Source of the DNA: an uncultured Chloroflexia bacterium | Lineage (GTDB): Bacteria > Chloroflexota > Limnocylindria > Limnocylindrales > CSP1-4 | Assembly (NCBI GenBank): GCA_963828165.1 | Contig: CAWHDR010000005.1 | Location: forward strand, 96,001 to 160,000 | DNA length: 64,000 bases | Direction: 5' to 3' | In this document: piece after piece, positions 1 to 64,000 of the stretch | How the letters are laid out: the number at the start of each line of letters is the position of its first letter | Numbering within the stretch: the first letter of the stretch is position 1 | The notes under the pieces: model-generated | Seen by the model: only the letters and a program-made list of their open reading frames with translations | What the model was told of the DNA's origin: nothing | Databases searched by the model: none | Position numbers and translations under genes: made by a program

Positions 1-572
1 CGAGCGCCCGGCTGGTGGACCGGAGCGGCGGATCCGTCGTAGCCGGGCGGATCGTGGCGCACCCAATCGCCGCTCTTGCCGCCGCTCTTGGCGATGAGCC
101 GGATGGCACCGATCGTCACGCCGCGCTCGACGCCCTTGACCATGTCATACACGGTCAGTGCGGCGACCGAGGCGGCCGTCATGGCCTCCATCTCGACCCC
201 GGTCTGGCCGGTCGTCGCGGCCTCTGCGCGGATCCGCAGCAACCCGCCGGCCCGCTCCGGGGTGATCGAGACCTGCAGGTCGGTCAGCGGCAAGGGGTGG
301 CAGAGCGGGATCAGGTCGCTGGTCTTCTTGCCGCCCATCACGCCGGCGAGCTCCGCTACGCCAAGGACGTCGCCCTTGGGCCCGCCGCCGTCGATGACCA
401 GGCTGAGCGTCTCGGCGGACATCGACACCGTCGCCTCGGCGACGGCGCGTCGCGCGGTGATGGGCTTGTCGGACACGTCGACCATGCGCGGCCGGCCGCC
501 GCGGTCGACATGGGTCAGGCGGCGGCGCTCGGAGCGTGGGGCGAGCGATCGGCCGGCCTTGGGGTCCATCAC
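1..572 (-). CDS. moaC: Cyclic pyranopterin monophosphate synthase MoaC (3' end runs off window)
   Basis: Manual minus-strand translation gives [44 protein letters not shown]. Absent from the ORF track because there is no stop in the window. Confidence 0.95.
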
Positions 573-612
573 CACCCGAGGATAGCGGGCGTGGCCACCG
601 GCCGGGAGCGCG

Positions 613-1974
613 TCAGGTGCGATCGAGCCACCAGAGCTCCACCTCGGCACCGGCCGGCAGGCTGTCGTCGGACTCGGGAATGACCGCCAGGGCGTCGGCC
701 GTGGCCAGCGCCGACAAGACGTGACTCCCCTGTCCCCCGGCGCCGCCGGCGAGGGACGCGTGGACTCGGCCACGATCGTCGCGCCTGGGCGAACCGGCCC
801 CATCGCGCTCCACCGCCACGCGGACGAACGCGCGCCGACCGCTGCTCTTCGTGACCGGATCGCCCAGGACAGCGCGGTCGATGGGGCGGAAGAGATCGTC
901 GTCACGATGACCGGCGAGCCGGCGGATGGCCGGACGGACGAACAGCTCGAAGGTGACGAAGGTCGAGACCGGGTTGCCCGGAAGCCCGAACAGGAGGGTC
1001 GCGGGCCGTTCGTCCGTCCCGTCGTCGCCGGGCGCTCGTCCGGTCCCGAAGGCGAACGGCTTCCCGGGCTGGACCGCGACGCGCCACAGGTCCACGGTCC
1101 CGAAGGCCTCGAAGGCGGCGCGGACGACGTCGTACGGTCCGACGGATACGCCGCCCGAGACGATCAGGGCATCGGCACCGTCGATCAGCCCGGCGCAGAT
1201 GCGGGCCTTGACGTCGTCCAACCGATCCTTGGCGATCCCCAGGACCCGCGGATCGCCGCCGGCCTCCTCGACCAGCGCGACGAGACCCGGGCCGTTGGCG
1301 TCCGGGATGCCCGCCGGCCCGAGGTCCCTCCCGGGCGACCGCACCTCGTCGCCGGTCGCCAGGATCCCGACGATCGGACGCCGATGGACGTAGAGCTGAT
1401 CGAGCCCGACCCCGGCCACAAGACTGAGGGCCGCGGGCGTCACGACCGTGCCAGGGCCCAGGATCGGGGTTCCCGCGGCGAGATCGCTGCCCGCCCGGCG
1501 GATGGAGCCGCCTGCAGGGGTCGCGGTATGGACCAGCACGCCCGCCGGGAGCGGACCCGTCGCGTCGCGGCCGCGCGATCCGGCGGGCGCACCTGCGGCG
1601 TCGAGCGGCGTGGTCGCCTCCACCGGAACCACCGCGTCCGCGCCCGGTGGCACGGGGGCGCCCGTTGCGATGCGCACTGCGCTGCCGCGCTGGACCGTGA
1701 CCTCGGGCGACTGCCCAGCCCGGACCTCGCCGATCACTTCGAGGCGAGTGGGTTCGTCCTCGTTCGCCCCGTCGACGTCCGCGGCCCGAATGGCGTATCC
1801 GTCCATCGCGGAGTTGTCCCATGGCGGCAGCGCGATCGGGCTGGTGACCGTCTCGGCGACCACGCGGCGGCGCGCCTCGATGAGCCAGACGACCTCGGCT
1901 GGAGTCGGGTCGGTGATCGCCGCAAAGACAGCGCCTCGGGCCTCCTCGACGCTCAGCAGCCGGTCGGTGCTCAC
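613..1974 (-). CDS. moeA: Molybdopterin molybdotransferase MoeA
   Basis: [40 protein letters not shown] motifs. Confidence 0.95.
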
Positions 1975-3122
1975 GACGCTGGGGCGCCTCCGGTCCGCAG
2001 GCGATCGCGGCCTCCCGCCTCGGCGATGGCCTTGGCGACGGCCCGTCTGGTCACGATGCCCGTCAGCGCACCGGCCTCGAGGACCGGCAGCCCGTCCAGG
2101 CCGCTTCCGTGGAATCGCTCGAGCGCATCGCGAAGGGACGTGTCGGGCCCGACGCTTGGCATCGCGTCACCGGTGACCATGAGGTCCTCCGCGCGGGTAC
2201 TTGCCCACCGGTCCCGCTTGATGCGCCGGATCTGCTTCGCACCGACCATCCCGAGGAGGTCCGCGCCGCGCACGACGGGCACGGATGACTGCGCGGAGCT
2301 GTCGAGGATCTGATCGGCGAACGTATCGAGCGTCAGGCCGGGCGGAACGCCAGTCACGTCGTGATCCATGACATCGGCCACGCGGATGCCATCGAGCATC
2401 ACGTCGACCGCGGCGCTGCGCTCGACCGCGCTGGCGCTCGAGACGATGAACCAGCCACACACGGCGAGCATCAGACCGTCGATCGAATCCACGATGAGGA
2501 TGCCCACGATCCCGCCCGTCGCGAACAGGATCCCGAGGTAGCGGCCGGACGAGGCCGCGATCTGCAGGCCGCGGGCCGGATCGCCCGTCCGCGCCCAGGC
2601 GAGACCGCGGACGATGCGGCCGCCGTCGAGCGGGAAAGCCGGCAGCAGGTTGACGCCGCCGAGCAGGAGGTTCATCACGCCGATCACCAGGGCGACGCGC
2701 CCGATGACGTGCACGGGTCCGCTGCCGGCCAGCTCGCCGATGAGGGTGATGACCAGGAGGCCGGCCCCTGCGATCAGGCTTACGAGCGGCCCGGCAGCCG
2801 CCACGAGGACTTCGTCGCGGGGTCGGGCGGTCTCGAGACGGGATGTCGCGGCCCCACCGAAGAAGTAGACGATGACGGGGCTGCCCGGCAAGCCGACGTG
2901 TCGCGCCGCGAGGGCATGTCCGAGCTCGTGGGCCAACGCCGAGAGGAGGAAGGCGGCCGCCACCACGGCCCCGATGACCCACCCGCCGGCAGCGCCGATC
3001 TCCGGGGCGATCACGGTGACCTGCGTCGCGGCGGTCACACCGATCACGGCCAGGATGATCGCCCACGAGACGTGGACCCGGATCTCGAAGCCGAACAGGC
3101 GCGCGATCGGCAGGGCATTCAT
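1971..3122 (-). CDS. Site-2 protease (M50) with C-terminal CBS pair
   Basis: HELGH and NLLPAFPLDGGR motifs plus CBS-like C-terminus. ATG at 3122 overlaps the upstream stop (ATGA). The track ORF is a false fusion with the upstream gene. Confidence 0.9.
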   Translation of the reverse strand: MNALPIARLFGFEIRVHVSWAIILAVIGVTAATQVTVIAPEIGAAGGWVIGAVVAAAFLLSALAHELGHALAARHVGLPGSPVIVYFFGGAATSRLETARPRDEVLVAAAGPLVSLIAGAGLLVITLIGELAGSGPVHVIGRVALVIGVMNLLLGGVNLLPAFPLDGGRIVRGLAWARTGDPARGLQIAASSGRYLGILFATGGIVGILIVDSIDGLMLAVCGWFIVSSASAVERSAAVDVMLDGIRVADVMDHDVTGVPPGLTLDTFADQILDSSAQSSVPVVRGADLLGMVGAKQIRRIKRDRWASTRAEDLMVTGDAMPSVGPDTSLRDALERFHGSGLDGLPVLEAGALTGIVTRRAVAKAIAEAGGRDRLRTGGAPAS

Positions 3123-3854
3123 CGTGAGGGACCGGTCGCACTCATCGAGGTAGCGTTTCCCTCGGCGACCCCGGCGGGGCGTCCCGCAGCCGCGCGGGCG
3201 TCCGCCGCGGACACGCGGATCGTCGCGACCGCGACGACGACCCCCGCCAGCACGATGCATACGCCGCCGACGACGATCGCCGTCTCCTGCCAGAACTGGA
3301 ACGGGAACAGCTGGACGAGCCGCTCGGTGGCCGGATCGAACGTGTACGAGCCACCGGCAAAGAAGATCCGATGGAAGATTTCGAACAGCGCGTCGAAGGC
3401 GACGAACGAAGCGATACCGCCCAGGATCAGGATCGAAAATCAGGCCCAGCGCCCCGCCAAGCACGGCCACCCAACTCTGCGTCCGCTCGGCGCCGCGTCG
3501 GCGGATGGCGATGAGGAGCGCGACCGCCGCCAGCGACGCCGCAACCGCGAAGAAGCCGATGAACACCCCACGCACGTCCCGCATGTGCCCGCGTTCGCGC
3601 TCGTTGAGCACCGGCGTCCCCGCCACGGCGACGTCGAAATCGGGCGGGCCGACGACGAGGTCGGCAAGGATCGCGTCCGTCGCGGCTCGCAGCTCAGGCT
3701 CGGTGAAGCCGGTCCAGGCAGTCGCCTGAGCACGGCCTTGCTCGAAGGCGACCCATACCGGGTTGAGGAACAGCGGCAGCGTCACCGCCACGATCGCCAG
3801 CGCCGTCGCGATGCCGATCAACACGTTGGCGGCCCCGCCGCGTTTGGTACGCAC
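3119..3854 (-). CDS. Lit/DUF1461-like lipoprotein intramolecular transacylase, +1 frameshift near 3436-3439
   Basis: GHMRDVRGVF in the first frame; FEIFHRIFFAGGSYTFDP..LVQLFP in the second frame, ending at TGA 3119-3121. Confidence 0.75.
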
Positions 3855-3900
3855 GGAGGCATCGTAGTCCGTCCGGGCGAGGAGACCCGGCGATGACCCG

Positions 3901-4290
3901 CTATTCGTCCTCGAGCGTGCGGGCCTGTTCCCACCAGCCGGCGATCGTCGCGTCGCTCGGTGGTTCTTCGTTCAGCTCGATCGCTGCCTGCAGGATGCGG
4001 AGGCGAAAGGCGTCGCCGGACAGGGAAAGGATGTCCCGCAGCCCCTCGATCCGGGCCTGGATCAGCAGCTGGTGGTCGGCCGGCCCGAAGCTCGCGAGGT
4101 TGAGCATGAGCGCCTCGTCGCGCCAGGTGAGGACGTCGTTGGTCGTGGCGTCGAGCTGGTCGGCGAGGTACTGGCGGCGCGTCGCGGTCTCGGAGCGCTC
4201 GAGCAGCAGGCCCGTGGTGAACGTGCCCTGGCGTTCCAGTTTCTCCAGCAGGACCGGTTCGATGCGGGTGAGTTCGGTGATCGGCGGCAT
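3901..4290 (-). CDS. DUF4332-like helix-hairpin-helix protein
   Basis: ITELTRIEP..KLERQG..TT..LL..R..LA pattern and C-terminal PS...IAGWWEQAR; -10 GATAAT 6 nt upstream of ATG. Confidence 0.75.
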   Translation of the reverse strand: MPPITELTRIEPVLLEKLERQGTFTTGLLLERSETATRRQYLADQLDATTNDVLTWRDEALMLNLASFGPADHQLLIQARIEGLRDILSLSGDAFRLRILQAAIELNEEPPSDATIAGWWEQARTLEDE

Positions 4291-4345
4291 GGCGGCATTA
4301 TCGGCCATGCTTCGAGCGGCCACTGGGCACCTCTGCACTCACGTC

Positions 4346-4629
4346 GTGGCGGGTCGAGTCGTGCTCGTCATCGCACTGCTGTTCGTGGCGTCGGCTTGTG
4401 CCACGGATGGCGACGTCGAACCGCGTGCCGTCAGCGCCCCGCTCCAAGGACCGTGGCGACCGGTCCCGATCGCCCTGGTAGGGCCGATCGTCGAAATCGT
4501 GGATCGTGCGTGCCGCGCGTCGATGGACGAGTTCCCAAAGGAGACCCGGTGGACGTCATCGACGCACGCGGCGCCGGTCGCGTCCAGGCAATCCGCCCCT
4601 GGGGCTGGCGTATCGTGCTCGCACCGTAG
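4346..4629 (+). pseudogene. Truncated, frameshifted putative lipoprotein remnant
   Basis: Signal peptide with lipobox-like ASAC; frame change near 4545 into VDVIDARGAGR, then early stop. Confidence 0.35.
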
Positions 4630-4823
4630 GGACGCGCCCGGTCCTTTGACACTAGGTCGACTGCCCTAACGCGACGCCGCCATGGCGCCATGCGGGTGCA
4701 AGTGCAGAGCGCTCGCAGTTGCCGCGCTCGCAGTCTGCCACCCGGCTACTATCCACTGTCCAAGCGGACGTCGTCGGCCGCCCGCATCACCAGTGGGCCA
4801 CCGGCACAGCACGGGAGCGAGCC

Positions 4824-5027
4824 ATGCCCCCCCGAAACGCCTCCCAGATCCTTGCCGAATGGCACGAGCTCGCCATGGAGCGCGATGAAGCCACGGACGC
4901 CGAGATCGCCGACGGGCTTGCGGCGCGGATCGAGCAACTCCGCCGCGAGTACATCGAGGGCGTTCCGCCTGAGACACACGGCACGCAGCGGCCGGTCAAC
5001 GAACGAACGGGTGAAAACCTCCGCTGA
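4824..5027 (+). CDS. Small helical hypothetical protein (67 aa)
   Basis: GGGAG SD-like site, GC3-rich codons, helical sequence ILAEWHELAMERDE..IEQLRREY. Confidence 0.55.
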   Translation: MPPRNASQILAEWHELAMERDEATDAEIADGLAARIEQLRREYIEGVPPETHGTQRPVNERTGENLR

Positions 5028-5442
5028 CCGCTCCGGGATTCGGGCGGGTGCTGCTCGCCCGACCGCATGAAGAGGGGCCCGGCCGCCCCGTCTCAGGAAT
5101 GTGGCCGAGCCCAGGTCAACGGACGTCGCTCCAAGGCCTCCAGGGGCAGGACTGCCGTCGCCGACGTGACGCTACGGGCGCGGAGGATGCGCCGCCAGTC
5201 CAAGTGCGACTCGAGTCATTGCACCCGCGTAACAGGGTAGCGTCCTCCCGTCGCCGTTCGAGCTCGTGCCATTCCCAGGGCCTGCGCGTGTTTCTCGCTG
5301 CCGACCGATAGCGCTTGCCAGCGCGACCTTCACCCTCGCGCCGCGTGACCGACGCCGGGAGACGGCCGGACCGGCGCTTCACGGCGACAGGCCGAGAGTA
5401 TGGTGGGCCGACCCCAGACGGATCGGGATCGAGGAGGGCGAG

Positions 5443-6303
5443 ATGCAACCTGGCGAACACGACGAGATCCAGGCCATTCGGGCCGAGTTGGAGGGCCTGC
5501 GGACGCAGATCGATGCGGTCGGCTCGGCTGCCGGCCCATCATGGTGGGCACGAGCGACCTCCCGGCCGAGGCTGGCCAAGCGCCTCACCCGCGTCGCGCT
5601 CGTCGGCTTGATGCTGGCGCTGCCGGTAATGGTCAGCGCGAGCCACCAGTTTACGGACGTCCCGACGTCGCACACGTTCCACACCGCCATCTCGCGGCTG
5701 TACGGGGCGCGACTTACGACCGGGTGTTCAGCCACGAAGTTCTGTCCGGGCGCGAACGTGTCGCGCGGCCAGATGGCGGCGTTCCTGAACCGCGGGCTCG
5801 GCCGGGCGTCGGGCACGTGGAGCGCGACCGGGATCGCCAATGACTGGGTCGCCATGGACGACAACGTGTTGGGCGCGATCAGCCTCTTGCACGGCGGAGC
5901 CCCAGGTGGGTCCGGTCACGTCCTCGTGACAGCCAGCGTGTCGGTGTACACCAAGCGTGCGGGAACGTGCCCCTGCGAGCTTGCCGTGTGGCTCATCAAC
6001 GAAGACACCGGTGAAGAATCTCCAGGGTCGTTCCAGATCATCCAAGACGTGCCGGGCCCCCTGGACGAGACCGACACTGCGTGGTACTCGGGTGCCGCGT
6101 CGAGCTCGTTCCTCTTCTGGGTCCCGTCCGGTGTCAGCAACACGTATGTTCTGGGGGCGTCCGTGACTCCGACCTCGGCGCCCGGCGGCGACACGTCTGG
6201 TGCCGAGTGGAGCATGTCCGCGGTGTATGTCCCCTTCGGTGGGGACGGTGGCAACCCATCCCTCAACAGCACGCAGGGTGTCGACGGCCGCCGCCGTCAC
6301 TGA
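5443..6303 (+). CDS. S-layer homology (SLH) domain surface protein
   Basis: GAGGAG SD; hydrophobic segment followed by FTDVP..TTGCSATKFCPGANVSRGQMAAFL (Cys-type SLH). Confidence 0.85.
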   Translation: MQPGEHDEIQAIRAELEGLRTQIDAVGSAAGPSWWARATSRPRLAKRLTRVALVGLMLALPVMVSASHQFTDVPTSHTFHTAISRLYGARLTTGCSATKFCPGANVSRGQMAAFLNRGLGRASGTWSATGIANDWVAMDDNVLGAISLLHGGAPGGSGHVLVTASVSVYTKRAGTCPCELAVWLINEDTGEESPGSFQIIQDVPGPLDETDTAWYSGAASSSFLFWVPSGVSNTYVLGASVTPTSAPGGDTSGAEWSMSAVYVPFGGDGGNPSLNSTQGVDGRRRH

Positions 6304-6312
6304 CCGTCTCCC

Positions 6313-6345
6313 GTCCGGACCTCGGCGGCCAGCCGGGGTCCGGAC
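6313..6345. terminator. Hairpin between convergent genes, likely bidirectional terminator
   Basis: GTCCGGACCTCGGC-ggcca-GCCGGGGTCCGGAC, 14-bp stem with one G-U pair. Confidence 0.6.
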
Positions 6346-6348
6346 ACC

Positions 6349-6951
6349 TCACGTTTCGCGCGACCAGCGCATCGGGCCGACCTTGCGGCCCGCGGCCGAA
6401 TCGGCGATCAGCGTCTCGAGCCGGCGCGCCCGCGTGGCCGCCTGCTTTGCGCTGGTCACCCAATGCGTCACGGCTCGGCGGTATGAGGGCGGTCGCGACT
6501 CCCAGTCTGCCCACGCCCGCCCCTCGGCCCGGAACCGCGCCTCTTCCTCAGCGGTAAGCGTCGCCTCGGGCTGCTCGTACGAATAGATGGCGGTGTTGGC
6601 GTCGGATCGGGCCTCGAAGGCGGCGATCCCGGCCGGCCACATCCGCCCTTCCTCTGACAGCGCCGCGACTTTCGCCACGTTGATCGCGCTCCAGGTGCTC
6701 CCCCTGCGGCGCGGGGTGAACCGCTGGACGAATGAGGTCTCGTCGACGCTTCGGCGGATCCCGTCGATCCAGCCCACGCACAGGGCTTCGTCCACGGCCT
6801 GCGACCAGTCCACGCTCGGGCGCCCGCTGGCCTTGCGGTAGTACCCGAGCCACAGCTCGGCGGCGGTCTCGTGGTTGGCGTCGAACCAATCGCGCAGTTC
6901 GTCCGGTGTCGCGAAGAACCGGACGTCGTGCGGTTGCGGGCTCGGGCTCAA
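6349..6951 (-). CDS. YdeI/OmpD-associated family protein
   Basis: EALCVGWIDG, RFTPRR..STWSAIN, WVTSAKQAATRARRL; TTG start uncertain. Confidence 0.88.
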   Translation of the reverse strand: MSPSPQPHDVRFFATPDELRDWFDANHETAAELWLGYYRKASGRPSVDWSQAVDEALCVGWIDGIRRSVDETSFVQRFTPRRRGSTWSAINVAKVAALSEEGRMWPAGIAAFEARSDANTAIYSYEQPEATLTAEEEARFRAEGRAWADWESRPPSYRRAVTHWVTSAKQAATRARRLETLIADSAAGRKVGPMRWSRET

Positions 6952-6997
6952 GCGGCCGCTGGATCGCGCGGCGAGGTCCTCGCGCGCTCGTGCTCGC

Positions 6998-8089
6998 TCA
7001 GCTGACTTGCTCCATCTCGCGGAACAGTTCCTCGAACTCCGGCGCCATCGCGGCAAAGACTGCGAGGCCCAGGATGATCGCCAATCCGACGGCGATCACG
7101 ATGAGCACCAGGCATCCGATGACGACGGCTCCATCGCCGCTCGTCGTGGAGCGGATGACCAGCGAGTTCGCCCACTTGTCATGGAGACCCTGCCGCCGGT
7201 CGTTGGTGATCGCCGTAAAGAACAGGAACAGCGAGAGCGCGAACTGCGCGATCCCTGCAGCCGACTGCAGCGCCGGCACGAGGATCAGGAGTGCGAGCGG
7301 AGCCCCAAGGGCGATGAACCGCTTGGTCGCCGCGGTCAGGGACATGCCCGCGCCCGTCGCAGCGTCGACCACCTGCATCCGCAGACCGCGCATGCCGGGT
7401 GTGGCGCGCGCTCCGCTGGTCCAGAACCCGACGAAGTACAGGAACTGGATCGCCACGGAGATCAGCGTGACGAGGATGAGCGCCGGCGTGACCGCCATCA
7501 CGAACGACGTCTGGGCCGCGGGCGTGCCCGACTCGGCCGCATCGATGGCCTGCTGCATCATGCCCCGGTAGTCCACGACCAGGAGCGTCAGGATGGTCGG
7601 GATGATCGAGACGATGAGGCCGTCGATGAAGTAGGCCACCAGCCGGGCGCCCATGCCCGCGATGACGTACCCCTCGCGACCCGGGGCCGCGCTCGCCGGG
7701 GGCGGCGCCTCCCAGCCGACCAGCGGGGCGGCCGCGGCGGCCGATGGATCCGTGGATTCCGGGGGCACGGTCGGGCTGGCGCTGATGATCGGGCTCGCCG
7801 GGGGAGGCGTCGCGTCAGACGGTGCGGAGACGGGTGGGGTCGTGTCGCTCTGCGCCCACTCGGGCTGCCTCGGTTCGGCCGACGTTGGGTCGGTTGGGGT
7901 TGCGTCGATGGGCGTTGCGTCGGTCGGCGCCGGCACCGGAACATCGAGCGGGGCCGGCTGCGTCGGGGTCGACTCGGCCGGTGGCTCGGGCGGTGTCCAG
8001 GCGATGGTCGGCTGGTCCTCCGGCGGGACGGGATCGTTGGGACCCGTGTCGTCGGGCCGACGGTCCTGATCGTCGGGTGGCTGCGTCAT
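6998..8089 (-). CDS. RDD family membrane protein with Pro-rich N-terminus
   Basis: RLVAYFID, TPGMRGLRMQVV, RQGLHDKWA; GGAG SD. Confidence 0.9.
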   Translation of the reverse strand: MTQPPDDQDRRPDDTGPNDPVPPEDQPTIAWTPPEPPAESTPTQPAPLDVPVPAPTDATPIDATPTDPTSAEPRQPEWAQSDTTPPVSAPSDATPPPASPIISASPTVPPESTDPSAAAAAPLVGWEAPPPASAAPGREGYVIAGMGARLVAYFIDGLIVSIIPTILTLLVVDYRGMMQQAIDAAESGTPAAQTSFVMAVTPALILVTLISVAIQFLYFVGFWTSGARATPGMRGLRMQVVDAATGAGMSLTAATKRFIALGAPLALLILVPALQSAAGIAQFALSLFLFFTAITNDRRQGLHDKWANSLVIRSTTSGDGAVVIGCLVLIVIAVGLAIILGLAVFAAMAPEFEELFREMEQVS

Positions 8090-8157
8090 CGTGCTCCCCT
8101 TCCATGCGTCGACTCCGGTGCCATGATAGGGGCCAGAATTCGACGTCGGAGGCATGG

Positions 8158-8385
8158 ATGGGCACGGATCACGGCGTAACCCCGTCGGAGGGCGCGACAT
8201 GCGCCCGCTGCGGTGAGTCCATCGCGCCGGGGTCGCCGCTGTATTCGGACCATGTCCGCTCAGCGGACGGTCAGCTCCGGTGCGCGGAGTGCGAACGAGC
8301 CGGGCGCGGCATCGTCATCCCGGACATGGAACGCTCGGACGTTCCCATCACCCAGCCGAACACGAACTTCCCCAGCTCGCACTGA
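8158..8385 (+). CDS. Small CxxC..CxxC zinc-finger protein (75 aa)
   Basis: GGAGG SD; CARC and CAEC motifs. Confidence 0.6.
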   Translation: MGTDHGVTPSEGATCARCGESIAPGSPLYSDHVRSADGQLRCAECERAGRGIVIPDMERSDVPITQPNTNFPSSH

Positions 8386-8391
8386 CCCGCG

Positions 8392-9081
8392 TCAGTGCGG
8401 GTGCCCGGGAGCTGCCCAAGGCCTCGCCGGAAGGGCGAACACGTACGTGTCCTTCACCTCGGCGTTCTCGAGCTCGAGGGTCGTTCGTACGCGATAGGTC
8501 GCCAGTTGCTGGAGCCCGGGAGGCAGGTATTTCCGCCCCGGGTCGCCGATCAGCACCCGCGTGCCACGCGACGCAGCGACACTGAGCCATTCGATCACGC
8601 GGGTTCCCATCGTCTGCTCGTAGCAGACATCGCCCGCCAGGATCACGTCGCATGCCGGCGGTGGCTCGCTGAGCGGGTCGACGCGCGTGAACCCGACGTG
8701 GACGCGGTTGATCCGGGCGTTCAGCGCGACGGCCGCCTCGGACAGTGGATCGATGTCGAACGCCCGGACCGAGCTTGCCCCGGCTTGCGCCGCGACGATG
8801 GCGCACAGGCCGGATCCCGAGCCCACGTCGACGACACGCTGGCCAGCGACCTCGTCCGGATGCTCGTCAAGGTAGCGCGCGATCCCGAGTCCACCAGTCC
8901 ACGCGAAGGCCCAGAAGGGCAAGCCCGGGTCGGCCTGCCCCAGCTCCGCCCCAGCGAGGCGCGAGGCGACGGCGACATCGTCGGCGAGGTGGAGGCGCAC
9001 GCCCGGGAGGTCCGGCACACGCTGGAGGCGCGTCATTCGCCGAACGAAGGCGCGACGGTTGGCCGGTGATGGACGGGGCAT
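8392..9081 (-). CDS. Class I SAM-dependent (protein lysine-type) methyltransferase
   Basis: PFWAFAW.GG, VVDVGSGSG, ILAGDVCYE, IGDPGRKYLP. Confidence 0.9.
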   Translation of the reverse strand: MPRPSPANRRAFVRRMTRLQRVPDLPGVRLHLADDVAVASRLAGAELGQADPGLPFWAFAWTGGLGIARYLDEHPDEVAGQRVVDVGSGSGLCAIVAAQAGASSVRAFDIDPLSEAAVALNARINRVHVGFTRVDPLSEPPPACDVILAGDVCYEQTMGTRVIEWLSVAASRGTRVLIGDPGRKYLPPGLQQLATYRVRTTLELENAEVKDTYVFALPARPWAAPGHPH

Positions 9082-9445
9082 CGGGTCAGCCCGGCCGCCG
9101 GTCAGGGTCGCGTCGGTGGTGGTTCCGCGCCTGGCCGCCGGCGTGGGGACAAGGTGAGAACGGGGCTCGGCGGTCGTCGGAGGAGACTGGCCGAGCCCCG
9201 CGTCGACGGGCCGCCACAACCCCCAGTGGCGGGACGGCCGTCGCCGATGTCGGACTCTACGACCGGGGGGTCATCGGGCGTGAGGCACGGCGTCGGACGG
9301 ATCGTTTCATGCGCGTCACAGGCGTATCGTGGACGGCCCGGTAGGGCACTCCCGGGGTCGCCTGCGTATCCGAAAGCCCAAGTGCACCGCCGGGAGCGTC
9401 TGGCGCGGATGTTCGATGCGGACATGTCCCCATTCGTGGGCAGGG

Positions 9446-10636
9446 TTACAGGCCCTGGAAGCGCCGCCGGACACGGCTGAGAAGGGACGGGCCCCCGGCC
9501 GGGCGCTGCAGGACCTGAAACTCCCCTTCGCTCCGGAAGCCGAGGCTCTCGTACAGCGGTTTCCCCATCGCGGTCGATTCCAGGACGGCGTGCCGAACAC
9601 CTCGGGTCCGGGCGTCGCGGAGGACCTCGACAGTGACGGCCCGCCCGAAGCCCATGTGTCGGGCCGCCGGCAGTGTCGCGATGCTGTAAAGACCGACCGT
9701 CGACCCGACAACGACCGCTGTGGCGGTAGCCACGGGTTGGTCCATGTGCCTCGCCACGACCGTTCGGATCCCGGTGTCCGGATCGGCGAGCGATGCCAGA
9801 GGTGACGCAAGGACGCGAGCTTTGCGGGAGGACATGCCGAAACTCCGCAGCGACAGTGCCTGCGCCTCCACCATCTCATTCCTATCGGTGACATACACCA
9901 AGTCAACTTGGGGGATCCGCTCCCCGATCGGCAACGCTCGCAGATCCAGGACCATCGCGGGGGTCGCCTCCGGCGAGCGAACATAGCCAGCTCGCCGCAA
10001 CCTTTCCGTCAGGTCGCTCGGCGTTGACTGCTCGTCGAGCCACCAGGACGAGCCGACGCCGGCGCTGTCAAACCGCTCGATGATCGATCGAATCCGATCT
10101 GGAGTTGGTCCCAGCCTCGGCCGCATGACTCGATTGACGACGGGAAGGTCGACCGAAGTAACGGCCGATGCAAGGTCCGGTTCCCATTCGACGGCGTCAG
10201 TCCGAGCCGGAAGCAGGGCCCGCGCGTACGCCAGATATGTATCGACCAGCGCATCTATCGGATCAATGCCGGGCGAAGGTGGGCGGGATGTTCGGCCCCG
10301 CAAGCGAGGGGCGGGGTCGCTGGCATGCGAGCTGGCGTGACGGGGAGGCCGGCCGGCCCGGCGTCGGAGTTCGCCATCGATCACTGCCGAAACCACAGGC
10401 TCGTTGTGGGCAGGGTGGCACAGGGTGGCGAGCACAGCCACGACCGCCACGGATACCGCGCCGCGCAGGGTTGGGCCGACCGCTACTCGCCTGAGGGCCA
10501 AGTAGACCCAGGCAAGAGGGCTCCGTGGGCCGACCGCGCGTACAGTCGAGGCCGGTCGATGGCGCGAGCTCCGGACCCAGCCGACACGCTTTGCGATTAG
10601 GAGGTAGCGCGGCACGTAACGGGCGAGCTCGATCAC
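9446..10636 (-). CDS. GNAT family N-acetyltransferase (start uncertain, long N-terminal extension)
   Basis: IATLPAARHMGFG acetyl-CoA motif and GKPLYESLGF; GGAGG 8 nt before GTG. Confidence 0.8.
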   Translation of the reverse strand: MIELARYVPRYLLIAKRVGWVRSSRHRPASTVRAVGPRSPLAWVYLALRRVAVGPTLRGAVSVAVVAVLATLCHPAHNEPVVSAVIDGELRRRAGRPPRHASSHASDPAPRLRGRTSRPPSPGIDPIDALVDTYLAYARALLPARTDAVEWEPDLASAVTSVDLPVVNRVMRPRLGPTPDRIRSIIERFDSAGVGSSWWLDEQSTPSDLTERLRRAGYVRSPEATPAMVLDLRALPIGERIPQVDLVYVTDRNEMVEAQALSLRSFGMSSRKARVLASPLASLADPDTGIRTVVARHMDQPVATATAVVVGSTVGLYSIATLPAARHMGFGRAVTVEVLRDARTRGVRHAVLESTAMGKPLYESLGFRSEGEFQVLQRPAGGPSLLSRVRRRFQGL

Positions 10637-10787
10637 CGCATCGTCCTCCGTGTTGCCGCCCCGGAGACCTGGCAGTCAGCCGCGAGGACGACCCAGCACT
10701 TGCCCCGCTCAGGCAATTCGAGCACCCGCACCTGGGATGTCGTCGGTTGATGTGTCGCAGGGCGGCAGCCGACCTCGTACGTGCAAA

Positions 10788-11042
10788 TCAAGAAGCCCCG
10801 CTCGGTACGGCCTCGATGGCTTCGAGCGCCCCACTCGCTACGTCGCACACCCTGCAGCGGTTCGCGGGGGGCGGTCCGTCCTTCCCGGCCCAGACGGCTA
10901 GGACGTCGCCCGATGAGTACCACAAGCCGCACGCTGCAGTGCTGCTCCTCGATCGGCGCGACGACGGCGGCACCGGCCTCAGGTGCCAAGGTTGGCCGTC
11001 CTTCCAGCCACCGGAACGGACCCATTCTCGAGCGGCTGTCAT
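10788..11042 (-). CDS. Small putative Zn-binding protein (84 aa)
   Basis: GAGGGGAG SD; WH...ACG...CRVC pattern. Confidence 0.55.
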   Translation of the reverse strand: MTAAREWVRSGGWKDGQPWHLRPVPPSSRRSRSSTAACGLWYSSGDVLAVWAGKDGPPPANRCRVCDVASGALEAIEAVPSGAS

Positions 11043-11208
11043 GGTTGGCTCCCCTCTCAATTCGGCCGGCGACGCCGGCCCCGAGGGGCGAGGCCGCGTC
11101 GCCGAACCCCAATCTAGGGGTGGCGTCAGTACGGCGGTCCTTGCCCACCTCCGGTCGGGACTTGCAGCCGCGCGACAGCAACGCCGACGCCATACGCGCG
11201 CGGTCTTG

Positions 11209-11337
11209 CCGCCGGTCGAAGCGCCACGCCTCGCGCTCGTACCAGGAGCGGTCCTTCACCTTCGTCCAGCCCGCAAGGAGCCATCCCGGTACGTCGAGGT
11301 CCGATCCTTGAGGACGATGCCCTCGAGCCTGCCGTCC
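11209..11337 (-). repeat. Direct repeat copy 1 (3' end of ATP-dependent DNA ligase)
   Basis: Matches 13177-13306 except one local difference (gcaaggag vs gcacgggag). Confidence 0.95.
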
Positions 11338-11522
11338 GATGACGGGGAGCCGAGGCTCTCGCTGAGCCGATGACGGTGTTGTTCGGATTCGGACGCGGAT
11401 CGCACGTCCGAACGCTACTCGCGACCGCTGAGCTGTCACGCCACCGGGCTACCCTCGGTCGGTGGCGCGTCACGTCAGCGAGGAACGCAAGCGGGCAGCC
11501 GCCCTGCAGTCGGCTCCGGCGG

Positions 11523-11711
11523 ATGGTTGGCCGCGGTGAGCGACCGGGCTACCGGCTCCGGGCCGCTCAGGACGGCGCATGGACGGTCGTCGGCCTTCCC
11601 GGCGTCACGGTGACCGCCGAGACAAAGAGAGCCGCCCTGACGGCTGCCAGGACGGCTATTGCTGCGGTGCTCGAGGTGCCGCGGGACGCCTTCGACCTCG
11701 AAGTGGCCTAG
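11523..11711 (+). CDS. HicB-like antitoxin-fold small protein (62 aa)
   Basis: WTVVGLPGVTVTAETKRAALTAARTAIAAVLEV resembles the HicB N-terminal partial RNase H fold; no HicA seen. Confidence 0.5.
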   Translation: MVGRGERPGYRLRAAQDGAWTVVGLPGVTVTAETKRAALTAARTAIAAVLEVPRDAFDLEVA

Positions 11712-11760
11712 GCGTCCCGCGGGTCGGATCCTTCGCGCGTGGGCGGATCGCCCACGATCG

Positions 11761-12456
11761 CTACGGACCAAGCTCGACGGTTCCCGTGATCGGTTCCATC
11801 GCTGCTCGGATTTCTTCCGTCCCCGAGAGCGCGATCATGTCGTCGAAGAACGCCTGGCAGCTGGCCGACCGCGGGTCGTTCATCTGCCACGCGAAGATCG
11901 CCTCCACCGGGGATCCAGGCTTGAGAACGATGGCGGCCCGCGTGCCCGCCGGTGCGTCGCTGTTCGTAGACTCCGTAACGTCACCGCCGATCCAGAGCAA
12001 GCCATCGATGGTCCGCTCGCACTCGAGATCGACGGTGTAGCCGCCCTTGGTTCTTTGGGACACGATCATGCTCCCGGTCACGCTGGAGGCCCCACCGGTC
12101 GCATCGAGATCGACGGTGTAGCCGCCGCCCACCTGAGCCGTGAAGGTGCCGCGGGCGAGCAGCCCCTGGCTCGGCGATGGCGATGGCGCGATCGTCGGCT
12201 GCCCGCCGACTCCGCCCCGACCCGGAAGGAAGTTGTAGCCGACCACCGCGACGACGAGGACCGCAGCGGCGGCGGCGAGCAGTTTCGCGTAGGTACTCAT
12301 AGGGTCTGTCCTCCACGCCAGCCACCAGGACCGGCGCTGTGGCGTCGTGTCCACCTCGTCGAGGGCGCGCAGGAGCACGCGCTCGGCGTCCTCGTGCGTT
12401 TCCTCGCGAAGCCACGACAGGACGATGCGCGTGGCGGGGTCGCGTTCAGTGGTCAT
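11761..12456 (-). CDS. Putative membrane anti-sigma factor
   Basis: ATGA overlap with ECF sigma; short cytoplasmic domain, one TM helix, PSPSPS linker, extracellular domain with a Cys pair. Confidence 0.75.
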   Translation of the reverse strand: MTTERDPATRIVLSWLREETHEDAERVLLRALDEVDTTPQRRSWWLAWRTDPMSTYAKLLAAAAAVLVVAVVGYNFLPGRGGVGGQPTIAPSPSPSQGLLARGTFTAQVGGGYTVDLDATGGASSVTGSMIVSQRTKGGYTVDLECERTIDGLLWIGGDVTESTNSDAPAGTRAAIVLKPGSPVEAIFAWQMNDPRSASCQAFFDDMIALSGTEEIRAAMEPITGTVELGP

Positions 12457-13001
12457 CGGATTGCCTCCGCTGCCGCCGGACGCGCGTCGGCATCGAGTGC
12501 CGCCCGCATGGCGCGCATCGCGTGATGAAGTCGGGAGTGGACGGTGCCGACCGGGATCTCCAGGATCTGTGCCACCCGTTCGACGCGAAGGTCGGCGTAG
12601 TGATGCAGCACCAGCACGGTCCGGTGGTCGACCGACAGGCGTCGGATGGCCGTCTCGAGCTGGTCTCGCTGGATGATCGCGTCGAACCCCCCGGACACCG
12701 ACGGCTCGTCAGCCGGCAGGATCCGCAGGTTCGGTGACCAGGCGCGCGACCGGCGTCCCTCCGTGTAACAGGCACGCACAAGAAGCCGGTACGACCAAGC
12801 GTCAAAGCGCGCCGGATCGCGAAGTTGGGGAAGGTCCCGCCAGATCGCGACCAGCGCCTGCTGCGTCGCATCCTCGGCGAGATCGATGTCGCGCAGGATC
12901 CTGTGCGACAGGGCGAGGAACCGCGTGGCGAGCTCGGCGGCGAGGAGCCCGAAGGCTTCCCGGTCGCCGTGCTGCGCCTGCTTCACGAGTTCGGTGTCCA
13001 C
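12453..13001 (-). CDS. ECF-family RNA polymerase sigma factor (start may be 13010)
   Basis: AQHGDREAF, AEDATQQAL, FDAWSYR, IPVGTVHSRLHHA. Confidence 0.95.
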   Translation of the reverse strand: MDTELVKQAQHGDREAFGLLAAELATRFLALSHRILRDIDLAEDATQQALVAIWRDLPQLRDPARFDAWSYRLLVRACYTEGRRSRAWSPNLRILPADEPSVSGGFDAIIQRDQLETAIRRLSVDHRTVLVLHHYADLRVERVAQILEIPVGTVHSRLHHAMRAMRAALDADARPAAAEAIR

Positions 13002-13057
13002 GTCCCTCATCCCCAACGTGGCGACGGTGCGTCCGACGCCTTCGTAGGGTATGGGCC

Positions 13058-13085
13058 TCTGGCACCCGTCGGACCTTCAAAGTTC
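13058..13085 (-). promoter_or_regulatory. Candidate ECF autoregulatory promoter
   Basis: GAACTT-N16-GCCAGA upstream of the ECF gene. Confidence 0.35.
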
Positions 13086-13173
13086 GATCGGCCTTCATTG
13101 AATCTTCTCGCCCTTCGACAGCGCATGGGAACGCCCGGAAGGCTGTCGCGCCGCTCCGGGCGTCAGACCTCAC

Positions 13174-13420
13174 CTACCGCCGGTCGAAGCGCCACGCCTC
13201 GCGCTCGTACCAGGAGCGGTCCTTCACCTTCGTCCAGCCCGCACGGGAGCCATCCCGGTACGTCGAGGTCCGATCCTTGAGGACGATGCCCTCGAGCCTG
13301 CCGTCCTGCATGGCGTCCACGAGCGCCGTCGAGGGGTCGACGAGCGGCGAAAGCTCCAGCGGCAGCGCGAACGCCTGAGCGAGCAACTCAAGACGCATCC
13401 GCCGTTCGCTCCAGGCGTAC
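13174..13420 (-). pseudogene. C-terminal fragment of ATP-dependent DNA ligase
   Basis: WSERRMRLE, motif IV EGIVLK, motif V WTKVK; the catalytic KxDG N-terminal part is absent. Confidence 0.8.
13177..13306 (-). repeat. Direct repeat copy 2 (ligase 3' end)
   Basis: See copy 1; identity ends at the ligase stop codon. Confidence 0.95.
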
Positions 13421-13426
13421 GCCTGT

Positions 13427-13446
13427 TGGTACCACGTGGTACCACG
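13427..13446. repeat. Tandem 10-mer and 18-bp palindrome next to the tRNA 3' end
   Basis: TGGTACCACG x2; TGGTACCACGTGGTACCA is self-complementary. Confidence 0.8.
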
Positions 13447-13491
13447 ATTTACCGCACGAACCCCTTGGCTCGTGCTTTTGTGCGGGGGAAT

Positions 13492-13568
13492 TGGTCGGGG
13501 CGGCCGGATTTGAACCGACGACCACCAGTCCCCCAGACTGGTGCGCTACCAGACTGCGCCACGCCCCG
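13492..13568 (-). tRNA. tRNA-Pro (GGG)
   Basis: CGGGGCG acceptor stem, CCAGT-CTGGGGG-ACTGG anticodon arm, GGTTCAAATCC T-arm, encoded CCA; TGCTAGACT extended -10 upstream. Confidence 0.97.
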
Positions 13569-13598
13569 ACGAAGCCCGCAGTCTAGCACTGTGCCGCG

Positions 13599-14612
13599 CT
13601 AACCCAGCCCGCCCAGCTCGTCCTTGGATTCTCGCGCCAGCAGGTCGATCAGGCAGCGCTGGACGCTCTTTCCCTCGAACAGCGCCGCATGGACTTCCTG
13701 CGCGATCGGCATCTCGACCCCCAGGCGCTCGGCCAGGGCGAGCGCCGCTTCGACGGTGTAGGCGCCTTCGGCCGTGCCCGGCAGCGTGGCCTCGATCTCG
13801 GACCAGGGACGGCCTCGCGCCAGCTCCTCGCCCAGACGGTGATTGCGCGAGAGCGTCGACCCACACGTGGCGATGACGTCGCCGATCCCCGCGAGCCCCG
13901 CGAACGTGAGTGGGTTGGCTCCGGCGGCCGAGCCCAGACGCATCATCTCGGCCAGGCCTCGGGTCATCAACCCGGCCTTGCCGTTGTCACCGAATCCCAG
14001 GCCGTCGGCGGCGCCCGCCGCGATCGCCACGATGTTCTTGAGGGCCCCGCACAGCTCGACACCCAGGATGTCCCGGTTCACGTACAGCCGGAACTCGCGC
14101 CGGCCCAGCCGCTCGGCGATGCGGGTCGCGAGCTCGATGTCATCGGCAGCGACGACCGCCGACGCGGGCAGGCCCCGGGCGATCTCCGCGGCGAGGTTCG
14201 GGCCCGACAGGGCGGCCACCCGAGCCGGCGCGATCCCGCTGGCCTCGGCGATGACCTCGCTCATGCGGAGCAGCGTGCCGCTCTCGAGCCCCTTGACGAC
14301 CGACAGCACGTCCGCGCTCGTCCGGATGTGGGGTCCCATCTTCGCCCCGATGTCGCGCAGGTGCGGCGATGGCGTGGCGAAGAGCACCAGGTCGACGGCG
14401 GTCGCGAGGTCCGCCGGTTCCGCCGACGCGACGAGTGTGTTCGGGAGCTCCACGTCGGGCAGCCGCCGGTCGTTGCGTTGGGTCCGATTGATCTCGTCCG
14501 CCAGCTCCGGGCGGTGGCATACGAGGAGGACCGGCTCGCGCTTCGCGACGATCGCCGCGAGGGTCGTGCCCCAGGCACCGGCCCCCACGACCGCGACACG
14601 CGGACCCGACAT
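13599..14612 (-). CDS. gpsA: NAD(P)H-dependent glycerol-3-phosphate dehydrogenase
   Basis: GAGAWGT, SGPNLAAE, GALKNIVAIAAG, SRN. Confidence 0.96.
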   Translation of the reverse strand: MSGPRVAVVGAGAWGTTLAAIVAKREPVLLVCHRPELADEINRTQRNDRRLPDVELPNTLVASAEPADLATAVDLVLFATPSPHLRDIGAKMGPHIRTSADVLSVVKGLESGTLLRMSEVIAEASGIAPARVAALSGPNLAAEIARGLPASAVVAADDIELATRIAERLGRREFRLYVNRDILGVELCGALKNIVAIAAGAADGLGFGDNGKAGLMTRGLAEMMRLGSAAGANPLTFAGLAGIGDVIATCGSTLSRNHRLGEELARGRPWSEIEATLPGTAEGAYTVEAALALAERLGVEMPIAQEVHAALFEGKSVQRCLIDLLARESKDELGGLG

Positions 14613-16273
14613 CAGCGCGACCGGCGGGTCTTGGCGGCGCTCGGCCGTCGAACGGGCTTGACCTGCGCCGACCGGCTCTTCTTGCGGCGTGGCAGCTTCA
14701 CCGATGCCCGGTCGCGGAACACGAGACGGATGGGCGTGCCGTCGAACCCGAATGTCTCGCGCAGCCGGTTCTCCAGATAGCGCCGGTACGAGAAGTGGAT
14801 CAGCGACGCATCCGAGGCGAAGAACACGAACGTGGGCGGGCCGATCGCCGCCTGGGTCGCGTAGAAGATCTTCGGGCGCCGGCCGCGGACCGGCGGGGGC
14901 GGCGTGCGCTCGAGCGCGGCCATCAGGACCCGGTTCAGCTCGCCGGTCGGGATGCGCCGGCGACGCTCGGCCCAGATATCGACCGCGGCCTCGAGGACAC
15001 GCCCCACGCGCTGGCCGGTCTTGGCGCTGATCGACACGATCGGGGCGAAGTCGAGGAACGGCACCTCGTTGCGAATCCACTCGATGTACTGGTCGAAGGT
15101 CCGGTCGGTCTTGTCCGCCACGAGGTCCCATTTGTTGACCGCCACGACCAGGCCCTTTCCCTCCTCCACCGCATAGCCCGCCACGTGTGCGTCCTGTGCG
15201 GTCAGCCCCTCGACGGCGTCCACGACCAGGACCGCGACATCGGCGCGCGACAGGGCGCTCAGCGCGCGCAGCGTCGAGTAGCGCTCGGCGGCGGGACCGG
15301 AGGCGACCTTGCCGCGCCGCTTGATGCCGGCCGTATCGATGAGGATGATCTCGCTCCGGCCCCAGGCGAGCCTGGTGTCGATGGCGTCGCGGGTCGTCCC
15401 GGGTGTCTCCGAGACGATCGCCCGCTCCTCGCCAAGCAGGGCGTTGAGCAGGCTCGACTTGCCGACGTTCGGCCGTCCGACGAAGGCGATCGAGGCGGGG
15501 CCGGTATCGGCCTCGGCGGCGATGGCCGCATCCCAGCGCGCCGCCTCGGCGGACTCGGACTCCTCGCCTTCGGCGCCCTCGGCGCCCTCGGCGCCCTCAT
15601 CGCCATCCGCCCGATCGCCCTCCTCGGGCTGGTCCACCACGAACGGCTCCAGCCGTCCCGCCGCGACCTCGTCCGACCACGCTTCAGCCTCGGCCTCGCG
15701 CTCCTTGCGCGCCGTCTCCTGCGGCGTTTCCGGGGGCAGGGCCCAGACGATCGCGTCGAGCAGGTCGCCCGTGCCGCGCCCGTGCGAGGCCGAGATCGGA
15801 TAGGTCTCCTCCCAGCCGAGCGCGTAGAACTCCATCCCTTCGAGCTCGCGCTTCTCGTTGTCCGCCTTGTTGACCGCGACGAGGACCGGGGCTGGCGCCC
15901 GGCGCAGCAGCTCCGCCGCCTCGCTGTCGGCGGGGGTCAGCCCGGTCACGGCGTCGACGACGAAGACGATGACGTCGGCCTCGGCGATGGCGAGGCGGGC
16001 CTGCTCCTGGACGCGCGCCTCGATCGGGTCGTTCGGGTCGAGCTCGAGGCCGCCGGTGTCGACGAGCACGAACCGGCGACCGTTCCACTCGGTGTCTCCG
16101 TAGAGCCGGTCGCGCGTGGTCCGGGCGCGGTCTTCGACGATCGCCGTCCGCGATCCGAGGACGCGGTTGAAGAGCGTGCTCTTGCCGACGTTGGGACGTC
16201 CGACGATGGCGACGACCGGGAGCGCCCCGCCGAGCCGTGTCGACGCGGCGGGCGTCGGTGTACGGCGCGTCAC
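14612..16273 (-). CDS. der: Ribosome biogenesis GTPase Der
   Basis: Two GRPNVGKS G-domains and a KH-like C-terminus. Confidence 0.97.
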
Positions 16274-16341
16274 GATACTGACGCGCAGCGCTCCGAGGCC
16301 CGAGGCGACGCCATGCTAGCCATCGGTCCGAGGATTCACCG

Positions 16342-17316
16342 TCAGGCGGCGCCGGAGGTCGGTCGCGCGGTGCTCGGGAGGGAGGTGGTTCGGCCGGCCG
16401 GCGTCGCGGCCACGGCCAGGGCGGCCCCGGCAAGCTCCGAGGCTCGCGCCTGCACGTCGGGCGTGCCCGCGATCTCGAGGATGTGCTGGGCCACGTCGCG
16501 CAGGTCCTCGATCGGCGTCGACGTGCCGCCGGTCACCCCGACGACACGCGCCGTGGCAAAGACCTCGGGGTCGGTCAGATCACGGACCCCTTCGACCTGG
16601 ATGGCGGGCGTGCCCGCGATCTCGCACAGCCGGGTCAGCTCCTTGGTATTCGCGCTGGAGCGGCCGCCGACGACCACCATCAGGTCGACGTCCTTGGCCG
16701 CCTCCATCGTGTCCTGCTGGCGACGGATCGTGACCGGACAGACCGTGTTGACGATCTTGAGCTCGTGGGCACGCCCGACCATGAACGCGGCGAGCTTCTC
16801 GAACTTCCAGGGCGGCTGGGTCGACTGGCTGATGAGTGCCATCCGCTTCTTGCGCGGGATGGCGGCCTCCCATTCCTCTTCCTCGTCCACGACGATCGCA
16901 TCGGGGGCGAAGCCGAGCATGCCCACGACCTCGGCGTGCTTGGGGGTCCCGAGGAGGACGATCGTGTAGCCCTCCTCGACGAGCTTCGTGAGCTCGCGGT
17001 GCTCCTGGATGACCCAGGTGCAGGTGCCGTCGATGACCTCGAGACCGCGCGTTTCGGCGCGCTCCATGACGTCCGGGCGCACACCGTGGGCCCGGATGAC
17101 GACCGCCGCGCCGTGGTCGACGTCGTCGAGGGTCTCTACGGTCTGGATGCCCAGATCCTGCAGGTCGCGGACGACGCCCTCGTTATGGACGACCTGGCCG
17201 AGGGTGTGCGTCGCCTTGCCGGCGGCCGACGCCTCCTTGGCCTTGTCGATCGCTTCTCGTACGCCATAACAAAACCCGGTGCGCTTCGCGATCCGGACTT
17301 CCTGAACAATTCCCAC
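16342..17316 (-). CDS. ispH: 4-hydroxy-3-methylbut-2-enyl diphosphate reductase
   Basis: GFCYGV, VHN, RAHG, DGTC, NTVC, SAN. Confidence 0.95.
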   Translation of the reverse strand: MGIVQEVRIAKRTGFCYGVREAIDKAKEASAAGKATHTLGQVVHNEGVVRDLQDLGIQTVETLDDVDHGAAVVIRAHGVRPDVMERAETRGLEVIDGTCTWVIQEHRELTKLVEEGYTIVLLGTPKHAEVVGMLGFAPDAIVVDEEEEWEAAIPRKKRMALISQSTQPPWKFEKLAAFMVGRAHELKIVNTVCPVTIRRQQDTMEAAKDVDLMVVVGGRSSANTKELTRLCEIAGTPAIQVEGVRDLTDPEVFATARVVGVTGGTSTPIEDLRDVAQHILEIAGTPDVQARASELAGAALAVAATPAGRTTSLPSTARPTSGAA

Positions 17317-17341
17317 GTGTCGATTATCGCACGGGGCCCCC

Positions 17342-18055
17342 TCAGACCCGATAAACGCCTTGTTGGCGCCCGGGGAGCAGGGCAGCGATCCGACGCATGA
17401 TGAGGTCCGTCGCCTGAGCCTTGGCCTCCGCTTTCGCGACATCGGGCGGTAGCACGTCGGCGAGGCGGAACGGGGAACCGACGCGCACGGTGACCCGGCC
17501 GCCGGGGTGCGGCAGCAGCCGGCCGCGCGGCCACACGCGGTCGGAACCCGCGATCCCGACCGGGACGATCGGCGCCCCCGTCCGCAGGGCCAGCGACGCG
17601 ACCCCGTCACGGCCCTCCTGCAGCGCTCCGTCGGGGCTGCGTGTGCCTTCGGGGAAGACGAACAGGACGTGGCCCTCGTCGAGGATCCGCTTGGCCAGCC
17701 GATACGCGTCGACGTCCGCCCGCGAGCGGTCGACCGGGTGCACGCCGCCGTGACGCGCGAGATACCCCACGACTGGCCACGCGAAGAGCTCCTTCTTGCC
17801 CAGCCACTGGAGGCGCCGACCGATCTTCGGGATGAGCCACGAGCCCAGCACGACGGCATCGAGGTTGGAGGCGTGGTTCGCGGCGATGATGACGGGACCG
17901 TCGCGCGGGATCTCATCGAGCGCGCCCTCGACCGACAGGCGCGTCATCGCCCGCCCGAACAGCCGCCCGCCGAACGTCAGCGTCGCGATCAGCGGCGTGA
18001 TGGAGCTGTCGAGCGGGGTCGGGCCGACGGGTTTGGGATCGGGCGGACCGGTCAC
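17342..18055 (-). CDS. plsC: 1-acyl-sn-glycerol-3-phosphate acyltransferase
   Basis: NHASNLD and FPEGTRS. Confidence 0.92.
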   Translation of the reverse strand: MTGPPDPKPVGPTPLDSSITPLIATLTFGGRLFGRAMTRLSVEGALDEIPRDGPVIIAANHASNLDAVVLGSWLIPKIGRRLQWLGKKELFAWPVVGYLARHGGVHPVDRSRADVDAYRLAKRILDEGHVLFVFPEGTRSPDGALQEGRDGVASLALRTGAPIVPVGIAGSDRVWPRGRLLPHPGGRVTVRVGSPFRLADVLPPDVAKAEAKAQATDLIMRRIAALLPGRQQGVYRV

Positions 18056-18783
18056 GGCCCGTCGTTCGTGGCTTGTGCCGTCGGGGAGTGCCGTGCCTCG
18101 GCGTCCCGGATCGCCCCGACCACCGCCGTAACGGTCTCCTCGAACTCGTTGCCGTCGGTCGTGATGATCCGGGCGTCCGTCGCGATCCGGAGCGGCGCCA
18201 CCTGGCGCGTGGCGTCCAGGTGATCGCGCCGGCGCAACGCCTCGAGGATCGCGGCGGCGGCCGCGCTATCGGGGTCGAGGCCTCGTTCCTCGGCCCGGCG
18301 CCGGGCTCGCTCCGTCACCGACGCGTCCAGGTAGACCTTGAGGTCGGCGTCGGGCAGGACCACGGTGCCGATGTCGCGACCGGCCATCACGATCCCGCCA
18401 CCGGCGGCGAGGTCGCGCTGGCGCTGCAGGAGCGCCGACCGCACCTCGGGGACCGCGGAGACGGCGGAGACCGCCGAATCGACCGCTGGCGCGCGGACAT
18501 CCGCCGTGTGATCGATCCCGTCGACGAGCACGCCGGCCAGGCGCCCGTCCGGGTCGCTCGCGAGCTGCACCTCGTCCACCAACCCCACGAGGCCCTCGGG
18601 GTCGTCCACCGAGACGCCGCGGGACTCGGCGAGCCAGGTGACAGCGCGGTAGAGGAGGCCGGTATCGCAGAAGCGGTAGCCGACCTCCCGGGCAGCCGCC
18701 GCTCCCACGCTGCTCTTGCCCGACGAGCCAGGCCCGTCCAGGGCCACGACCAGGCGTCCCATGGGGCGCAGGATACCGGTCAC
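18052..18783 (-). CDS. cmk: Cytidylate kinase (start GTG 18783 or ATG 18762)
   Basis: ALDGPGSSGKSS, DTGLLYR, GRDIGTVV. Confidence 0.95.
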   Translation of the reverse strand: MTGILRPMGRLVVALDGPGSSGKSSVGAAAAREVGYRFCDTGLLYRAVTWLAESRGVSVDDPEGLVGLVDEVQLASDPDGRLAGVLVDGIDHTADVRAPAVDSAVSAVSAVPEVRSALLQRQRDLAAGGGIVMAGRDIGTVVLPDADLKVYLDASVTERARRRAEERGLDPDSAAAAAILEALRRRDHLDATRQVAPLRIATDARIITTDGNEFEETVTAVVGAIRDAEARHSPTAQATNDGP

Positions 18784-18920
18784 TCGCCTTCCGACCCGGC
18801 CAGCACGCTCTCCAGCAGGGCCACGAATTCGTCCCGCGGATCGACCGCGAGCTTCCTGCCGTCCTCCCGCGACCAAGCGGGGACGTCGTCGCCCCCGAGG
18901 AGTCGTCGGAGGAAGCCCAT
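18780..18920 (-). CDS. Small 46-aa ORF between rluB and cmk
   Basis: MGFLRRLLGG...SEGE; start overlaps the rluB stop and stop overlaps the cmk GTG. Confidence 0.55.
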   Translation of the reverse strand: MGFLRRLLGGDDVPAWSREDGRKLAVDPRDEFVALLESVLAGSEGE

Positions 18921-19771
18921 CAGCGGGCTTCGCGCGCCGGAGACCCCGAGCGCTCCGTGGTCGGTGGCCGTGACCGTCCGCCGCCGGGAGGGCGGGACTT
19001 GCCTGCGCCGGCGCCGAGCCCGCGGATCTCGGGCGCCTTGAGCTGGCGGACGACCCCGCTGCGCAGTCCGTCGATGCGGACCGGTCCGATCCGGACGCGC
19101 ACCAGGCGCTGGATCGGCGCCTCGACGGCGCCGAACATCCGTCGCAGCTGTCGCTTCCAGCCCTGGGTGAGGGTCGCGCGGTACCAGGTGAGGTCCGGCG
19201 ACGGCGTCGGTCGGAGGAGCTCCGCCAGTCGCTGGGCCTCGATCGCGGTCATGGGTCGGAGCGCACCCAGCGTGGCGAGTCCTTCGGTCAGCTGGATCCC
19301 GGCCTGGAGGGCATCGGCCTGCTGGCGGTCCAGCGGCGCCGCGAGCCCGATCGCGTACTCGCGCTCCACCCCGTGACGGGGATGGAGCACCTTGTCGGCC
19401 CATTCGCCGTCGTTGGTCAGCAGTAGCATCCCCTCCGAGTCCTGGTCGAGGCGGCCCACGGGATAGAGCCTCGCGCCGTCGGGCACGAGGGCGGTCGGGA
19501 TGAATTCGAGGACGGTCTGGGCGGCGTGGCGGTCCTGGGTCGTGGAGGTGACCCCGGCCGGCTTGTGCAGCAGCAGATGGGTCATCGCCGCGGCGCTGCC
19601 GATGATGTGGCCATCGACGGCGATGACGACGCGATCCGGGTCGACCTGGGAGCCCACGGTCGCCCGCTTTCCGTCGACCGTGACCCGACCGGCGGCGATC
19701 ATCGATTCGGCCGCGCGGCGCGACGCCACGCCGGCCGCGGCAAGGACCTTCTGAAGCCGCTCGGTGGCCAT
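18920..19771 (-). CDS. rluB: rRNA pseudouridine synthase (RluB/RsuA family)
   Basis: S4 domain ERLQKVLA..SRR; VGRLDQDSEG. Confidence 0.92.
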   Translation of the reverse strand: MATERLQKVLAAAGVASRRAAESMIAAGRVTVDGKRATVGSQVDPDRVVIAVDGHIIGSAAAMTHLLLHKPAGVTSTTQDRHAAQTVLEFIPTALVPDGARLYPVGRLDQDSEGMLLLTNDGEWADKVLHPRHGVEREYAIGLAAPLDRQQADALQAGIQLTEGLATLGALRPMTAIEAQRLAELLRPTPSPDLTWYRATLTQGWKRQLRRMFGAVEAPIQRLVRVRIGPVRIDGLRSGVVRQLKAPEIRGLGAGAGKSRPPGGGRSRPPTTERSGSPAREAR

Positions 19772-20514
19772 CAGGGGTCGGCTCGGTGGTCTTCCCTGCC
19801 GACCGGCGCTCCGGCCGCATCGTCGCTGCCAGTCTGGTCCGTGGGGTCCGCCGCGCCGGCGGCCGCCGCCCGATCGAACAGCGGTTCGGTCATCGGCTCG
19901 CCGCCCTCCTCCGCGAGGCGCGCCGCGACGTCGCCATCGAGCGGGGGCAGCTCTTCCAGGCTCGTGAGCCCGAACCGCTCGAGGAACTCGAAGCCGGTGC
20001 CGTACAGGAATGGTCGACCTGGCGCCGCGGACCGGCCGAGCTCCACCAGGAGGCGGCGATGCAGCAGCGTCCGCACGGTGTAGTCCGAATCCACGCCGCG
20101 GATCCGCTCGATGGCGGCCTTCGTGACCGGCTGCCGGTACGCCACGATGGCCAACGTCTCGAGCGACGCCGGGGAGAGGCGGACGGCATCCGCGCCCACG
20201 TAGCGGGCGACGAGCGCACCTGCTTCGGCGGCCGTCGCCAGCTCGACGCGGTCGCCGTCGATCAGGAGGCGCACGCCGCGGTCGCGCAGTGAGACCTCGA
20301 GGTCGCCGAGGCGTTCATCCACCGTGGCGCGGTCGGTGCCGGCGAGCGCGGCGATCTCCCGGCGGCTCAATGGGCGTTCGGCCACGAAGAGCAGTGCTTC
20401 CAGCGCGGACTCCGTGAGCTCGATCGGCGGGCGCTCGTCGTCCGTCGGCGCGCCATCGACACGCGCGGGGTCGATGGGATCGGTGGCGGCCAGCTCGAAC
20501 GCCTCGTCGGTCAC
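19771..20514 (-). CDS. scpB: SMC-Scp complex subunit ScpB
   Basis: LEALLF, LETLAIVAYRQP, FLERFGL. Confidence 0.95.
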   Translation of the reverse strand: MTDEAFELAATDPIDPARVDGAPTDDERPPIELTESALEALLFVAERPLSRREIAALAGTDRATVDERLGDLEVSLRDRGVRLLIDGDRVELATAAEAGALVARYVGADAVRLSPASLETLAIVAYRQPVTKAAIERIRGVDSDYTVRTLLHRRLLVELGRSAAPGRPFLYGTGFEFLERFGLTSLEELPPLDGDVAARLAEEGGEPMTEPLFDRAAAAGAADPTDQTGSDDAAGAPVGREDHRADP

Positions 20515-21431
20515 GCGAACGACTCCAGGGTCTCGTCGAGGGGCGCATCCTCGGTATCGGGCGTCGGCGCGAGACCGGCAGCGGCGCGCTCCTCGGCCGT
20601 CGTCGCGCGGGCCACGATCGGGCCCCACGGCTCGGCTTGCTCCACCACGATCTCGCGCCGCTTCATCAGCTCGAGCATGGCCAGGAACGTGACGGCGATC
20701 ACCACGCGGTCGCGGACGCCGGCGAGCAGCTCCTGAAGGACCACGGACGGTGCGCCACGGAGGGCGGCGCGGATGATGGTCGCCCGCTCCGTGAGGGTGA
20801 CCACGCGCTGCATGACCTCGGCCGGCGGCGCTAGGGGCAGCACGATCGCGGCGAGATGCGACACGGCGCTCACCAGCCGGGCCGGATCGAGCGGCGGCGC
20901 ATCCGCGGGCCGTGCTCCGGCCAGACCGGCGGCGCGCGCTGCTCCTGGCTCCCGGCGAAACAGGCCGATCCGCAGGAGCGCGCCATCGGCGAGGCGCTGC
21001 CCGGCATCGCGGTACGCGCGGTAGAGGATGAGCCGGGCGCGAAGCTCGGCCTCGGGATCGGGGCCCTCGTCGGCGATCGCGGTGGGGTCGGCCGCCGTCT
21101 GTCGGGGGAGCATGGCGCGGCTCTTGATGAGGATCAGCTGCGAGGCGACCGCGACGAACGAGCTCACGTTCCCGAGCCGGTCCGATTCGAGCCCCGCGAG
21201 CGCGTCCAGGTAGGCGTCCGCGAGACCGCCGAGCGGGACGGTCAGGACATCGAGCTGACGGGCCTCGATCAGCGACAGCAGGAGGGCAAGCGGCCCATCG
21301 AATTCCGCGATCTGGACCTGGGTGGCGGTCTCCGGCCGGCGACCGTCGCCGAAGCTGACAGCCGGGGTGCCGCGCGCCGGCGCAGGGGTCGGCGCCATCA
21401 CGGGGACGCCCGGGCCGCTGGCCCCCGACAT
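20511..21431 (-). CDS. scpA: Segregation/condensation protein ScpA
   Basis: FDGPLALLLSLI, IKSRAMLP, FLAMLEL. Confidence 0.93.
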   Translation of the reverse strand: MSGASGPGVPVMAPTPAPARGTPAVSFGDGRRPETATQVQIAEFDGPLALLLSLIEARQLDVLTVPLGGLADAYLDALAGLESDRLGNVSSFVAVASQLILIKSRAMLPRQTAADPTAIADEGPDPEAELRARLILYRAYRDAGQRLADGALLRIGLFRREPGAARAAGLAGARPADAPPLDPARLVSAVSHLAAIVLPLAPPAEVMQRVVTLTERATIIRAALRGAPSVVLQELLAGVRDRVVIAVTFLAMLELMKRREIVVEQAEPWGPIVARATTAEERAAAGLAPTPDTEDAPLDETLESFA

Positions 21432-21931
21432 CAGTTGGCCTCGTCCGCGAGCTGGAGGAGGCGGCCCGCCTCAGGATCGACCGGCGCATCCTGGTGCCGG
21501 ATCAGCTCGACCGTCCGCGGCGAGCAACCGGCCGCGCTCGCCAGCGAGGCGGAGACCTCGGCGTGGGCGCGCAGCCGGGCCTGGGCGGCGCGTGCCGGCG
21601 GCAGCACCCCGGCGACCCGCGGGATCCAGCCTCCGTATCGCTGGCCGAGGGCGTACACCACGCGCGGCCACACCCCGGTCAGCCCCTTGCCGGCATCGTG
21701 CAGCAGGCCGGCGAGCAAGACTTCCGGGTCGGTCAGGCCGTCCGCCCGGAGCGTCGCCACGACGTCCAGCCCGTGCCGCCGATCGGCGACGTGCATGCCG
21801 TCGAACAGCGCGAGCTGTGGATCGGTGAGCCAGGTCTCCAGTCCCGCGCGTTCCGCCGGCCCGACCGAGGCCCGCACGTGCGCACGGAACTGGCGCGACC
21901 TAGAGCCCCACCAGGAGCCCAAAGAGCCCAT
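21431..21931 (-). CDS. HD-domain protein
   Basis: DRRHGLDV, LLHDAGK, ADEAN. Confidence 0.85.
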   Translation of the reverse strand: MGSLGSWWGSRSRQFRAHVRASVGPAERAGLETWLTDPQLALFDGMHVADRRHGLDVVATLRADGLTDPEVLLAGLLHDAGKGLTGVWPRVVYALGQRYGGWIPRVAGVLPPARAAQARLRAHAEVSASLASAAGCSPRTVELIRHQDAPVDPEAGRLLQLADEAN

Positions 21932-22586
21932 CCAGGATCGGCCCGATGATCTGCCCACCGATGGAGGCGCCGGGCGGGATGAAGAACAGCAGCAGCAACA
22001 GGATGAAACCGTACTGCTCCAGGACCGGTCGCCACTGCCAGGCCATGCGCGGCGGCATGAAGGCGAACAGCACCTTCGAGCCATCGAGCGGCGGGATCGG
22101 GATCAGGTTGAAGATCATCAGGACCAGGTTGATCAAGACGAAGATCGGGAGGGCCCCGCCGATGAATCCCTGGCTGTCCACCTCGAAGATGAAGCTCGGG
22201 ATGGAATCCCAGAGCGTCGGATTCTCGATCAGGTAGCGGAGCGGCAACGCCGCGGCCGCGGCCAGGATGAGGTTCGAGAGCGGGCCCGCGGCGGCGACCA
22301 GTGCCTCGCCCCGCCGGCCACCCGAGAGGTTCGATGGGTTGACCGGGGTGGGCTTGGCCCAGCCGAAGCCGAAGCTCCCGCCAGATCCCAGGAACGTGAC
22401 CGCGAGCAGGATCCCGCCGAGCGGATCGAAATGGACGATCGGGTTGAGCGTCAGGCGACCGAGCAACTTCGCGGTGCCGTCACCGAGGCGGTACGCCGCC
22501 AGTGCGTGGGCGAACTCATGGACCGGGAAGCCGACCAGGAGCATGATCGCGACCGCGATGGCGATCGGTAGGAGGTCGTCGGGCAC
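21900..22586 (-). CDS. Site-2 protease family protein (M50)
   Basis: HEFAH, GRLTLNP, FNLIPIPPLDGS. Confidence 0.93.
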   Translation of the reverse strand: MPDDLLPIAIAVAIMLLVGFPVHEFAHALAAYRLGDGTAKLLGRLTLNPIVHFDPLGGILLAVTFLGSGGSFGFGWAKPTPVNPSNLSGGRRGEALVAAAGPLSNLILAAAAALPLRYLIENPTLWDSIPSFIFEVDSQGFIGGALPIFVLINLVLMIFNLIPIPPLDGSKVLFAFMPPRMAWQWRPVLEQYGFILLLLLFFIPPGASIGGQIIGPILDGLFGLLVGL

Positions 22587-22650
22587 AGGATCCTTTCGGT
22601 ACGAGTCGCGCGTATCGTAGCCGCGCTGGCCCTCGAGCTCCGACCCGGAC

Positions 22651-23403
22651 CTACAACCGGCTGAGCAGGTCCGCCTTCTTGCGGTCGTACTCCTCGGGGC
22701 TGATCGCGCCCCGGTCGCGCAGGTCGGCCAGGCTCGAGAGTGTCCTGGTCAGCTCGTCCGAGCTCAGGGCCGCGTTCGGCGGCCGGCCGGGCGTGTCGGC
22801 CGACACGGTCTCGTCCCCGTCGGTGGCGGCGCGCGCCGCCGGCGCAGCGACCGGCCGCGGTGCCTCGGTACGCAGCGGCGGGCTCGGGGCGTACCCGGTG
22901 CCCGCCACATCGCGCTCGTACTCGTGCTTGGCGTCGAGCATGGCCTTCTTGAACCCGACCGGGTTACGGATCATGCGGAAGCGCTCGACGCCAGTCTCCG
23001 CGGCGGTGAGGATGTCGAGATCGCCGAAGCCGAACATCCGCCCGAACACGGACTGCGAGAGCCGCGCGTCGTTGATCTTCTCGAGCGAGCTGTCCGTGGA
23101 GGTCTTGTTGAGCACGCCGGCGACCTGCAGGACGCGCCGGTTCGTCAGCACGTACTCCTGGTTGAGGTAGCGGAGGATGTGCCAGCCGAGCACGCCAAGT
23201 CCGCCGATGACCAGGGCCGCGACGCCGATGCCGACGATCCCTCGCTGGTCAGGCCCGACGTTCTGGCTCAGGACCAGCAGGACGAAGCCCAGGATGATGG
23301 CGCCGACCGCGATCTTCGCGCCCCACACGAACACGAACCAGTGCTGTTTCTCGCGGTGGGCGATCCGCTCCCCGGTCGAGAGCAGTCCGTCGGCGTAGCT
23401 CAT
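22651..23403 (-). CDS. Membrane protein with bacterial PH domain and C-terminal SHOCT
   Basis: YVLTNRRV..QSVFGRMFGFGD; LRDRGAISPEEYDRKK. Confidence 0.88.
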   Translation of the reverse strand: MSYADGLLSTGERIAHREKQHWFVFVWGAKIAVGAIILGFVLLVLSQNVGPDQRGIVGIGVAALVIGGLGVLGWHILRYLNQEYVLTNRRVLQVAGVLNKTSTDSSLEKINDARLSQSVFGRMFGFGDLDILTAAETGVERFRMIRNPVGFKKAMLDAKHEYERDVAGTGYAPSPPLRTEAPRPVAAPAARAATDGDETVSADTPGRPPNAALSSDELTRTLSSLADLRDRGAISPEEYDRKKADLLSRL

Positions 23404-23424
23404 GCCCCGTGTCCCTCCTGGCGA

Positions 23425-24342
23425 TCAGGCCCGCGGATGGGCCCGGCGATAGACATCCCGGATCCGCTCCCCGGTCAGATGCGTGTACAGCTGGGTCGTG
23501 GAGATACTCGCATGACCGAGCAACTCCTGGACGACCCGCAGGTCGGCCCCACCCTCGAGCAGGTGCGTCGCGAACGAGTGCCGGAGCGTGTGCGGGCTCA
23601 CCCGGCCGCCGAGGCCGGCCCGCCTGGCCGCCGACGTCACGGCCGCCCAGGCCGCCTGCCGCGCGAGCCGCGCCCCGCGATCCCCGAGGAACAACGGTCC
23701 GCCGCGGACCGGCGACACGTGACTGTGGGCGAGGAGCGCGGGCCGCGGTCCATCGATCCAAACGATGAGCCAGTCCAGGGCGATCTCGCCGATGGGGACG
23801 AGGCGCTCCTTGTCGCCCTTGCCGATGACGCGCACGAACGCCCCCTCGAGCGACAGGTCCTCGCGATCGAGGCCGACGGCCTCGCTCACCCGCAGGCCTG
23901 CCGCGTACAGCAGCTCGAGCAGCGCCCGGTCGCGCACGCCGCGCTCGGACGCAGCCTCGAGCAGGCGCTCCACCTCGCCGACATCGAGCGTATCGGGCAA
24001 GCGTCGGCTCTGGCGGGGCAGGTCCAGGTGGGTCGCCACGTCTACGTCGATCAGGCCCTCGCCGAACGCGAATTGGTAGAAGCCCTTGAGCGCGGCCGCC
24101 CGCCGCCGCAGGCTCGTGGGGGCGAGGCCCGTATCGCCGCGGCGTCCGCGCTGGGTTCGGGCCGCGAGATAGCGCACGGCCGGGTCGGGCGAACGGGCCC
24201 ACGCACCGTCCTCGCCCAGCGACCCCCCGAAGTCCGTGAGATCGCCGCGGTAGGCGCGGATCGTGGCGGGCGCGAGGCCCCGCTCGACGTGAAGGTACGC
24301 GAGGTAGTCCTCGACGACCCGCTCGAGGGAGACGGTCGTCAC
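23425..24342 (-). CDS. xerD: Tyrosine recombinase XerD
   Basis: [39 protein letters not shown]. Confidence 0.9.
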
Positions 24343-26078
24343 GCCGGCCGGTCGGCCCCTGCCGAGCCGACGGCCGCTCCCCCGCCCCGCCAGGCGTCGG
24401 CCCGGTCGAGCAGCTCTCGCGCCGACGCCAGGGCCGCCGGATCGCCCGGACCGCCACCGAGCATCGCCGCGAGCTCGACGATCCGTCCCTCGCGATCGAG
24501 ACGCTCCACCTCGGTGACGGTGCGGCCATCGCGCTCGCGCTTGGCGATGCGGTAGTGCGCGTCGGCGTGGGCCGCGATCTGGGGCAGATGGGTGACGCAC
24601 AGGACCTGGTGTCGGCGAGCCAGACCCCACAGGCTCCTGCCGATCGGGTCGGCGCTGCGTCCGCCGATGCCGCTGTCCACCTCGTCGAAGACCAGCGTGG
24701 GCGTCGCGTCGGCTTCGGCCAGGATCCGCTTGATGGCGAGGGCGACCCGGGACAGCTCGCCGCCCGACGCGATCTTCGCGAGTGGCCGCGCCGGCTCACC
24801 CGGGTTCGGGGCGAGGCGATAGACCACTTGGTCGACGCCGGCCGCATCGAAGGCGACGGCGTCGCCATCGACCTCGACCGCCGCCTCGCCGGCGCCCGCC
24901 GTACGGCGCCCGACCGCCACTTCGAAGACGTCGGCCGGGAAACCCAGCTCCTCGAGGACCTCCCCCACCGCCGACCCGAGGCCCGTCGCCGTGCCCCGAC
25001 GAGCCGCCGACAGCGCCGTCGCGGCCGCCGCGACCTCGGCCAGCCGCTCGGCATCCTCTCGCTGGCGGCGCGCGCGCTCTTCGTCGAGGCCGCGCAGGCG
25101 ATCCGCTTCGAGGGAGGCTTGTTCGCCGTGCGCGATGACCGCCGCCTCGTCGTCGCCGTACCGTCGAAGGAGCCCGTGGATGACCCCAAGCCGAGCATCG
25201 AGTTCGGCGACTGCGCGCGGATCGTGGTCCACGCTCTCGGACAGGCGGCGCGCCTCCTCGGCGACGTCGGTCAGCTCCGCCTCCAGGCCGGCCAGTCGTT
25301 CGGCGAGCGGTTCGAAGCGCGGATCGAGTCGGGCCAGTCCGCGGGCCTCCTGCAGGGCGACCGCTGCGGTGTCTCGGGCGCCGGCTCCCTCCTGGGTGAG
25401 CGCTTCGCGCAGGGACGCGGCGCCCCGGGCGATCGCCTCGCCATGCTGCGCCGCCGTCAGACGGCCGCGGATCTCGTCCGCCTCGCCAGGTCGGAGGTGC
25501 GCGCCCGCGATCTCGGCCGCCTCGTGTTCGAGCAGGTCCAGGCGGCGGGCAACCTCTCGCGGATCCAGCGCGGCCGCGTCGAGCGCGGCCCGGTTCTCGC
25601 GCCAGCGCTCCACGGCACCCGCCATCGTCGCGCGCAGCTCGCCGTGGCCACCGAAGCCGTCGAGCAGATCGCGCTGCCAGCGCTCGTCGAGCAAACGTCC
25701 CTGGTCGTTCTGGCCATGCACCTCGACCATGGCGCCGACCTCGTCGGCCAGGCGGGCCGCCGTCACCGTGGCGTCGTCGAGGCGCGCCGTGGACCGGCCG
25801 CTCGCCGCGACCTCCCGGACCGCGATCAAGGGCTCGGGCATGCGATCGAACAGGGCCTCGACCCGCGCGGCCTCGGCGCCGTGACGCACCAAGCCGGTAT
25901 CCGCGCGGGCCCCCATGGCCAGCCCGAGCGCGTCGATCAGCAGGCTCTTGCCGGCCCCCGTCTCGCCCGTGATGACGTTGAGACCGGCGTCGAAGGCGAG
26001 GCGCAATCGGTCGATGAGCGCGAGGTCGGAGACCGTCAGCTCCAGGAGGCGCCCCGGGGTCGCGGTGTCGTCGCTCAC
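24339..26078 (-). CDS. recN: DNA repair protein RecN
   Basis: [27 protein letters not shown]. Confidence 0.96.
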
Positions 26079-26926
26079 GACGGCAGCAGCTCCACCTTGT
26101 GGCGTAGCAGGTCCCAGAACGAGAGGGCGCCGCGCGGGTGCAGGAGGCGGACCGGTCGTTCCAGCGCCCGCACCTCGACCACGTCCCCGACGGCGATCTG
26201 CAGGTCCTCGCGACCGTCGACCGACACCAGCGCCTCGTGCGCGTCGACGACGCGGCAGCGGACGACCTGCTCGGGGCCGACGACGACGGAGCGGAAGGCC
26301 GACAGGTAGGCGGCGATCGGGGTGACGATGAGGTTCCGGCTGACCGGGTCCAGGATCGGACCGCCGGCCGAGAACGAATACCCGGTGGAGCCCGTCGGGC
26401 TCGCGACGATGAGGCCGTCCGCGATGAAGGTCGCGAGATGCGTGTCGTCGATGGAGACGTCGAGCCGGCACACCCGGGCCAGCGATCCCCGGGCGATGAC
26501 GATGTCGTTGAGGGCCATGTGCCGGTCGGCGTCCCCTGCCCCGCCGCCTGAGGCACGCAGGATGCGGCCTTCGATGACCATGCGTTCGTCGAAGGTGAAC
26601 TCGCCGGCAGCGATCCGTTGGAGCACGGTCTCGAGGTCGCTGGCCTCGGCCTTCGAAAGGAAGCCAACCTTGCCGAGGTTGATCCCGAGGATGGGGACGT
26701 CCACCTCCGCCACGGCGCGCGCCGCCCGGAGGAACGTGCCGTCGCCACCGAGCACGATGAGCGCGTCGGTCGTCGGCAGCTCGCGCAGGAGTCGTTCGGT
26801 GTCGCCGGCTGGGCACTGCCACTCCCCGATCCCTCGCATCTGGCACCAACCCGCAGCTCGCGCGGCAAGCTCCGCGGTCGGCTCCTGGGTCGGGTTGTAG
26901 GCGAACCCGATGCGCGCGACGGTCAT
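26075..26926 (-). CDS. nadK: NAD kinase
   Basis: GGDGTFL, SPTGSTGYSFSAGG. Confidence 0.95.
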   Translation of the reverse strand: MTVARIGFAYNPTQEPTAELAARAAGWCQMRGIGEWQCPAGDTERLLRELPTTDALIVLGGDGTFLRAARAVAEVDVPILGINLGKVGFLSKAEASDLETVLQRIAAGEFTFDERMVIEGRILRASGGGAGDADRHMALNDIVIARGSLARVCRLDVSIDDTHLATFIADGLIVASPTGSTGYSFSAGGPILDPVSRNLIVTPIAAYLSAFRSVVVGPEQVVRCRVVDAHEALVSVDGREDLQIAVGDVVEVRALERPVRLLHPRGALSFWDLLRHKVELLPS

Positions 26927-27747
26927 GGAGTCGTGACCTCGGCGATCCGCTCGCCGATCTCGGCGCAGCCGGGGCCGGGCGCAAGGTGGATGAGGAACTC
27001 GCGATTGCCCTGGGGACCGAGGATCGGTGAGGCGATGACCGCGCGCGTGCCGAGGCCGTGTTCCGCCGCCACGGCGACGATCCGCTCGATTACCTCGCGG
27101 TGGATCTCCGGATCGCGCACGACGCCGTGGTCCGTCCGGCCCTTGCCCGCCTCGAACTGCGGCTTGACCAGGGCCACGATCGGCGCTTGCGGAGCAAGCG
27201 TGCTGACCACCGGCCCGAGCACCTTGTCGAGGGAGATGAACGAGACGTCGACGACCGCGAGATCCATCGGCTCCCGGAACGTCGCGCCGGTCAGGGTCCG
27301 TGCGTTCGTTCGCTCCATCGAAGTGACCCGTGGGTCGCGACGGAGCCGCTCGGCGAGCTGGCCACGACCGACATCGAGCGCGTACACGTGCCGCGCGCCG
27401 CGCTGGATCAGGACGTCCGTGAACCCGCCCGTCGAAGCCCCCACGTCCAGGACGGTCAGCCCGGTCGGGTCGATCCCGAACGCGTCGAGCGCGGCTGCCA
27501 GCTTGTGCCCGCCACGGCTGACGTACGGATCCGGCTGGGCCACCTCGATCGCGGTCGCGGGGTCGAGCGCGTCGCCGGGCTTGTGATCGAGGCGCGCCCC
27601 GTCACCGTCCCCGACCCGGACCTTGCCCGCCAGCACGAGCGCCTGCGCGCGGCTGCGCGTCTCCACCAGCCCGCGCTCGACCAGCAGCTGATCGAGCCGG
27701 ACGCGCGCGCTCCGGCGCTTGGGTCTGGCGACGGGATCCGGGGTCAC
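26923..27747 (-). CDS. tlyA: TlyA family rRNA 2'-O-methyltransferase
   Basis: RLDQLL S4 domain, YVSRGGHKL, GASTGGFTD, KPQFE. Confidence 0.95.
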   Translation of the reverse strand: MTPDPVARPKRRSARVRLDQLLVERGLVETRSRAQALVLAGKVRVGDGDGARLDHKPGDALDPATAIEVAQPDPYVSRGGHKLAAALDAFGIDPTGLTVLDVGASTGGFTDVLIQRGARHVYALDVGRGQLAERLRRDPRVTSMERTNARTLTGATFREPMDLAVVDVSFISLDKVLGPVVSTLAPQAPIVALVKPQFEAGKGRTDHGVVRDPEIHREVIERIVAVAAEHGLGTRAVIASPILGPQGNREFLIHLAPGPGCAEIGERIAEVTTP

Positions 27748-27801
27748 GCCCGTATCGTGGCACAGCCCGCTCTCCCGGGGCTCAACGACGGGTCGCGCGG
27801 G

Positions 27802-29850
27802 TCAGCTGGTGGCGACCTCGGAGCCGGAGCGTCCCGGCGTCGCCTGCATCGCCGCCAGCGCCTCGCGCACCTGGTCGGCGAGACCCGGGGCATCGAGGCG
27901 GAGCAGGCGACGGAGATCCGCCACGGACCCGTGATCGACGAACCGGTCGCCCGGGATCCCGACGACCCGCACCGGCACGTCGCGGTACGACGGATCGGCC
28001 AGGCGTGCCTCCTCGAACAGCTCGAGCACGCCGCTCCCAAAGCCACCGGTCACGACGCTTTCCTCGAAGGTCACGACAAGTCGCTTGCCGCGCGCCGCGT
28101 CCAGGATCAGCTGCCGGTCGAGGGGCTTGGCGAAGCGGGCGTTGATGACACCGATCGACCACCCCTCCGATTCGAGCGCCGCCGCGGCCTCCACGACCCG
28201 CGCCACGATCGGCCCGAACCCGACGAACAGCAGGTCCCGGCCCTCACGCAACGTCTCGGCCTGCCCGACCGCGAGCACCGCCGGCTCCACCGGCGCCAGC
28301 CCGAATCCGGCATCGCGCGGGTAGTGCAGGGCAAACGGCCGATCCTGGGCCAGCGCCGTGTGCAGGAGCGAACGCAACTCCTGCTCGTCCTTCGGCGAGG
28401 CGATCACGAGGTTCGGCAGCTGGCGCTGGGCCGGCAACACGAACATGCCCTGGTGGCTCGTGCCGTCCTCGCCCACGAGACCTGAGCGATCGACGGCGAG
28501 CAGGACCGGCTGATCGTTCTGGCAGACGTCGTGGACGGTCTGGTCGAACGCGCGCTGAAGGAACGTGGAATAGAGGGCCACGACCGGACGCATGCCGCCC
28601 ATCGCGAGGCCGGTCGCCAGCGTGACTGCGTGCTGCTCGGCGATCCCGACGTCGAACACGCGATCCGGGAACACCTCGGCGAACTTCGACATCCCGGTCC
28701 CGGTCGGCATGCCCGCGGTGATGCCGACGATGCGGCGATCCGTCCGGGCGAGCTCGATCAGCTCTGCCGCGAACACGGCCGTGTAATTCGGGTGCTTCTT
28801 CGGTGCTGCGGGCTCCGGGGTCGGTGCCGCCGCGTCGTCGGCCATCGTTTCGGTCGGCATCGAGGCGGGGGCCGCGACCATCGCCTTGGCACTGCTCTTC
28901 GCCTTCGATCCGTCGTAGGCGTCCGTCTGCGGCGTGAGGGCCATGGGCGGCAGTGCGGCGCCGTGGAAGCTGACCTGATCTTCGATCGCCGGCCGGAAGC
29001 CGCGGCCCTTCTGCGTGCGCACGTGCACGATCGTGGGCCCCGGCAGCGAAAGCGCGGCACCGAGCGTTTCGATCAATGCCCGAAGATCGTGCCCCGGAAC
29101 GACGCCGATATAGGTCAACCCGAGGTCCTCGAACAGCTGACCGGGCTGGGCGAACCGGACCACCGAGGCCCGCAGTCGCTTCGACAGCTCGAGGATGTGC
29201 GGGCCGAGGACGGGCACGCGTTCCACGGTCCGGTCGTATGCGCTCTTGCTCTGGCGCCAGGCGCTCGACAGCTTGATCTGCGAGAGGTACTTCGAGAACG
29301 CACCGACGGTCGGGCTGATCGACATCTCGTTGTCGTTGACGACGATCAGCATCTGGGTCTGACGCTGGCCGATGTCGTTGAGCGCCTCGAGCGAGAGACC
29401 GCTCATCAACGCCGCGTCCCCGACGACGACCGCGATGCGTTCCATGCCATGGCGCAGGTCGCGTGCCTCCGCGAGGCCCTCGGCGATCGAGAGGCCGGTT
29501 CCGGCGTGGCCACCGTCGAACACGTCATGGGGCGACTCGCTCCTGCGCGGGAAGCCACCGACGCCGTCGAGCGCGCGCAGCGACGAGAAGCGGGCCAGAC
29601 GGCCGGTCAGCAGCTTGTGCGGGTACGCCTGATGGCCGGTGTCCCAGACGATCCGGTCGCGCGGCGACTCGAGCAGCCGGTGGAGGGCGATCGTCAGCTC
29701 CACCACCCCCAGTGACGAACCCAGGTGACCGCCGGTCTCGGCGACGGTGCGGATGATCGTGTCGCGGATCTCGGCGGCCAGCTGCGTCAGCTGCGTCTCG
29801 GACAGGCCGCGCAGGTCGGCGGGGCCTTGAAGCTCGGAAAGGATGGACAA
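27802..29850 (-). CDS. dxs: 1-deoxy-D-xylulose-5-phosphate synthase
   Basis: GGHLGSSLG, GHQAYPHK, GIAEQHA, DRSG.VGEDG.SH. Confidence 0.97.
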   Translation of the reverse strand: MSILSELQGPADLRGLSETQLTQLAAEIRDTIIRTVAETGGHLGSSLGVVELTIALHRLLESPRDRIVWDTGHQAYPHKLLTGRLARFSSLRALDGVGGFPRRSESPHDVFDGGHAGTGLSIAEGLAEARDLRHGMERIAVVVGDAALMSGLSLEALNDIGQRQTQMLIVVNDNEMSISPTVGAFSKYLSQIKLSSAWRQSKSAYDRTVERVPVLGPHILELSKRLRASVVRFAQPGQLFEDLGLTYIGVVPGHDLRALIETLGAALSLPGPTIVHVRTQKGRGFRPAIEDQVSFHGAALPPMALTPQTDAYDGSKAKSSAKAMVAAPASMPTETMADDAAAPTPEPAAPKKHPNYTAVFAAELIELARTDRRIVGITAGMPTGTGMSKFAEVFPDRVFDVGIAEQHAVTLATGLAMGGMRPVVALYSTFLQRAFDQTVHDVCQNDQPVLLAVDRSGLVGEDGTSHQGMFVLPAQRQLPNLVIASPKDEQELRSLLHTALAQDRPFALHYPRDAGFGLAPVEPAVLAVGQAETLREGRDLLFVGFGPIVARVVEAAAALESEGWSIGVINARFAKPLDRQLILDAARGKRLVVTFEESVVTGGFGSGVLELFEEARLADPSYRDVPVRVVGIPGDRFVDHGSVADLRRLLRLDAPGLADQVREALAAMQATPGRSGSEVATS

Positions 29851-30064
29851 AGTCGGAGCGCTCCTGTGCTGTCCCCTCGCGGCAGTCTACTGCGGCTCGG
29901 TCGCCAAAGGGCCCGCGAGGGCCGCCAGCATGATAGGTGATACCTCCACGGAGCAGGTTTTCAGCGACCGGGTGGGTGGACCCATGCCCTGACGGATGGG
30001 TCGTCGCGTTTGGAACGGCGTCCTCCCCGGAACGCCCGCGCGCATCGCGATCGGCCGGAGCTCG

Positions 30065-30340
30065 TCAGCTCTCGTCGACGCCGCCTTCGGCCGTCACGTC
30101 GATCGTCTCGAGGCCACCGGGCTTGGCGACGAGCTGGCGCATCCGGAGCTCGGCGCTCCGGAGCAGGGTCTCGCAGCGCTCGAGCAGGGCCGCCCCTCGC
30201 TCGTGGAGTGCCAGCGTGCGCTCCAGCGGGAGGCCGCCAGTCTCGAGCTCGGCGATCGTCCGCTGGAGCTCGGCCAGGGCGTCGTCGAAGGTCAGATCGT
30301 CGATCGGCGGCGCCGCGTCAATCGGTTCCGTCACCGGCAT
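30065..30340 (-). CDS. xseB: Exodeoxyribonuclease VII small subunit
   Basis: TFDDALAEL..LETG.LPLE..ERG. Confidence 0.9.
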   Translation of the reverse strand: MPVTEPIDAAPPIDDLTFDDALAELQRTIAELETGGLPLERTLALHERGAALLERCETLLRSAELRMRQLVAKPGGLETIDVTAEGGVDES

Positions 30341-30470
30341 CCTCATCCTTGGGTTCGGAGACCCGCTCGCTCATGCGCCCGATGCGGGGGGCGACCAGCA
30401 TACCGACCACGACCCCGACGATGGCGACGACGGCCACGAACCCGACGAAGACGAGCAGCTCGCCGATCAC
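30318..30470 (-). CDS. Small single-TM protein (50 aa) between xseA and xseB
   Basis: MIGELLVFVGFVAVVAIVGVVVGMLVAPRIGR..DGTD; GTG overlaps the xseA TGA. Confidence 0.65.
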   Translation of the reverse strand: MIGELLVFVGFVAVVAIVGVVVGMLVAPRIGRMSERVSEPKDEDAGDGTD

Positions 30471-32002
30471 GTGGCGTCCGCCTCGTCCACGGTCGCGGCG
30501 ATCTCCCCGCGCGCGACGCGGATGCGCAGCCCGGTACCGGGTGCCGTCTCGCCCGGGTCTCGGACGATCGAGCCGTCCGGTTCCCGCCGCACGATGGCGT
30601 AGCCGCGCTCGAGCGTGGCGGAAGGACCCAGCACGGCCAGGGCCGCGGTCGCGGTGTCAAGCGACGAACGGGCGAGCGCGACGCGTGTGGCCGACTGGCG
30701 CGGCAGCGACATGGCGGCCGTCTCCAGCGCGGCCCGGGCGGCGCTCAGCCGAGCTGCGGTATGGCGCGGCAGGGCGATGGTCGCGGCGTCCAGCCGGAAG
30801 CGCTCCCGCCCCAGGCGGGCCTCGACGGCGCGCGTGGCGCGGTCGAACAAAAGGCCGACCTGCTCTCGGGCGGCCGCCAGACGCGCGGCCGGGCTGACCC
30901 GGTCCAGCGCCCGTCGCTCCACGACGAGGTCGCGTGCGGCCGTGGCAAGACGACGTTCCGTGGCGGCACCGAGGCGATCGGCGGCCCGACGCAGGGCGCC
31001 GGCCATCTCGAGCCGGTCGGGCACGACGATCTCGGCGGCGGCCGATGGCGTGGGCGCGCGAACGTCGGCCGCGAAATCGGCCAGCGTGACATCCACCTCG
31101 TGGCCCACGCCGCAGACCACGGGCATCGGGTGCGCCACCACCGCTCGGACGACCCGCTCGTCGTTGAACGCCCACAGGTCCTCCAGCGAACCGCCGCCGC
31201 GGGCGAGGATGGTCACGGCTGGGGCGTCGTGGTCGCGGCCCTCCTCGCGGCAGTTCGCGGCGTAGCGCTCCACGCGACGGAACGCGGTCACGAGGCTCGC
31301 GGGAGCGCCCTCTCCCTGGACGCGCGCCGCGACGAGAACGACCCGGACGAGCGGCCAGCGGCGGGCCAGCACGTGGCTGATGTCGCGCCAGACCGCGCCG
31401 GACGGGCTCGTGATCACGGCGATGGTCGCGGGGCGCACGGGCAGCGTGCGCTTCCGGGCCGTGTCGAACAGCCCCTCCGCCGCCAGGCGGGCCTTGAGCG
31501 CCTCGAACTTGAGCGCGAGGTCCCCGAACCCTGCCGGCTGGATCGAATCCACGTACAGCTGCATGGCGCCGGTCGGCTCGTACAGGTCGATGCGGCCGTG
31601 GACCACCACGCGCAGCCCGGCCTGGGCCTGGAACGCGCTCCGTCCGCGGTCGTCGCGGAACCAGACGCACTGGAGCTGGTTCCGATCGTCCTTGAGGGCG
31701 AAATAGGCGTGGCCGGCGGACGACACCGTGACCCGCCCGATCTCGCCCTCCACCCACAGGTCGACGAGCCGGGGATCCTGGCGGACCGCTGCGCGAACGG
31801 CGCGGGTGACTTCGCTGACCGCGAGGATCCGGAGCCCGAACGTACCGGGCGCGGTACCGCCCGCAGGCGTGCTCAGGCCAGACTCGCCCGGTGGCGTGGA
31901 TGATCGCCCAGAACGTGTCCGAGGCGGGGTGTCGTCGGCATCCGAGACGGCGTCCCAGCCCGGCAGGGCCCAGTCCGGCGGGTCGGAACCGCGCGCGCTC
32001 AA
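30467..32002 (-). CDS. xseA: Exodeoxyribonuclease VII large subunit
   Basis: WVEGEI, GHAYFALKD, ARGGGSLEDLWAFNDE, GHEVD, TPSAAAE. Confidence 0.96.
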   Translation of the reverse strand: MSARGSDPPDWALPGWDAVSDADDTPPRTRSGRSSTPPGESGLSTPAGGTAPGTFGLRILAVSEVTRAVRAAVRQDPRLVDLWVEGEIGRVTVSSAGHAYFALKDDRNQLQCVWFRDDRGRSAFQAQAGLRVVVHGRIDLYEPTGAMQLYVDSIQPAGFGDLALKFEALKARLAAEGLFDTARKRTLPVRPATIAVITSPSGAVWRDISHVLARRWPLVRVVLVAARVQGEGAPASLVTAFRRVERYAANCREEGRDHDAPAVTILARGGGSLEDLWAFNDERVVRAVVAHPMPVVCGVGHEVDVTLADFAADVRAPTPSAAAEIVVPDRLEMAGALRRAADRLGAATERRLATAARDLVVERRALDRVSPAARLAAAREQVGLLFDRATRAVEARLGRERFRLDAATIALPRHTAARLSAARAALETAAMSLPRQSATRVALARSSLDTATAALAVLGPSATLERGYAIVRREPDGSIVRDPGETAPGTGLRIRVARGEIAATVDEADAT

Positions 32003-32027
32003 CTAGAAGCCCGATCCTCGCTCGCCA

Positions 32028-32585
32028 TCAGAGCCGCGTCTGGTACTCCCCGGTCCGCGTGTCGACGCGGATGGTGTCCCCGGGCTCGACGAAGATCGGG
32101 ACCTGGACGACGAGGCCGGTCTCGGTCGTGGCGGGCTTCCGAGCCCCGGACTGGGTGTCACCGGCGAAGCCCGGTTCCGTCTCGACCACCGCGAGATCAA
32201 CCGTCACCGGCACCTCGACCCCGATCGTCTCGCCCTGGTAGCTCGTGCGATCAAGCGTCATGCCGTCCTTGAGGTACTGCGCCGTCTCGCCCAGCTGATC
32301 GGCGGTGAGGATGAACTGGTCGTACGTGTCGTTGTCCATGAAGTGGTAGTCGCGGTCGTCGCGGTAGAGGAACTGGACCGGCCGCTTCTCCATCGACGCA
32401 CGTGGCCACTTCGTCCCGGCCTGGAACGATCGCTCCACGGTCTGGCCGCGCTTGATGTTGCGCAGGGTGATGCGGACTTGCGCCGACCCTCGGCCCATCT
32501 TGATGTGGTGGTAGTCGAGGATCTGCCAGAGCTCGCCGTCGAGCTCGATGGCGACGCCCTTCTTGAGTTCGCCGGTACTGATCAT
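32028..32585 (-). CDS. efp: Translation elongation factor P
   Basis: KMGRGSA loop (Arg at the tip), KPATTETG, DTRTGEY. Confidence 0.97.
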   Translation of the reverse strand: MISTGELKKGVAIELDGELWQILDYHHIKMGRGSAQVRITLRNIKRGQTVERSFQAGTKWPRASMEKRPVQFLYRDDRDYHFMDNDTYDQFILTADQLGETAQYLKDGMTLDRTSYQGETIGVEVPVTVDLAVVETEPGFAGDTQSGARKPATTETGLVVQVPIFVEPGDTIRVDTRTGEYQTRL

Positions 32586-32753
32586 GTGGTGGTGGGCTCC
32601 TGGGGTCAGACCGCCGGGGCACGCGGCGACGGGGCCGGGGGTGGTCGGGGTCGAGCCGACATTCTAGCCGACGGCCGCGGCCCGCTCGGGCAGCGCCATC
32701 AGCCGCCCCCGGCGTCGGCCCACATGACCGTCACACTCTCCCGGCCATCGACC

Positions 32754-32984
32754 TCACCCGCGATCCCGGATCAGGGAGCGCAGCCGGACCTCGTACTCGG
32801 CCGTGTCGATCTCCCCGCGCGCCAGCCGGCCCTTGAGCTCCGACACTGCGGGATCCTCGCGGGGCGCACTGTTTCGACGGATCGCCCAGACGATGAGCCC
32901 GACCACGAGACCCGTGATGACCAGCGGGATCAGCAGGGTCGCCGCCATGAGCGGCATGAACCAGTCGAAGATCCCGACGTCCAC
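32754..32984 (-). CDS. Small membrane protein with SHOCT domain
   Basis: TM helix then LKGRLARGEIDTAEYE; GAGGGG SD. Confidence 0.8.
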   Translation of the reverse strand: MDVGIFDWFMPLMAATLLIPLVITGLVVGLIVWAIRRNSAPREDPAVSELKGRLARGEIDTAEYEVRLRSLIRDRG

Positions 32985-33074
32985 GGCCTTCACCCCTCGT
33001 TTCGCGACGCAAGCGCAGCCGGCATCATCGCACGCTGGAGTCGCCATCCACGACATCCCCTGCTAGCATCCGAC

Positions 33075-33228
33075 TCGGCGTTCCTCACGCCACACCTCCG
33101 ACCCGGCGCCCACGCCGCCGGCCCGTGGAGGCAAAGGGGCTCCGCCTCGGGGTCGTCGGACCGTGTGCCACGATCGATGGCTCGGGAGCGTGGGTCCTGG
33201 GGTCGTTGGTCGGAACGAGGAGCACACG
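33075..33228 (+). ncRNA. Candidate structured cis-regulatory RNA leader
   Basis: Follows extended -10 TGCTAGCAT; multiple nested stems and a loop complementary to the SD (see findings). Confidence 0.5.
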
Positions 33229-33963
33229 ATGACGACCGACAAGGCGCGCAAGCGCGCCGTTCGCACCCGGATGACCAAGACCGGCGAGCGCTATGCCGCT
33301 GCCCGGCGACACGTCGTCGCGGACGAGGGGCCAGCCACCCCGCCACCCCTCCCGACGCTTCCGCCGCGCGTGGCCGATCCAGGCATGACCGAGGCCGCCA
33401 TCGCGACCGGCACCGGAGCGGGCTGGGACCACTGGTTCGGTCTGCTCGACGGCTGGGGCGGTGCCGAACGCTCGCACACGGACATCGCGCGGTTCATCCG
33501 CGAGGAGCAGGGCGTGAGCGGCTGGTGGGCGCAGGCGGTGACCGTCGGCTACGAACGGGCTCGCGGGCTGCGCGCGATGCATCAGACCAAGCGCGGCTTC
33601 GAGGTGAGCGTCTCCAAGACCGTGGCCGCGCCACCGGCGGACGTCTGGGCCGCGTTCCTGGAGCCCCGAGGCCGCCGCCGCTGGATCGAAGCGGGCACGC
33701 TCGGCAGGCGGCGGACGACCTTTGCCATCGGCCGCTCGACGTCGTTCGCCGGCCCCGACGGAACGCGGGTCGCCGTGGCGATCGACCCTCGCGGGGATGA
33801 CCGCGCGACCGTGACGGTCACGCACGAAGGGCTCGCGGATGCCGGGGATGTCGCGAGACGACGCGCCGCCTGGCGAGACTCGTTGGGCCGGCTCGCGGCG
33901 CTCTACGGAGACCGCTCGGCCCCGAAACAGCCGGCCAGTCGCACGAAACGGTCGGCGCCGTAG
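33229..33963 (+). CDS. Hypothetical protein: basic N-terminal helix, DUF4287-like region, SRPBCC-like domain
   Basis: GAGGAG SD; TG.GWDHW..LD, GWWAQAVTVGYE, VSKTVAAP..VW, VTVTHEGL..W. Confidence 0.8.
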   Translation: MTTDKARKRAVRTRMTKTGERYAAARRHVVADEGPATPPPLPTLPPRVADPGMTEAAIATGTGAGWDHWFGLLDGWGGAERSHTDIARFIREEQGVSGWWAQAVTVGYERARGLRAMHQTKRGFEVSVSKTVAAPPADVWAAFLEPRGRRRWIEAGTLGRRRTTFAIGRSTSFAGPDGTRVAVAIDPRGDDRATVTVTHEGLADAGDVARRRAAWRDSLGRLAALYGDRSAPKQPASRTKRSAP

Positions 33964-33984
33964 CGGACTGCGTGGTCGGGGCCG

Positions 33985-35217
33985 TCAGCCGGCTCCGACC
34001 ACCGTGACCTCGCTCGGGAACCGGGTCAGCCGCTCGACGCGGCCGGCCGGAGCATCGATGGCGATGAGGTCCTCGATGCGGACGCCCATCTGGCCATCGA
34101 GATAGACCCCGGGCTCGACGGAGAAGACCGTCGGGCTCGGGAGGGGTGTCTCCGCGGCGGCCTTCCCGAGTGACGGGGCTTCGTGGGTGGCGAGACCGAT
34201 GCCGTGCCCGGTGCTGTGGCCGAAGTGGTCGCCGTGTCCGCCTTTGTCGATGACCGCACGGGCGATCGCGTCCACGGCCCGGCCGCTGGGTATCTCCCCT
34301 CCTCCGCGCACGGCCTCATCGACCGCGCTGATCGCCGCCGCCTGGGCGCTGGCGACGAGCTCGTAGATCTCCAGATCCCGCGCCACCGGATCGCCCACGA
34401 ACAACGTGCGCGTCATGTCACTCCGGTACCCCTCGACCTGCGCCCCGAAGTCGAAGAGGAGCACCGAACGGTCCAGGACCGGTCGGTCGCCGGGGGCACC
34501 GTGGGGCAGGGCCGCTTCCGCACCTGACAGGCAGGCGACGTCGAACGCGAGCGCCTCCGCCCCACCGGTACGCATGTGCCATTCCAGCCGGAGCGCGAGC
34601 TCCGCCTCGGTCACGCCCGCACGGATCTCCGGCAGGAGCGCCGCGAGGGCCCGGTCGGCGACCGCACACGCCGCCGCGACGCGTTCCAGCTCGGCGGGCT
34701 CCTTGACCGCTCGATCGGCCTCGATCCAGCCCTCGACCGGGACGAGCTCGATGTCCGGCGCCGCGGCGGCCAGGCGCTCCCACGCCGCATGCGACACGAA
34801 CCCGGCCTCGACGCCGACCCGGCGAGCGCCGACGGACCGCACGATCTCGAGCCAGCGTTCGGGCAGGTTGCCGTAGGCCTCGAACAGGCGCGTGTCCGGG
34901 GCCTCGCGCCGGGCCTGGATCGTGTAGCGCGAATCGGCGAGGATCACGACCTCCTCACCCGAGACGAGGAACTGCCCGGAGTTCCCGGCGGACTTCTCCT
35001 CGCCCTCCGCGAGCGTGAACCCCGTCAGGTAGCGCATGTGCTCGCGCCGGACCCCGAAGTAGGCGTCGATGCCGGCGTCGGCGAACCTCGCGCGGAGGCG
35101 GCCGAGTCGAGCCGGGCGCGCCACACGATCGGACTCGGACCAGGCCTCCCGCTGCGCCGTGCCGGGTGGCGCGGCGAAATCCTCGGGGCGGGGCGACGCG
35201 CCCCGCGTCGCCCTCAT
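33985..35217 (-). CDS. Xaa-Pro aminopeptidase (M24B)
   Basis: DFGAQVEGYRSDMTRT, HSTGHGIGLATHE, EPGVY, GVRIED. Confidence 0.95.
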   Translation of the reverse strand: MRATRGASPRPEDFAAPPGTAQREAWSESDRVARPARLGRLRARFADAGIDAYFGVRREHMRYLTGFTLAEGEEKSAGNSGQFLVSGEEVVILADSRYTIQARREAPDTRLFEAYGNLPERWLEIVRSVGARRVGVEAGFVSHAAWERLAAAAPDIELVPVEGWIEADRAVKEPAELERVAAACAVADRALAALLPEIRAGVTEAELALRLEWHMRTGGAEALAFDVACLSGAEAALPHGAPGDRPVLDRSVLLFDFGAQVEGYRSDMTRTLFVGDPVARDLEIYELVASAQAAAISAVDEAVRGGGEIPSGRAVDAIARAVIDKGGHGDHFGHSTGHGIGLATHEAPSLGKAAAETPLPSPTVFSVEPGVYLDGQMGVRIEDLIAIDAPAGRVERLTRFPSEVTVVGAG

Positions 35218-36617
35218 CAGGTGTAGCCGTGTTCGCGCCGGTTCGCGTTGTGCTCGTCGAGATTCTTGGCGAAGACGTGCTTCCCGCTCTCGTCCGGGAT
35301 CGCGAGGAAATAGATGTACTTGTCGGCGGTGTCGGGATGCAGCGCCGCGTCGATCGATGCGAGGGTCGGCGTGTCGATCGGCGCGGGGATGAGGCCGGGC
35401 TGCGTATACGTCTGGAAGCCGAGCAGTTCGTCCGGGAGCACGATGTCCTTCATCCCGATGTCCTTGGGCACGGTCCAGAACCGGTAGTCCTTCCAGGTCT
35501 CGAACTCGAGATCCGAGAGGTTCATCGTGTCGACGGCATAGATGACCGTCGGGTCGGCATTGAAGATCTTGTTCCTGATCCCCGGGATGCCATCCAACCG
35601 GTTCTGGTACACCCCGGCGATCAGCGGCTTTTCCTCGTCGAGCTTGGCTTCGCGTTCGACGATCGAGGCGAGCGTCAGGACCTCGTAGAACGACAAGCCG
35701 CGCTCTTGCGGGACCGTCAGCTTGGCCTCCGTGACGGCGCCGATGAAGCCGTCGAGCATCCGGCGGATCAGCTCTTCGGGGGTGGTGTCGGGCAGCACGC
35801 GATAGGTCCCGGGCCAGAGGAACCCTTCCAGCGACGGTGTCGTGCCCTCCGGGACGTCCTCCAGGACCTTCTCCAGCCACGGGTAGTCCGCGAGCAAGGC
35901 GGCGGGCGGTTCCTTCGCCAGCTCGTAGAACTCGCGCGGGTCCATCTCCAGGGCCGGCACCGTCTGGAGCAACGCCGTGATCTGCTCAAGACGCAAGCCG
36001 GTTCGCAGCGCGATCTCCACGTAGGGCACCTCGGGCGGCGCGAGGAGCGCTACGACGAGCTGCTCCGGAGTCATGTTGCGACGAAGCACGAATGTTCCCT
36101 GCTGGAGATCGCCGGTCAGCTCACGGTCGCTGGCGATGAACACGAAGGCGCGTGGGTCCTTGATCAGGCCACCGGTGCCCAGACGCATGGCGATGGTGGT
36201 GGCCGTATCACCCTCCTCGACGAGGAACTCGACCTGCTCCGGGTCGTCGGACACGGGCTCCGTGAGCGATTCGCCGAGATCCTCGCGCACCAGATCGGCG
36301 ACGAACGGCAGGTTGAGCGCAGCCGGGCTGTCCGCGGCCCACGTGAGGATCGCGTTGTTGACCAGGGGTCGCAGCGCCGTCAGGCCGATGAGCAGCACGA
36401 GGCCGGCGAGGACCAGGGTGAACACGAGGAACTTGACGACGCCGCCCAGGCCGCTTCCGCCGCGGCCACCGCGCCGACCACCGCCGTTCCCATTGCCGGC
36501 TCTGCGTGACGGCTCGTAGGCCTCGGGCACGTAGTCGGTGGCATACGCGTCGGGGTCGAACCTTCGGCCGTGGGGCTGGCGCCGGTCGCGCGGGCGTCCG
36601 CCGGAGCGGATCGTCAT
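35217..36617 (-). CDS. mltG: Endolytic transglycosylase MltG
   Basis: LEGFLWPGTY, LASIVEREA, VYQNRL, DPTV.YA. Confidence 0.92.
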   Translation of the reverse strand: MTIRSGGRPRDRRQPHGRRFDPDAYATDYVPEAYEPSRRAGNGNGGGRRGGRGGSGLGGVVKFLVFTLVLAGLVLLIGLTALRPLVNNAILTWAADSPAALNLPFVADLVREDLGESLTEPVSDDPEQVEFLVEEGDTATTIAMRLGTGGLIKDPRAFVFIASDRELTGDLQQGTFVLRRNMTPEQLVVALLAPPEVPYVEIALRTGLRLEQITALLQTVPALEMDPREFYELAKEPPAALLADYPWLEKVLEDVPEGTTPSLEGFLWPGTYRVLPDTTPEELIRRMLDGFIGAVTEAKLTVPQERGLSFYEVLTLASIVEREAKLDEEKPLIAGVYQNRLDGIPGIRNKIFNADPTVIYAVDTMNLSDLEFETWKDYRFWTVPKDIGMKDIVLPDELLGFQTYTQPGLIPAPIDTPTLASIDAALHPDTADKYIYFLAIPDESGKHVFAKNLDEHNANRREHGYT

Positions 36618-37114
36618 GTGGTGGTCTCCGGTGTGCTGGGTCGGGGACCGGGCGCGGACCCGGCATGTCGCATGTCGAGGGCATCTTGCAGGATGACGGC
36701 GGCCGCTTCGCGGTCGACGCGCGCCCGGTACTCATCGCGCTGGTGACGCGACGGTGGACCGCCCGAGCGACCGCGTTTCATCGGTCCAAGGCGCGTCTCG
36801 GCGACGTGGCTGCTCAGCCGCTCATCGTGCAAGGTGATGATGACATGGTCGCCCAAACGGGCCCGCATGTCCTCCACCCATGCTCTGGTCAGCGCGGCCT
36901 GGGGACCCTCGTGCCCGGCCGCATCGATCGGGAGCCCCACCACCAGCTCGGTGATCTCGTGGGCATCGATGAGCGCGAGAAGCGCATCCGAATCCATGTC
37001 GGCGTGGCGGCCGCGGCGAAGCGTCGTCAGCGGACGCGCCCCGACGTCGGGGCCGTCGGCGATCGCGACGCCGATGCGTCGCTCCCCGAGGTCGAGGCCG
37101 AGCGCTCGGGTCAC
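36614..37114 (-). CDS. ruvX: YqgF/RuvX pre-16S rRNA nuclease
   Basis: LGLDLGERRIGVA, VVGLP, DERLSS, D..AA.VILQ. Confidence 0.93.
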   Translation of the reverse strand: MTRALGLDLGERRIGVAIADGPDVGARPLTTLRRGRHADMDSDALLALIDAHEITELVVGLPIDAAGHEGPQAALTRAWVEDMRARLGDHVIITLHDERLSSHVAETRLGPMKRGRSGGPPSRHQRDEYRARVDREAAAVILQDALDMRHAGSAPGPRPSTPETTT

Positions 37115-39105
37115 GGCGACGCCTCGGGTTCGCCGCTCGGTGTCTGGTCCTGGGCGGGGTCGGAAGTCGTGATCTCGACCCGTGACTCGATCGTCGGGAC
37201 GGTGCCGACCCAATCGGGCCAGACCGTGAGCTGGGCATCGCCGTACCGAGCCAGGATCTCGCGCGCCTGGGCGAGCGGCTTGCCCATGATCTCGGCCTCG
37301 ATCGCATCCGAATCGAGCACGAGGACCTGGCGCGCCGTGACCACGACCGGGAAGGTGATGACGCCGCCGGAGATCTCGGCGGGTGCGGGGACCACTTGCC
37401 CCGAGCCAGGGATCAGCTCGTAGCCCGGATCGACGCTCGACGCGATCCGGGCCTCGGCCACGGTCTGGACGGGCGTCGTGTCCACCGCCACGACCGTCCC
37501 GGAGGCGGTCGCCGACAACTCGAAGGATTCGACCTCCTGTCCCACGAGCGTGGCCGGGTCGACGCCGTAGACCGGGGCGCCGAGGGTCTTGGTCTCAGGG
37601 AATACTGTCGTCGCGTCGCCAGGGAGGGCCGGGTCGTCCAGGCGCTCGTCGAACGCCGCGCTGAGCTGGTCGGTCAGGGCCGCGGTCGCCTCGTCGACGT
37701 CCTCCTGCTGGACCCGCGGGAACTCGGTCCGCTTGCCACCGGTCGTCGCCTCAGGATTGGTCACCTTGAGGAAGAATGGCTCTTCGTCGCGCGGGACCGT
37801 CGTGATCGCGCGCGGTTCGACGTTCCCTTCCGGGCCCGCATCCACCGCCGTGACCGTGACGGAAGCGCGGCTGGGGACGATCGTGAGCCCGACGAGCTCG
37901 GCAGGTGGGACACGCACCGCGCGGTCGGTGCGAAACCGGATCCCCGACCCCGTACTGACGACGCTGCCCCGCGGCACGGTGTTCGAGCTGGTCGGGTCGA
38001 GGTTGTCGAACCGGACGCTGCCCGTCGCCTTGGCCTCCTCGATCCGCTTGCCGGTGGCGGGAAACGTGTCGCTGGCTTCGACATCGATCGTGACCAGCTG
38101 GGCCGGCACGACCGGCGGCGTGGCGCCCGCATCCGGCGCCGTGGCGGTGACGCTCGCGACGATCCGCAGCGACTCGGGGCCGATGGTGCCTTCGCGGGGC
38201 GCGATGACGGCGGTCGCCGTCGGGAGGTACAGGAAGGCGGCCGCGCCACCAACGACGAGGGCGAGCGCGACCACGGCCAGCCCGATGACGAGCGGCGTAC
38301 GACCGATGGACGGGCGGAATGCCCGGCCGACCGCCTCCGGCCGGATCGCCCCGGGACGGTCCCCTTCGATGGCCGGCGTGTCCGCGACGACCCGCGCCGC
38401 CGGGATCGCGGCGGGCCCCCGACCGGCCCGTTTCGGTTCTCCCCTCGGCGGTGCGGACGACCGCGGTCCTCGGTCGGTCGCTGGGGTGGTACCCGCGTCC
38501 ATGCCTGGGGTCGCCATCCCAGCACCCGCGGCCGCGCCGCCAGCCATCGCCGCACCGGCAGACGCCGCAGACGCTGCGGCCAATGCCCCTGCGGCCGCAG
38601 CGGCGCCGGCGGAGGACCGGTCCTTGTCCGGCGTGGCGTCGGGCCGATCCTTGTCCGGCGCGCGCGCTTTCGACCTGGGCGTCGCGACTGTCTCGCTGAC
38701 CAGGGTCCCGTCCGTGAAGTCCTCATCGCCGATGGCGGCGTCGTCATCCGGCCCGTCAGCACCCGACGCCACGCCGGAAGCGACCGCCCCGGCCAAGAGC
38801 CCGGCCTCCCCCTCGGTCCCGGAGCGGTCCTCGTCCAATGAGGACTCGTACTCGCCGACGGTCGCAAAGATCGGCAGGCCCGCCGACGCGGCCAGTGCCC
38901 GCGTGGCGCCGTCTCCCGCCACGATCGAGAGCCGCTTGCCGTTGGTCAGCGCATCGCGCGCCAGGAGACGGAAGTTGATGCGCGAGGTGGCCACCCGCGA
39001 GCCGTACGGCAGCACGACCGCCACCCGGCTCCCCTCCGACGATCGGATGCGAGCCGCCGCCGAGGTGATCTCGTCATCGATGTCGAGGTAGATGACACCG
39101 GCCAT
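37111..39105 (-). CDS. Membrane-anchored baseplate J/gp47-like protein
   Basis: N-terminal IYLDIDDEITS domain, Ala/Pro-rich linker, one TM helix, then KATGSVRF..VPRG.VVST..FRT..V.AVDAG.EGNV..I..VTNPEATTGG, typical of baseplate-J-like domains. Confidence 0.78.
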   Translation of the reverse strand: MAGVIYLDIDDEITSAAARIRSSEGSRVAVVLPYGSRVATSRINFRLLARDALTNGKRLSIVAGDGATRALAASAGLPIFATVGEYESSLDEDRSGTEGEAGLLAGAVASGVASGADGPDDDAAIGDEDFTDGTLVSETVATPRSKARAPDKDRPDATPDKDRSSAGAAAAAGALAAASAASAGAAMAGGAAAGAGMATPGMDAGTTPATDRGPRSSAPPRGEPKRAGRGPAAIPAARVVADTPAIEGDRPGAIRPEAVGRAFRPSIGRTPLVIGLAVVALALVVGGAAAFLYLPTATAVIAPREGTIGPESLRIVASVTATAPDAGATPPVVPAQLVTIDVEASDTFPATGKRIEEAKATGSVRFDNLDPTSSNTVPRGSVVSTGSGIRFRTDRAVRVPPAELVGLTIVPSRASVTVTAVDAGPEGNVEPRAITTVPRDEEPFFLKVTNPEATTGGKRTEFPRVQQEDVDEATAALTDQLSAAFDERLDDPALPGDATTVFPETKTLGAPVYGVDPATLVGQEVESFELSATASGTVVAVDTTPVQTVAEARIASSVDPGYELIPGSGQVVPAPAEISGGVITFPVVVTARQVLVLDSDAIEAEIMGKPLAQAREILARYGDAQLTVWPDWVGTVPTIESRVEITTSDPAQDQTPSGEPEASP

Positions 39106-39106
39106 C

Positions 39107-40369
39107 TCAGACCTTCATCGCGCGCAGGACGCGCCGCAGGGCGACGTCGAGGGCATCTTCCGACGTCTGCAGCTCGATCGCCTGGTACGCCAGCCCAAGC
39201 GGCGTGACGTCCTGCTGGTCCACGAGCAACGCCGTCGCATCGATCACGGTCTCGATCAGGTTCGGCGCCATGACGATGACCTCGGGCGGCCGGGCGAAGG
39301 GCATCGGCTTCCAGAATGCCTCGGCTGCCAACGCCGCCTGCACCTCCGGGAGCCGCGAGCCACCACCGCACAGGTAGATGCGCGACGGCAGCAGGTCGCC
39401 CCCGGACAGCTCCTCCATCACGAGCTCGACGCCGGCCGCCCAGACCCGTACGTCGTCGCCGATGATCCCGGCCACCTCGTCGCGCGACTCGACCGGCAGC
39501 CCGCGCGCGTAATCGACCTTGAGCGCCTCGGCTCGGGGAAACGGCAGGTCGAGCCGGTCGGCGAGCGACTTCGTGAACGCCCGACCGCCGAGCGCGAACA
39601 TCCGCGTCCCCTCGATGCCACCCTGGCGCACGAGGGCCACGTCGGTCGTCCCGCCACCGACATCGACGAACAGCGCTCCGCCCTGGCGGACCTGCTCGAG
39701 GCCGAGAACGCGTGCCACCGCATAGGGCTCGGCGACGATCTCGAGCAGCTCCAGGTCCAGCTGCGAGGCCACGCTCTGCAACGCCCCGAGGTGCACGAGT
39801 GGCGCGAACGCGTTGAAGATCCCGATCTTCACGTGGCGGCCCTGGAATCCCACGGGGTTCGTGAGCGCGTAGCCGTCGATGGCGGCGCCAGTCACGGCCG
39901 CGTGGACCAGCCTGACGTCGACGTGCGGCAGCCCTGTCTCCCACGTGATCGCCCGTTCGGCCTCGCGGAGGGCCTCGCGCTGCACGGAGTCGATGAGCTT
40001 CTGGAGCTCGTTCTCGGTGATCGGCTGGTCCGGCTTCTTGCGTTCCTGGCTGTGGGTCGTGGTGAAGCCCTTCACCAGCTCCCCGGCGATGCCGATCACC
40101 ACCTGGCTCGGCCGAAAGCCCGCCATCTCCTCGGCTTCCTGCAGCGCGATCGAGCAGTTGTCGACCACGGCCGCGATATCCGCGACCGTTCCAGACTGCA
40201 TGTGCGCGAGGCCCTGCCGCTTGCGGCCCACGCCGCGGACCGTGCCCAGGCCCGAATCGTCGATCTCGAAGACGAGGGCCTTCGCGAACTCGGTGCCGAT
40301 GTCGAGCGCGGTGCAGACGGCGAGGCTGTCGCCCTCATCCCGTTGCCAGATCTTGCGCCAGAAGGCCAC
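39107..40369 (-). CDS. FtsA-like actin-family ATPase
   Basis: ALDIGTE (phosphate 1), AEPYA, DVGGGTTD (phosphate 2), LCGGGSRL; SHS2/1C-like insert ending IDGY..NPVG. Confidence 0.88.
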   Translation of the reverse strand: MAFWRKIWQRDEGDSLAVCTALDIGTEFAKALVFEIDDSGLGTVRGVGRKRQGLAHMQSGTVADIAAVVDNCSIALQEAEEMAGFRPSQVVIGIAGELVKGFTTTHSQERKKPDQPITENELQKLIDSVQREALREAERAITWETGLPHVDVRLVHAAVTGAAIDGYALTNPVGFQGRHVKIGIFNAFAPLVHLGALQSVASQLDLELLEIVAEPYAVARVLGLEQVRQGGALFVDVGGGTTDVALVRQGGIEGTRMFALGGRAFTKSLADRLDLPFPRAEALKVDYARGLPVESRDEVAGIIGDDVRVWAAGVELVMEELSGGDLLPSRIYLCGGGSRLPEVQAALAAEAFWKPMPFARPPEVIVMAPNLIETVIDATALLVDQQDVTPLGLAYQAIELQTSEDALDVALRRVLRAMKV

Positions 40370-40430
40370 GTTCAGGCGTTCCAGCCGGGCACGAGGGAAA
40401 GCCCCGCGAGCCGCGCGAGCGACGGCATCG

Positions 40431-43202
40431 TCACCCGGCCTCGAGCTGCCGGACGATCGCTCCACGGATCGAGGCGAGCGCGTCCGCGATACCCGCGCGG
40501 TCGGTGCCCATCCCCTGCGCCATCTGGGGGCGGCCGCCGCCCTTCGCCCCGATCGGCGCCGCCGCGGCCTTGACGAGTTCGCCCGCCGAGATCCCGCGTT
40601 CGACGAGATCGTCCGACACCGTGACGAAGAGCTGCGGGGCGTCCGCATCGAGCAGCAGGGCGATGACGCCCGACTCGAACGCTGCGCGGACCGCCTTTGC
40701 TGCGGCCTTGAGCGCCTCGGTCAATTCGTACGGGATCGCGGCCGCGACCAGCCGGACGCCCGGCGCGACCTCTTCCGATCTCGCGGCCAGCTCGGTGGGC
40801 TGCGGCACACCCGAGGCCGCGCCCGCCTTCAGGCGGCGCTTCGTCTCTCGGAGCTCGTCCAGCAGCGCCGCGATGCGGTCCTCGACGGCGTCGATCGTCT
40901 GTGCACCGACCGCTTCGACGACGCGCTCCAGCGTCTCGCTGCGCTCTCGCGCGAGTCGATCGGCCGCGGCCCCGGTGACGGCCTCGATGCGGCGCATCCC
41001 GGAACCGATGCTCCGCTCCCCGGTGATGTTGAAGCCACCGATCTGACCGGTCGCCCGGCAATGGGTCCCACCGCACAGCTCGAAGCTGTAGTCCTGGACT
41101 CGGATGGTCCGGACGGTCTCGCCGTATTTCTCGTCGAAGAAGGCGTCGGCTCCCTGCTCGATGGCTTCGGCCATCGGCATGAACGCGATCGTCACGGGGC
41201 GATCGTCGCGAACGATGCCGCGGACCTCGTCTTCGATGGCCTGCTTCTCGTCGTCCGTCAATGCCCGGTCGAACGGGTAGTCGAACCGCAGGCTGTCGGG
41301 GGTCACGAGCGACCCCGCCTGTCGCGCCCCCTCCCCGACCACGTTGCGCAACGCCCGGTGAAGCAGGTGGGTGCCCGTGTGGTTGCGCATCGTGTGGGCG
41401 CGACGTTCGGCATCGACGATCGCCTCGACGGTCTCGCCGACGCGTAGCCGGCCGTGGAGCGTGCCACGTTGCACGATCAAGCCGCCGACCGGCTTCTGCG
41501 TGTCGGTCACGGTGAACAGCTCGCTGCCGCCGCCCGGTTCTCGGATCGTCCCCTGGTCTCCGACCTGCCCACCGCCCTCCGCGTAGAACGGGGTGCGGTC
41601 GACTACCACCTCGGCTGCGCCGTTCCCGGTCAGCTCGTCGAATTCCACGCCGTCGCGCACGATCGCCACCACCCGGCCCTCGGCGGTGGTCGTCTCGTAG
41701 CCCATGAACGCGGTGTCGCCGTGGCGTGCCTGGATGGCGCTGTACAGCGACGTCGATTCCGCGTGCCGGGCGAGGTCGGCCTTCTTGCCCGAACGGCTGC
41801 GCTCCCGCTGCTCCGCGAGCGCGTCCTGGAACCCGGCAAGGTCGACCGTAAACCCGTATTCCGCGGCGAGCTCGACGGTCAGGTCGACCGGGAACCCGTA
41901 CGTGTCATGCAGCCGGAACGCGACGTCGCCGTCGAGGGCCGGTGCATCGCCCGGCAGGTCCTCCGGCCGGCGTCCGATGACGCGCTCGGGCGTCGTCCCG
42001 CCGAACGCATCGCGGATGGCCCCGTCGAGCAGCTTCGAGCCGGCGTCCAGGGTCCGGGCGAACTGGGCTTCCTCGCGCAGGATCGTGACCAGGATCGCGT
42101 CCCGCTTCTCGGCCAGGTGCGGATAGGCCTCGGCCATGGTGTCGATCACGACCGTCGCCGTCTCGGCCATGAACGGCTCGCGCCGACCCAGCAGCCGGCC
42201 GTGGCGAACGGCTCGACGCAGGATGCGACGCAGGACATAGCCCCTCCCCTCATTGCCCGGAAGGACGTCATCAGCGATGAGGAACGTGACGGCGCGGGAG
42301 TGGTCCGCGATGACCTGGTAGCTGAAACGCTCCTGCTCGAAGGCGTCCGGGTCGTGACCGAGCAGCTCCTGCATCCGGGCGTGGATCGGCGTGAACACGT
42401 CCGTGTCGTAGTTGGTCGGTACCTGCTGGAGGACGCTCGCGAGGCGCTCGAGACCCATCCCGGTGTCCACGCCTGGGGCCGGCAGCGGCACCAGCGAGCC
42501 GTCGGGCTGCAGATCGAACTCCATGAACACGAGGTTCCAGATCTCGAGCCAGCGCGGGCACTGCTCGCTGTGGTCGGGCACGCAATGCGGGCCCTCGCTG
42601 AGGTGTTCTCCGCGGTCGAAGTGGATCTCGCTGCACGGCCCGCACGGCCCGACGTCGGCCATGCGCCACCAGTTCTTCTCGTCGCCCTTGGGGAAATCGC
42701 CCCAGCGGACCAGGCGCTCTTCGGGCAGGCCGATCTCGTCGCGCCAGATGTCGAAGGCGACGTCGTCCGTCGTGTAGGTCGTGGCCGCCAGCCGTTCGCC
42801 CGGGATGCCCAGGTCGCGCGTCAGGAAGTCCCACGCGTAGTGGATCGCCTCGCGCTTGAAGTAGTCGCCGAAGCTCCAGTTGCCGAGCATCTCGAAGAGC
42901 GTGTGGTGACGCGGCGTGCGGCCGACCTCCTCGAAGTCGTTGTGCTTGCCGGCCACGCGCAGGCAGCGCTGGTAGTCGACCGCGCGCTGGTAGCTGCGCG
43001 TCTCGGCGCCGGTCAGGACGTCCTTGAACTGGACCATCCCGGAGTTCGTGAACAGGAGCGTCTGGTCACCCGCCGGCACCAGGCTGGCGCTGGGCACGGG
43101 CGTGTGGCCTCGCTCGGCGAAGAACTCGATGAAGCGCCGCCGGATCTCGCCGGACGGCAGGGACGTGATCCGGGGATCGCGGGTGACGGGTGGGGTCGGC
43201 AT
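40431..43202 (-). CDS. alaS: Alanine--tRNA ligase
   Basis: LLFTNSGMVQFK, FEMLGNWSFGDYFK, HTGTHLLH, ELCGGTH, GGGRPQMAQG. Confidence 0.98.
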   Translation of the reverse strand: MPTPPVTRDPRITSLPSGEIRRRFIEFFAERGHTPVPSASLVPAGDQTLLFTNSGMVQFKDVLTGAETRSYQRAVDYQRCLRVAGKHNDFEEVGRTPRHHTLFEMLGNWSFGDYFKREAIHYAWDFLTRDLGIPGERLAATTYTTDDVAFDIWRDEIGLPEERLVRWGDFPKGDEKNWWRMADVGPCGPCSEIHFDRGEHLSEGPHCVPDHSEQCPRWLEIWNLVFMEFDLQPDGSLVPLPAPGVDTGMGLERLASVLQQVPTNYDTDVFTPIHARMQELLGHDPDAFEQERFSYQVIADHSRAVTFLIADDVLPGNEGRGYVLRRILRRAVRHGRLLGRREPFMAETATVVIDTMAEAYPHLAEKRDAILVTILREEAQFARTLDAGSKLLDGAIRDAFGGTTPERVIGRRPEDLPGDAPALDGDVAFRLHDTYGFPVDLTVELAAEYGFTVDLAGFQDALAEQRERSRSGKKADLARHAESTSLYSAIQARHGDTAFMGYETTTAEGRVVAIVRDGVEFDELTGNGAAEVVVDRTPFYAEGGGQVGDQGTIREPGGGSELFTVTDTQKPVGGLIVQRGTLHGRLRVGETVEAIVDAERRAHTMRNHTGTHLLHRALRNVVGEGARQAGSLVTPDSLRFDYPFDRALTDDEKQAIEDEVRGIVRDDRPVTIAFMPMAEAIEQGADAFFDEKYGETVRTIRVQDYSFELCGGTHCRATGQIGGFNITGERSIGSGMRRIEAVTGAAADRLARERSETLERVVEAVGAQTIDAVEDRIAALLDELRETKRRLKAGAASGVPQPTELAARSEEVAPGVRLVAAAIPYELTEALKAAAKAVRAAFESGVIALLLDADAPQLFVTVSDDLVERGISAGELVKAAAAPIGAKGGGRPQMAQGMGTDRAGIADALASIRGAIVRQLEAG

Positions 43203-43337
43203 CGGCCGCAATGGTACCGAACCGGACCGGGCCATCTCTGTTACGCATCCGCTACCCCGCTTTCGGAAGCGCTGATGCCCTGGCCAGCCGCGATCGGTCA
43301 GGGTCGTTGCGTGCGATACGCAGCACAAGGAGATGTC

Positions 43338-43520
43338 ATGGCCTTTGTCCGAAAGTGCGAACAATGCGGGAACGTCGACGCTCGCCAGAACTGGTCATCT
43401 GCGGCAGAGGCCGCGGACCAGGGAGCGTTCCAGAAGTGGACGTGCCCCACTTGTGCCTGGACGGAGTTCGACCTCGTCGAGGAGTCCGAGGCGACGCAGG
43501 CCGCCGCGCCCTCCCGCTGA
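43338..43520 (+). CDS. Small zinc-ribbon protein (60 aa)
   Basis: AAGGAG SD; CEQCG..WTCPTC; followed by a hairpin. Confidence 0.75.
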   Translation: MAFVRKCEQCGNVDARQNWSSAAEAADQGAFQKWTCPTCAWTEFDLVEESEATQAAAPSR

Positions 43521-43524
43521 TGCC

Positions 43525-43548
43525 CGTCCGCCCGCGTTCGGGCGGACG
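43525..43548 (+). terminator. Hairpin after the zinc-ribbon gene
   Basis: CGTCCGCCCG-cgtt-CGGGCGGACG, perfect 10-bp stem. Confidence 0.55.
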
Positions 43549-43703
43549 ACGTTTCATCGCCGTCTCAGGGGACTCTCAGTGCGACCGGGACCATGCCCGG
43601 GACCGATCCCCACTCGTCGACGTGTGGCGACCCTCCTGAACGTGACCCAGGACGGCGACACGTACAGGACCACCTTCGAGATCGCCGTCCAGCTGGCCTG
43701 AAC

Positions 43704-43820
43704 CTAGCGCGGCGGGCTGCCCCGAAGGCTGCGCCAGATCCGCGACCCGGCGATCACCGCACCGATCAACGCCCCGATCGTCAGGCCGCGCAGGAACCTG
43801 GCCTGCTCGGGCGTGCTCAC
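43704..43820 (-). CDS. Small membrane peptide (38 aa, YtxH-like N-terminus)
   Basis: [38 protein letters not shown]; GTG overlaps the upstream TGA. Confidence 0.55.
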
Positions 43821-44098
43821 GTCCGCCGCTCCGCGGATGGGCCGAGAACCGCAACGACGGACACGAGCCCGATGCCGACCCAGGCCACGATCGACGCGCC
43901 GAGCAGCTGGTAGTCGCCGAGCGTCGCGAACTCGATGCCGAGTCGACCGAAGATCGCGTCACCGGCCCACGCGCCGAGGATGGCCGCCCCCACGAGCAAG
44001 GGCAGGCGGCCGCCCGCGGTGCCGCGGATCGCCACGGACAGGGCCGTGTGGAAGATGCCGACCAGCACGGACAGGACCAGCGAGGGCTCCAGGCTCAC
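43817..44098 (-). CDS. Small multi-TM membrane protein (93 aa)
   Basis: Three hydrophobic segments with Gly zipper AILGAWAGD; GTG overlaps the mnmA stop. Confidence 0.75.
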
Positions 44099-45232
44099 GC
44101 CGGAGCAAGGATCCCGGCGCGATCGGGCGAGGCCGTCTCTGACGTGGCCGCCCGCTCCGGCGCCTCGATGCGACCGCCGCCGATGACCTCGTCGCCGTCG
44201 TACAGCACGGCGGCCTGCCCGGGGGCTGCGGCCCAAACGGGCGTCTCGGTGACGACGGCCCAGCGCTTGTCGCCGAGGGAGCGCACGGTCGCGGGGATGA
44301 GCGTGGCGCGGTGGCGGATCCGGACCGTGGCCCGGAACGGTGAGACGGGCACGTCCGGCGCGATGAACGATGCCCGCTCGATCGTGAACTCGCGCGATCT
44401 CGAGGTCCTCACGGCGGCCCAGCTGGATCGTGTTGGAGCGCGGGTCGATGCGCGAGACGTAGCGCGGCTCGCCCAGCGCGACCCCCAGGCCCTTGCGCTG
44501 GCCCACGGTGTAGCCGGCCGATCCCCCGTGCTTACCAACGCTCGCACCGTCCACATCCAGCAGGGGCCCGGCCTCCGGCGTCCATCCGGCGCGCTCCCGC
44601 AGCGCGTCCCGGTAGTCACCGCCGGGCACGAAGCAGATCTCCTGGCTCTCGGGCTTGTCCGCGGTCACCAGCCCCAGTGAACGCGCCACGGCGCGCACCT
44701 CGGGCTTCGTCAGCTCCCCAAGGGGGAAGCGCGCATGCTCGAGCTGGTCGGCTCGCAGGCCGTACAGGAAATACGTCTGATCCTTGTCCTCGTCGCGTGC
44801 CCGCAGCAGTCGCGCCCGCCCGTCTTCGTCGACGGCCCGGCGAGCGTAGTGACCGGTCGCGACCGCCTCGCACTCGTACAGGTGACGAGCTCGGCCGAGC
44901 AGCGCCCCGAACTTCACGTAGGTGTTGCAGTCGACGCACGGGCTCGGTGTCCGGCCGTCGAGGTAGGCGTCGAGGAAGGGCGCGATCACCCCGGCATCGA
45001 ACTCGCGCTCGAGGTTCATGACGTAGAACGGGATGTCGAGCTGCGCGGCGACGCGCCGGGCGTCATCGGCGGCATCGAGCGAGCAGCAGCTCTTCTTGAA
45101 CTCCGAATACGTGTCGGCGACGTCGTGCAGGCGCATCCAGACCCCGACGACGTCGTGACCTTGCTCGCGCAGGAGCGCCGCGGCGACCGACGAGTCGACC
45201 CCGCCGGACATCGCCACCAGGATGCGGCTCAT
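44095..45232 (-). CDS. mnmA: tRNA 2-thiouridylase MnmA, +1 frameshift near 44397
   Basis: [35 protein letters not shown]; C-terminus [15 protein letters not shown] lies in a second frame. Confidence 0.93.
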
Positions 45233-46413
45233 ACCCCGATCGCCTGCCCGAGCGGGTCGCTGGCGACGCTCGCACCCCCGACGCGCATGGACGCGATGAC
45301 CCGGGGCACGACCTCGCAGGCGACGGCGACCTCCTCGTCGGTCGTCGTCCGTCCCAGGGACAGGCGCAGCGCCCCGCGGGCCTCTTCTTCCGGGTAGCCC
45401 ATCGCGGTCAGCACGTGACTGACCTCGGTCGAGCCGGTCGTACACGCCGAGCCCACGGAACAGGCGATCCCCTCGAGGTCCAGCGACATCGACACCGACG
45501 CCCCGTCCGTGTCGCGCGCGATGATCGAGAGCAGCCCTGGCAGCCGCTGCTTGGGATGGCCGGTCGTCTCCGTGCCGGGCGTGGCCAGGATCGCCTTGGT
45601 GAGCCGCTCGCGATGGCGGCGCAGGCGGCCGACCGTCTCCGATCGCTCGGAACACGACAGGTCGTACGCGGCGGCCAGGCCGACCGCCCCGGCCACGTTC
45701 TCCGTGCCCGCGCGGCGGTGGCGCTCCTGGGTGCCGCCCTGCTGCTGGGCGAGGATGTGGGTGCCGTGGCGGACGAACAGCGCGCCGACGCCCTTGGGCC
45801 CCTCGAACTTGTGGGCCCCGAGCGACACGAGGTCGGCATCCAGGGTGCTCAGGTCCAGATCGACGTACGGGGCCGCCTGGACGGCATCGACATGGAGGAG
45901 GACGCCCTTGCGCGCACGAACGACCTTCGCGATCTCGGCCATCGGCTGGATCGTGCCGACCTCGTTGTTGGCGAGCATGATCGAGACCAGGATCGTGCGG
46001 TCCGTGAGGGCCGCCTCGAGCTGGTCCGGATCCACCCGCCCATAGCGGTCGACCGGGAGCTCGACGATCTCGAAGCCGAACTTCTCGAGGTGGCCCAGCG
46101 TATGCCCCACGGCGTGGTGCTCGATGGCCGACGTCACGATCCGATGGCCGTGCGCCTTGCCGGCCCAGGCCGCGCCCTTGAGCGCGAGGTTGTTCGCTTC
46201 GGTGCCACCCGACGTGAAGACGATCTCGCGCGGCTCGGCGTGGAGCCGGGTCGCGACCCGCTCGTGCGCTTCGTCGAGGGCCGCCCGGGCCGTGCGGCCG
46301 AACGCATGCGCCGACGACGGATTGCCGAAGGCTTCCGTCAGGTACGGGAGCATCGCATCGAGGACCTCGCGCCGGAGCGGGGTCGTCGCCGCGTGGTCGA
46401 GATAGATCGCCAT
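45229..46413 (-). CDS. iscS: Cysteine desulfurase (IscS/NifS family)
   Basis: [32 protein letters not shown]. Confidence 0.93.
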
Positions 46414-46480
46414 CGGGCGGATTGTACGCTCGGGCGCCCGGGTGCCCCGCAGGGGGCGCCCGGAGGCCGTCAGTGGTCCG

Positions 46481-48205
46481 CTAGGGCGCGTACTCGAGCG
46501 CCCGCTTCAGGAACGCCGCCATCTGCCCGCGCGTCACGCTGGATGTCGGGCAATACCGCCGTGTCCCGCAGCCGCCGGTGATGCCCGCGGCAGCCAGTCG
46601 GTTGATCGAGGACTCGCCGGTCTTGCCGTCGTCGTCATCGAAGAAATCCGTGCTCGTCGCGGGCGGATCGAGCTCCTTGTCGAGGAAGATCGCCATCTCG
46701 GCGCGGGTGACGCGGCGGGTCGGGCAATAGAGCGTGGGGCTACCGCAACCGCTCGTGATGCCGGCCGCCCGCAACGCGTTGATCGAGGATTCGCCGGAGC
46801 GACCCTCATCGTCGGTGAAATAGTCGGTGGCGGTCGAGGGATGATCGAAGGCGCGCACGAGGAAGATCGCCATCTGCTCCCGCGTGACGGCTGCCGACGG
46901 GCAGTACCGGCCGCTCCCGCACCCGACCGTGATGCCCTCGTACAGGATCCAGTGGATGCTGTCGAGGAACGTGGAGGTCGCGATGTCCTTGAACTCGGGG
47001 GCGATGACCCGATACAGGGAGCCGTTGAGATCGGTCAGGTAGAGCTCGCCGGATTCGCTCTCGCCGAACGAGCTGATGTTGAGACTGGTGTCCCTGCGAA
47101 CGGTGATCGTGCTGCTGCCATTCCCCATCGTCCAGATGCGGCCGCTGCAGAAGTCGCCGAACACGTAGAGACCCTGCAGGTCACGGTGCGTCCCGCGGTA
47201 GACGTAGCCGCCGGTGATCGAGCAGCCCAGTGAGTGCGTGTACTCGGCGACCGGCAGGATGTCATTGGCCGGGGGCGTACAGCCCGAGACCCGGCAGTGC
47301 TTGCCTTCCATGACGTCCCAGCCGTAATTCCCGCCGCCCGCGAAGCTGTTCAGTTCGCGGTTGATCTCCTCGTAGCGGTCCTGACCGACATCGGCGATGA
47401 AGAGATTCCCGTTGGCGCGGTCGAAGGCGATGCGCCACGGGTTTCGCATCCCCCAGGCCCAGATCTGGTCGGCGCCGGTCTTGCCCACGAACGGGTTGTC
47501 GTCCGGGATCGCGTAGTTCGGGTGGCTGGAGGGGCCAGCGTGATTGACATCGATCCGCAGGATCTTGCCGAGCAGGACATTGCGGTCCTGGGCGTTGTTA
47601 CCCGGGTCGTTGGCGCCGCCCCCATCGCCCACGGCGATGTAGAGGTAGTTGTCGGGGCCGAAGGCGAGGCCACCGCCGTTGTGGTTCGTATTTGCGCTGT
47701 GCTCGATGCGCAGCAGCGGGACCTCGGTCGTCAGGCTCACGGCGGTCTTCGTTGAGTTCGCGGTCAGCTTACTGACGATGATGTCGCCATCGGTCCTGGT
47801 GTAGTAGACGTACAGCAACCGGTTGGTCTCGAAGTTGGGATGGAACGCCAGGCCGAGCAGGCCTCGCTCGCCACCGGCCCTGATCCTCGAACTGATGTTG
47901 AGGAAGGTGCCCGTCACTGCGCCACCCTTGACGACGCGAACCCGGCCGCCGCGCTCCACGACGAACAGGCGGCCGGAGCCATCCTCGGCATGGGTCACCC
48001 CGAGCGGGCTGCTGAGGCCGCCGGTGACCTTGACCACGGTCAGCTGTCCCGAAACGAGCGCCGCTGGCTCGATGGTCTCGGTGGTGCGCTCAACGGGCGC
48101 CGCGACCTGGGGCTCGTGTGCGGCCACGGGGATCACGCTGACCACGGTGGCGGCAGCCGCCAGGATGGCCGGCAGGACGGTTCGCAGGTGGCGTCGGGTC
48201 ATCAT
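46481..48205 (-). CDS. Secreted PQQ-dependent sugar dehydrogenase-like beta-propeller with three SLH repeats
   Basis: Signal peptide; GERGLLGLAFHP, NHNGG.LAFGPD, GMRNPWR, DVGQ, NYGW; C-terminal IT.GC..YCP..VTR.QMA repeats. Confidence 0.92.
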   Translation of the reverse strand: MMTRRHLRTVLPAILAAAATVVSVIPVAAHEPQVAAPVERTTETIEPAALVSGQLTVVKVTGGLSSPLGVTHAEDGSGRLFVVERGGRVRVVKGGAVTGTFLNISSRIRAGGERGLLGLAFHPNFETNRLLYVYYTRTDGDIIVSKLTANSTKTAVSLTTEVPLLRIEHSANTNHNGGGLAFGPDNYLYIAVGDGGGANDPGNNAQDRNVLLGKILRIDVNHAGPSSHPNYAIPDDNPFVGKTGADQIWAWGMRNPWRIAFDRANGNLFIADVGQDRYEEINRELNSFAGGGNYGWDVMEGKHCRVSGCTPPANDILPVAEYTHSLGCSITGGYVYRGTHRDLQGLYVFGDFCSGRIWTMGNGSSTITVRRDTSLNISSFGESESGELYLTDLNGSLYRVIAPEFKDIATSTFLDSIHWILYEGITVGCGSGRYCPSAAVTREQMAIFLVRAFDHPSTATDYFTDDEGRSGESSINALRAAGITSGCGSPTLYCPTRRVTRAEMAIFLDKELDPPATSTDFFDDDDGKTGESSINRLAAAGITGGCGTRRYCPTSSVTRGQMAAFLKRALEYAP

Positions 48206-48208
48206 GGG

Positions 48209-49492
48209 TTAGCCCTCCGGTGGAGCCGCGAATGCGCGGTACAGGAATGCGGCCATCTGGCCGCGGGTGACACGTTCCTTGGGGCAGTACAGGTCCGGGC
48301 CGCAACCGCCCGTGATGCCGGCTTCGAACAGGCTGTCGATGTCGCGCTCATGCGTCGATCCGTTGTCGTCCCTGAAATGGTTGGGGTTCACCGCCGGTGG
48401 CAGGTCGAGCGTCCTCACGAGAAAGCTCGCCATCTGGCCGCGGGTGACCGTGTCATGCGGGCAGTAGCGGCGGACGCCGCAGCCACCGGTGATGTGCGCA
48501 GCGGCCAGCCGATTGATCGCCGCCTCGCCGGTGGCGCCATCGTCGTCGTCGAAGAAATCCTCGTCGGTCGGCGGCAGGTCCGTCGCGCGGTCGATGAACA
48601 TCGCCATCTGGGCGCGGGTCACGGCATTGCCGTAGCAGTACATGTCCACGAAGCAGCCGGTGGTGATCCCGTTCGCGAACGCCCACGCGATGTGGGTTTC
48701 GAACGTCGTGCCCTTCCAATCGTTGATGCAACCGGTCCCGCGACTGACCACGGATACCGATGTGCCGCTCGAGCCGAACCGCACCTTCGTCCAGCCGCAC
48801 CGCCCCGTCTCGTCCTCCTCGAGGAACCAGTCGTTCGGGTCGGACATCGCGCGGACCGTGTACGTCCCGCCCGGCAGTCCGGTGATGTCGATCCACTGGT
48901 GCGGGAGGCTCCAGCGGTACGTATCCGCCCAGCCGACCGAGATCCCGGTCCGCGACGTCAGGGCCGTCCGGCCACCACACCACGATTCGCGGTAATGCGG
49001 ACTCCCCGGCGAGCGAGGCAGGCTGGGCGACCACAACGTCGTATCGAAGAAGCAGAACCCGACCTTGCGGTCGGTCCTGGTGCCGTGACCGGACCACAGG
49101 TGGTACGCCATCATGCTCTTGACGTGCCAGTGGTTGTGGCCGTCGCCCCCGTACATCAGCGTGGCCTCGGTGTCCATCCGCCGTTCTCCGCCGGACGTGT
49201 TGTCGATGACCTGCCGTACACGCCAGGGAGACGAGCTACTGGTGCGCTGCGCCAGGATCTCGATGGGGCCGGCGCCCTTGTTGATGAGGATGCCCGTGAA
49301 CCGCAGGAGTCGCCGGCCGTTGCTGTTGACGATCCGGAACTGGGACGGGCTGGCCGCGCTCAGGTCGGGGAGTCGGTCGGCCGCCGCCGCGGCCTCAGGC
49401 GTCGCCCACGTTGGCACCAGGGCGATGAGGGCAAGGGTTGCGGCGAACAGGAGGCGTCGGACGGACCCCCGGCCCGTTTGGCGCTTCGTCAC
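48209..49492 (-). CDS. Secreted lysyl oxidase family protein with three SLH repeats
   Basis: Signal peptide; LPDL, LLRF, HNHWH, KVGFCFFD, GISVGWADTY, QWIDITG; SLH repeats. Confidence 0.88.
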   Translation of the reverse strand: MTKRQTGRGSVRRLLFAATLALIALVPTWATPEAAAAADRLPDLSAASPSQFRIVNSNGRRLLRFTGILINKGAGPIEILAQRTSSSSPWRVRQVIDNTSGGERRMDTEATLMYGGDGHNHWHVKSMMAYHLWSGHGTRTDRKVGFCFFDTTLWSPSLPRSPGSPHYRESWCGGRTALTSRTGISVGWADTYRWSLPHQWIDITGLPGGTYTVRAMSDPNDWFLEEDETGRCGWTKVRFGSSGTSVSVVSRGTGCINDWKGTTFETHIAWAFANGITTGCFVDMYCYGNAVTRAQMAMFIDRATDLPPTDEDFFDDDDGATGEAAINRLAAAHITGGCGVRRYCPHDTVTRGQMASFLVRTLDLPPAVNPNHFRDDNGSTHERDIDSLFEAGITGGCGPDLYCPKERVTRGQMAAFLYRAFAAPPEG

Positions 49493-49573
49493 CTCGCCAC
49501 CCTACACGGTCGGGCAACCCCCGCGCTGGCCGGTCCATCCCCGTAGATGGCGTACCCGGCCGGACGTGCCAGG

Positions 49574-51511
<1,938 letters not shown>

Positions 51512-51585
51512 GGTGGGGCGGGACTCCGGGTGCTGGTGGGGACGGCCGATTGTCCCACGGAACGCCTGCTAGCATCGAGGGCCTC

Positions 51586-52317
51586 ATGACCGTTGCCGCC
51601 GTGATCCTGTCCGCCACCGCGCCAGGCGCCGTCGCAGACACGCTGGGCCAACCGCGCGTCCGGCGGCTCGTGGACATCGCCTGGTCGGGCGGCGCGTTGC
51701 CGGTGGTCGTGGTCTCGCCGGACGACGACGGCGCGGTCGCGGCGGCGCTCGTCGGGAGTGAGGCAGTGTTCGGGGCTCCAGCCGCGGCGGAGGCTGGTCC
51801 CGCCGGTCAGATGGTCCGCGGCGTGGAACTCGCCCTGGCCGAGGTCCGCGAGACGAGTGCGGTCCTGGTGTGGCCGGCACGGATGACCTGGGTCGGACCC
51901 GAGACCGTGACCTCGCTCATCGAGGCGCACGGCACGGACACCGCCACGATCCTGCGACCGGCCTGGGACGGGACCCCGGGCTGGCCGGTGCTCGTCCCGA
52001 TCGAGAACCTGCTTGCCCTGCGCGGCGTGGCGGCGAACCGGATGCCGGCGGATGTGATCGACGAACTCGCTGCCGCCGCACCGTCACGGATCGTCGAGGT
52101 GGGCGACCCGGGGGTCGTCCACGACGCCGAGACTCCGTTCGCCGACCTGCCGCCGTACGACGGCCCGCCCGACCCGCCCGCCGGCCACACCCATGAATGG
52201 GGCGACGGCGTGGACGGCGTCGAAGGGGACGGCGTCGACGAGGGCGTGCCCGGGGAGGGCCGCGGCCTCGCGCCGTTCCCGCAAGCGGCCGACGACGCGG
52301 CGGTCGACGCGGACTGA
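51586..52317 (+). CDS. Degenerate MocA/MobA-like NTP-transferase domain protein
   Basis: VAAVIL start, G.PVL, DPGVVHDAETP; lacks the AGxSxR..K motif. Confidence 0.7.
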   Translation: MTVAAVILSATAPGAVADTLGQPRVRRLVDIAWSGGALPVVVVSPDDDGAVAAALVGSEAVFGAPAAAEAGPAGQMVRGVELALAEVRETSAVLVWPARMTWVGPETVTSLIEAHGTDTATILRPAWDGTPGWPVLVPIENLLALRGVAANRMPADVIDELAAAAPSRIVEVGDPGVVHDAETPFADLPPYDGPPDPPAGHTHEWGDGVDGVEGDGVDEGVPGEGRGLAPFPQAADDAAVDAD

Positions 52318-52460
52318 AGCCGGCGCGCTACCAGGAGCAGGACGACGGCGGCGAGGAGCACCCAGAAGACCACGAGACCCGGAATGGCGCCCGGGACGAG
52401 CACCGGCTCAGCACCCGGGTCCGACGACGGGTCCGCCGGCGGTTCGCTCACGCGCGGCGA

Positions 52461-53360
52461 TCACTCGATGGCCCGCACGGTCTCGTCGCGGCTGCGAAGC
52501 CCGTCCCGCAACCGCGCGAGCGGGATCGTCGCGACCGCGATCCCGCCGATGACCAGCGCCACTCCGGCCAGCTGCGCCGCCGACGGACGCTCGTCGAGGA
52601 GCACGACGCTCAGCAGCACGGTAAGCGGGGGCTGCACGAGCAGGATGATCGACGTGACGACCGCCGGTAGGCGCGGCAGCGCCAGCGAGATGCACAGGTA
52701 GCCGATCGACTGCGACGTCACCCCGAGCAGCGCGAGCCAGGCGAGGCTGGGCAGACCCGGCGTCAGGTCGAGGTCACCGATGAACAGCCCCGCCGTGCCC
52801 GACACCAGCGCCGTGCCGATGGTGGCGATCGCGACCGGTCCGGCCGGCCGCCGTGGGTCCCGTCCGCCCATCCGGATCAACAGGAGGTACCCGGAGTAGC
52901 ACAGCGCGGTCGCGAGCCCGAGCACGACCCCGAGGGCCGGGTTCGCGCCGTACGCTCCCGCGCCGACGACGCCGGAGATCAGCACGACGCCGGCGAGCAC
53001 GACCGGGACGGCGATCAGCGTCGCCCGCGACGGCCGCTCCCCGAAGACGAGCCACGCGACGACGCCCACCACGAGGACCTGGAGATTGCCCAGCACCGTC
53101 GCCAGACCGGCCCCGACGTACTCGATGGCGTGATGCCAGAACATCAGGTCGCCGGCGAAGAAGATGCCGGCGATGACCGCGAAGCGACGCGCCCGACCCG
53201 GCAGCGGCCCGTAGCGCCGATGTTCTGCCCAGGCCACGACCAGGAGCAGCGGCAGACCGAAGACCGCCCGATAGAACGTCCCGGTCGAAGGCGACACGTC
53301 CGCGTAGCGGTAGAAGATCCCCGAGAACGAGATGCACAGCGCCCCGATCAGGGCCGCCAT
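52461..53360 (-). CDS. DMT/EamA family transporter (start may be slightly upstream)
   Basis: About 10 hydrophobic segments with duplicated (G/D)ERPS motifs. Confidence 0.9.
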   Translation of the reverse strand: MAALIGALCISFSGIFYRYADVSPSTGTFYRAVFGLPLLLVVAWAEHRRYGPLPGRARRFAVIAGIFFAGDLMFWHHAIEYVGAGLATVLGNLQVLVVGVVAWLVFGERPSRATLIAVPVVLAGVVLISGVVGAGAYGANPALGVVLGLATALCYSGYLLLIRMGGRDPRRPAGPVAIATIGTALVSGTAGLFIGDLDLTPGLPSLAWLALLGVTSQSIGYLCISLALPRLPAVVTSIILLVQPPLTVLLSVVLLDERPSAAQLAGVALVIGGIAVATIPLARLRDGLRSRDETVRAIE

Positions 53361-53460
53361 GCGCGGCCGGCGCGCGATCGCGTCGAGCGCCGGGATCCCG
53401 AGGTCGGCGACGGAGCCCGCGGTCAGCCGTCGACCTCGCCCGAACCGTCGCGCCCCACGC

Positions 53461-55326
53461 TCAGCCTTCCGCGGCCGTCTTTGGCGGCAGGCCCACGAAG
53501 CGCAGGCCGAGCTCCTCGAGCTGCTCCGGCTCGGGTGCCGAGGGTGCCTCGAGCATCGGGTCGCTGCCGGATTGGGTCTTGGGAAACGCCATGACCTCGC
53601 GGATGTTCGTCTGACCCGACAGGAGGGCCGCCCAGCGATCGATCCCGAGGGCGATGCCACCGTGCGGCGGCGCGCCGAACTCGAACGCGTCCAGGACCGC
53701 ACCGAACTTGTCGCGCATCCCGTCGAGCGACTGGCCCTGCAGCAGGAAGCTGCGTTCCAGCAGGTCTCGCCGGTGGATCCGCACCGACCCGCCGCCGAGC
53801 TCCCAACCGTTCAGCACCAGGTCGTACTGCAGCGCCCGGGCCCGGCCGGCCGGATCCTCGGGTGATGGCCTCGCCGGGTCCCCGGACGCCGTCACGAGCA
53901 GCTCCTCGTCCTCGGGGACCACGCCGCTGAACGGGTTGTGGGTCGCGTCCCAGCGACCGAGCTCCTCGTCCCACTTGTACATCGGGAAGCGGTTGACCCA
54001 GGCGTAGGCAAGGACGTTCGGGTCTGCGAGCGCCAGGCGCTCGCCCAGCTCCATGCGGAGGCGACCCAGCACGTCGGCGGTGACGGCGGCGTCGTCGGCG
54101 ACGATCAGGATGAGGTCGCCCTCCCCCGCCCCGCTCAGCTCGATGATCGCGCGTTGGGCCTCGTCGGACAGGAACTTGGCGATCGGGCTCTTGATCTCGC
54201 CGCCGGGCTCCATCGCCAGGTACGCGAGGCCCTTGGCCCCGAACCGCCGGGCGCGCTCGGTCAGCTCGTCGATCTCGCGGCGGGTGATGCCGGCCATGCC
54301 CGGGGCGACGATCGCCTTGACGCGGCCGCCTGCCGCCAGCGCCTCATCGAACACGTTGAACCCGGAAGCTGGCGTCAACGCCGGCGCGAGATCCACGAGC
54401 TCCATCCCGAACCGCACGTCCGGCTTGTCACTGCCGAACCGTTCCATGACCTCGTCGAACGTGAAGCGCGGGAACGGGACCTGCTGGAGCGGGCGCTCGG
54501 GCGTGGTCGCGTTCGAGACCGTGATGGCCATCCCCTCGATGAAGACCATCACGGTCTCTTCGTCGACGAAGCTCATCTCCAGGTCGAGCTGGGTGAATTC
54601 CGGTTGCCGGTCGCCGCGCAGGTCCTCGTCGCGATAACAGCGGGCGATCTGGAAATAGCGGTCGATGCCGGCGACCATCAGCAGCTGCTTGAGCTGCTGG
54701 GGGCTCTGCGGGAGCGCATACACGCTGCCCGGCTGGAGCCGGCTCGGCACGATGAAGTCGCGCGCGCCTTCGGGCGTGCTCTTGATGAGGGTCGGCGTCT
54801 CGACCTCCACGAAGCCGTTGGCGTGGTGGACCTCGCGGATCGCCTGGACCATCCGGCTGCGCAGGAGCAGGCGATCGGCCATGGGCTGGCGGCGGATATC
54901 GAGGTAGCGGTACTTCAGCCGCAGGCCCTCGTCGACCGGGGCGTCGGGCTCGTTGATGTAGAACGGCGTGGTCTTCGCCTCGGACAGGATCTCGAACTCG
55001 GTCGTCTGGAGCTCGATCTCGCCCGTGGGCAGCCGTGGGTTCTCCGTGCCCGGCTGTCGCTTCGCGACGGCGCCGCGGACGGCGACGACGAACTCGCTCC
55101 GGACCCGGCTCGCCGTCGCATGGGCGTCGGGCGCGTCGGCCTTGTCGACGACGACCTGGGTGATCCCGTGGCGGTCGCGCAGGTCCAGGAAGATGAGCTG
55201 GCCATGGTCGCGGCGGCGATGGACCCAGCCCGCGAGGCGTGCCTCGGTCCCCGCGTCGGCGGCGCGCAGCTGACCGGCGGTATGGGTGCGGTAGGGCGTG
55301 GCGAGGCTCGGGTTCGGGTCAGTCAT
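53461..55326 (-). CDS. aspS: Aspartate--tRNA ligase (probably non-discriminating)
   Basis: RRDHG, ALPQSPQ, DRQPEFTQLD, GAPPHGG. Confidence 0.97.
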   Translation of the reverse strand: MTDPNPSLATPYRTHTAGQLRAADAGTEARLAGWVHRRRDHGQLIFLDLRDRHGITQVVVDKADAPDAHATASRVRSEFVVAVRGAVAKRQPGTENPRLPTGEIELQTTEFEILSEAKTTPFYINEPDAPVDEGLRLKYRYLDIRRQPMADRLLLRSRMVQAIREVHHANGFVEVETPTLIKSTPEGARDFIVPSRLQPGSVYALPQSPQQLKQLLMVAGIDRYFQIARCYRDEDLRGDRQPEFTQLDLEMSFVDEETVMVFIEGMAITVSNATTPERPLQQVPFPRFTFDEVMERFGSDKPDVRFGMELVDLAPALTPASGFNVFDEALAAGGRVKAIVAPGMAGITRREIDELTERARRFGAKGLAYLAMEPGGEIKSPIAKFLSDEAQRAIIELSGAGEGDLILIVADDAAVTADVLGRLRMELGERLALADPNVLAYAWVNRFPMYKWDEELGRWDATHNPFSGVVPEDEELLVTASGDPARPSPEDPAGRARALQYDLVLNGWELGGGSVRIHRRDLLERSFLLQGQSLDGMRDKFGAVLDAFEFGAPPHGGIALGIDRWAALLSGQTNIREVMAFPKTQSGSDPMLEAPSAPEPEQLEELGLRFVGLPPKTAAEG

Positions 55327-55468
55327 GGCCGCGCCATCGTAGCGGCTGGGCCGCCACGGGACCGTGACCTTGCAAGGCGGCCGTCACCCGGCGACGTCGG
55401 GCGCGAGCGCCTTGCATCGCCCGTGCCGCCACCATCGGCGGAACGCCACACCTGAATGGAGGTCCTTC

Positions 55469-55552
55469 GTGGGCAAGTTCCTGCTCGGCTTCGTCGTCGC
55501 GATCATCGTCGTGCTGTTCATCGTCGCTAGGTGCGTCGGCGCGATCGTCTAG
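55469..55552 (+). CDS. 27-aa hydrophobic small protein
   Basis: TGGAGG SD 6 nt before GTG; MGKFLLGFVVAIIVVLFIVARCVGAIV. Confidence 0.6.
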   Translation: MGKFLLGFVVAIIVVLFIVARCVGAIV

Positions 55553-55569
55553 CGCGCGGTGCGTCGCCG

Positions 55570-56865
55570 TCAGCGCTCGCTGCCGTGGCGATGCGCGTCG
55601 TGCGCCCGGGCGATCTCCCGCCCGACGTCGACGACGCGGATCGCCTTCTGGGTGCCGGCCGGCAGGTCCCGCAACTGGACGTCCCCGTGAGCCAGCTCGT
55701 CGCCGACGATCACCGCGAAGTGGGCGTGCTCCTTGGCCGCCGACTCCAGCTGCTTGCCGAGCTTGCGACGCCCGAGTTCCGCGCGGGCGGTCACCCCAGC
55801 CGCGCGCAGGTCCGTTGCGATGCGCAGCCGCGTGACGGTGTCGTCCGGATCGGCACCCACCACGACCACGGTGGGCGCCGCGTCCGCCGCGATGTCCGCG
55901 GCCTGTTCCGCGAGCGCCAGGAGCAGACGGTCCAGCCCGATCCCGAAGCCGATCCCAGGCGTCGGGCGCCCGCCGAGCAGTTCCACCAAGCCATCGTACC
56001 GGCCGCCACCACCGAGGGCCTGTTGCTGTCCTTCACGGCCTGAGACGTAGAACTCGAACGCGGTCCGCGTGTAGTAGTCCAGGCCGCGGACCAGGCCCGG
56101 CTCCACCCGATACGGCACGCCAAGGGCGTCCAGATGAGCCCGGACGCTCGCGAAATGGTCGGCACATGCGTCGCACAGGCGGTCCGTGATCTTGGGCGCG
56201 CCGGAGTTGAGGGCCGCCATGGCCGGGTCTTTCGAGTCGAGCAGGCGCAGGACGTTGCGCTCCAGCCGGTCGCGCTCGATCGGTGGCAGCTCCGCGGCGT
56301 GCGCCCGGTAGTAGTCGGTCAACGCGGTCACATAGGCCGGGCGGCAGGACGCGTCGCCGATCGAGTTGACGAGGACCTCGACGCCGGTCACACCGGCGTC
56401 GGCGTAGAACCTCGTCCCCAGCTCGATGACCTCGGCGTCGACCGCCGGTCCAGGATCGCCGATCGCTTCGACGTCGAACTGCCAGAACTGCCGATAGCGG
56501 CCGGCCTGCGGACGGTCGTAGCGGAACATCGGGCCGATCTCGTACAGCTTCACGGGCTGCGGCCACGTCTGGAGCCCGTGCTGGACGTAGGCGCGCACGA
56601 TCCCGGCCGTCGGCTCGGGGCGGAGCGACCATGATTCGGCCTCGTCGGAACGGGGCGCGATCCGGAACAGCTCCTTTTCGACGATGTCCGTGACTTCGCC
56701 GACGCCTCGCTCGAAGACCGCCGCCTGCTCGAACATCGGCGTCTCGATGCGGCCGTAGCCGTAGCGGGCCGCCAGGTCTGCGGCGAGCCGCTCCAGGCGG
56801 GTCCAGGCCGCGGTCTCGGGTGGCAGGAGGTCGCGCGTGCCCCGTGGGGCCTTGAACGTCTGCAT
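55570..56865 (-). CDS. hisS: Histidine--tRNA ligase
   Basis: LRPEPTA, FRYDRPQAGRYRQF, VRGLDYY, GGGRYDGL. Confidence 0.98.
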   Translation of the reverse strand: MQTFKAPRGTRDLLPPETAAWTRLERLAADLAARYGYGRIETPMFEQAAVFERGVGEVTDIVEKELFRIAPRSDEAESWSLRPEPTAGIVRAYVQHGLQTWPQPVKLYEIGPMFRYDRPQAGRYRQFWQFDVEAIGDPGPAVDAEVIELGTRFYADAGVTGVEVLVNSIGDASCRPAYVTALTDYYRAHAAELPPIERDRLERNVLRLLDSKDPAMAALNSGAPKITDRLCDACADHFASVRAHLDALGVPYRVEPGLVRGLDYYTRTAFEFYVSGREGQQQALGGGGRYDGLVELLGGRPTPGIGFGIGLDRLLLALAEQAADIAADAAPTVVVVGADPDDTVTRLRIATDLRAAGVTARAELGRRKLGKQLESAAKEHAHFAVIVGDELAHGDVQLRDLPAGTQKAIRVVDVGREIARAHDAHRHGSER

Positions 56866-56907
56866 CGATGCGGAGTCTAGGCCGTCAGGCCCGTGACGAC
56901 GGGGACG

Positions 56908-59251
56908 TCAACCCAGGTCGCGCTGGACGTTGATGACGTCCTTGAGGTTCTCGATGCGGCCCATGACCCGGGCCAGCTGCGACACCGAGTGGACCTGGAG
57001 CGTGGCCGTCACCACGGCCGTGTGATCCGGCGTCACCCCCACGGACGCGGCCACGATGTTGACCTTGTTCTCCGCCACGACCTGGGTGATGTCGCTGAGC
57101 AGTCCGGTCCGGTCGTAGGCCTCCACCCGGATCGCGATCGGGTAGGTCTGCGTGGCCTCGGCCTCCCACTCGACGTCGATCAGCCGGCTGACCTCTCGTT
57201 CGTTCACGACCGTCGGACAGGACTGGAGGTGGACCGTCACGCCCTTGCCCCGGGTGATGAAGCCCACGATCGGGTCCCCGGGAATCGGCGAACAACACTT
57301 GGCGAACCGGACGAGCAGGTCGCCGACGCCCTTGACCCGCACGCCGCCGGTGCCGGGTCTGCTGGGGCGGTGCGACGGTCGGGAGCTGGCTCTGGCCATC
57401 GTCGACCACGCCGAGGCGCATGACCACCGTCTGCGGCCCCACCGCGCCGTACCCGATCGCCGCGTAGAAATCGTCCGCCGTCTCGTAGTTGAACTGCCGA
57501 CCGACCTCGGCGATCTTGTCCTGTCCGACGGCCCCGACCGATGTCCTGGCGAGGCGCCGGAGCTCGCGCTCGAGCGACTCCTTGCCGTGGCTGATGTTCT
57601 CGTCGCGGTCCTTGCGCTTGAACCACTGCCGGATCTTTTCGCGGGCGTGACTCGTGCGCACCACGTTCAGCCAGTCGCGCGACGGACCGTGCTCGCCCTT
57701 CGTGGTGACGATCTCGACGATGTCGCCGTTCTTGAGTCGGTAGTCGAGCGGAACGAGCCGGTTGTTCACCTTCGCGCCGATCGTGCGGTGACCGACGTCG
57801 GTGTGGATGCGGTAGGCGAAGTCGAGCGGGGTCGCGCCGGCCGGCAGGTCCTTGATGTCGCCCTTGGGCGTGAACACGAAGACCTGGTCCTGGAAGATAT
57901 CGAGCTTGATGCCCTCGACGAACTCGGTCGCGTCCGACTCCGAGACATCGCGCTGCCAGTCCATGAGCTGGCGAAGCCAGGCGAGCTTGGCGTCGTACTC
58001 GCGGTCGGACTTGGTGCCTTCCTTGTAGCGCCAGTGGGCCGCGATCCCGACCTCGGACACCTGGTGCATCTGGTGGGTCCGGATCTGGATCTCGAGCGGC
58101 TTGCCGTCGATGGCGATGACCGCGGTGTGGAGCGACTGGTAGAGATTGTTCTTGGGGACGGCGATGTAGTCGTCGAACTGGCCCGGGATCGGTCGCCAGA
58201 TGCTGTGGACGATGCCGAGCGCCGCATAACACTCGCGCACGTCCTCGACGAGCAGGCGGATGGCGTAGACGTCGTAGATCTCGCCGAACTCCGCGCTCTT
58301 GCGCTGCATCTTCTTCCAGATGCTGTAGATGTGCTTGGGTCGCCCTTCGACGTCGGCTTCGATGCCGGCGGCCTCGAGCTGCGGCTTGAGCTCGGCGATC
58401 GCCCGGTCGATGTACGTCTCGCGACCCTTGCGCCGCGTGTCGAGGAGCTTGGCCAGCTCCCGGAACCGCTCCGGCTCGAGTGCCTTGAACGCGAGGTCCT
58501 CGAGCTCCCACTTGATCTGCCAGATGCCGAGGCGCTCCGCGAGCGGCGCGTAGATCTCCATGGTCTGGCGCGCGATGCGCTGCTGCTTGTCCGACGGCAG
58601 GCCGTACAGCGTGCGCATGTTGTGGAGGCGGTCGGCGAGCTTGATCAGGACGACCCGGATGTCCTGGGCCATGGCCAGGAGCATCTTTCGGATGTTCTCG
58701 GCCTGCTGCTGCTCGTGGCTGTGGGTGCTGAACCGGGACAGCTTGGTGACGCCGTCGACGAGCTGGGCGACCTCGCCGCCGAAGCGTTCCTCGATGTCGG
58801 TCAGGCTGTACTCGGTGTCCTCGGGGACGTCGTGCAGGAGCGCGGCCTGGACCGCGATCGGGTCGATGCCGAGCTCCGCCACGATCTGGGCCGAGGCGAT
58901 CGGGTGCGTGACATAGGTCTCGCCGGTCGCACGATGCTGGCTGACGTGGGCCTCGACGGCCAGGTCGAAGGCGGCATCGACAGCCGCGAGGTCCGCGGTC
59001 GGGTGGTGTGCGGCGATCGACGCCTTGAGCGCGGTGCGCAGGGCTTCGAGGTCGACTTCGCCGCCGGCAGTCGCGCGCGACAGGACCTGTGCCCGCCGCG
59101 GCCCGCGACGCTTCGCCGACTTCGCCCGAGCCGGCTTCTCGACGACCGCGGCGGCGGGCTTGTCCACGACCACCGGGGCAGGCTTCACCGGCACCTTCTC
59201 GGCGGCGGTCGGTTTCCGGGTGGTCTTGGAGCGGGGTGAGGTGGCGGCCAT
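56908..59251 (-). CDS. rel: Bifunctional (p)ppGpp synthetase/hydrolase Rel, +1 frameshift near 57355-57368
   Basis: HDVPED, KLADRLHNMRT, YQSLHT, TGS domain; ZFD (KCCSPIPGD) and ACT domains in a second frame. Confidence 0.95.
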
Positions 59252-59307
59252 GGCCCGAAAAGGATAGCAGCGGACCCTTCGTGCTCAGGGTCGCCGGTCG
59301 TCCCGGG

Positions 59308-60915
59308 TCAGCCCCGGTACCCGAGGTCCGCCAGCAGTTCGAGCGCGATGGCGCGTTCATCCCACGGCTGTTCGCCGTCCGGGCCGATGATCGAGCGCTC
59401 GTGGCCCTTGCCCGCCAGCAGCACGATGTCCCCGGGCCGAGCGGCCTCGAATGCGCTCGCGATGGCCGCACGACGGTCGGCGATGACCTGCAGGTCCTGA
59501 CCGCGTCGTCGTCCGGCCGTCTCCGCGCCCCGGGCGATCTCGTCGAGGATGGCCTCGCGTTCCTCGCCGCGTGGATCCTCGTCGGTCACGACCACGAGCC
59601 GCGACCGTTCGCCCGCGATCCGGCCCATCTGCGGCCGTTTCGCGGTGTCCCGTTCGCCCGCCGAGCCGAAGACCGCGATCAGGCCCCCGCCGCGGGCCGC
59701 TGCGGCCGGCGCCAGCAGGTCCAGCACGGTCTGGAGCGACGCCGGGCTGTGGGCGAAGTCGACCACGACACCGAACGGCTGGCCGGCCTCGATCCGCTCC
59801 ATCCGGCCTGGCACTCCCTCGAGCGAGGCCAGGCCGGCGAGGACGGCCGCCTCCTCCAGGCCAAGGACCTCGCCGAGGGCGACGACCGCGAGCGCGTTGT
59901 GGACATTGAAGCGGCCGGCCAGCAGCAGCTCGAGGGTCGCAGTGCCGCGGGGTCCCTCGACGTCGGCGCGCAGACGGTCGGCGTCCTCGGTGATGCGGAT
60001 GGCGCGGACGTCCGCCGCGGGTTCCGTGCCGTACGTCACGACATGCGCACCGGCGTCGCGAGCCGTCCCGATGAACGCACCCGCGGACGGGTCGTCGATG
60101 TTGACGATGGCCGCCGGAGCCACCGGCCGCGGCTTGCGCACGAGCCGCGCGTCGCGCAGGCGATCGAACAGCGACAGCTTCGCGTCGCGGTACGCCTCCC
60201 ACGTGCCGTGCAGCTCGAGATGCTCGTGGGTGAGGTTCGTGAGGATCGCGATGTCGTAGGCGACGCTGGCGACGCGATCGAGGGCCAGCCCGTGCGAGGT
60301 CGTCTCGATGACGGCCAGGTCGTCACCGGCGTCGACCATGGCCCGGAGCGTCGCCTGGAGCTCGGTCGCCTCGGGGGTCGTGGCGTGTGCCTCGTGGGCG
60401 TCCGTCCGGCCACCGATCCGCGTCGCGATGGTGCCGATCATCCCGACCCGCCGCCCCGCCGCCTCGAGGGCTGCGACCGCCAGGTAGGCCGTCGTGGTCT
60501 TGCCGTCCGTGCCGGTGATGCCGACCACCGTGAGCTCGTGCGACGGATCGCCGTACCACCACGCTGCCGCACTCGCGAGGGCGGGCCGCGACGCGTCCAC
60601 GACAAGCTGCGCGGCGGCCACGTCGGGGAGTGGTCGCTCCACGATCAGGGCGGTCGCACCACGATCGGCGGCGGCGGCCGCGAAATCGTGGCCGTCGACG
60701 TGCTCGCCGGGCACGGCCACGAACAGCGCGCCGTCGCCCACGGTGCGCGAATCATGGGTCACCGATGTGACGGCGATGTCGGCGAGCGCGGCGCCGCCGG
60801 CGGCACGTCCGTCGAGGCGCGTGCCGCGGAGGCGGTTCGCCGCGGTGAAGCGCGCGATGAGCTCGCTGAGCGGGCGGCTCGCTGGCAAGTCGCTGCGGTG
60901 CGAGGGATCGCTCAC
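59308..60915 (-). CDS. murE: UDP-MurNAc-tripeptide synthetase MurE
   Basis: GTDGKTTT, TTPE, DFAHSP, GERD..KRP.MG, EDPR, AGKGHE. Confidence 0.95.
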   Translation of the reverse strand: MSDPSHRSDLPASRPLSELIARFTAANRLRGTRLDGRAAGGAALADIAVTSVTHDSRTVGDGALFVAVPGEHVDGHDFAAAAADRGATALIVERPLPDVAAAQLVVDASRPALASAAAWWYGDPSHELTVVGITGTDGKTTTAYLAVAALEAAGRRVGMIGTIATRIGGRTDAHEAHATTPEATELQATLRAMVDAGDDLAVIETTSHGLALDRVASVAYDIAILTNLTHEHLELHGTWEAYRDAKLSLFDRLRDARLVRKPRPVAPAAIVNIDDPSAGAFIGTARDAGAHVVTYGTEPAADVRAIRITEDADRLRADVEGPRGTATLELLLAGRFNVHNALAVVALGEVLGLEEAAVLAGLASLEGVPGRMERIEAGQPFGVVVDFAHSPASLQTVLDLLAPAAAARGGGLIAVFGSAGERDTAKRPQMGRIAGERSRLVVVTDEDPRGEEREAILDEIARGAETAGRRRGQDLQVIADRRAAIASAFEAARPGDIVLLAGKGHERSIIGPDGEQPWDERAIALELLADLGYRG

Positions 60916-60928
60916 GTCGGGCGTGCCG

Positions 60929-62032
60929 TCATCGACGCACGAGCCTGGCGGCACGCGCCGCGGCCCGTCCCGCGAGATAGCGCCACGGTCGGATCACGCG
61001 CTCATGGGCCCCGGTCATCTCGACCCACTGGGCCCCGAACGAGCGCTTGTGCTCGTACAGGCCGAACATCGGCTCGCCGTCCACCGGTTCGCGGTGGTAC
61101 GGCCCGATGTCGACCCCGCCCAGGTCCATCTCCGTGCAGCGTTCCCGGATGGCCAGCTGGATCGCGCGCCAGCGCAGCAGGTGCATCAGGCCCGGATGGT
61201 CCGTACGCGCCCCCGTCCGATCCGCCGAGTGGACCGTGGTCAGGCGCCCCCCATGGCGGTACAGGACCAGTCCGCCGATCGACGTCCCGGCGTCGTCGTT
61301 CACCTCGAGGTAGACGAGCAGCCCCTGGTCATGGGCGAGCTGCCACCACGGGACGAAGGCCGTGCGCGGGCCGAACTGGAAGCCGCGCCGGCCACCCGTC
61401 GATTCGAGCAGCGAATAGAAGCCGTGCAGGGCCTCGCCGAGCGGGCGAGCGGGTGGGTCGAACTGCCCCTCATCGTCCGTCCAGCCGGCGGTGTCGTAGC
61501 GCGCCACCCGCAGGCCGGCCCGTTCGGCGCCGTTGACGCGCTGGCGAGTCGATTTCCCGAAGCCGGCGCGGATGTCGTCGTCAGTCGCATCCGGGGCCAG
61601 CGGCAGTGAGATCCGATGGCGCGACGGCTGGATCTCGGGGATCGGCCGGAAGCCCGACCGGCGGATGCGGTCCCCGTAGCCGGTGTCGGCCGGGAGCTCG
61701 GTATCGCTGGCCAGGACGTCCACGCCCCGACCGGCCAGATAGTCGGTGACGGCCGCGAGCCGGTCCGCGGTCGTCTCGGCGGTCTCGCCGGCGGCGATGG
61801 GTCCGCGGGGCAGGTACGCGCTGGAACCGCCGATGAACGGCCACGACCGTTCGAGCGCGAGCACCGCGAACCCGTCGTCGAAGCGCAGGAAGCGTGGCCG
61901 CCACCCGGAAGCCTCGCGATGCTCCGCCCAGGCCAGCGACTGGTAGACATGGCCGCCGGGCGCCCCCACGGCACGCCTGGCCCAGTCAGCCTGCTCCTCC
62001 GGGGTGGCTGGGGCGGACTCCGCGACGTTCAC
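60929..62032 (-). CDS. FemABX-family peptidyltransferase
   Basis: YQSLAWA, YLPRGP, LLRWRAI, MDLGG, HKRSFG. Confidence 0.85.
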   Translation of the reverse strand: MNVAESAPATPEEQADWARRAVGAPGGHVYQSLAWAEHREASGWRPRFLRFDDGFAVLALERSWPFIGGSSAYLPRGPIAAGETAETTADRLAAVTDYLAGRGVDVLASDTELPADTGYGDRIRRSGFRPIPEIQPSRHRISLPLAPDATDDDIRAGFGKSTRQRVNGAERAGLRVARYDTAGWTDDEGQFDPPARPLGEALHGFYSLLESTGGRRGFQFGPRTAFVPWWQLAHDQGLLVYLEVNDDAGTSIGGLVLYRHGGRLTTVHSADRTGARTDHPGLMHLLRWRAIQLAIRERCTEMDLGGVDIGPYHREPVDGEPMFGLYEHKRSFGAQWVEMTGAHERVIRPWRYLAGRAAARAARLVRR

Positions 62033-63081
62033 TCCGCGCCGCCGAATGCGGAGGCACTCCCGCCGCCGCCCAGGCCGTGACGCCGGCGCGACCACCAGAC
62101 GCGGGCACGACCAGCCGCCTCGTACACCGCACGCCCGAACGGGTCGAGCACGAGGTCCCACGCCCCGATGTAGCGGACCTCCCGACCTCCGAAGCCGGTC
62201 TTGAAATGCGCGATGCCCCCGGTCGCGAGGCCCCACAGGTCGTAGCTCGTGGCGCCTTGCTCGCGGGAGGTCCGGATCGCCTCCCACTTGAGCAGGTAGT
62301 TGGCCCGGCTCTCGGCACCGGCCTGGGTCATGCCGCCGTACGGCTCCACGACCCGCGGTCCGCAGCGGACGAGGAAGAGGGTCGCGAGCGGTTCGCCGTC
62401 GGCGGCTTGCGCGAACAGCAGCCGGGCACGGCCCGCCGGTCGATAGGCCTCCCAGACATCGCGGTAGGCCCGCTCGGTCCGGATCAGGAACCCGGCACGG
62501 TCCGCGGTGTCGCGGTAGATCCGGTAGAACTCGCCGAGCCGGTCGCCCTCGGCGTCCACCACGACCACACCGCCGCTCTTCGCCTTGTTGACGTACTGGC
62601 GCCATTTCTTGCGGAGGTCGCCCCACAACGCCTCCTCGTCCGCCCGCAGGTCGATCATCCGGGTCGACGACGGCTGGATGGGCGCGGCCGGTCGCCAGCC
62701 TGCCTCGCGCAGCGCCGATCGCAGCGATCCGTCGGCGTCGAGATGGGCGTCGAGTTCGATCTCCGGGTCGATGCGCAGGTGCGACACCCGCCCGGCGGCC
62801 GCCGGCAAGTCCGTGCGGATCGCTTCCGTGAACGCGCCGATCTCGTCCGCCGACCACGTCTGCGCCACGGGACCGCGCGGTGCGTAGGCGAACGCCCACG
62901 GCAACGGGCGTGGACGCCGGACGAGGACCTGTGCCCCGATCGCATCTCCGGCTTCCACCCGGTGCGCTGACCAGCCATTGACGGCCTTGACCTGCGCCCA
63001 TGCCTTGAGCTGCAGATAGGATCCGGGGTCGCTCGACTCGACGAATGCGTCCCAGTCGCTCGGGTCGGCGGAGGCCGTCAC
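62029..63081 (-). CDS. FemABX-family peptidyltransferase
   Basis: LQ..AWAQVK, YAPRGP, NYLLKWEAI, YDLWG, FKTGFGG. Confidence 0.9.
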   Translation of the reverse strand: MTASADPSDWDAFVESSDPGSYLQLKAWAQVKAVNGWSAHRVEAGDAIGAQVLVRRPRPLPWAFAYAPRGPVAQTWSADEIGAFTEAIRTDLPAAAGRVSHLRIDPEIELDAHLDADGSLRSALREAGWRPAAPIQPSSTRMIDLRADEEALWGDLRKKWRQYVNKAKSGGVVVVDAEGDRLGEFYRIYRDTADRAGFLIRTERAYRDVWEAYRPAGRARLLFAQAADGEPLATLFLVRCGPRVVEPYGGMTQAGAESRANYLLKWEAIRTSREQGATSYDLWGLATGGIAHFKTGFGGREVRYIGAWDLVLDPFGRAVYEAAGRARVWWSRRRHGLGGGGSASAFGGAE

Positions 63082-64000
63082 GACCGGCGCGGGCGGCGAA
63101 GCGCGTCGACCATGATCCCGACGATAGAGCGCAGTTCCTCGATCCGCAAGGCGAGCGCGGCGACCACGAAGACGGCCCCGAAGACGGCGGTGACGATCAC
63201 CATGACGCCGATCAGGCCGGGCACGTTCGCGAAGCCGCCGGCGCCCGGATCCGGGGCCAGCAACGGACCGACGTTCTCGTGGGCGACAAGACCCGCCAGG
63301 CCAGCGATCGCCGTCGCCAGGAGGACGCGCAGCCCGAGCCAGGCGACCGCCGCGAACCCGAGCTGCCCGACCCGACGACGCAGCAGGACCAGCAGGAACG
63401 TCGCCTCGAGCCAGGCGGCGACCGCGATGGCGAGGGCGATCCCCGGCAACCCCAGCGGCTCGACCAGGGCAACCGCGAGGGTCGTGTTGATGAGGACGGC
63501 CATCACCGCGATCGCCACCGGCGTGCGGGTGTCGTGGAGCGCGTAGAACGCCCGGGCCAGCACCGCGATCAGGGCATGCGCGACAAGCCCGACGAGGAAT
63601 GCGAGGAGGGTGTCGGCGGTCAGCTCGATCACCGACCGGGGGAATCCGCCGAACAGCACGGCGACCGTCTCGACCCGCAGGATGGCGCCGATGACCGCGA
63701 TCGGCAACATGAGCACCGTGAGGAAGCGCAGCGCGCGGGTCAGCAGGTCGACGAATTCGCCGCGGTTGCCCGTCGCCACCTCTCGCGACAGCGACGGGAA
63801 GAGCACGACGCCGAGCGGGACGCCGATGACCCCGATGGGGATCTGGAGCAGGGTGAACGCGTAGGTGAAGGCGGTCACGGCGCCGAGGCCAAGGCCGGTG
63901 GCCAGGCCCGTCACCACGAGGAACGTGATCTGGGTCGCCCCCAGGCCGATCGCCCGCGGCGCCATGAGCCCGAGGGCCTTCCGCGCGGCCGCGTCGGCCG
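63078..64000 (-). CDS. murJ: Lipid II flippase MurJ (5' end outside window)
   Basis: LQIPIGVIG..VLFPSLS, RAFYALHDTRTP. Confidence 0.93.
   Translation of the reverse strand, partial: ADAAARKALGLMAPRAIGLGATQITFLVVTGLATGLGLGAVTAFTYAFTLLQIPIGVIGVPLGVVLFPSLSREVATGNRGEFVDLLTRALRFLTVLMLPIAVIGAILRVETVAVLFGGFPRSVIELTADTLLAFLVGLVAHALIAVLARAFYALHDTRTPVAIAVMAVLINTTLAVALVEPLGLPGIALAIAVAAWLEATFLLVLLRRRVGQLGFAAVAWLGLRVLLATAIAGLAGLVAHENVGPLLAPDPGAGGFANVPGLIGVMVIVTAVFGAVFVVAALALRIEELRSIVGIMVDALRRPRRS

Follow-up and report, generated by a model that had tools for sequence, protein, structure and literature searches.

Ribosomal-protein leaders, among them the S4/alpha-operon double pseudoknot and the leaders of S15 and L20, exert autogenous translational control. 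In phage lambda, N binds nutL boxB, a hairpin in its own gene's leader, through an N-terminal arginine-rich motif and acts in transcription antitermination. Rop/Rom of ColE1 is a helical-hairpin protein that, as a dimer, recognises the 7-bp loop-loop kissing complex of two RNAs by shape. The SAM-II, preQ1 and ZTP riboswitches are pseudoknotted aptamers with platforms that sequester the ribosome-binding site (RBS).

We analysed a leader RNA and its gene in a window of 64,000 nucleotides (the whole stretch of DNA under study) and compared them with these systems. Like ribosomal-protein leaders, it is a pseudoknotted 5' leader beside the RBS of the gene of its presumed binder, with the start region caught in the fold; here, however, unrelated non-ribosomal proteins share a tag of 30 residues as the presumed binder, and the coupling is known from co-occurrence. 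With lambda N and nutL it shares a basic N-terminal peptide, separable from later functional parts, and a candidate RNA partner that the same transcript carries in its 5' leader. The lambda partner is one small hairpin, as against an RNA of ~150 nt with two pseudoknots here; the present locus also has no terminator-like sites (32600-34100), and the module, a cellular one, seldom occurs in viral contigs (3 loci). Rop/Rom offers the same pairing of a helical-hairpin module, predicted in our case, with a 7-bp kiss of varying sequence and kept complementarity, but our peptide is unrelated in sequence to every chain of solved structure, and Rop targets two separate RNAs. The leader resembles the riboswitches in its 5' position, its pseudoknots, the conserved nucleotides of its junctions and its occlusion of the RBS, but it matches none of 4227 Rfam models, has an obligate link to an encoded peptide and shows no common metabolic theme.

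The features of the locus are as follows; percentages are alignment cells paired.

33041-33069, forward strand: putative promoter read from the sequence, with a -35-like TCGCCA (33041-46), a 17-nt spacer and a -10 box TAGCAT (33064-69).
33077-33237, forward strand: leader RNA, directly 3' of the -10 box TAGCAT, identified by comparison with relatives.
33077-33091, forward strand: P1, the 5'-terminal hairpin GGCGU/ACGCC with loop UCCUC (33082-86); 98.7% (61 sequences).
33095-33131, forward strand: P2, CCUCC (33095-99) with GGAGG (33127-31), enclosing P3; 95.8%, with all 5 of 5 pairs changed on both sides.
33103-08 with 33116-21, forward strand: P3, CCGGCG/CGCCGG with loop CCCACGC (33109-15); 90.2%, with compensatory changes in 5 of 6 pairs.
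33132-35, forward strand: invariant junction CAAA, within 33132-33152.
33136-48, forward strand: P4, hairpin GGGGC-UCC-GCCUC; 100%.
33149-52 with 33083-86, forward strand: PK2, GGGG just 3' of P4 with CCUC of the P1 loop; 86.8% (61 sequences).
33109-15 with 33188-94, forward strand: PK1, a 7-bp kissing interaction of the loops of P3 (CCCACGC) and P6 (GCGUGGG); 96.7% (61 sequences).
33153-33237, forward strand: 3' domain, a long irregular hairpin with tip P6 and base helices from folding.
33181-87 with 33195-201, forward strand: P6, CUCGGGA/UCCUGGG, presenting the loop GCGUGGG; 93.9% (61 sequences), with compensatory changes in 3 of 3 pairs.
33217-22 and 33229-31, forward strand: Shine-Dalgarno sequence (SD) GAGGAG and start codon ATG; folding under consensus constraints leaves the SD in an internal loop and pairs the spacer and AUG.
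33229-33327, forward strand: coding region of the N-terminal module, MTTDKARKRAVRTRMTKTGERYAAARRHVVADE, a predicted helical hairpin (helices 3-18 and 22-32).
33229-33963, forward strand: the whole gene (244 aa), with the basic hairpin, a Pro-rich linker (33-54), a four-helix DUF4287-like domain (55-111) and an SRPBCC/AHSA1 domain (~120-227).

Transcription is predicted to start at ~33075-33077, 6-8 nt 3' of the -10 box. Of 86 homologous leaders, 73 have a TANNNT hexamer ending 6-11 nt 5' of P1's first G, and a generic sigma-70 promoter scan gave no match at the promoter region of the leader. A generic scan of 32600-34100 found no intrinsic-terminator-like sites. In metatranscriptomic data, five RNA runs from soil or ice contained 5-7% of the sequence words, and contigs of relatives from four runs (85-95% alike) spanned ~33038-33320 including the promoter, contigs of a kind that reveal neither the start site nor transcription in the source organism.

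The region 33077-33237 is a real structured RNA and is conserved in relatives. The four helices P1-P4 are nested, a hairpin domain lies on the 3' side, and two tertiary pairings (PK1 and PK2) complete the fold. Over 35 pairs in seven helices, 94.5% of cells were paired in 61 sequences, compared with 36-52% when the partners were slid by 1-3 columns. In the same 61 sequences, 22 of the 35 pairs carried compensatory changes on both sides, and none of 500 shuffles reached any of five structure measures. PK1, PK2 and P6 were absent from the search model, so that their values listed above come from helices outside it. The fifth pair of P1 covaried (CG 42, UA 7, UG 6, AU 1, GC 1), as did the second pair of PK2 (UA 37, CG 12, GC 3, AU 1), and the string AAAGGGG was invariant in all 17 seed sequences.

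The tertiary pairings were also assessed leader by leader. A full-length downstream complement of the P3 loop was present in 75 of 76 leaders, which held 12 loop variants, compared with 83 of 574 for foreign loops and 126 of 1520 for shuffles; this complement mostly lay 33-46 nt 5' of the AUG. Variants of PK1 across phyla included CCCACGC:GCGUGGG, CUCACGC:GCGUGAG, CCUGCGC:GCGCAGG, CCCGCGC:GUGCGGG, CCCCCGC:GCGGGGG, CCCCGGC:GCCGGGG and CCCCAGC:GCUGGGG, each with its own complement. For PK2, the P1 loop formed at least 5 bp with its own partner in 51 of 79 leaders, compared with 25.6% for foreign partners.

An original prediction, made from this DNA alone, had proposed a structured leader on the basis of complementary strings. 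All the strings that it quoted are in place: TGCTAGCAT (33061-69), GGCG-TTCCTCA-CGCC (33077-91), TCCGAC (33097-102), GTCGGA (33155-60), CCCACGC (33109-15), GCGTGGG (33188-94), GCTCC (33139-43), GGAGC (33185-89), GGTCGGA (33208-14) and GAGGAG (33217-22). Its 5' hairpin (P1) and its long-range pairing of CCCACGC with GCGTGGG (PK1) are both conserved and covarying among homologous leaders. The three-way junction that it drew from ACAC/GTGT, TCCGAC/GTCGGA, CGGCG-CCCA-CGCCG, GGCCC/GGGTC and GAGGC/GCCTC found no support, with 61.8% of cells paired in 61 leaders and a shuffled mean of 60.7%, a count made on an alignment fitted to P1-P4, which may disadvantage those helices. A hairpin does exist at 33103-33121, but in another register, its true stem being CCGGCG/CGCCGG with loop CCCACGC, and the partner of GCCTC is GGGGC (33136-40) and not GAGGC. 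GGTCGGA, put forward as an alternative partner close to the SD, received no consistent support by eye; pairing of J2/3 (CCGAC) with downstream GUCGG-like strings was likewise dropped as inconsistent across several classes, also by eye. The complementarity of the P1 loop to the SD is present here (6 bp), but loop and SD do not co-vary (own 4.27 bp, foreign 4.24 bp), and a specific switch built on them was rejected as a co-evolving pair.

Folding energy had been suggested as a check on that prediction and gave no support. The minimum free energy of 33061-33235 was -83.1 kcal/mol, compared with -81.3 ± 4.9 for 200 dinucleotide shuffles (z -0.37), and 67 shuffles folded at least as well; the reverse strand gave a z of -1.37. 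In this region of 72% GC, single-sequence thermodynamics is uninformative. The companion check, for conserved and covarying structure in homologous leaders, was clearly positive.

The base of the 3' domain was obtained by folding and consists of CGUGUGC (33162-68) with GCACACG (33222-28) and UCGUCG (33153-58) with UGACGA (33230-35); these predicted helices take in codon 2, the greater part of the AUG and the spacer between it and the SD. The 5' arm paired better with its own RBS region than with foreign ones (mean -26.2 and -21.1 kcal/mol, respectively), the own region being the better in 68 of 76 leaders. Across leaders the structure thus traps the RBS in the manner of ribosomal-protein leaders, whereas the window copy taken alone has an average complementarity of RBS and arm (-22.0 compared with -21.2 kcal/mol, rank 0.44).

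The protein, which starts at the ATG at 33229, has the sequence MTTDKARKRAVRTRMTKTGERYAAARR. Its full 244 aa matched AHSA1 in Pfam (6.9e-6) and, weakly, DUF4287 (0.05), and Foldseek returned AHSA1/START proteins; residues 1-40 had no Pfam match. The N-terminal peptide has the consensus M-T-x-x-K-x-x-K-x-x-V-R-x-R-M-x-K-T-G-E-x-Y-x-A-A-R, and K5, K8, R12, R14, T18, G19, E20, Y22, A25 and R26 were invariant in 20 diverse sequences. AlphaFold2, run with 57 sequences, confidently predicts a basic helical hairpin with a flexible linker after it (mean pLDDT 90.3; residues 1-30 at 80-93). A ribbon-helix-helix domain was not supported, as the predicted helix runs from residue 3 to 18 with no N-terminal strand. 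Comparison of the peptide profile with the PDB found no solved RNA-binding relative, only one chance match (E 0.96), and ESM Atlas searched with residues 1-34 gave no lead, its best score (0.79) being to a 37-aa cluster without a name.

Leader RNA and N-terminal peptide co-occur almost one to one. All 66 matches of the RNA model at 44 bits or more precede the peptide, including one (L006) in which the peptide frame breaks after residue 12; none of 8 weak matches (30 bits or less) is followed by it. Peptide loci number at least 455. For the reverse comparison, 80 loci were chosen by peptide alone among 185,579 species genomes. At 78 of these the start codon marked the end of a model match, 74 of the matches having E < 1e-5 and 4 being weaker, and the remaining two had less than 160 nt of upstream sequence present. 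Five actinomycete genomes held 8 peptide genes, of which 7 had the RNA directly upstream (E < 1e-8) and the eighth only a weak locus-scale match; conversely, 7 of 7 strong RNA matches in these genomes precede a peptide gene.

This pairing extends through Chloroflexota, Actinomycetota, Acidobacteriota and others, and it is not confined to one kind of protein. Lentzea, Nocardiopsis ganjiahuensis and Planobispora siamensis are among its cultured carriers. Among 78 open reading frames scanned, the downstream domains were DUF4287 (29), AHSA1 (26), BtrH_N (24) and DUF4872 (21), with others rare. The module heads at least three unrelated families (DUF4287 with SRPBCC, BtrH_N with DUF4872, and WD40 propeller proteins) and rarely others; in one case (L160) it is fused to an RNA polymerase alpha-CTD-like domain. 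No coherent pathway emerged among the 78 downstream genes, whose sole common denominator is the N-terminal peptide. No conserved neighbour genes were seen around 80 loci, in a clustering swamped by low-complexity spurious open reading frames. Only 3 loci were found among 2.9 million viral contigs, and the module is therefore not a phage feature. The tie that had been proposed between the leader and an Arg/Lys-rich N-terminal helix is thus borne out as a near one-to-one co-occurrence across phyla and unrelated downstream domains.

The leader RNA and the basic helical hairpin are probably the two halves of a portable module. Judged from sequence comparison, its likeliest function would be autogenous translational control by a peptide that binds its own leader, to which we assign a probability of about 0.45. 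On this reading the region 33077-33237 is the 5' mRNA leader of the gene at 33229-33963 and forms a compact double pseudoknot, with the spacer, start codon and earliest codons engaged by the foot of its 3' domain. The completed protein (or a paralogue bearing the same tag) would bind the folded leader through its basic hairpin, and this binding would stabilise the fold that hides the start site, such that each tagged gene would limit its own translation. We infer peptide-RNA binding, from co-occurrence only, and with it the sign of regulation; the strict coupling favours the autoregulatory reading without proving it. More tentatively, the module may be a portable, gene-independent feedback cassette in which a hairpin of ~30 codons reads the shape of the 7-bp kissing-loop/double-pseudoknot; it would have been grafted onto unrelated genes in at least 4-6 phyla, and the tagged proteins would be self-limiting and cross-regulated. 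We know of no described bacterial precedent for a modular RNA-peptide control unit that travels between unrelated genes.

Ligand sensing alone would leave unexplained why neither RNA without peptide nor peptide without RNA was found, and we consider a riboswitch unlikely. In such a device the pseudoknotted 5' domain would bind a small molecule or ion and control the RBS-hiding 3' hairpin, and the peptide, inherited alongside, would serve independently as a tag for targeting or for binding nucleic acids. The complex fold, the two pseudoknots and the invariant unpaired CAAA, AC and CGGG speak for it, and conserved junction nucleotides such as CAAA and AC are also expected of a ligand pocket. The RBS complementarity looks like an expression platform, the element sits right at the predicted mRNA 5' end, and the lack of an intrinsic-terminator-like site is consistent with translational control; however, the unrelated downstream domains suggest no shared metabolite, and no Rfam aptamer was matched.

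The same coupling data would also fit a ribonucleoprotein or tethering module, which we regard as improbable. The protein, nascent or finished, would dock in cis on the leader of its own mRNA; alternatively, the tag would bind another structured RNA (e.g. rRNA) that the leader mimics. The C-terminal domain would thereby be brought to an RNA or to the machinery of translation, with the leader as a buffer for free protein. A long flexible linker between tag and globular domains and the single alpha-CTD-like fusion (L160) are consistent with this, as is the brief stretch (RARM..TG) in which the peptide resembles ribosomal protein bL34, but this resemblance is weak (14 columns at an hhalign probability of 14.7%) and the L34 model (PF00468) matches one locus in this genome, the true rpmH. 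An origin of the peptide from bL34 was not supported at profile level.

Quite improbable is a constitutive element or physical sensor, such as an mRNA stabiliser with a protective 5' hairpin, an RNA thermometer or a site for some unrelated protein or sRNA acting in trans, with the peptide linked only because leader and first codons descend together as one block, much like a first exon. Adjacency alone could make leader and peptide travel together, yet it would not preserve both in several phyla and in three or more gene families with no decoupled case among those examined. The 5'-terminal hairpin beginning at the predicted start site and the paired start codon suit such a role, but two covarying pseudoknots exceed what a stabiliser or thermometer would need. 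That the element is a DNA operator, or no more than fortuitous pairing in GC-rich sequence, has a negligible probability: such a reading agrees with the shuffle-level folding energy and a GC content of ~72%, but is refuted by covariation (compensatory changes in 22 of 35 pairs) and the P3-loop complement counts (75/76 compared with 83/574 for foreign loops), and is opposed by frequent G-U pairs, which are C-A on the other strand (e.g. 46 of 61 at one P4 pair), and by hairpin tips that vary in length.

Rfam reportedly includes the motifs of the survey by Weinberg and colleagues. The sole match of Rfam 15 in the whole window was a tRNA at 13495-13568; at E up to 10, 32900-33400 gave three junk matches of 9-14 bits. 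The leader reached the gathering threshold of no Rfam model, and 20 diverse homologous loci gave no matches, which agrees with the predicted status of a structured cis-leader outside Rfam. Literature on DUF4287, DUF4872, BtrH and SRPBCC in connection with riboswitches or RNA motifs, on the peptide strings and on structured ncRNAs yielded nothing relevant, the one paper listed for DUF4287 or DUF4872 being an unrelated one on T6SS. AHSA1, SRPBCC, BtrH and Chloroflexi are all absent from the main text of Weinberg et al. 2017 (PMC5737381), whose motif lists sit in its supplements.

The leader would be a new, widespread structured RNA of soil Chloroflexota, many actinomycetes and Acidobacteriota, with an unusually clear architecture and two covarying pseudoknots. 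If the peptide binds it, the pair would be a modular RNA-peptide control unit that moves as one piece among unrelated genes, and a compact orthogonal feedback part of this sort would be useful to synthetic biology. The module also offers a way into the roles of DUF4287-SRPBCC and BtrH_N-DUF4872 proteins.

No obvious covariation of peptide residues with RNA features was seen by eye in a table of 79 pairs. A distant peptide homologue (L111, n = 1, from an unpublished genome) that lacks R14, M15, K17, E20 and R26 has no upstream RNA, and a variant leader with only P1-P3 (L102, n = 1) goes with a peptide without K5 and K17. The peptide profile matched 3955 protein clusters, with the match beginning at residue 1 in nearly all of the best 150 of these 3955. 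The module should be of use in annotation, as the gene calls of at least two matched clusters (P0144 and P0165) run through the leader.

The tagged gene, whose first codons encode a basic N-terminal helical hairpin of about 30 residues (the peptide, or tag), is preceded by a leader that is a conserved, doubly pseudoknotted RNA on the sense strand.

Features in the window (P, leader helix; PK, pseudoknot pairing)
13495-13568, minus: tRNA gene (63 bits)
30065-30346, minus: presumed exonuclease VII small subunit
30467-32002, minus: presumed exonuclease VII large subunit
32028-32585, minus: presumed elongation factor P
32754-33056, minus: divergent upstream neighbour, a small membrane protein ending in a SHOCT-like region (Pfam 7.7e-5, under cut-off)
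33064-69, plus: putative -10 box TAGCAT
33077-81 with 33087-91, plus: P1
33083-86 with 33149-52, plus: PK2
33095-99 with 33127-31, plus: P2
33103-08 with 33116-21, plus: P3 (loop 33109-15)
33109-15 with 33188-94, plus: PK1
33132-35, plus: junction CAAA
33136-40 with 33144-48, plus: P4
33181-87 with 33195-201, plus: P6 (loop 33188-94)
33229-33963, plus: tagged gene, ATG to stop, 244 aa
33985-35880, minus: presumed Xaa-Pro aminopeptidase-like ORF
35217-36617, minus: presumed MltG/YceG-like ORF
36614-37213, minus: presumed RuvX-like ORF

Pairing was counted in 61 full-length matches (alignment A4) over 35 pairs in seven helices. Paired cells made up 94.5%, compared with 36-52% when partners were slid by 1-3 columns; 22 of the 35 pairs had changes on both sides, and none of 500 shuffles reached any pairing measure. 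Because P1-P4 were built into the search model, their counts are biased in their favour; PK1, P6 and PK2 lay outside it and are independent evidence. PK1 joins the P3 loop to a downstream GYGUGRG and was 96.7% paired, bearing out the long-range CCCACGC/GCGTGGG pairing of the original prediction. P6, the stem that shows the PK1 partner as its hairpin loop, was 93.9% paired with compensatory changes in three of three pairs, and PK2, between the P1 loop and the 4-5 nt after P4, was 86.8% paired, with one pair occurring as U-A (37), C-G (12), G-C (3) and A-U (1). G-U pairs were frequent; one P4 pair, for instance, was G-U in 46 of 61 sequences. L065 and L066, both among the 61, come from genomes flagged unpublished, and the result is independent of both.

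PK1 was re-tested by an alignment-free script in 76 leaders from several phyla, which carry 12 P3 loop variants. The full-length complement of the leader's own loop was present downstream in 75/76 leaders, compared with 83/574 for foreign loops differing at two or more positions and 126/1520 for own loops in shuffled downstream sequence. It lay mostly 33-46 nt upstream of the AUG.

All strings quoted in the original prediction were found in place, and other parts of it gave way. Fold energy did not exceed chance (MFE of 33061-33235, -83.1 kcal/mol vs -81.3 +/- 4.9 for shuffles, z -0.37). The helices assigned to a three-way junction were paired in 61.8% of cells in the 61 leaders, against a shuffled mean of 60.7%, and the P1 loop and the SD, proposed to pair as a switch, showed no specific co-variation. 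Rfam 15 returned no family at gathering threshold in the window apart from the tRNA, and at E up to 10 over 32900-33400 gave only junk matches of 9-14 bits. The leader fell into no Rfam family, and the peptide could be assigned neither to bL34 nor to RHH. No description of the module turned up in the literature searched; the leader represents a genuine RNA family that neither Rfam nor that literature contains. A TANNNT hexamer ended 6-11 nt 5' of P1 in 73/86 leaders, and from sequence the RNA is predicted probably to start at P1.

Orthologues of the tagged protein occurred in 11/41 related genomes, and the search also recovered unrelated genes with residues 1-31 alone in common; the sequence upstream of these genes aligned with the leader in the window. 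A covariance model, R1, was built on 17 leaders, its four nested helices being drawn by hand. It found two copies in the window's own genome (33070-33237, and another contig before a BtrH_N+DUF4872 gene) and matched in 30/151 genomes of the same family, 21/151 of the same class and 5/151 of a phylum-wide sample. Every R1 match of at least 44 bits (66/66) was followed by an ORF opening with the peptide motif, one of them broken by a frameshift; in four, the 5' core alone matched and the ORF lay about 100-190 nt further downstream. Weak matches were followed by the peptide in 0/8 cases.

The reverse search took a 35-residue peptide profile (A5) through 185,579 species, each represented by a single genome. 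Pattern matches numbered more than 598, and 455 relatives were confirmed. Among the best 80 of these 455 loci, R1 matched immediately 5' of the start codon in 78; for the remaining two, less than 160 nt is available upstream. The closest kin of the window among these 80 (91% peptide identity) were Chloroflexota MAGs labelled Chloroflexia, Limnocylindrales, Anaerolineaceae and Thermomicrobiales. The others were in Actinomycetota (Lentzea, Nocardiopsis ganjiahuensis, Planobispora, Planomonospora, Isoptericola, Occultella, Solirubrobacteraceae, Thermoleophilia, Acidimicrobiia), Acidobacteriota, Gemmatimonadales, Myxococcota and Pirellulales. Both searches agreed gene by gene in five actinomycete genomes. 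The pairing of leader and N-terminal basic helical hairpin is obligate.

Among 1.84 billion representatives the peptide profile matched 3955 clusters, and nearly every one of the 150 top matches listed begins at residue 1. Of 78 ORFs, 29 carried DUF4287 behind the tag, 26 AHSA1, 24 BtrH_N and 21 DUF4872, with single fusions to CN_hydrolase and RNA-polymerase alpha-CTD; a WD40 propeller was also found. In the window's protein Pfam identifies an SRPBCC/AHSA1 domain (6.9e-6) and, weakly, DUF4287 (0.05). Its AlphaFold2 model (57 relatives, mean pLDDT 90.3) has N-terminal helices at 3-18 and 22-32; residues 33-54 form a linker and 55-111 a domain of four helices, and the SRPBCC part has an alpha/beta fold resembling AHSA1/START proteins (Foldseek).

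With helices enforced and pseudoknot strands free, the best fold of 33075-33240 was -72.5 kcal/mol, compared with -82.4 unconstrained; 33162-68 paired with 33222-28 and 33153-58 with 33230-35, covering the spacer and AUG and leaving the SD in an internal loop. In each of 31 diverse leaders the 3' half folded as a long hairpin with the SD, spacer or AUG at its base. Duplexes of the post-P4 arm with its own RBS window averaged -26.2 kcal/mol, versus -21.1 for foreign combinations; own pairing beat the foreign mean in 68/76 leaders (median rank 0.11), and the window copy was average (rank 0.44).

We infer, tentatively (probability about 0.45), autogenous repression: the basic hairpin would bind the leader in its folded state and favour the form that occludes the start site. 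A pure riboswitch would fit the leader architecture but not the peptide coupling, and we consider it unlikely. A tethering or RNP role is somewhat less probable still, and a constitutive or physical element slightly less probable again. In its working the module would most resemble the leaders of ribosomal-protein genes and the pairing of lambda N with nutL; a helical hairpin together with a 7-bp kiss recalls Rop/Rom. The coupling of the leader RNA to an encoded peptide is of a new kind, and its proposed function is a hypothesis.

The tagged gene is the lone plus-strand gene amid a minus-strand block (30065-37213) that we take to be housekeeping, having read the ORF translations. As its upstream neighbour is divergent and the next ORF convergent, it looks monocistronic. 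The neighbour's start is ambiguous (internal ATG near 32946), so the shared intergenic region could be 170-280 nt.

Several copies were unusual. About 90 nt before an ORF at 1501, L102 has a minimal leader with P1, P2 and P3 only, in which the P2 3' strand GGAGG is itself the SD, 9 nt before the ATG; its gene belongs to another family (301 aa). In unpublished genome G536, L103 has a divergent RNA retaining the loop complement CCCCAG:CUGGGG, and L111 a degenerate peptide with no RNA. At L177:829-933 (actinomycete MAG) the ORF ends after 35 residues behind a full leader (89 bits), either a stand-alone peptide copy or an assembly error; several database proteins of 36-60 aa (P0125, P0137, P0175) resemble it. 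L160:14-334, on a short contig labelled Gammaproteobacteria with no sequence upstream of the ORF, joins the tag to an RNA polymerase alpha C-terminal-like domain (PF03118, 1.3e-4; 107 aa). Frameshifts within or shortly after the peptide at L006, L010, L014 and L013 (same-genus MAGs) are either assembly errors or real decay. Gene calls for P0144 and P0165 extend 70-90 residues upstream through the leader, the true start being the M of MPTQK; other entries with peptide matches starting at residue 24-131 could be similarly overextended. At L205, on a Streptomyces sp. NBC_00989 linear plasmid (141499-142089), the R1 match was weak (20 bits) yet correctly placed, and the tagged 'hypothetical protein' adjoins a site-specific integrase gene, a hint that mobile DNA may serve to carry the module.

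Follow-up and report, generated by a model that had tools for sequence, protein, structure and literature searches.

The genes described here on balance appear to encode a conserved envelope module of the Chloroflexota, in which the membrane-anchored protein BpJ forms the core and the actin-fold ATPase FtsAL, a paralogue of the FtsA family, acts as its partner in about a third of the genomes. They reside in a window of 64,000 nucleotides from an uncultured Chloroflexia bacterium of the lineage Limnocylindria (Chloroflexota), where five genes follow each other on the minus strand in the order alaS, FtsAL, BpJ, ruvX and mltG. The gene for alanyl-tRNA synthetase, alaS (40431..43235; Pfam tRNA-synt_2c 3e-190, tRNA_SAD and DHHA1), is the upstream neighbour of FtsAL. 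Its stop codon is read at 40431-40433, and its start is uncertain because the open reading frame extends to 43364 while an ATG at about 43235 agrees with the start of the domain. After 61 nt follows the gene for FtsAL (39107..40369, 420 aa, GTG start codon, PF14450 2e-14), the TGA stop codon of which is separated by 1 nt from the ATG of the gene for the 664-aa bitopic membrane protein BpJ (37111..39105, Pfam Baseplate_J PF04865 E 3.4e-7). The stop codon of BpJ and the start codon of ruvX (YqgF, 36614..37114, GTG start, PF03652 7.6e-28, TIGR00250) share the four nucleotides GTGA, and a second overlap of 4 nt, ATGA, is common to the end of ruvX and the beginning of mltG. The latter gene starts with ATG and encodes an endolytic transglycosylase of the YceG family (35217..36617, PF02618 3.9e-60) that exceeds the cut-off of TIGR00247 (137.7 bits, cut-off 103.4). 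These junctions were read from the DNA, and the genes, positions, spacer and overlaps listed in the first-pass annotation are all present. BpJ is presumably co-translated with the alaS/ruvX(-mltG) genes between which it sits. Housekeeping genes also make up the surroundings within about 12 kb (aspS, typA, mnmA, iscS-like, efp, xseAB, dxs), and the GC content of the locus (about 0.70-0.72) equals that of the flanks. The absence of phage genes nearby had been pointed out before, and the sole phage-type family among the neighbours is indeed a tyrosine recombinase at 23425-24630. The window also encodes surface proteins with SLH domains.

FtsA is the best-scoring named family for FtsAL. The protein reaches about 100-104.7 bits against TIGR01174 (E 5.3e-30), which is below the cut-off of 175.85, and it shares 24% identity with the genome's own FtsA. 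The latter yields 423 bits with the same model and is encoded in a canonical ftsQ-ftsA-ftsZ cluster on contig C1, where both FtsZ matches of the genome and the ftsQ-like/ftsA pair are found, while the window lies on contig C5 and contains neither ftsZ nor ftsQ. FtsAL is therefore a paralogue and not the sole FtsA-family protein of the organism. Resemblance to FtsA extends to the nucleotide-binding motifs of the actin fold, with DxGT (D23, G25, T26) kept in at least 90% of 11 orthologues and DxGGGTTD (236-243) and GGG (335-337) invariant in them, and to an alignment that runs through subdomain 1C (SHS2), in line with the 1C-like insert noted earlier. In addition, a conserved cationic amphipathic helix makes up the last 14 residues, with a hydrophobic moment of 0.56-0.69 and a net charge of +2 to +4 in all 11 orthologues. 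Unlike FtsA, FtsAL adjoins BpJ instead of ftsQ/ftsZ, and it is predicted to pair with a folded STAS-like domain.

In PilM and PilN, too, a bitopic partner comes after an ATPase of the actin fold, and FtsAL gives weak matches to PilM (PF11104 0.0011; TIGR01175 6.4e-7). That FtsAL and BpJ constitute a PilM-PilN-type alignment pair of a type IV pilus, competence or secretion apparatus is nonetheless improbable, as both PilM scores stay below the cut-offs, PilN has no match anywhere in the genome (87.7% complete), pilus and secretion genes are absent from all loci read and the cytoplasmic part of BpJ is a folded domain of 95 aa and not a short peptide.

The architecture anticipated for BpJ, a small alpha/beta domain, a long linker, one transmembrane helix and an ectodomain, is borne out by hydropathy and AlphaFold2 (AF2) prediction. 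The cytoplasmic N-terminal domain (aa 1-95, 38821..39105, AF2 pLDDT ~96-97.1) shows the order beta-alpha-beta-alpha-beta-alpha-beta-alpha. It is followed by a linker (aa ~96-269, 38299..38820) of about 170 aa that is rich in Ala, Gly and Pro (46, 26 and 17 of 173 residues) and predicted to be disordered (pLDDT <50 for 98-269). Linker length differs by lineage, the start of the ectodomain in BpJ homologues varying between residues ~130 and ~540. The transmembrane helix (aa ~270-292, 38230..38298) is evident from a Kyte-Doolittle peak at ~272-292 and an AF2 helix at 270-292. Arg residues flank it immediately on the N-terminal side, pointing at an N-in, C-out topology, and an invariant Pro295 follows just behind it in the alignment. 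The ectodomain occupies aa ~293-664 (37114..38229, AF2 pLDDT ~95 for 296-650) and includes a beta-barrel at aa 353-461 (37723-38049).

In structure searches the best fold matches of the N-terminal domain are STAS domains such as SpoIIAA/RsbV anti-sigma antagonists and SLC26 C-terminal domains, with Z values of 7-8.3 (9ikv_A 8.2, 7b0u_A 8.1, 4qtp_A 7.9, 4xs5_A 7.8-8.3) that do not clearly exceed background, rank 50 still having Z 6.2. The superpositions cover 87-97 residues with rmsd values of 2.6-3.5 Å. Unlike established STAS domains, the domain finds nothing above a cut-off in Pfam and no credible match among PDB sequences. Its alignment contains a conserved Asp65 but no conserved Ser/Thr thereafter, at the place that presumably corresponds to the SpoIIAA phosphosite. 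The modelled fold is thus STAS-like and lies outside any sequence family.

For the ectodomain, the baseplate-J fold suggested by the first-pass annotation is supported by sequence profiles and by structure comparison. The Pfam Baseplate_J match (PF04865) is limited to residues 358-461. The BpJ profile retrieves Mu gp47 (9ki1_H, 4.5e-6) and phi812 (9euf_C, 2.6e-5) from the PDB and matches the baseplate wedge family phrog_6 at 1.2e-11. Foldseek alignments run along the whole length of J proteins (345-354 columns on targets of 346-386 residues), the best figure being 2.2e-8 for 8kea_d (347 columns, 382-residue target). With VIA, the barrel superposes on baseplate wedge proteins with Z 10-14 and rmsd 1.8-2.9 Å, and it bears the G-x-x-G-N motif common to these proteins. 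The top entries of both searches are wedge chains of Mu, phi812, phiCD508, A-1(L), diffocin, AFP and T4. Outside the barrel the rigid-body match is weak (TM-scores 0.2-0.25, very large rmsd), and the geometry between the domains departs in this respect from assembled baseplates. A single further resemblance concerns GlxA, a radical copper oxidase from Streptomyces: the barrel (aa 357-456) superposes on the beta-barrel domain of GlxA (148-256) with Z 14.3 and rmsd 1.8 Å and has a weak Pfam match to PF21110 (0.0099), but this domain is all the two proteins have in common, since BpJ lacks the oxidase domain. The model-based comparisons support reading the BpJ ectodomain as a complete domain of the baseplate-wedge-like class (J / Mu gp47 / T4 gp6).

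The matches to Pfam Baseplate_J, to phrog_6 and to phage baseplate structures could be taken to mean that BpJ is left over from a degraded prophage, tailocin or contractile injection system, or that it is a superinfection-exclusion gene. We regard this as very improbable. The genome has just one PF04865 match, other baseplate, sheath and tube genes were not found, the gp25 family has no match in the genome and tblastn with BpJ against 50,697 phage records returned none. Moreover, the gene is chromosomal, its neighbours are of the housekeeping type with the same GC content as the flanks, its position is fixed across the phylum and, in contrast to baseplate wedge proteins, BpJ is anchored in the membrane behind an additional cytoplasmic domain.

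Binding of the ATPase to the first ~95 residues of its partner, as surmised in the first-pass annotation, is supported by complex prediction and by lineage-specific conservation. Prediction of FtsAL together with the N-terminal domain of BpJ gave ipSAE values of 0.65, 0.68 and 0.65, whereas the best of three controls gave 0.01. This mark is met by 116 of 157 solved complexes and by 2 of 215 mismatched pairs; ipSAE is the model's own confidence and not a measurement. At least 96% of the contacts agree between runs, and the pLDDT of the partner does not fall below 83. The docking residues predicted in FtsAL, 258-272 and 305-317, belong to the 2B region by alignment. On the side of BpJ, the 22 positions predicted to form the interface match the rest of the N-terminal domain in conservation in lineages with FtsAL (1.58 vs 1.54 elsewhere) and fall far below it in lineages lacking FtsAL (0.27 vs 1.08). 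The test comprised 20 FtsAL-positive and 18 FtsAL-negative sequences (thinned from 35 and 21), and shuffling of positions gave p 0.004 in a statistic that ignores phylogeny. These results support the prediction that FtsAL binds the cytoplasmic domain of BpJ.

An alternative is a role in the divisome, with FtsAL as a second FtsZ tether or FtsA-like regulator and BpJ as a late-division protein resembling FtsN or FtsQ, such that the Z-ring would be linked to septal wall remodelling near MltG. FtsA being the closest named family, the similarity of the C-terminal amphipathic helix to that of the genome's own FtsA, the common operon with mltG and the second FtsZ match in this genome would all fit. 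We nevertheless consider such a role rather unlikely. Linkage to ftsZ or ftsQ is absent from every locus examined, and the predicted docking site for BpJ overlies the part that aligns with subdomain 2B of FtsA, which we take to be the binding place of the FtsZ tail in canonical FtsA. Two or more FtsZ matches (E <= 1e-40) occur in 6 of 35 genomes with FtsAL and in 60 of 86 without it, related genomes not being independent in this count, and BpJ is widespread where FtsAL is missing.

A strict single-sequence search found BpJ in at least 147 of 301 Chloroflexota genomes, and 7,348 clusters at 50% identity attain E <= 1e-30 to it. The gene is flanked by alaS and ruvX throughout the phylum, and all 36 loci chosen by BpJ outside the window's family adjoin alaS, ruvX or mltG. 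Orthologues of FtsAL are present in 92 of the 301 genomes (E <= 1e-40). Among 80 Limnocylindria-type loci, 79 have BpJ directly downstream of FtsAL and the remaining one ends at the gene; the arrangement recurs in all 12 loci from six further families. A by-eye comparison of 54 genomes in which both places were listed found the genes side by side in 52, the other two being split over short contigs. For Patescibacteria, an unaligned Atlas lead hints at a possible presence. The proposed co-conservation of the pair applies in one direction: FtsAL always adjoins BpJ where the DNA is available, while BpJ occurs without FtsAL in 23 of the 36 BpJ-chosen loci. The core function can therefore do without FtsAL, and the N-terminal domain must have another role as well because it is retained in these loci. 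In five complete or near-complete genomes of this kind, the FtsA-family matches have no more than 26-30% identity. On the tree of BpJ ectodomains, FtsAL-linked sequences fall into one clade of 20 (support 91/75) and one pair (98/96), corresponding to 2 changes of state versus 14.7 with shuffled labels.

The tie to mltG is weaker than had been proposed. The overlap exists in the window, but in two lineages (L121, L122) that retain alaS-BpJ-ruvX the stretch fetched contains no match for MltG, the match being located elsewhere on the chromosome in the case of L121 (G231), and two families (L137, L138) have an alaS-ruvX-mltG cluster without BpJ. As the link is not universal and the cluster also exists without BpJ, the neighbourhood says little about function. 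It is conceivable, if doubtful, that BpJ is a surface anchor, adhesin or receptor-like scaffold (of S-layer or sheath components, for instance) that operates apart from peptidoglycan, is merely regulated by FtsAL and owes its operon place to historical accident. This would agree with the loose association with mltG, with the SLH-domain proteins in the window and with an ectodomain from a class whose members connect further structural proteins within baseplates. Against it stand the strongly fixed, translationally coupled place in a housekeeping operon in many families and the finding that families devoid of an MltG match (f11, f19, f29; few lineages) also lack a match for BpJ.

PilM-PilN, GspL-GspM, FtsA-FtsN and MreB-RodZ each combine a cytoplasmic actin-fold protein with a single-pass partner that has its bulk outside the membrane. 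By prediction, FtsAL likewise binds BpJ at its cytoplasmic end; however, neither protein belongs to these systems by sequence, and the latter lack the STAS-like and J-like domains of BpJ. With PilM-PilN, FtsA-FtsN or MreB-RodZ as a working analogy, FtsAL would bind ATP, attach to the membrane via its C-terminal amphipathic helix and dock with residues 258-272 and 305-317 on the cytoplasmic domain of BpJ. It may then position or cluster BpJ, resulting in a scaffold of ectodomains in the wall zone. Use of ATP, membrane binding, polymerisation and oligomerisation of the ectodomain are presumed here, as is the cellular process served, which could be wall growth, division or surface organisation.

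Of the original proposal, a baseplate-fold protein in a housekeeping role coupled to an actin-like ATPase near peptidoglycan synthesis, the fold, the genomic context and the predicted binding have stood, and the connection with mltG has lost weight. We found no paper on the BpJ/FtsAL pair, which is apparently unstudied though common in a housekeeping operon of the Chloroflexota. In these bacteria, an actin-like ATPase may organise an extracytoplasmic scaffold at the cell envelope.

The minus strand carries five genes from position 35217 to about position 43235, arranged as alaS-FtsAL-BpJ-ruvX-mltG, in a window with a G+C content of 70% throughout. The most upstream of the five, alaS, occupies the ~43235 end of the run and is separated by a gap of 61 nt from the gene for FtsAL (39107-40369, minus strand), a 420-aa member of the FtsA family of ATPases with a GTG start. 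When the junctions are read base by base, the TGA stop codon of FtsAL is followed after a single base by the ATG of the gene for BpJ (37111-39105, minus strand), a bitopic protein of 664 aa. The stop of BpJ has GTGA in common with the GTG start of ruvX (36614-37114, minus strand), and the stop of ruvX has ATGA in common with the ATG start of mltG (35217-36617, minus strand). Both RuvX (YqgF; PF03652, 98 bits; TIGR00250, 68.5 bits versus a cut-off of 43.25) and MltG (YceG; PF02618, 204 bits; TIGR00247, 137.7 bits versus 103.4) exceed the family cut-offs. Out to ~12 kb the neighbours are housekeeping genes (aspS, typA, an iscS-like gene, mnmA, efp, xseA/xseB and dxs) plus genes for two SLH-domain proteins. 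The first-pass annotation had proposed an FtsA-like ATPase with a baseplate-J partner in an alaS-ruvX-mltG operon, and its account of coordinates, junctions and neighbours is right on all points that could be checked.

The SLH-domain proteins are encoded by adjacent genes (46481-48205 and 48209-49492, minus strand), one with a glucose/sorbosone dehydrogenase domain and the other with a lysyl-oxidase-like domain, and point to putative SLH-anchored surface proteins in the source organism. The sole phage-type family among the neighbours is a tyrosine recombinase (23425-24630, minus strand) with a Phage_integrase and a SAM-like N domain; it may represent XerC/D or the integrase of a mobile element. 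The open reading frames after it (24555-26309 and 26618-27586) are without Pfam match.

The named relatives of the window belong to the Chloroflexota, class Limnocylindria. The assembly of its own genome consists of 6 contigs and is 87.7% complete. On another contig lies a canonical ftsA with an ftsQ-like gene upstream and ftsZ downstream; the product of this ftsA scores 423.3 bits against TIGR01174. With 104.7 bits, FtsAL stays under the curated cut-off of this model (175.85), and its identity to the FtsA of its own genome is 24%. Because of the sub-cut-off score, the degree of identity and the presence of a canonical ftsQ-ftsA-ftsZ arrangement elsewhere, FtsAL is a paralogue and not divisome FtsA. 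The earlier question of whether a canonical ftsA sits beside ftsZ elsewhere in the genome is thereby answered, FtsAL being an extra copy. The remaining matches to the FtsA model are two MreB proteins and DnaK; the MreB paralogues reside in two fetched loci (L003:1141-2190, 350 aa; L004:1171-2166, 332 aa).

Among 11 orthologues of FtsAL, DxGT (D23, G25, T26) is conserved to at least 90%, and DxGGGTTD (236-243) and GGG (335-337) are invariant. We take these motifs to be phosphate 1, phosphate 2 and adenosine of the actin fold, respectively. The protein aligns unbroken to TIGR01174 positions 3-256 and to the FtsA of its own genome through the 1C (SHS2) region. Pfam SHS2_FTSA gave no match to FtsAL, and a relative 98% identical to one of the orthologues carries the UniRef name 'SHS2 domain-containing protein'. 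Public names of the orthologues are inconsistent and include FtsA, 'rod shape-determining protein' and SHS2-domain protein. All 11 orthologues end in a cationic amphipathic helix (hydrophobic moment 0.56-0.69, 98th percentile within the protein) with a net charge of +2 to +4; the C-terminus of the genome's own FtsA has a hydrophobic moment of 0.58. The helix of FtsAL thus resembles the amphipathic membrane-targeting helix of FtsA and is a putative membrane anchor.

It is unlikely that FtsAL and BpJ form a pilus alignment pair of the PilM-PilN kind, since the scores of FtsAL against PilM stay below the cut-offs (PF11104, 18.4 versus 27 bits; TIGR01175, 28.7 versus 133) and PilN (PF05137) has no match in the own genome at 87.7% completeness. 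A strict divisome role of the pair is possible, but it is without support from linkage, as no linkage of FtsAL to ftsQ or ftsZ was found in the own genome and the loci examined, and FtsAL does not track extra FtsZ. Of 121 sampled genomes, those with at least two FtsZ matches (E <= 1e-40) number 6 among the 35 with FtsAL and 60 among the 86 without it; kinship makes these genomes non-independent, and match counts should not be read as copy numbers. The own genome itself encodes a second FtsZ paralogue, a full one of 452 aa with Tubulin and FtsZ_C domains (G000:C1:991325-992254; L008:1183-2541, minus strand), flanked by genes for an HxlR regulator and a NUDIX protein. A partnership of FtsAL with this second FtsZ is unsupported, two or more FtsZ matches being commoner in genomes that lack FtsAL.

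Hydropathy of BpJ indicates one transmembrane segment at about residues 272-292 with arginines ahead of it. In the AF2 model, built on an alignment of 33 sequences, a confident N-domain (residues 1-95, pLDDT ~96) is followed by an Ala/Gly/Pro-rich linker predicted to be disordered (98-269, pLDDT <50), a helix (270-292) and a confident ectodomain (296-650, pLDDT ~95). Profile comparisons connect ~100 residues of the ectodomain with baseplate wedge proteins: Pfam Baseplate_J (PF04865) matches at 3.4e-7 with 30.3 bits versus a threshold of 21.1, over profile positions 21-113 of 255 only, phrog_6 matches at 1.2e-11, and a search of the PDB with the BpJ profile yields Mu gp47 (9ki1_H, 4.5e-6) and a phi812 chain (9euf_C, 2.6e-5). 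Backed by these profiles, the baseplate-J fold suspected for the ectodomain is found in the model as a J-type beta-barrel. The barrel (~353-461) superposes on wedge proteins of A-1(L), phiCD508, P1, Mu, XM1, AFP and T4, with Z-scores of 9.8-14.2 for all but T4 and an rmsd of 1.9-2.9 A for A-1(L), Mu and XM1. Individual values are Z 14.2 and rmsd 2.9 over 100 aligned residues for 8kea_b, Z 11.8 and rmsd 1.9 over 91 for Mu gp47 (9ki1_H) and Z 8.3 and rmsd 37.0 over 165 for T4 (5iv5_B); the barrel of GlxA gives Z 14.3. Foldseek alignments of BpJ span 345-354 columns of J-type chains of 346-386 residues (E 2e-8 to 2e-5), with TM-scores of just 0.21-0.25 and an rmsd above 30 A over this whole length. 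VIA gave 139-147 aligned residues between BpJ 354-648 and wedge-protein 76-345. In the model, the domain order of the ectodomain looks J-like over its full length, though the rigid-body fit beyond the barrel is poor.

A protein with such a fold might be taken for a prophage remnant. This is unlikely for BpJ, which is the one match to PF04865 in the own genome (87.7% complete), where the GPW_gp25 family has no match, and which found no counterpart by tblastn among 50,697 phage records. For the wedge protein of a contractile tail, other wedge, sheath and tube genes would be expected alongside, whereas BpJ is encoded amid housekeeping genes and without a match to the gp25 family. For annotation this means that PF04865 matches of the BpJ kind should not be taken for prophage. 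In one other genome (G223), the ectodomain profile also matches weakly at a second place away from alaS (L140:8248-10329; 31 bits, confined to the barrel), possibly a genuine baseplate J gene of a phage or CIS.

Folded alone, the N-domain of BpJ attains a pLDDT of 97.1 and has the order beta-alpha-beta-alpha-beta-alpha-beta-alpha. It has no Pfam match and no credible PDB sequence match. In fold comparisons, STAS domains rank first, at Z 7-8.3, a range that may reflect a common arrangement only. The STAS family is absent from Pfam matches up to E 10 for seven N-domains, and STAS chains are absent from the PDB sequence matches up to the same value; we call the modelled N-domain STAS-like in fold only. 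A SepF-like N-domain, suspected from the sequence pattern, was dropped, as SepF does not appear among the listed fold matches and there is no Pfam match; SepF is also without match in the own genome. Polyubiquitin rows in the comparison with the PDB represent sums of repeated 4-bit stretches and were treated as an artefact. In the Atlas, the N-domain retrieves short Chloroflexota hypothetical clusters alone (0.82-0.87). The length of the linker varies: in one family (f23; L141-L143 and L152), the closest named relatives of which are Thermogemmatispora and Ktedonobacteraceae, BpJ comprises ~870-900 aa, the ectodomain begins at about residue 490-540 and the linker is about twice as long as that of BpJ in the window. 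In G165 (family f27), a 235-aa open frame downstream of alaS (L123:8914-9618) matches the N-domain only and has no ectodomain match; it may represent a BpJ that is truncated or has diverged strongly.

By a strict single-sequence search, BpJ is present in at least 147 of 301 sampled Chloroflexota genomes. In an exhaustive profile search, 7,348 clusters (50% identity) pass E <= 1e-30; at E <= 1e-3 the number grows to 17,811, and those matching most weakly may take in phage proteins. Public databases name BpJ 'baseplate J/gp47 family protein' or 'hypothetical protein', and all named rows in protein searches with BpJ and FtsAL are from Chloroflexota among the matches listed. Two Atlas clusters at 0.90-0.91, not aligned, have Saccharimonadota as their commonest taxon and are a possible lead to the presence in Patescibacteria that the first-pass annotation had brought up. 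Among the sequencing runs listed there is no RNA run, and the soil DNA runs that appear have small word shares (0.05-0.15). The tallies of BpJ, MltG, FtsAL and FtsZ include five genomes flagged unpublished (G038, G145, G173, G227 and G272), one of which (G173) makes up one row of the by-eye comparison of FtsAL and BpJ places; no claim depends solely on flagged genomes.

The position of BpJ is highly conserved. In all 36 loci chosen by their BpJ match, each from outside the window's own family, it adjoins alaS, ruvX or mltG, the usual order being alaS-(FtsAL)-BpJ-ruvX-mltG. This tight coupling to ruvX-mltG suggests that the pair may serve the cell wall or division, as does the distribution of MltG, which was found in 264 of 301 genomes: the listed families without a match to it (f11, f19 and f29) are likewise without a BpJ match. 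Against such a role stand lineages in which BpJ and mltG are apart and others that have the operon yet no BpJ. The loci L121 and L122 keep alaS-BpJ-ruvX without an MltG match in the fetched stretch; the genome of the former (G231) has its MltG match elsewhere on the chromosome, and close named relatives of its BpJ are from Chloroflexus and Oscillochloris. Conversely, L137 and L138, from two families, feature alaS-ruvX-mltG without BpJ even when the profile search is included. The pair may also have a surface-scaffold role without relation to peptidoglycan.

FtsAL is less widespread. Orthologues (E <= 1e-40) occur in 92 of 301 genomes and are concentrated in certain families: f1 (14/15), f3 (13/15), f5 (2/2), f7 (13/13), f14 (2/2), f17 (5/6), f21 (3/3), f22 (9/9), f23 (20/21) and f26 (4/4). 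For the f23 protein, the nearest relative with a name comes from Thermogemmatispora argillosa (98% identity), others being from Ktedonobacteraceae. Among Limnocylindria-type loci, taken as the best 80 of 504 in a contig scan with an FtsAL alignment, BpJ is directly downstream of FtsAL in 79 of 80, the remaining locus ending at the gene, and the same holds for 12 of 12 loci from six other families. By eye, the two genes adjoin in 52 of 54 genomes with both places listed; the two exceptions are split over short contigs. The proposed co-conservation of the pair is therefore borne out in one direction: where the DNA shows it, FtsAL is always followed by BpJ, although BpJ occurs without FtsAL in 23 of the 36 loci chosen by BpJ (13 have both). 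In five complete or nearly complete genomes with BpJ only, the FtsA-family matches do not exceed 26-30% identity. In a tree of ectodomains, from which two loci with contigs ending upstream (L019 and L020) and matches spanning fewer than 250 profile positions were left out, rows linked to FtsAL fall into a single clade of 20 (support 91/75) and one pair (98/96), and 2 label changes are needed versus 14.7 for shuffled labels. This pattern fits a long vertical co-inheritance of the pair in one large part of the phylum.

Some loci deviate. G046 and G106 (family f3, genus g12), unlike the 13 other members of the family, have no FtsAL match and, by the strict single-sequence search, no BpJ match; they have two FtsZ matches each versus one in their relatives and could provide a natural loss comparison. 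In L130 and L148 (f5) and in G061 (f14), a more divergent FtsA-like gene is located directly upstream of BpJ (31-34% identity to FtsAL; 247-248 bits to the FtsAL profile). An alaS-FtsAL-BpJ arrangement is also present on a 2,057-base contig titled Candidatus Methylomirabilota bacterium (L060), with an FtsAL 85% identical to that of the window; the contig probably stems from Limnocylindria and was binned under the wrong phylum.

Binding of the two proteins, an idea brought up on first reading, is supported by complex prediction with FtsAL and BpJ residues 1-100 and a separate alignment for each. The ipSAE values were 0.65, 0.68 and 0.65, and the best of three controls reached 0.01; the mark is attained by 116 of 157 solved complexes and 2 of 215 mismatched pairs, rates that are only rough with user-supplied alignments. 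At least 96% of contacts agree among the runs, and the pLDDT of the partner is at least 83. The prediction supports, but does not show, that FtsAL binds the N-domain of BpJ. We know of no solved complex of this kind, and in our judgement it is therefore unlikely that the prediction passes by memorisation. On the FtsAL side, the predicted interface involves residues 258-272 and 305-317 as well as 54, 58-59, 97-98 and 143-147; on the BpJ side it is made up of N-domain helices 1-3. Predicted contacts include residues 306, 309, 312, 313, 316 and 260-265 of FtsAL and 14, 17, 43, 47, 50 and 51 of BpJ. By alignment to the genome's own FtsA, the main patch on FtsAL lies in what we take to be the 2B region; in canonical FtsA, 2B binds the tail of FtsZ.

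Conservation of the N-domain was compared for 20 sequences from lineages with FtsAL and 18 from lineages without it, remaining from 35 and 21 after thinning at 60% identity. With FtsAL, the 22 interface positions score 1.58 and the other positions 1.54; without it, the values are 0.27 and 1.08. The difference of differences is 0.86 (position-shuffle p = 0.004, a statistic that ignores kinship). Such lineage-specific conservation is expected if this face of the N-domain serves only where FtsAL exists. The N-domain as such is recognisable in 43 of 47 BpJ-bearing loci scanned, whether FtsAL is present or not, the four without a match including the two cut by contig ends, L019 and L020. As the N-domain is kept where FtsAL is missing, it would have a further role.

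The most likely reading, held with moderate confidence, is that BpJ is the core part, showing a J-type domain outside the membrane on a flexible tether, and that FtsAL, where present, would be membrane-bound via its C-terminal helix and hold the cytoplasmic domain of BpJ, thereby positioning or clustering it from inside. PilM-PilN, FtsA-FtsN and MreB-RodZ follow the same logic, but neither FtsAL nor BpJ belongs to those families. We rate the pair as an actin-fold protein with a bitopic partner, composed of parts not seen in that role before. A bolder and rather improbable reading is that BpJ ectodomains form wedge- or ring-like oligomers on the outer face, as gp6/J does, driven or positioned by an actin-like FtsAL polymer, such that a baseplate-wedge protein acts as part of a cellular machine. 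If true, this would represent an unrecognised cytoskeleton-to-envelope coupling system in Chloroflexota. It would also suggest that cells domesticated a phage tail protein in ancient times or, alternatively, that the baseplate wedge fold arose in cells.

Judged by titles and the beginnings of abstracts, with subscription journals outside the coverage, no publication on the BpJ family or the FtsAL-BpJ pair was found. The same view of the literature gave no paper coupling baseplate J with FtsA, Saccharibacteria or the candidate phyla radiation, baseplates with FtsA in Patescibacteria, or FtsA-like proteins with Chloroflexi, and only unrelated matches for baseplate J with Chloroflexi and for PF04865. 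Chloroflexota are a major environmental phylum with poorly understood envelope and growth machinery, and it is a clear gap that no study was found of a family that comprises thousands of sequence clusters and keeps its position within a core operon. Cultured relatives make the pair testable, namely Thermogemmatispora with an FtsAL orthologue and Chloroflexus and Oscillochloris with BpJ alone. If FtsAL and BpJ bind as predicted, they would constitute a new case of an actin-fold protein that has a membrane partner of its own, and BpJ would be the first housekeeping use found of the contractile-tail baseplate fold.
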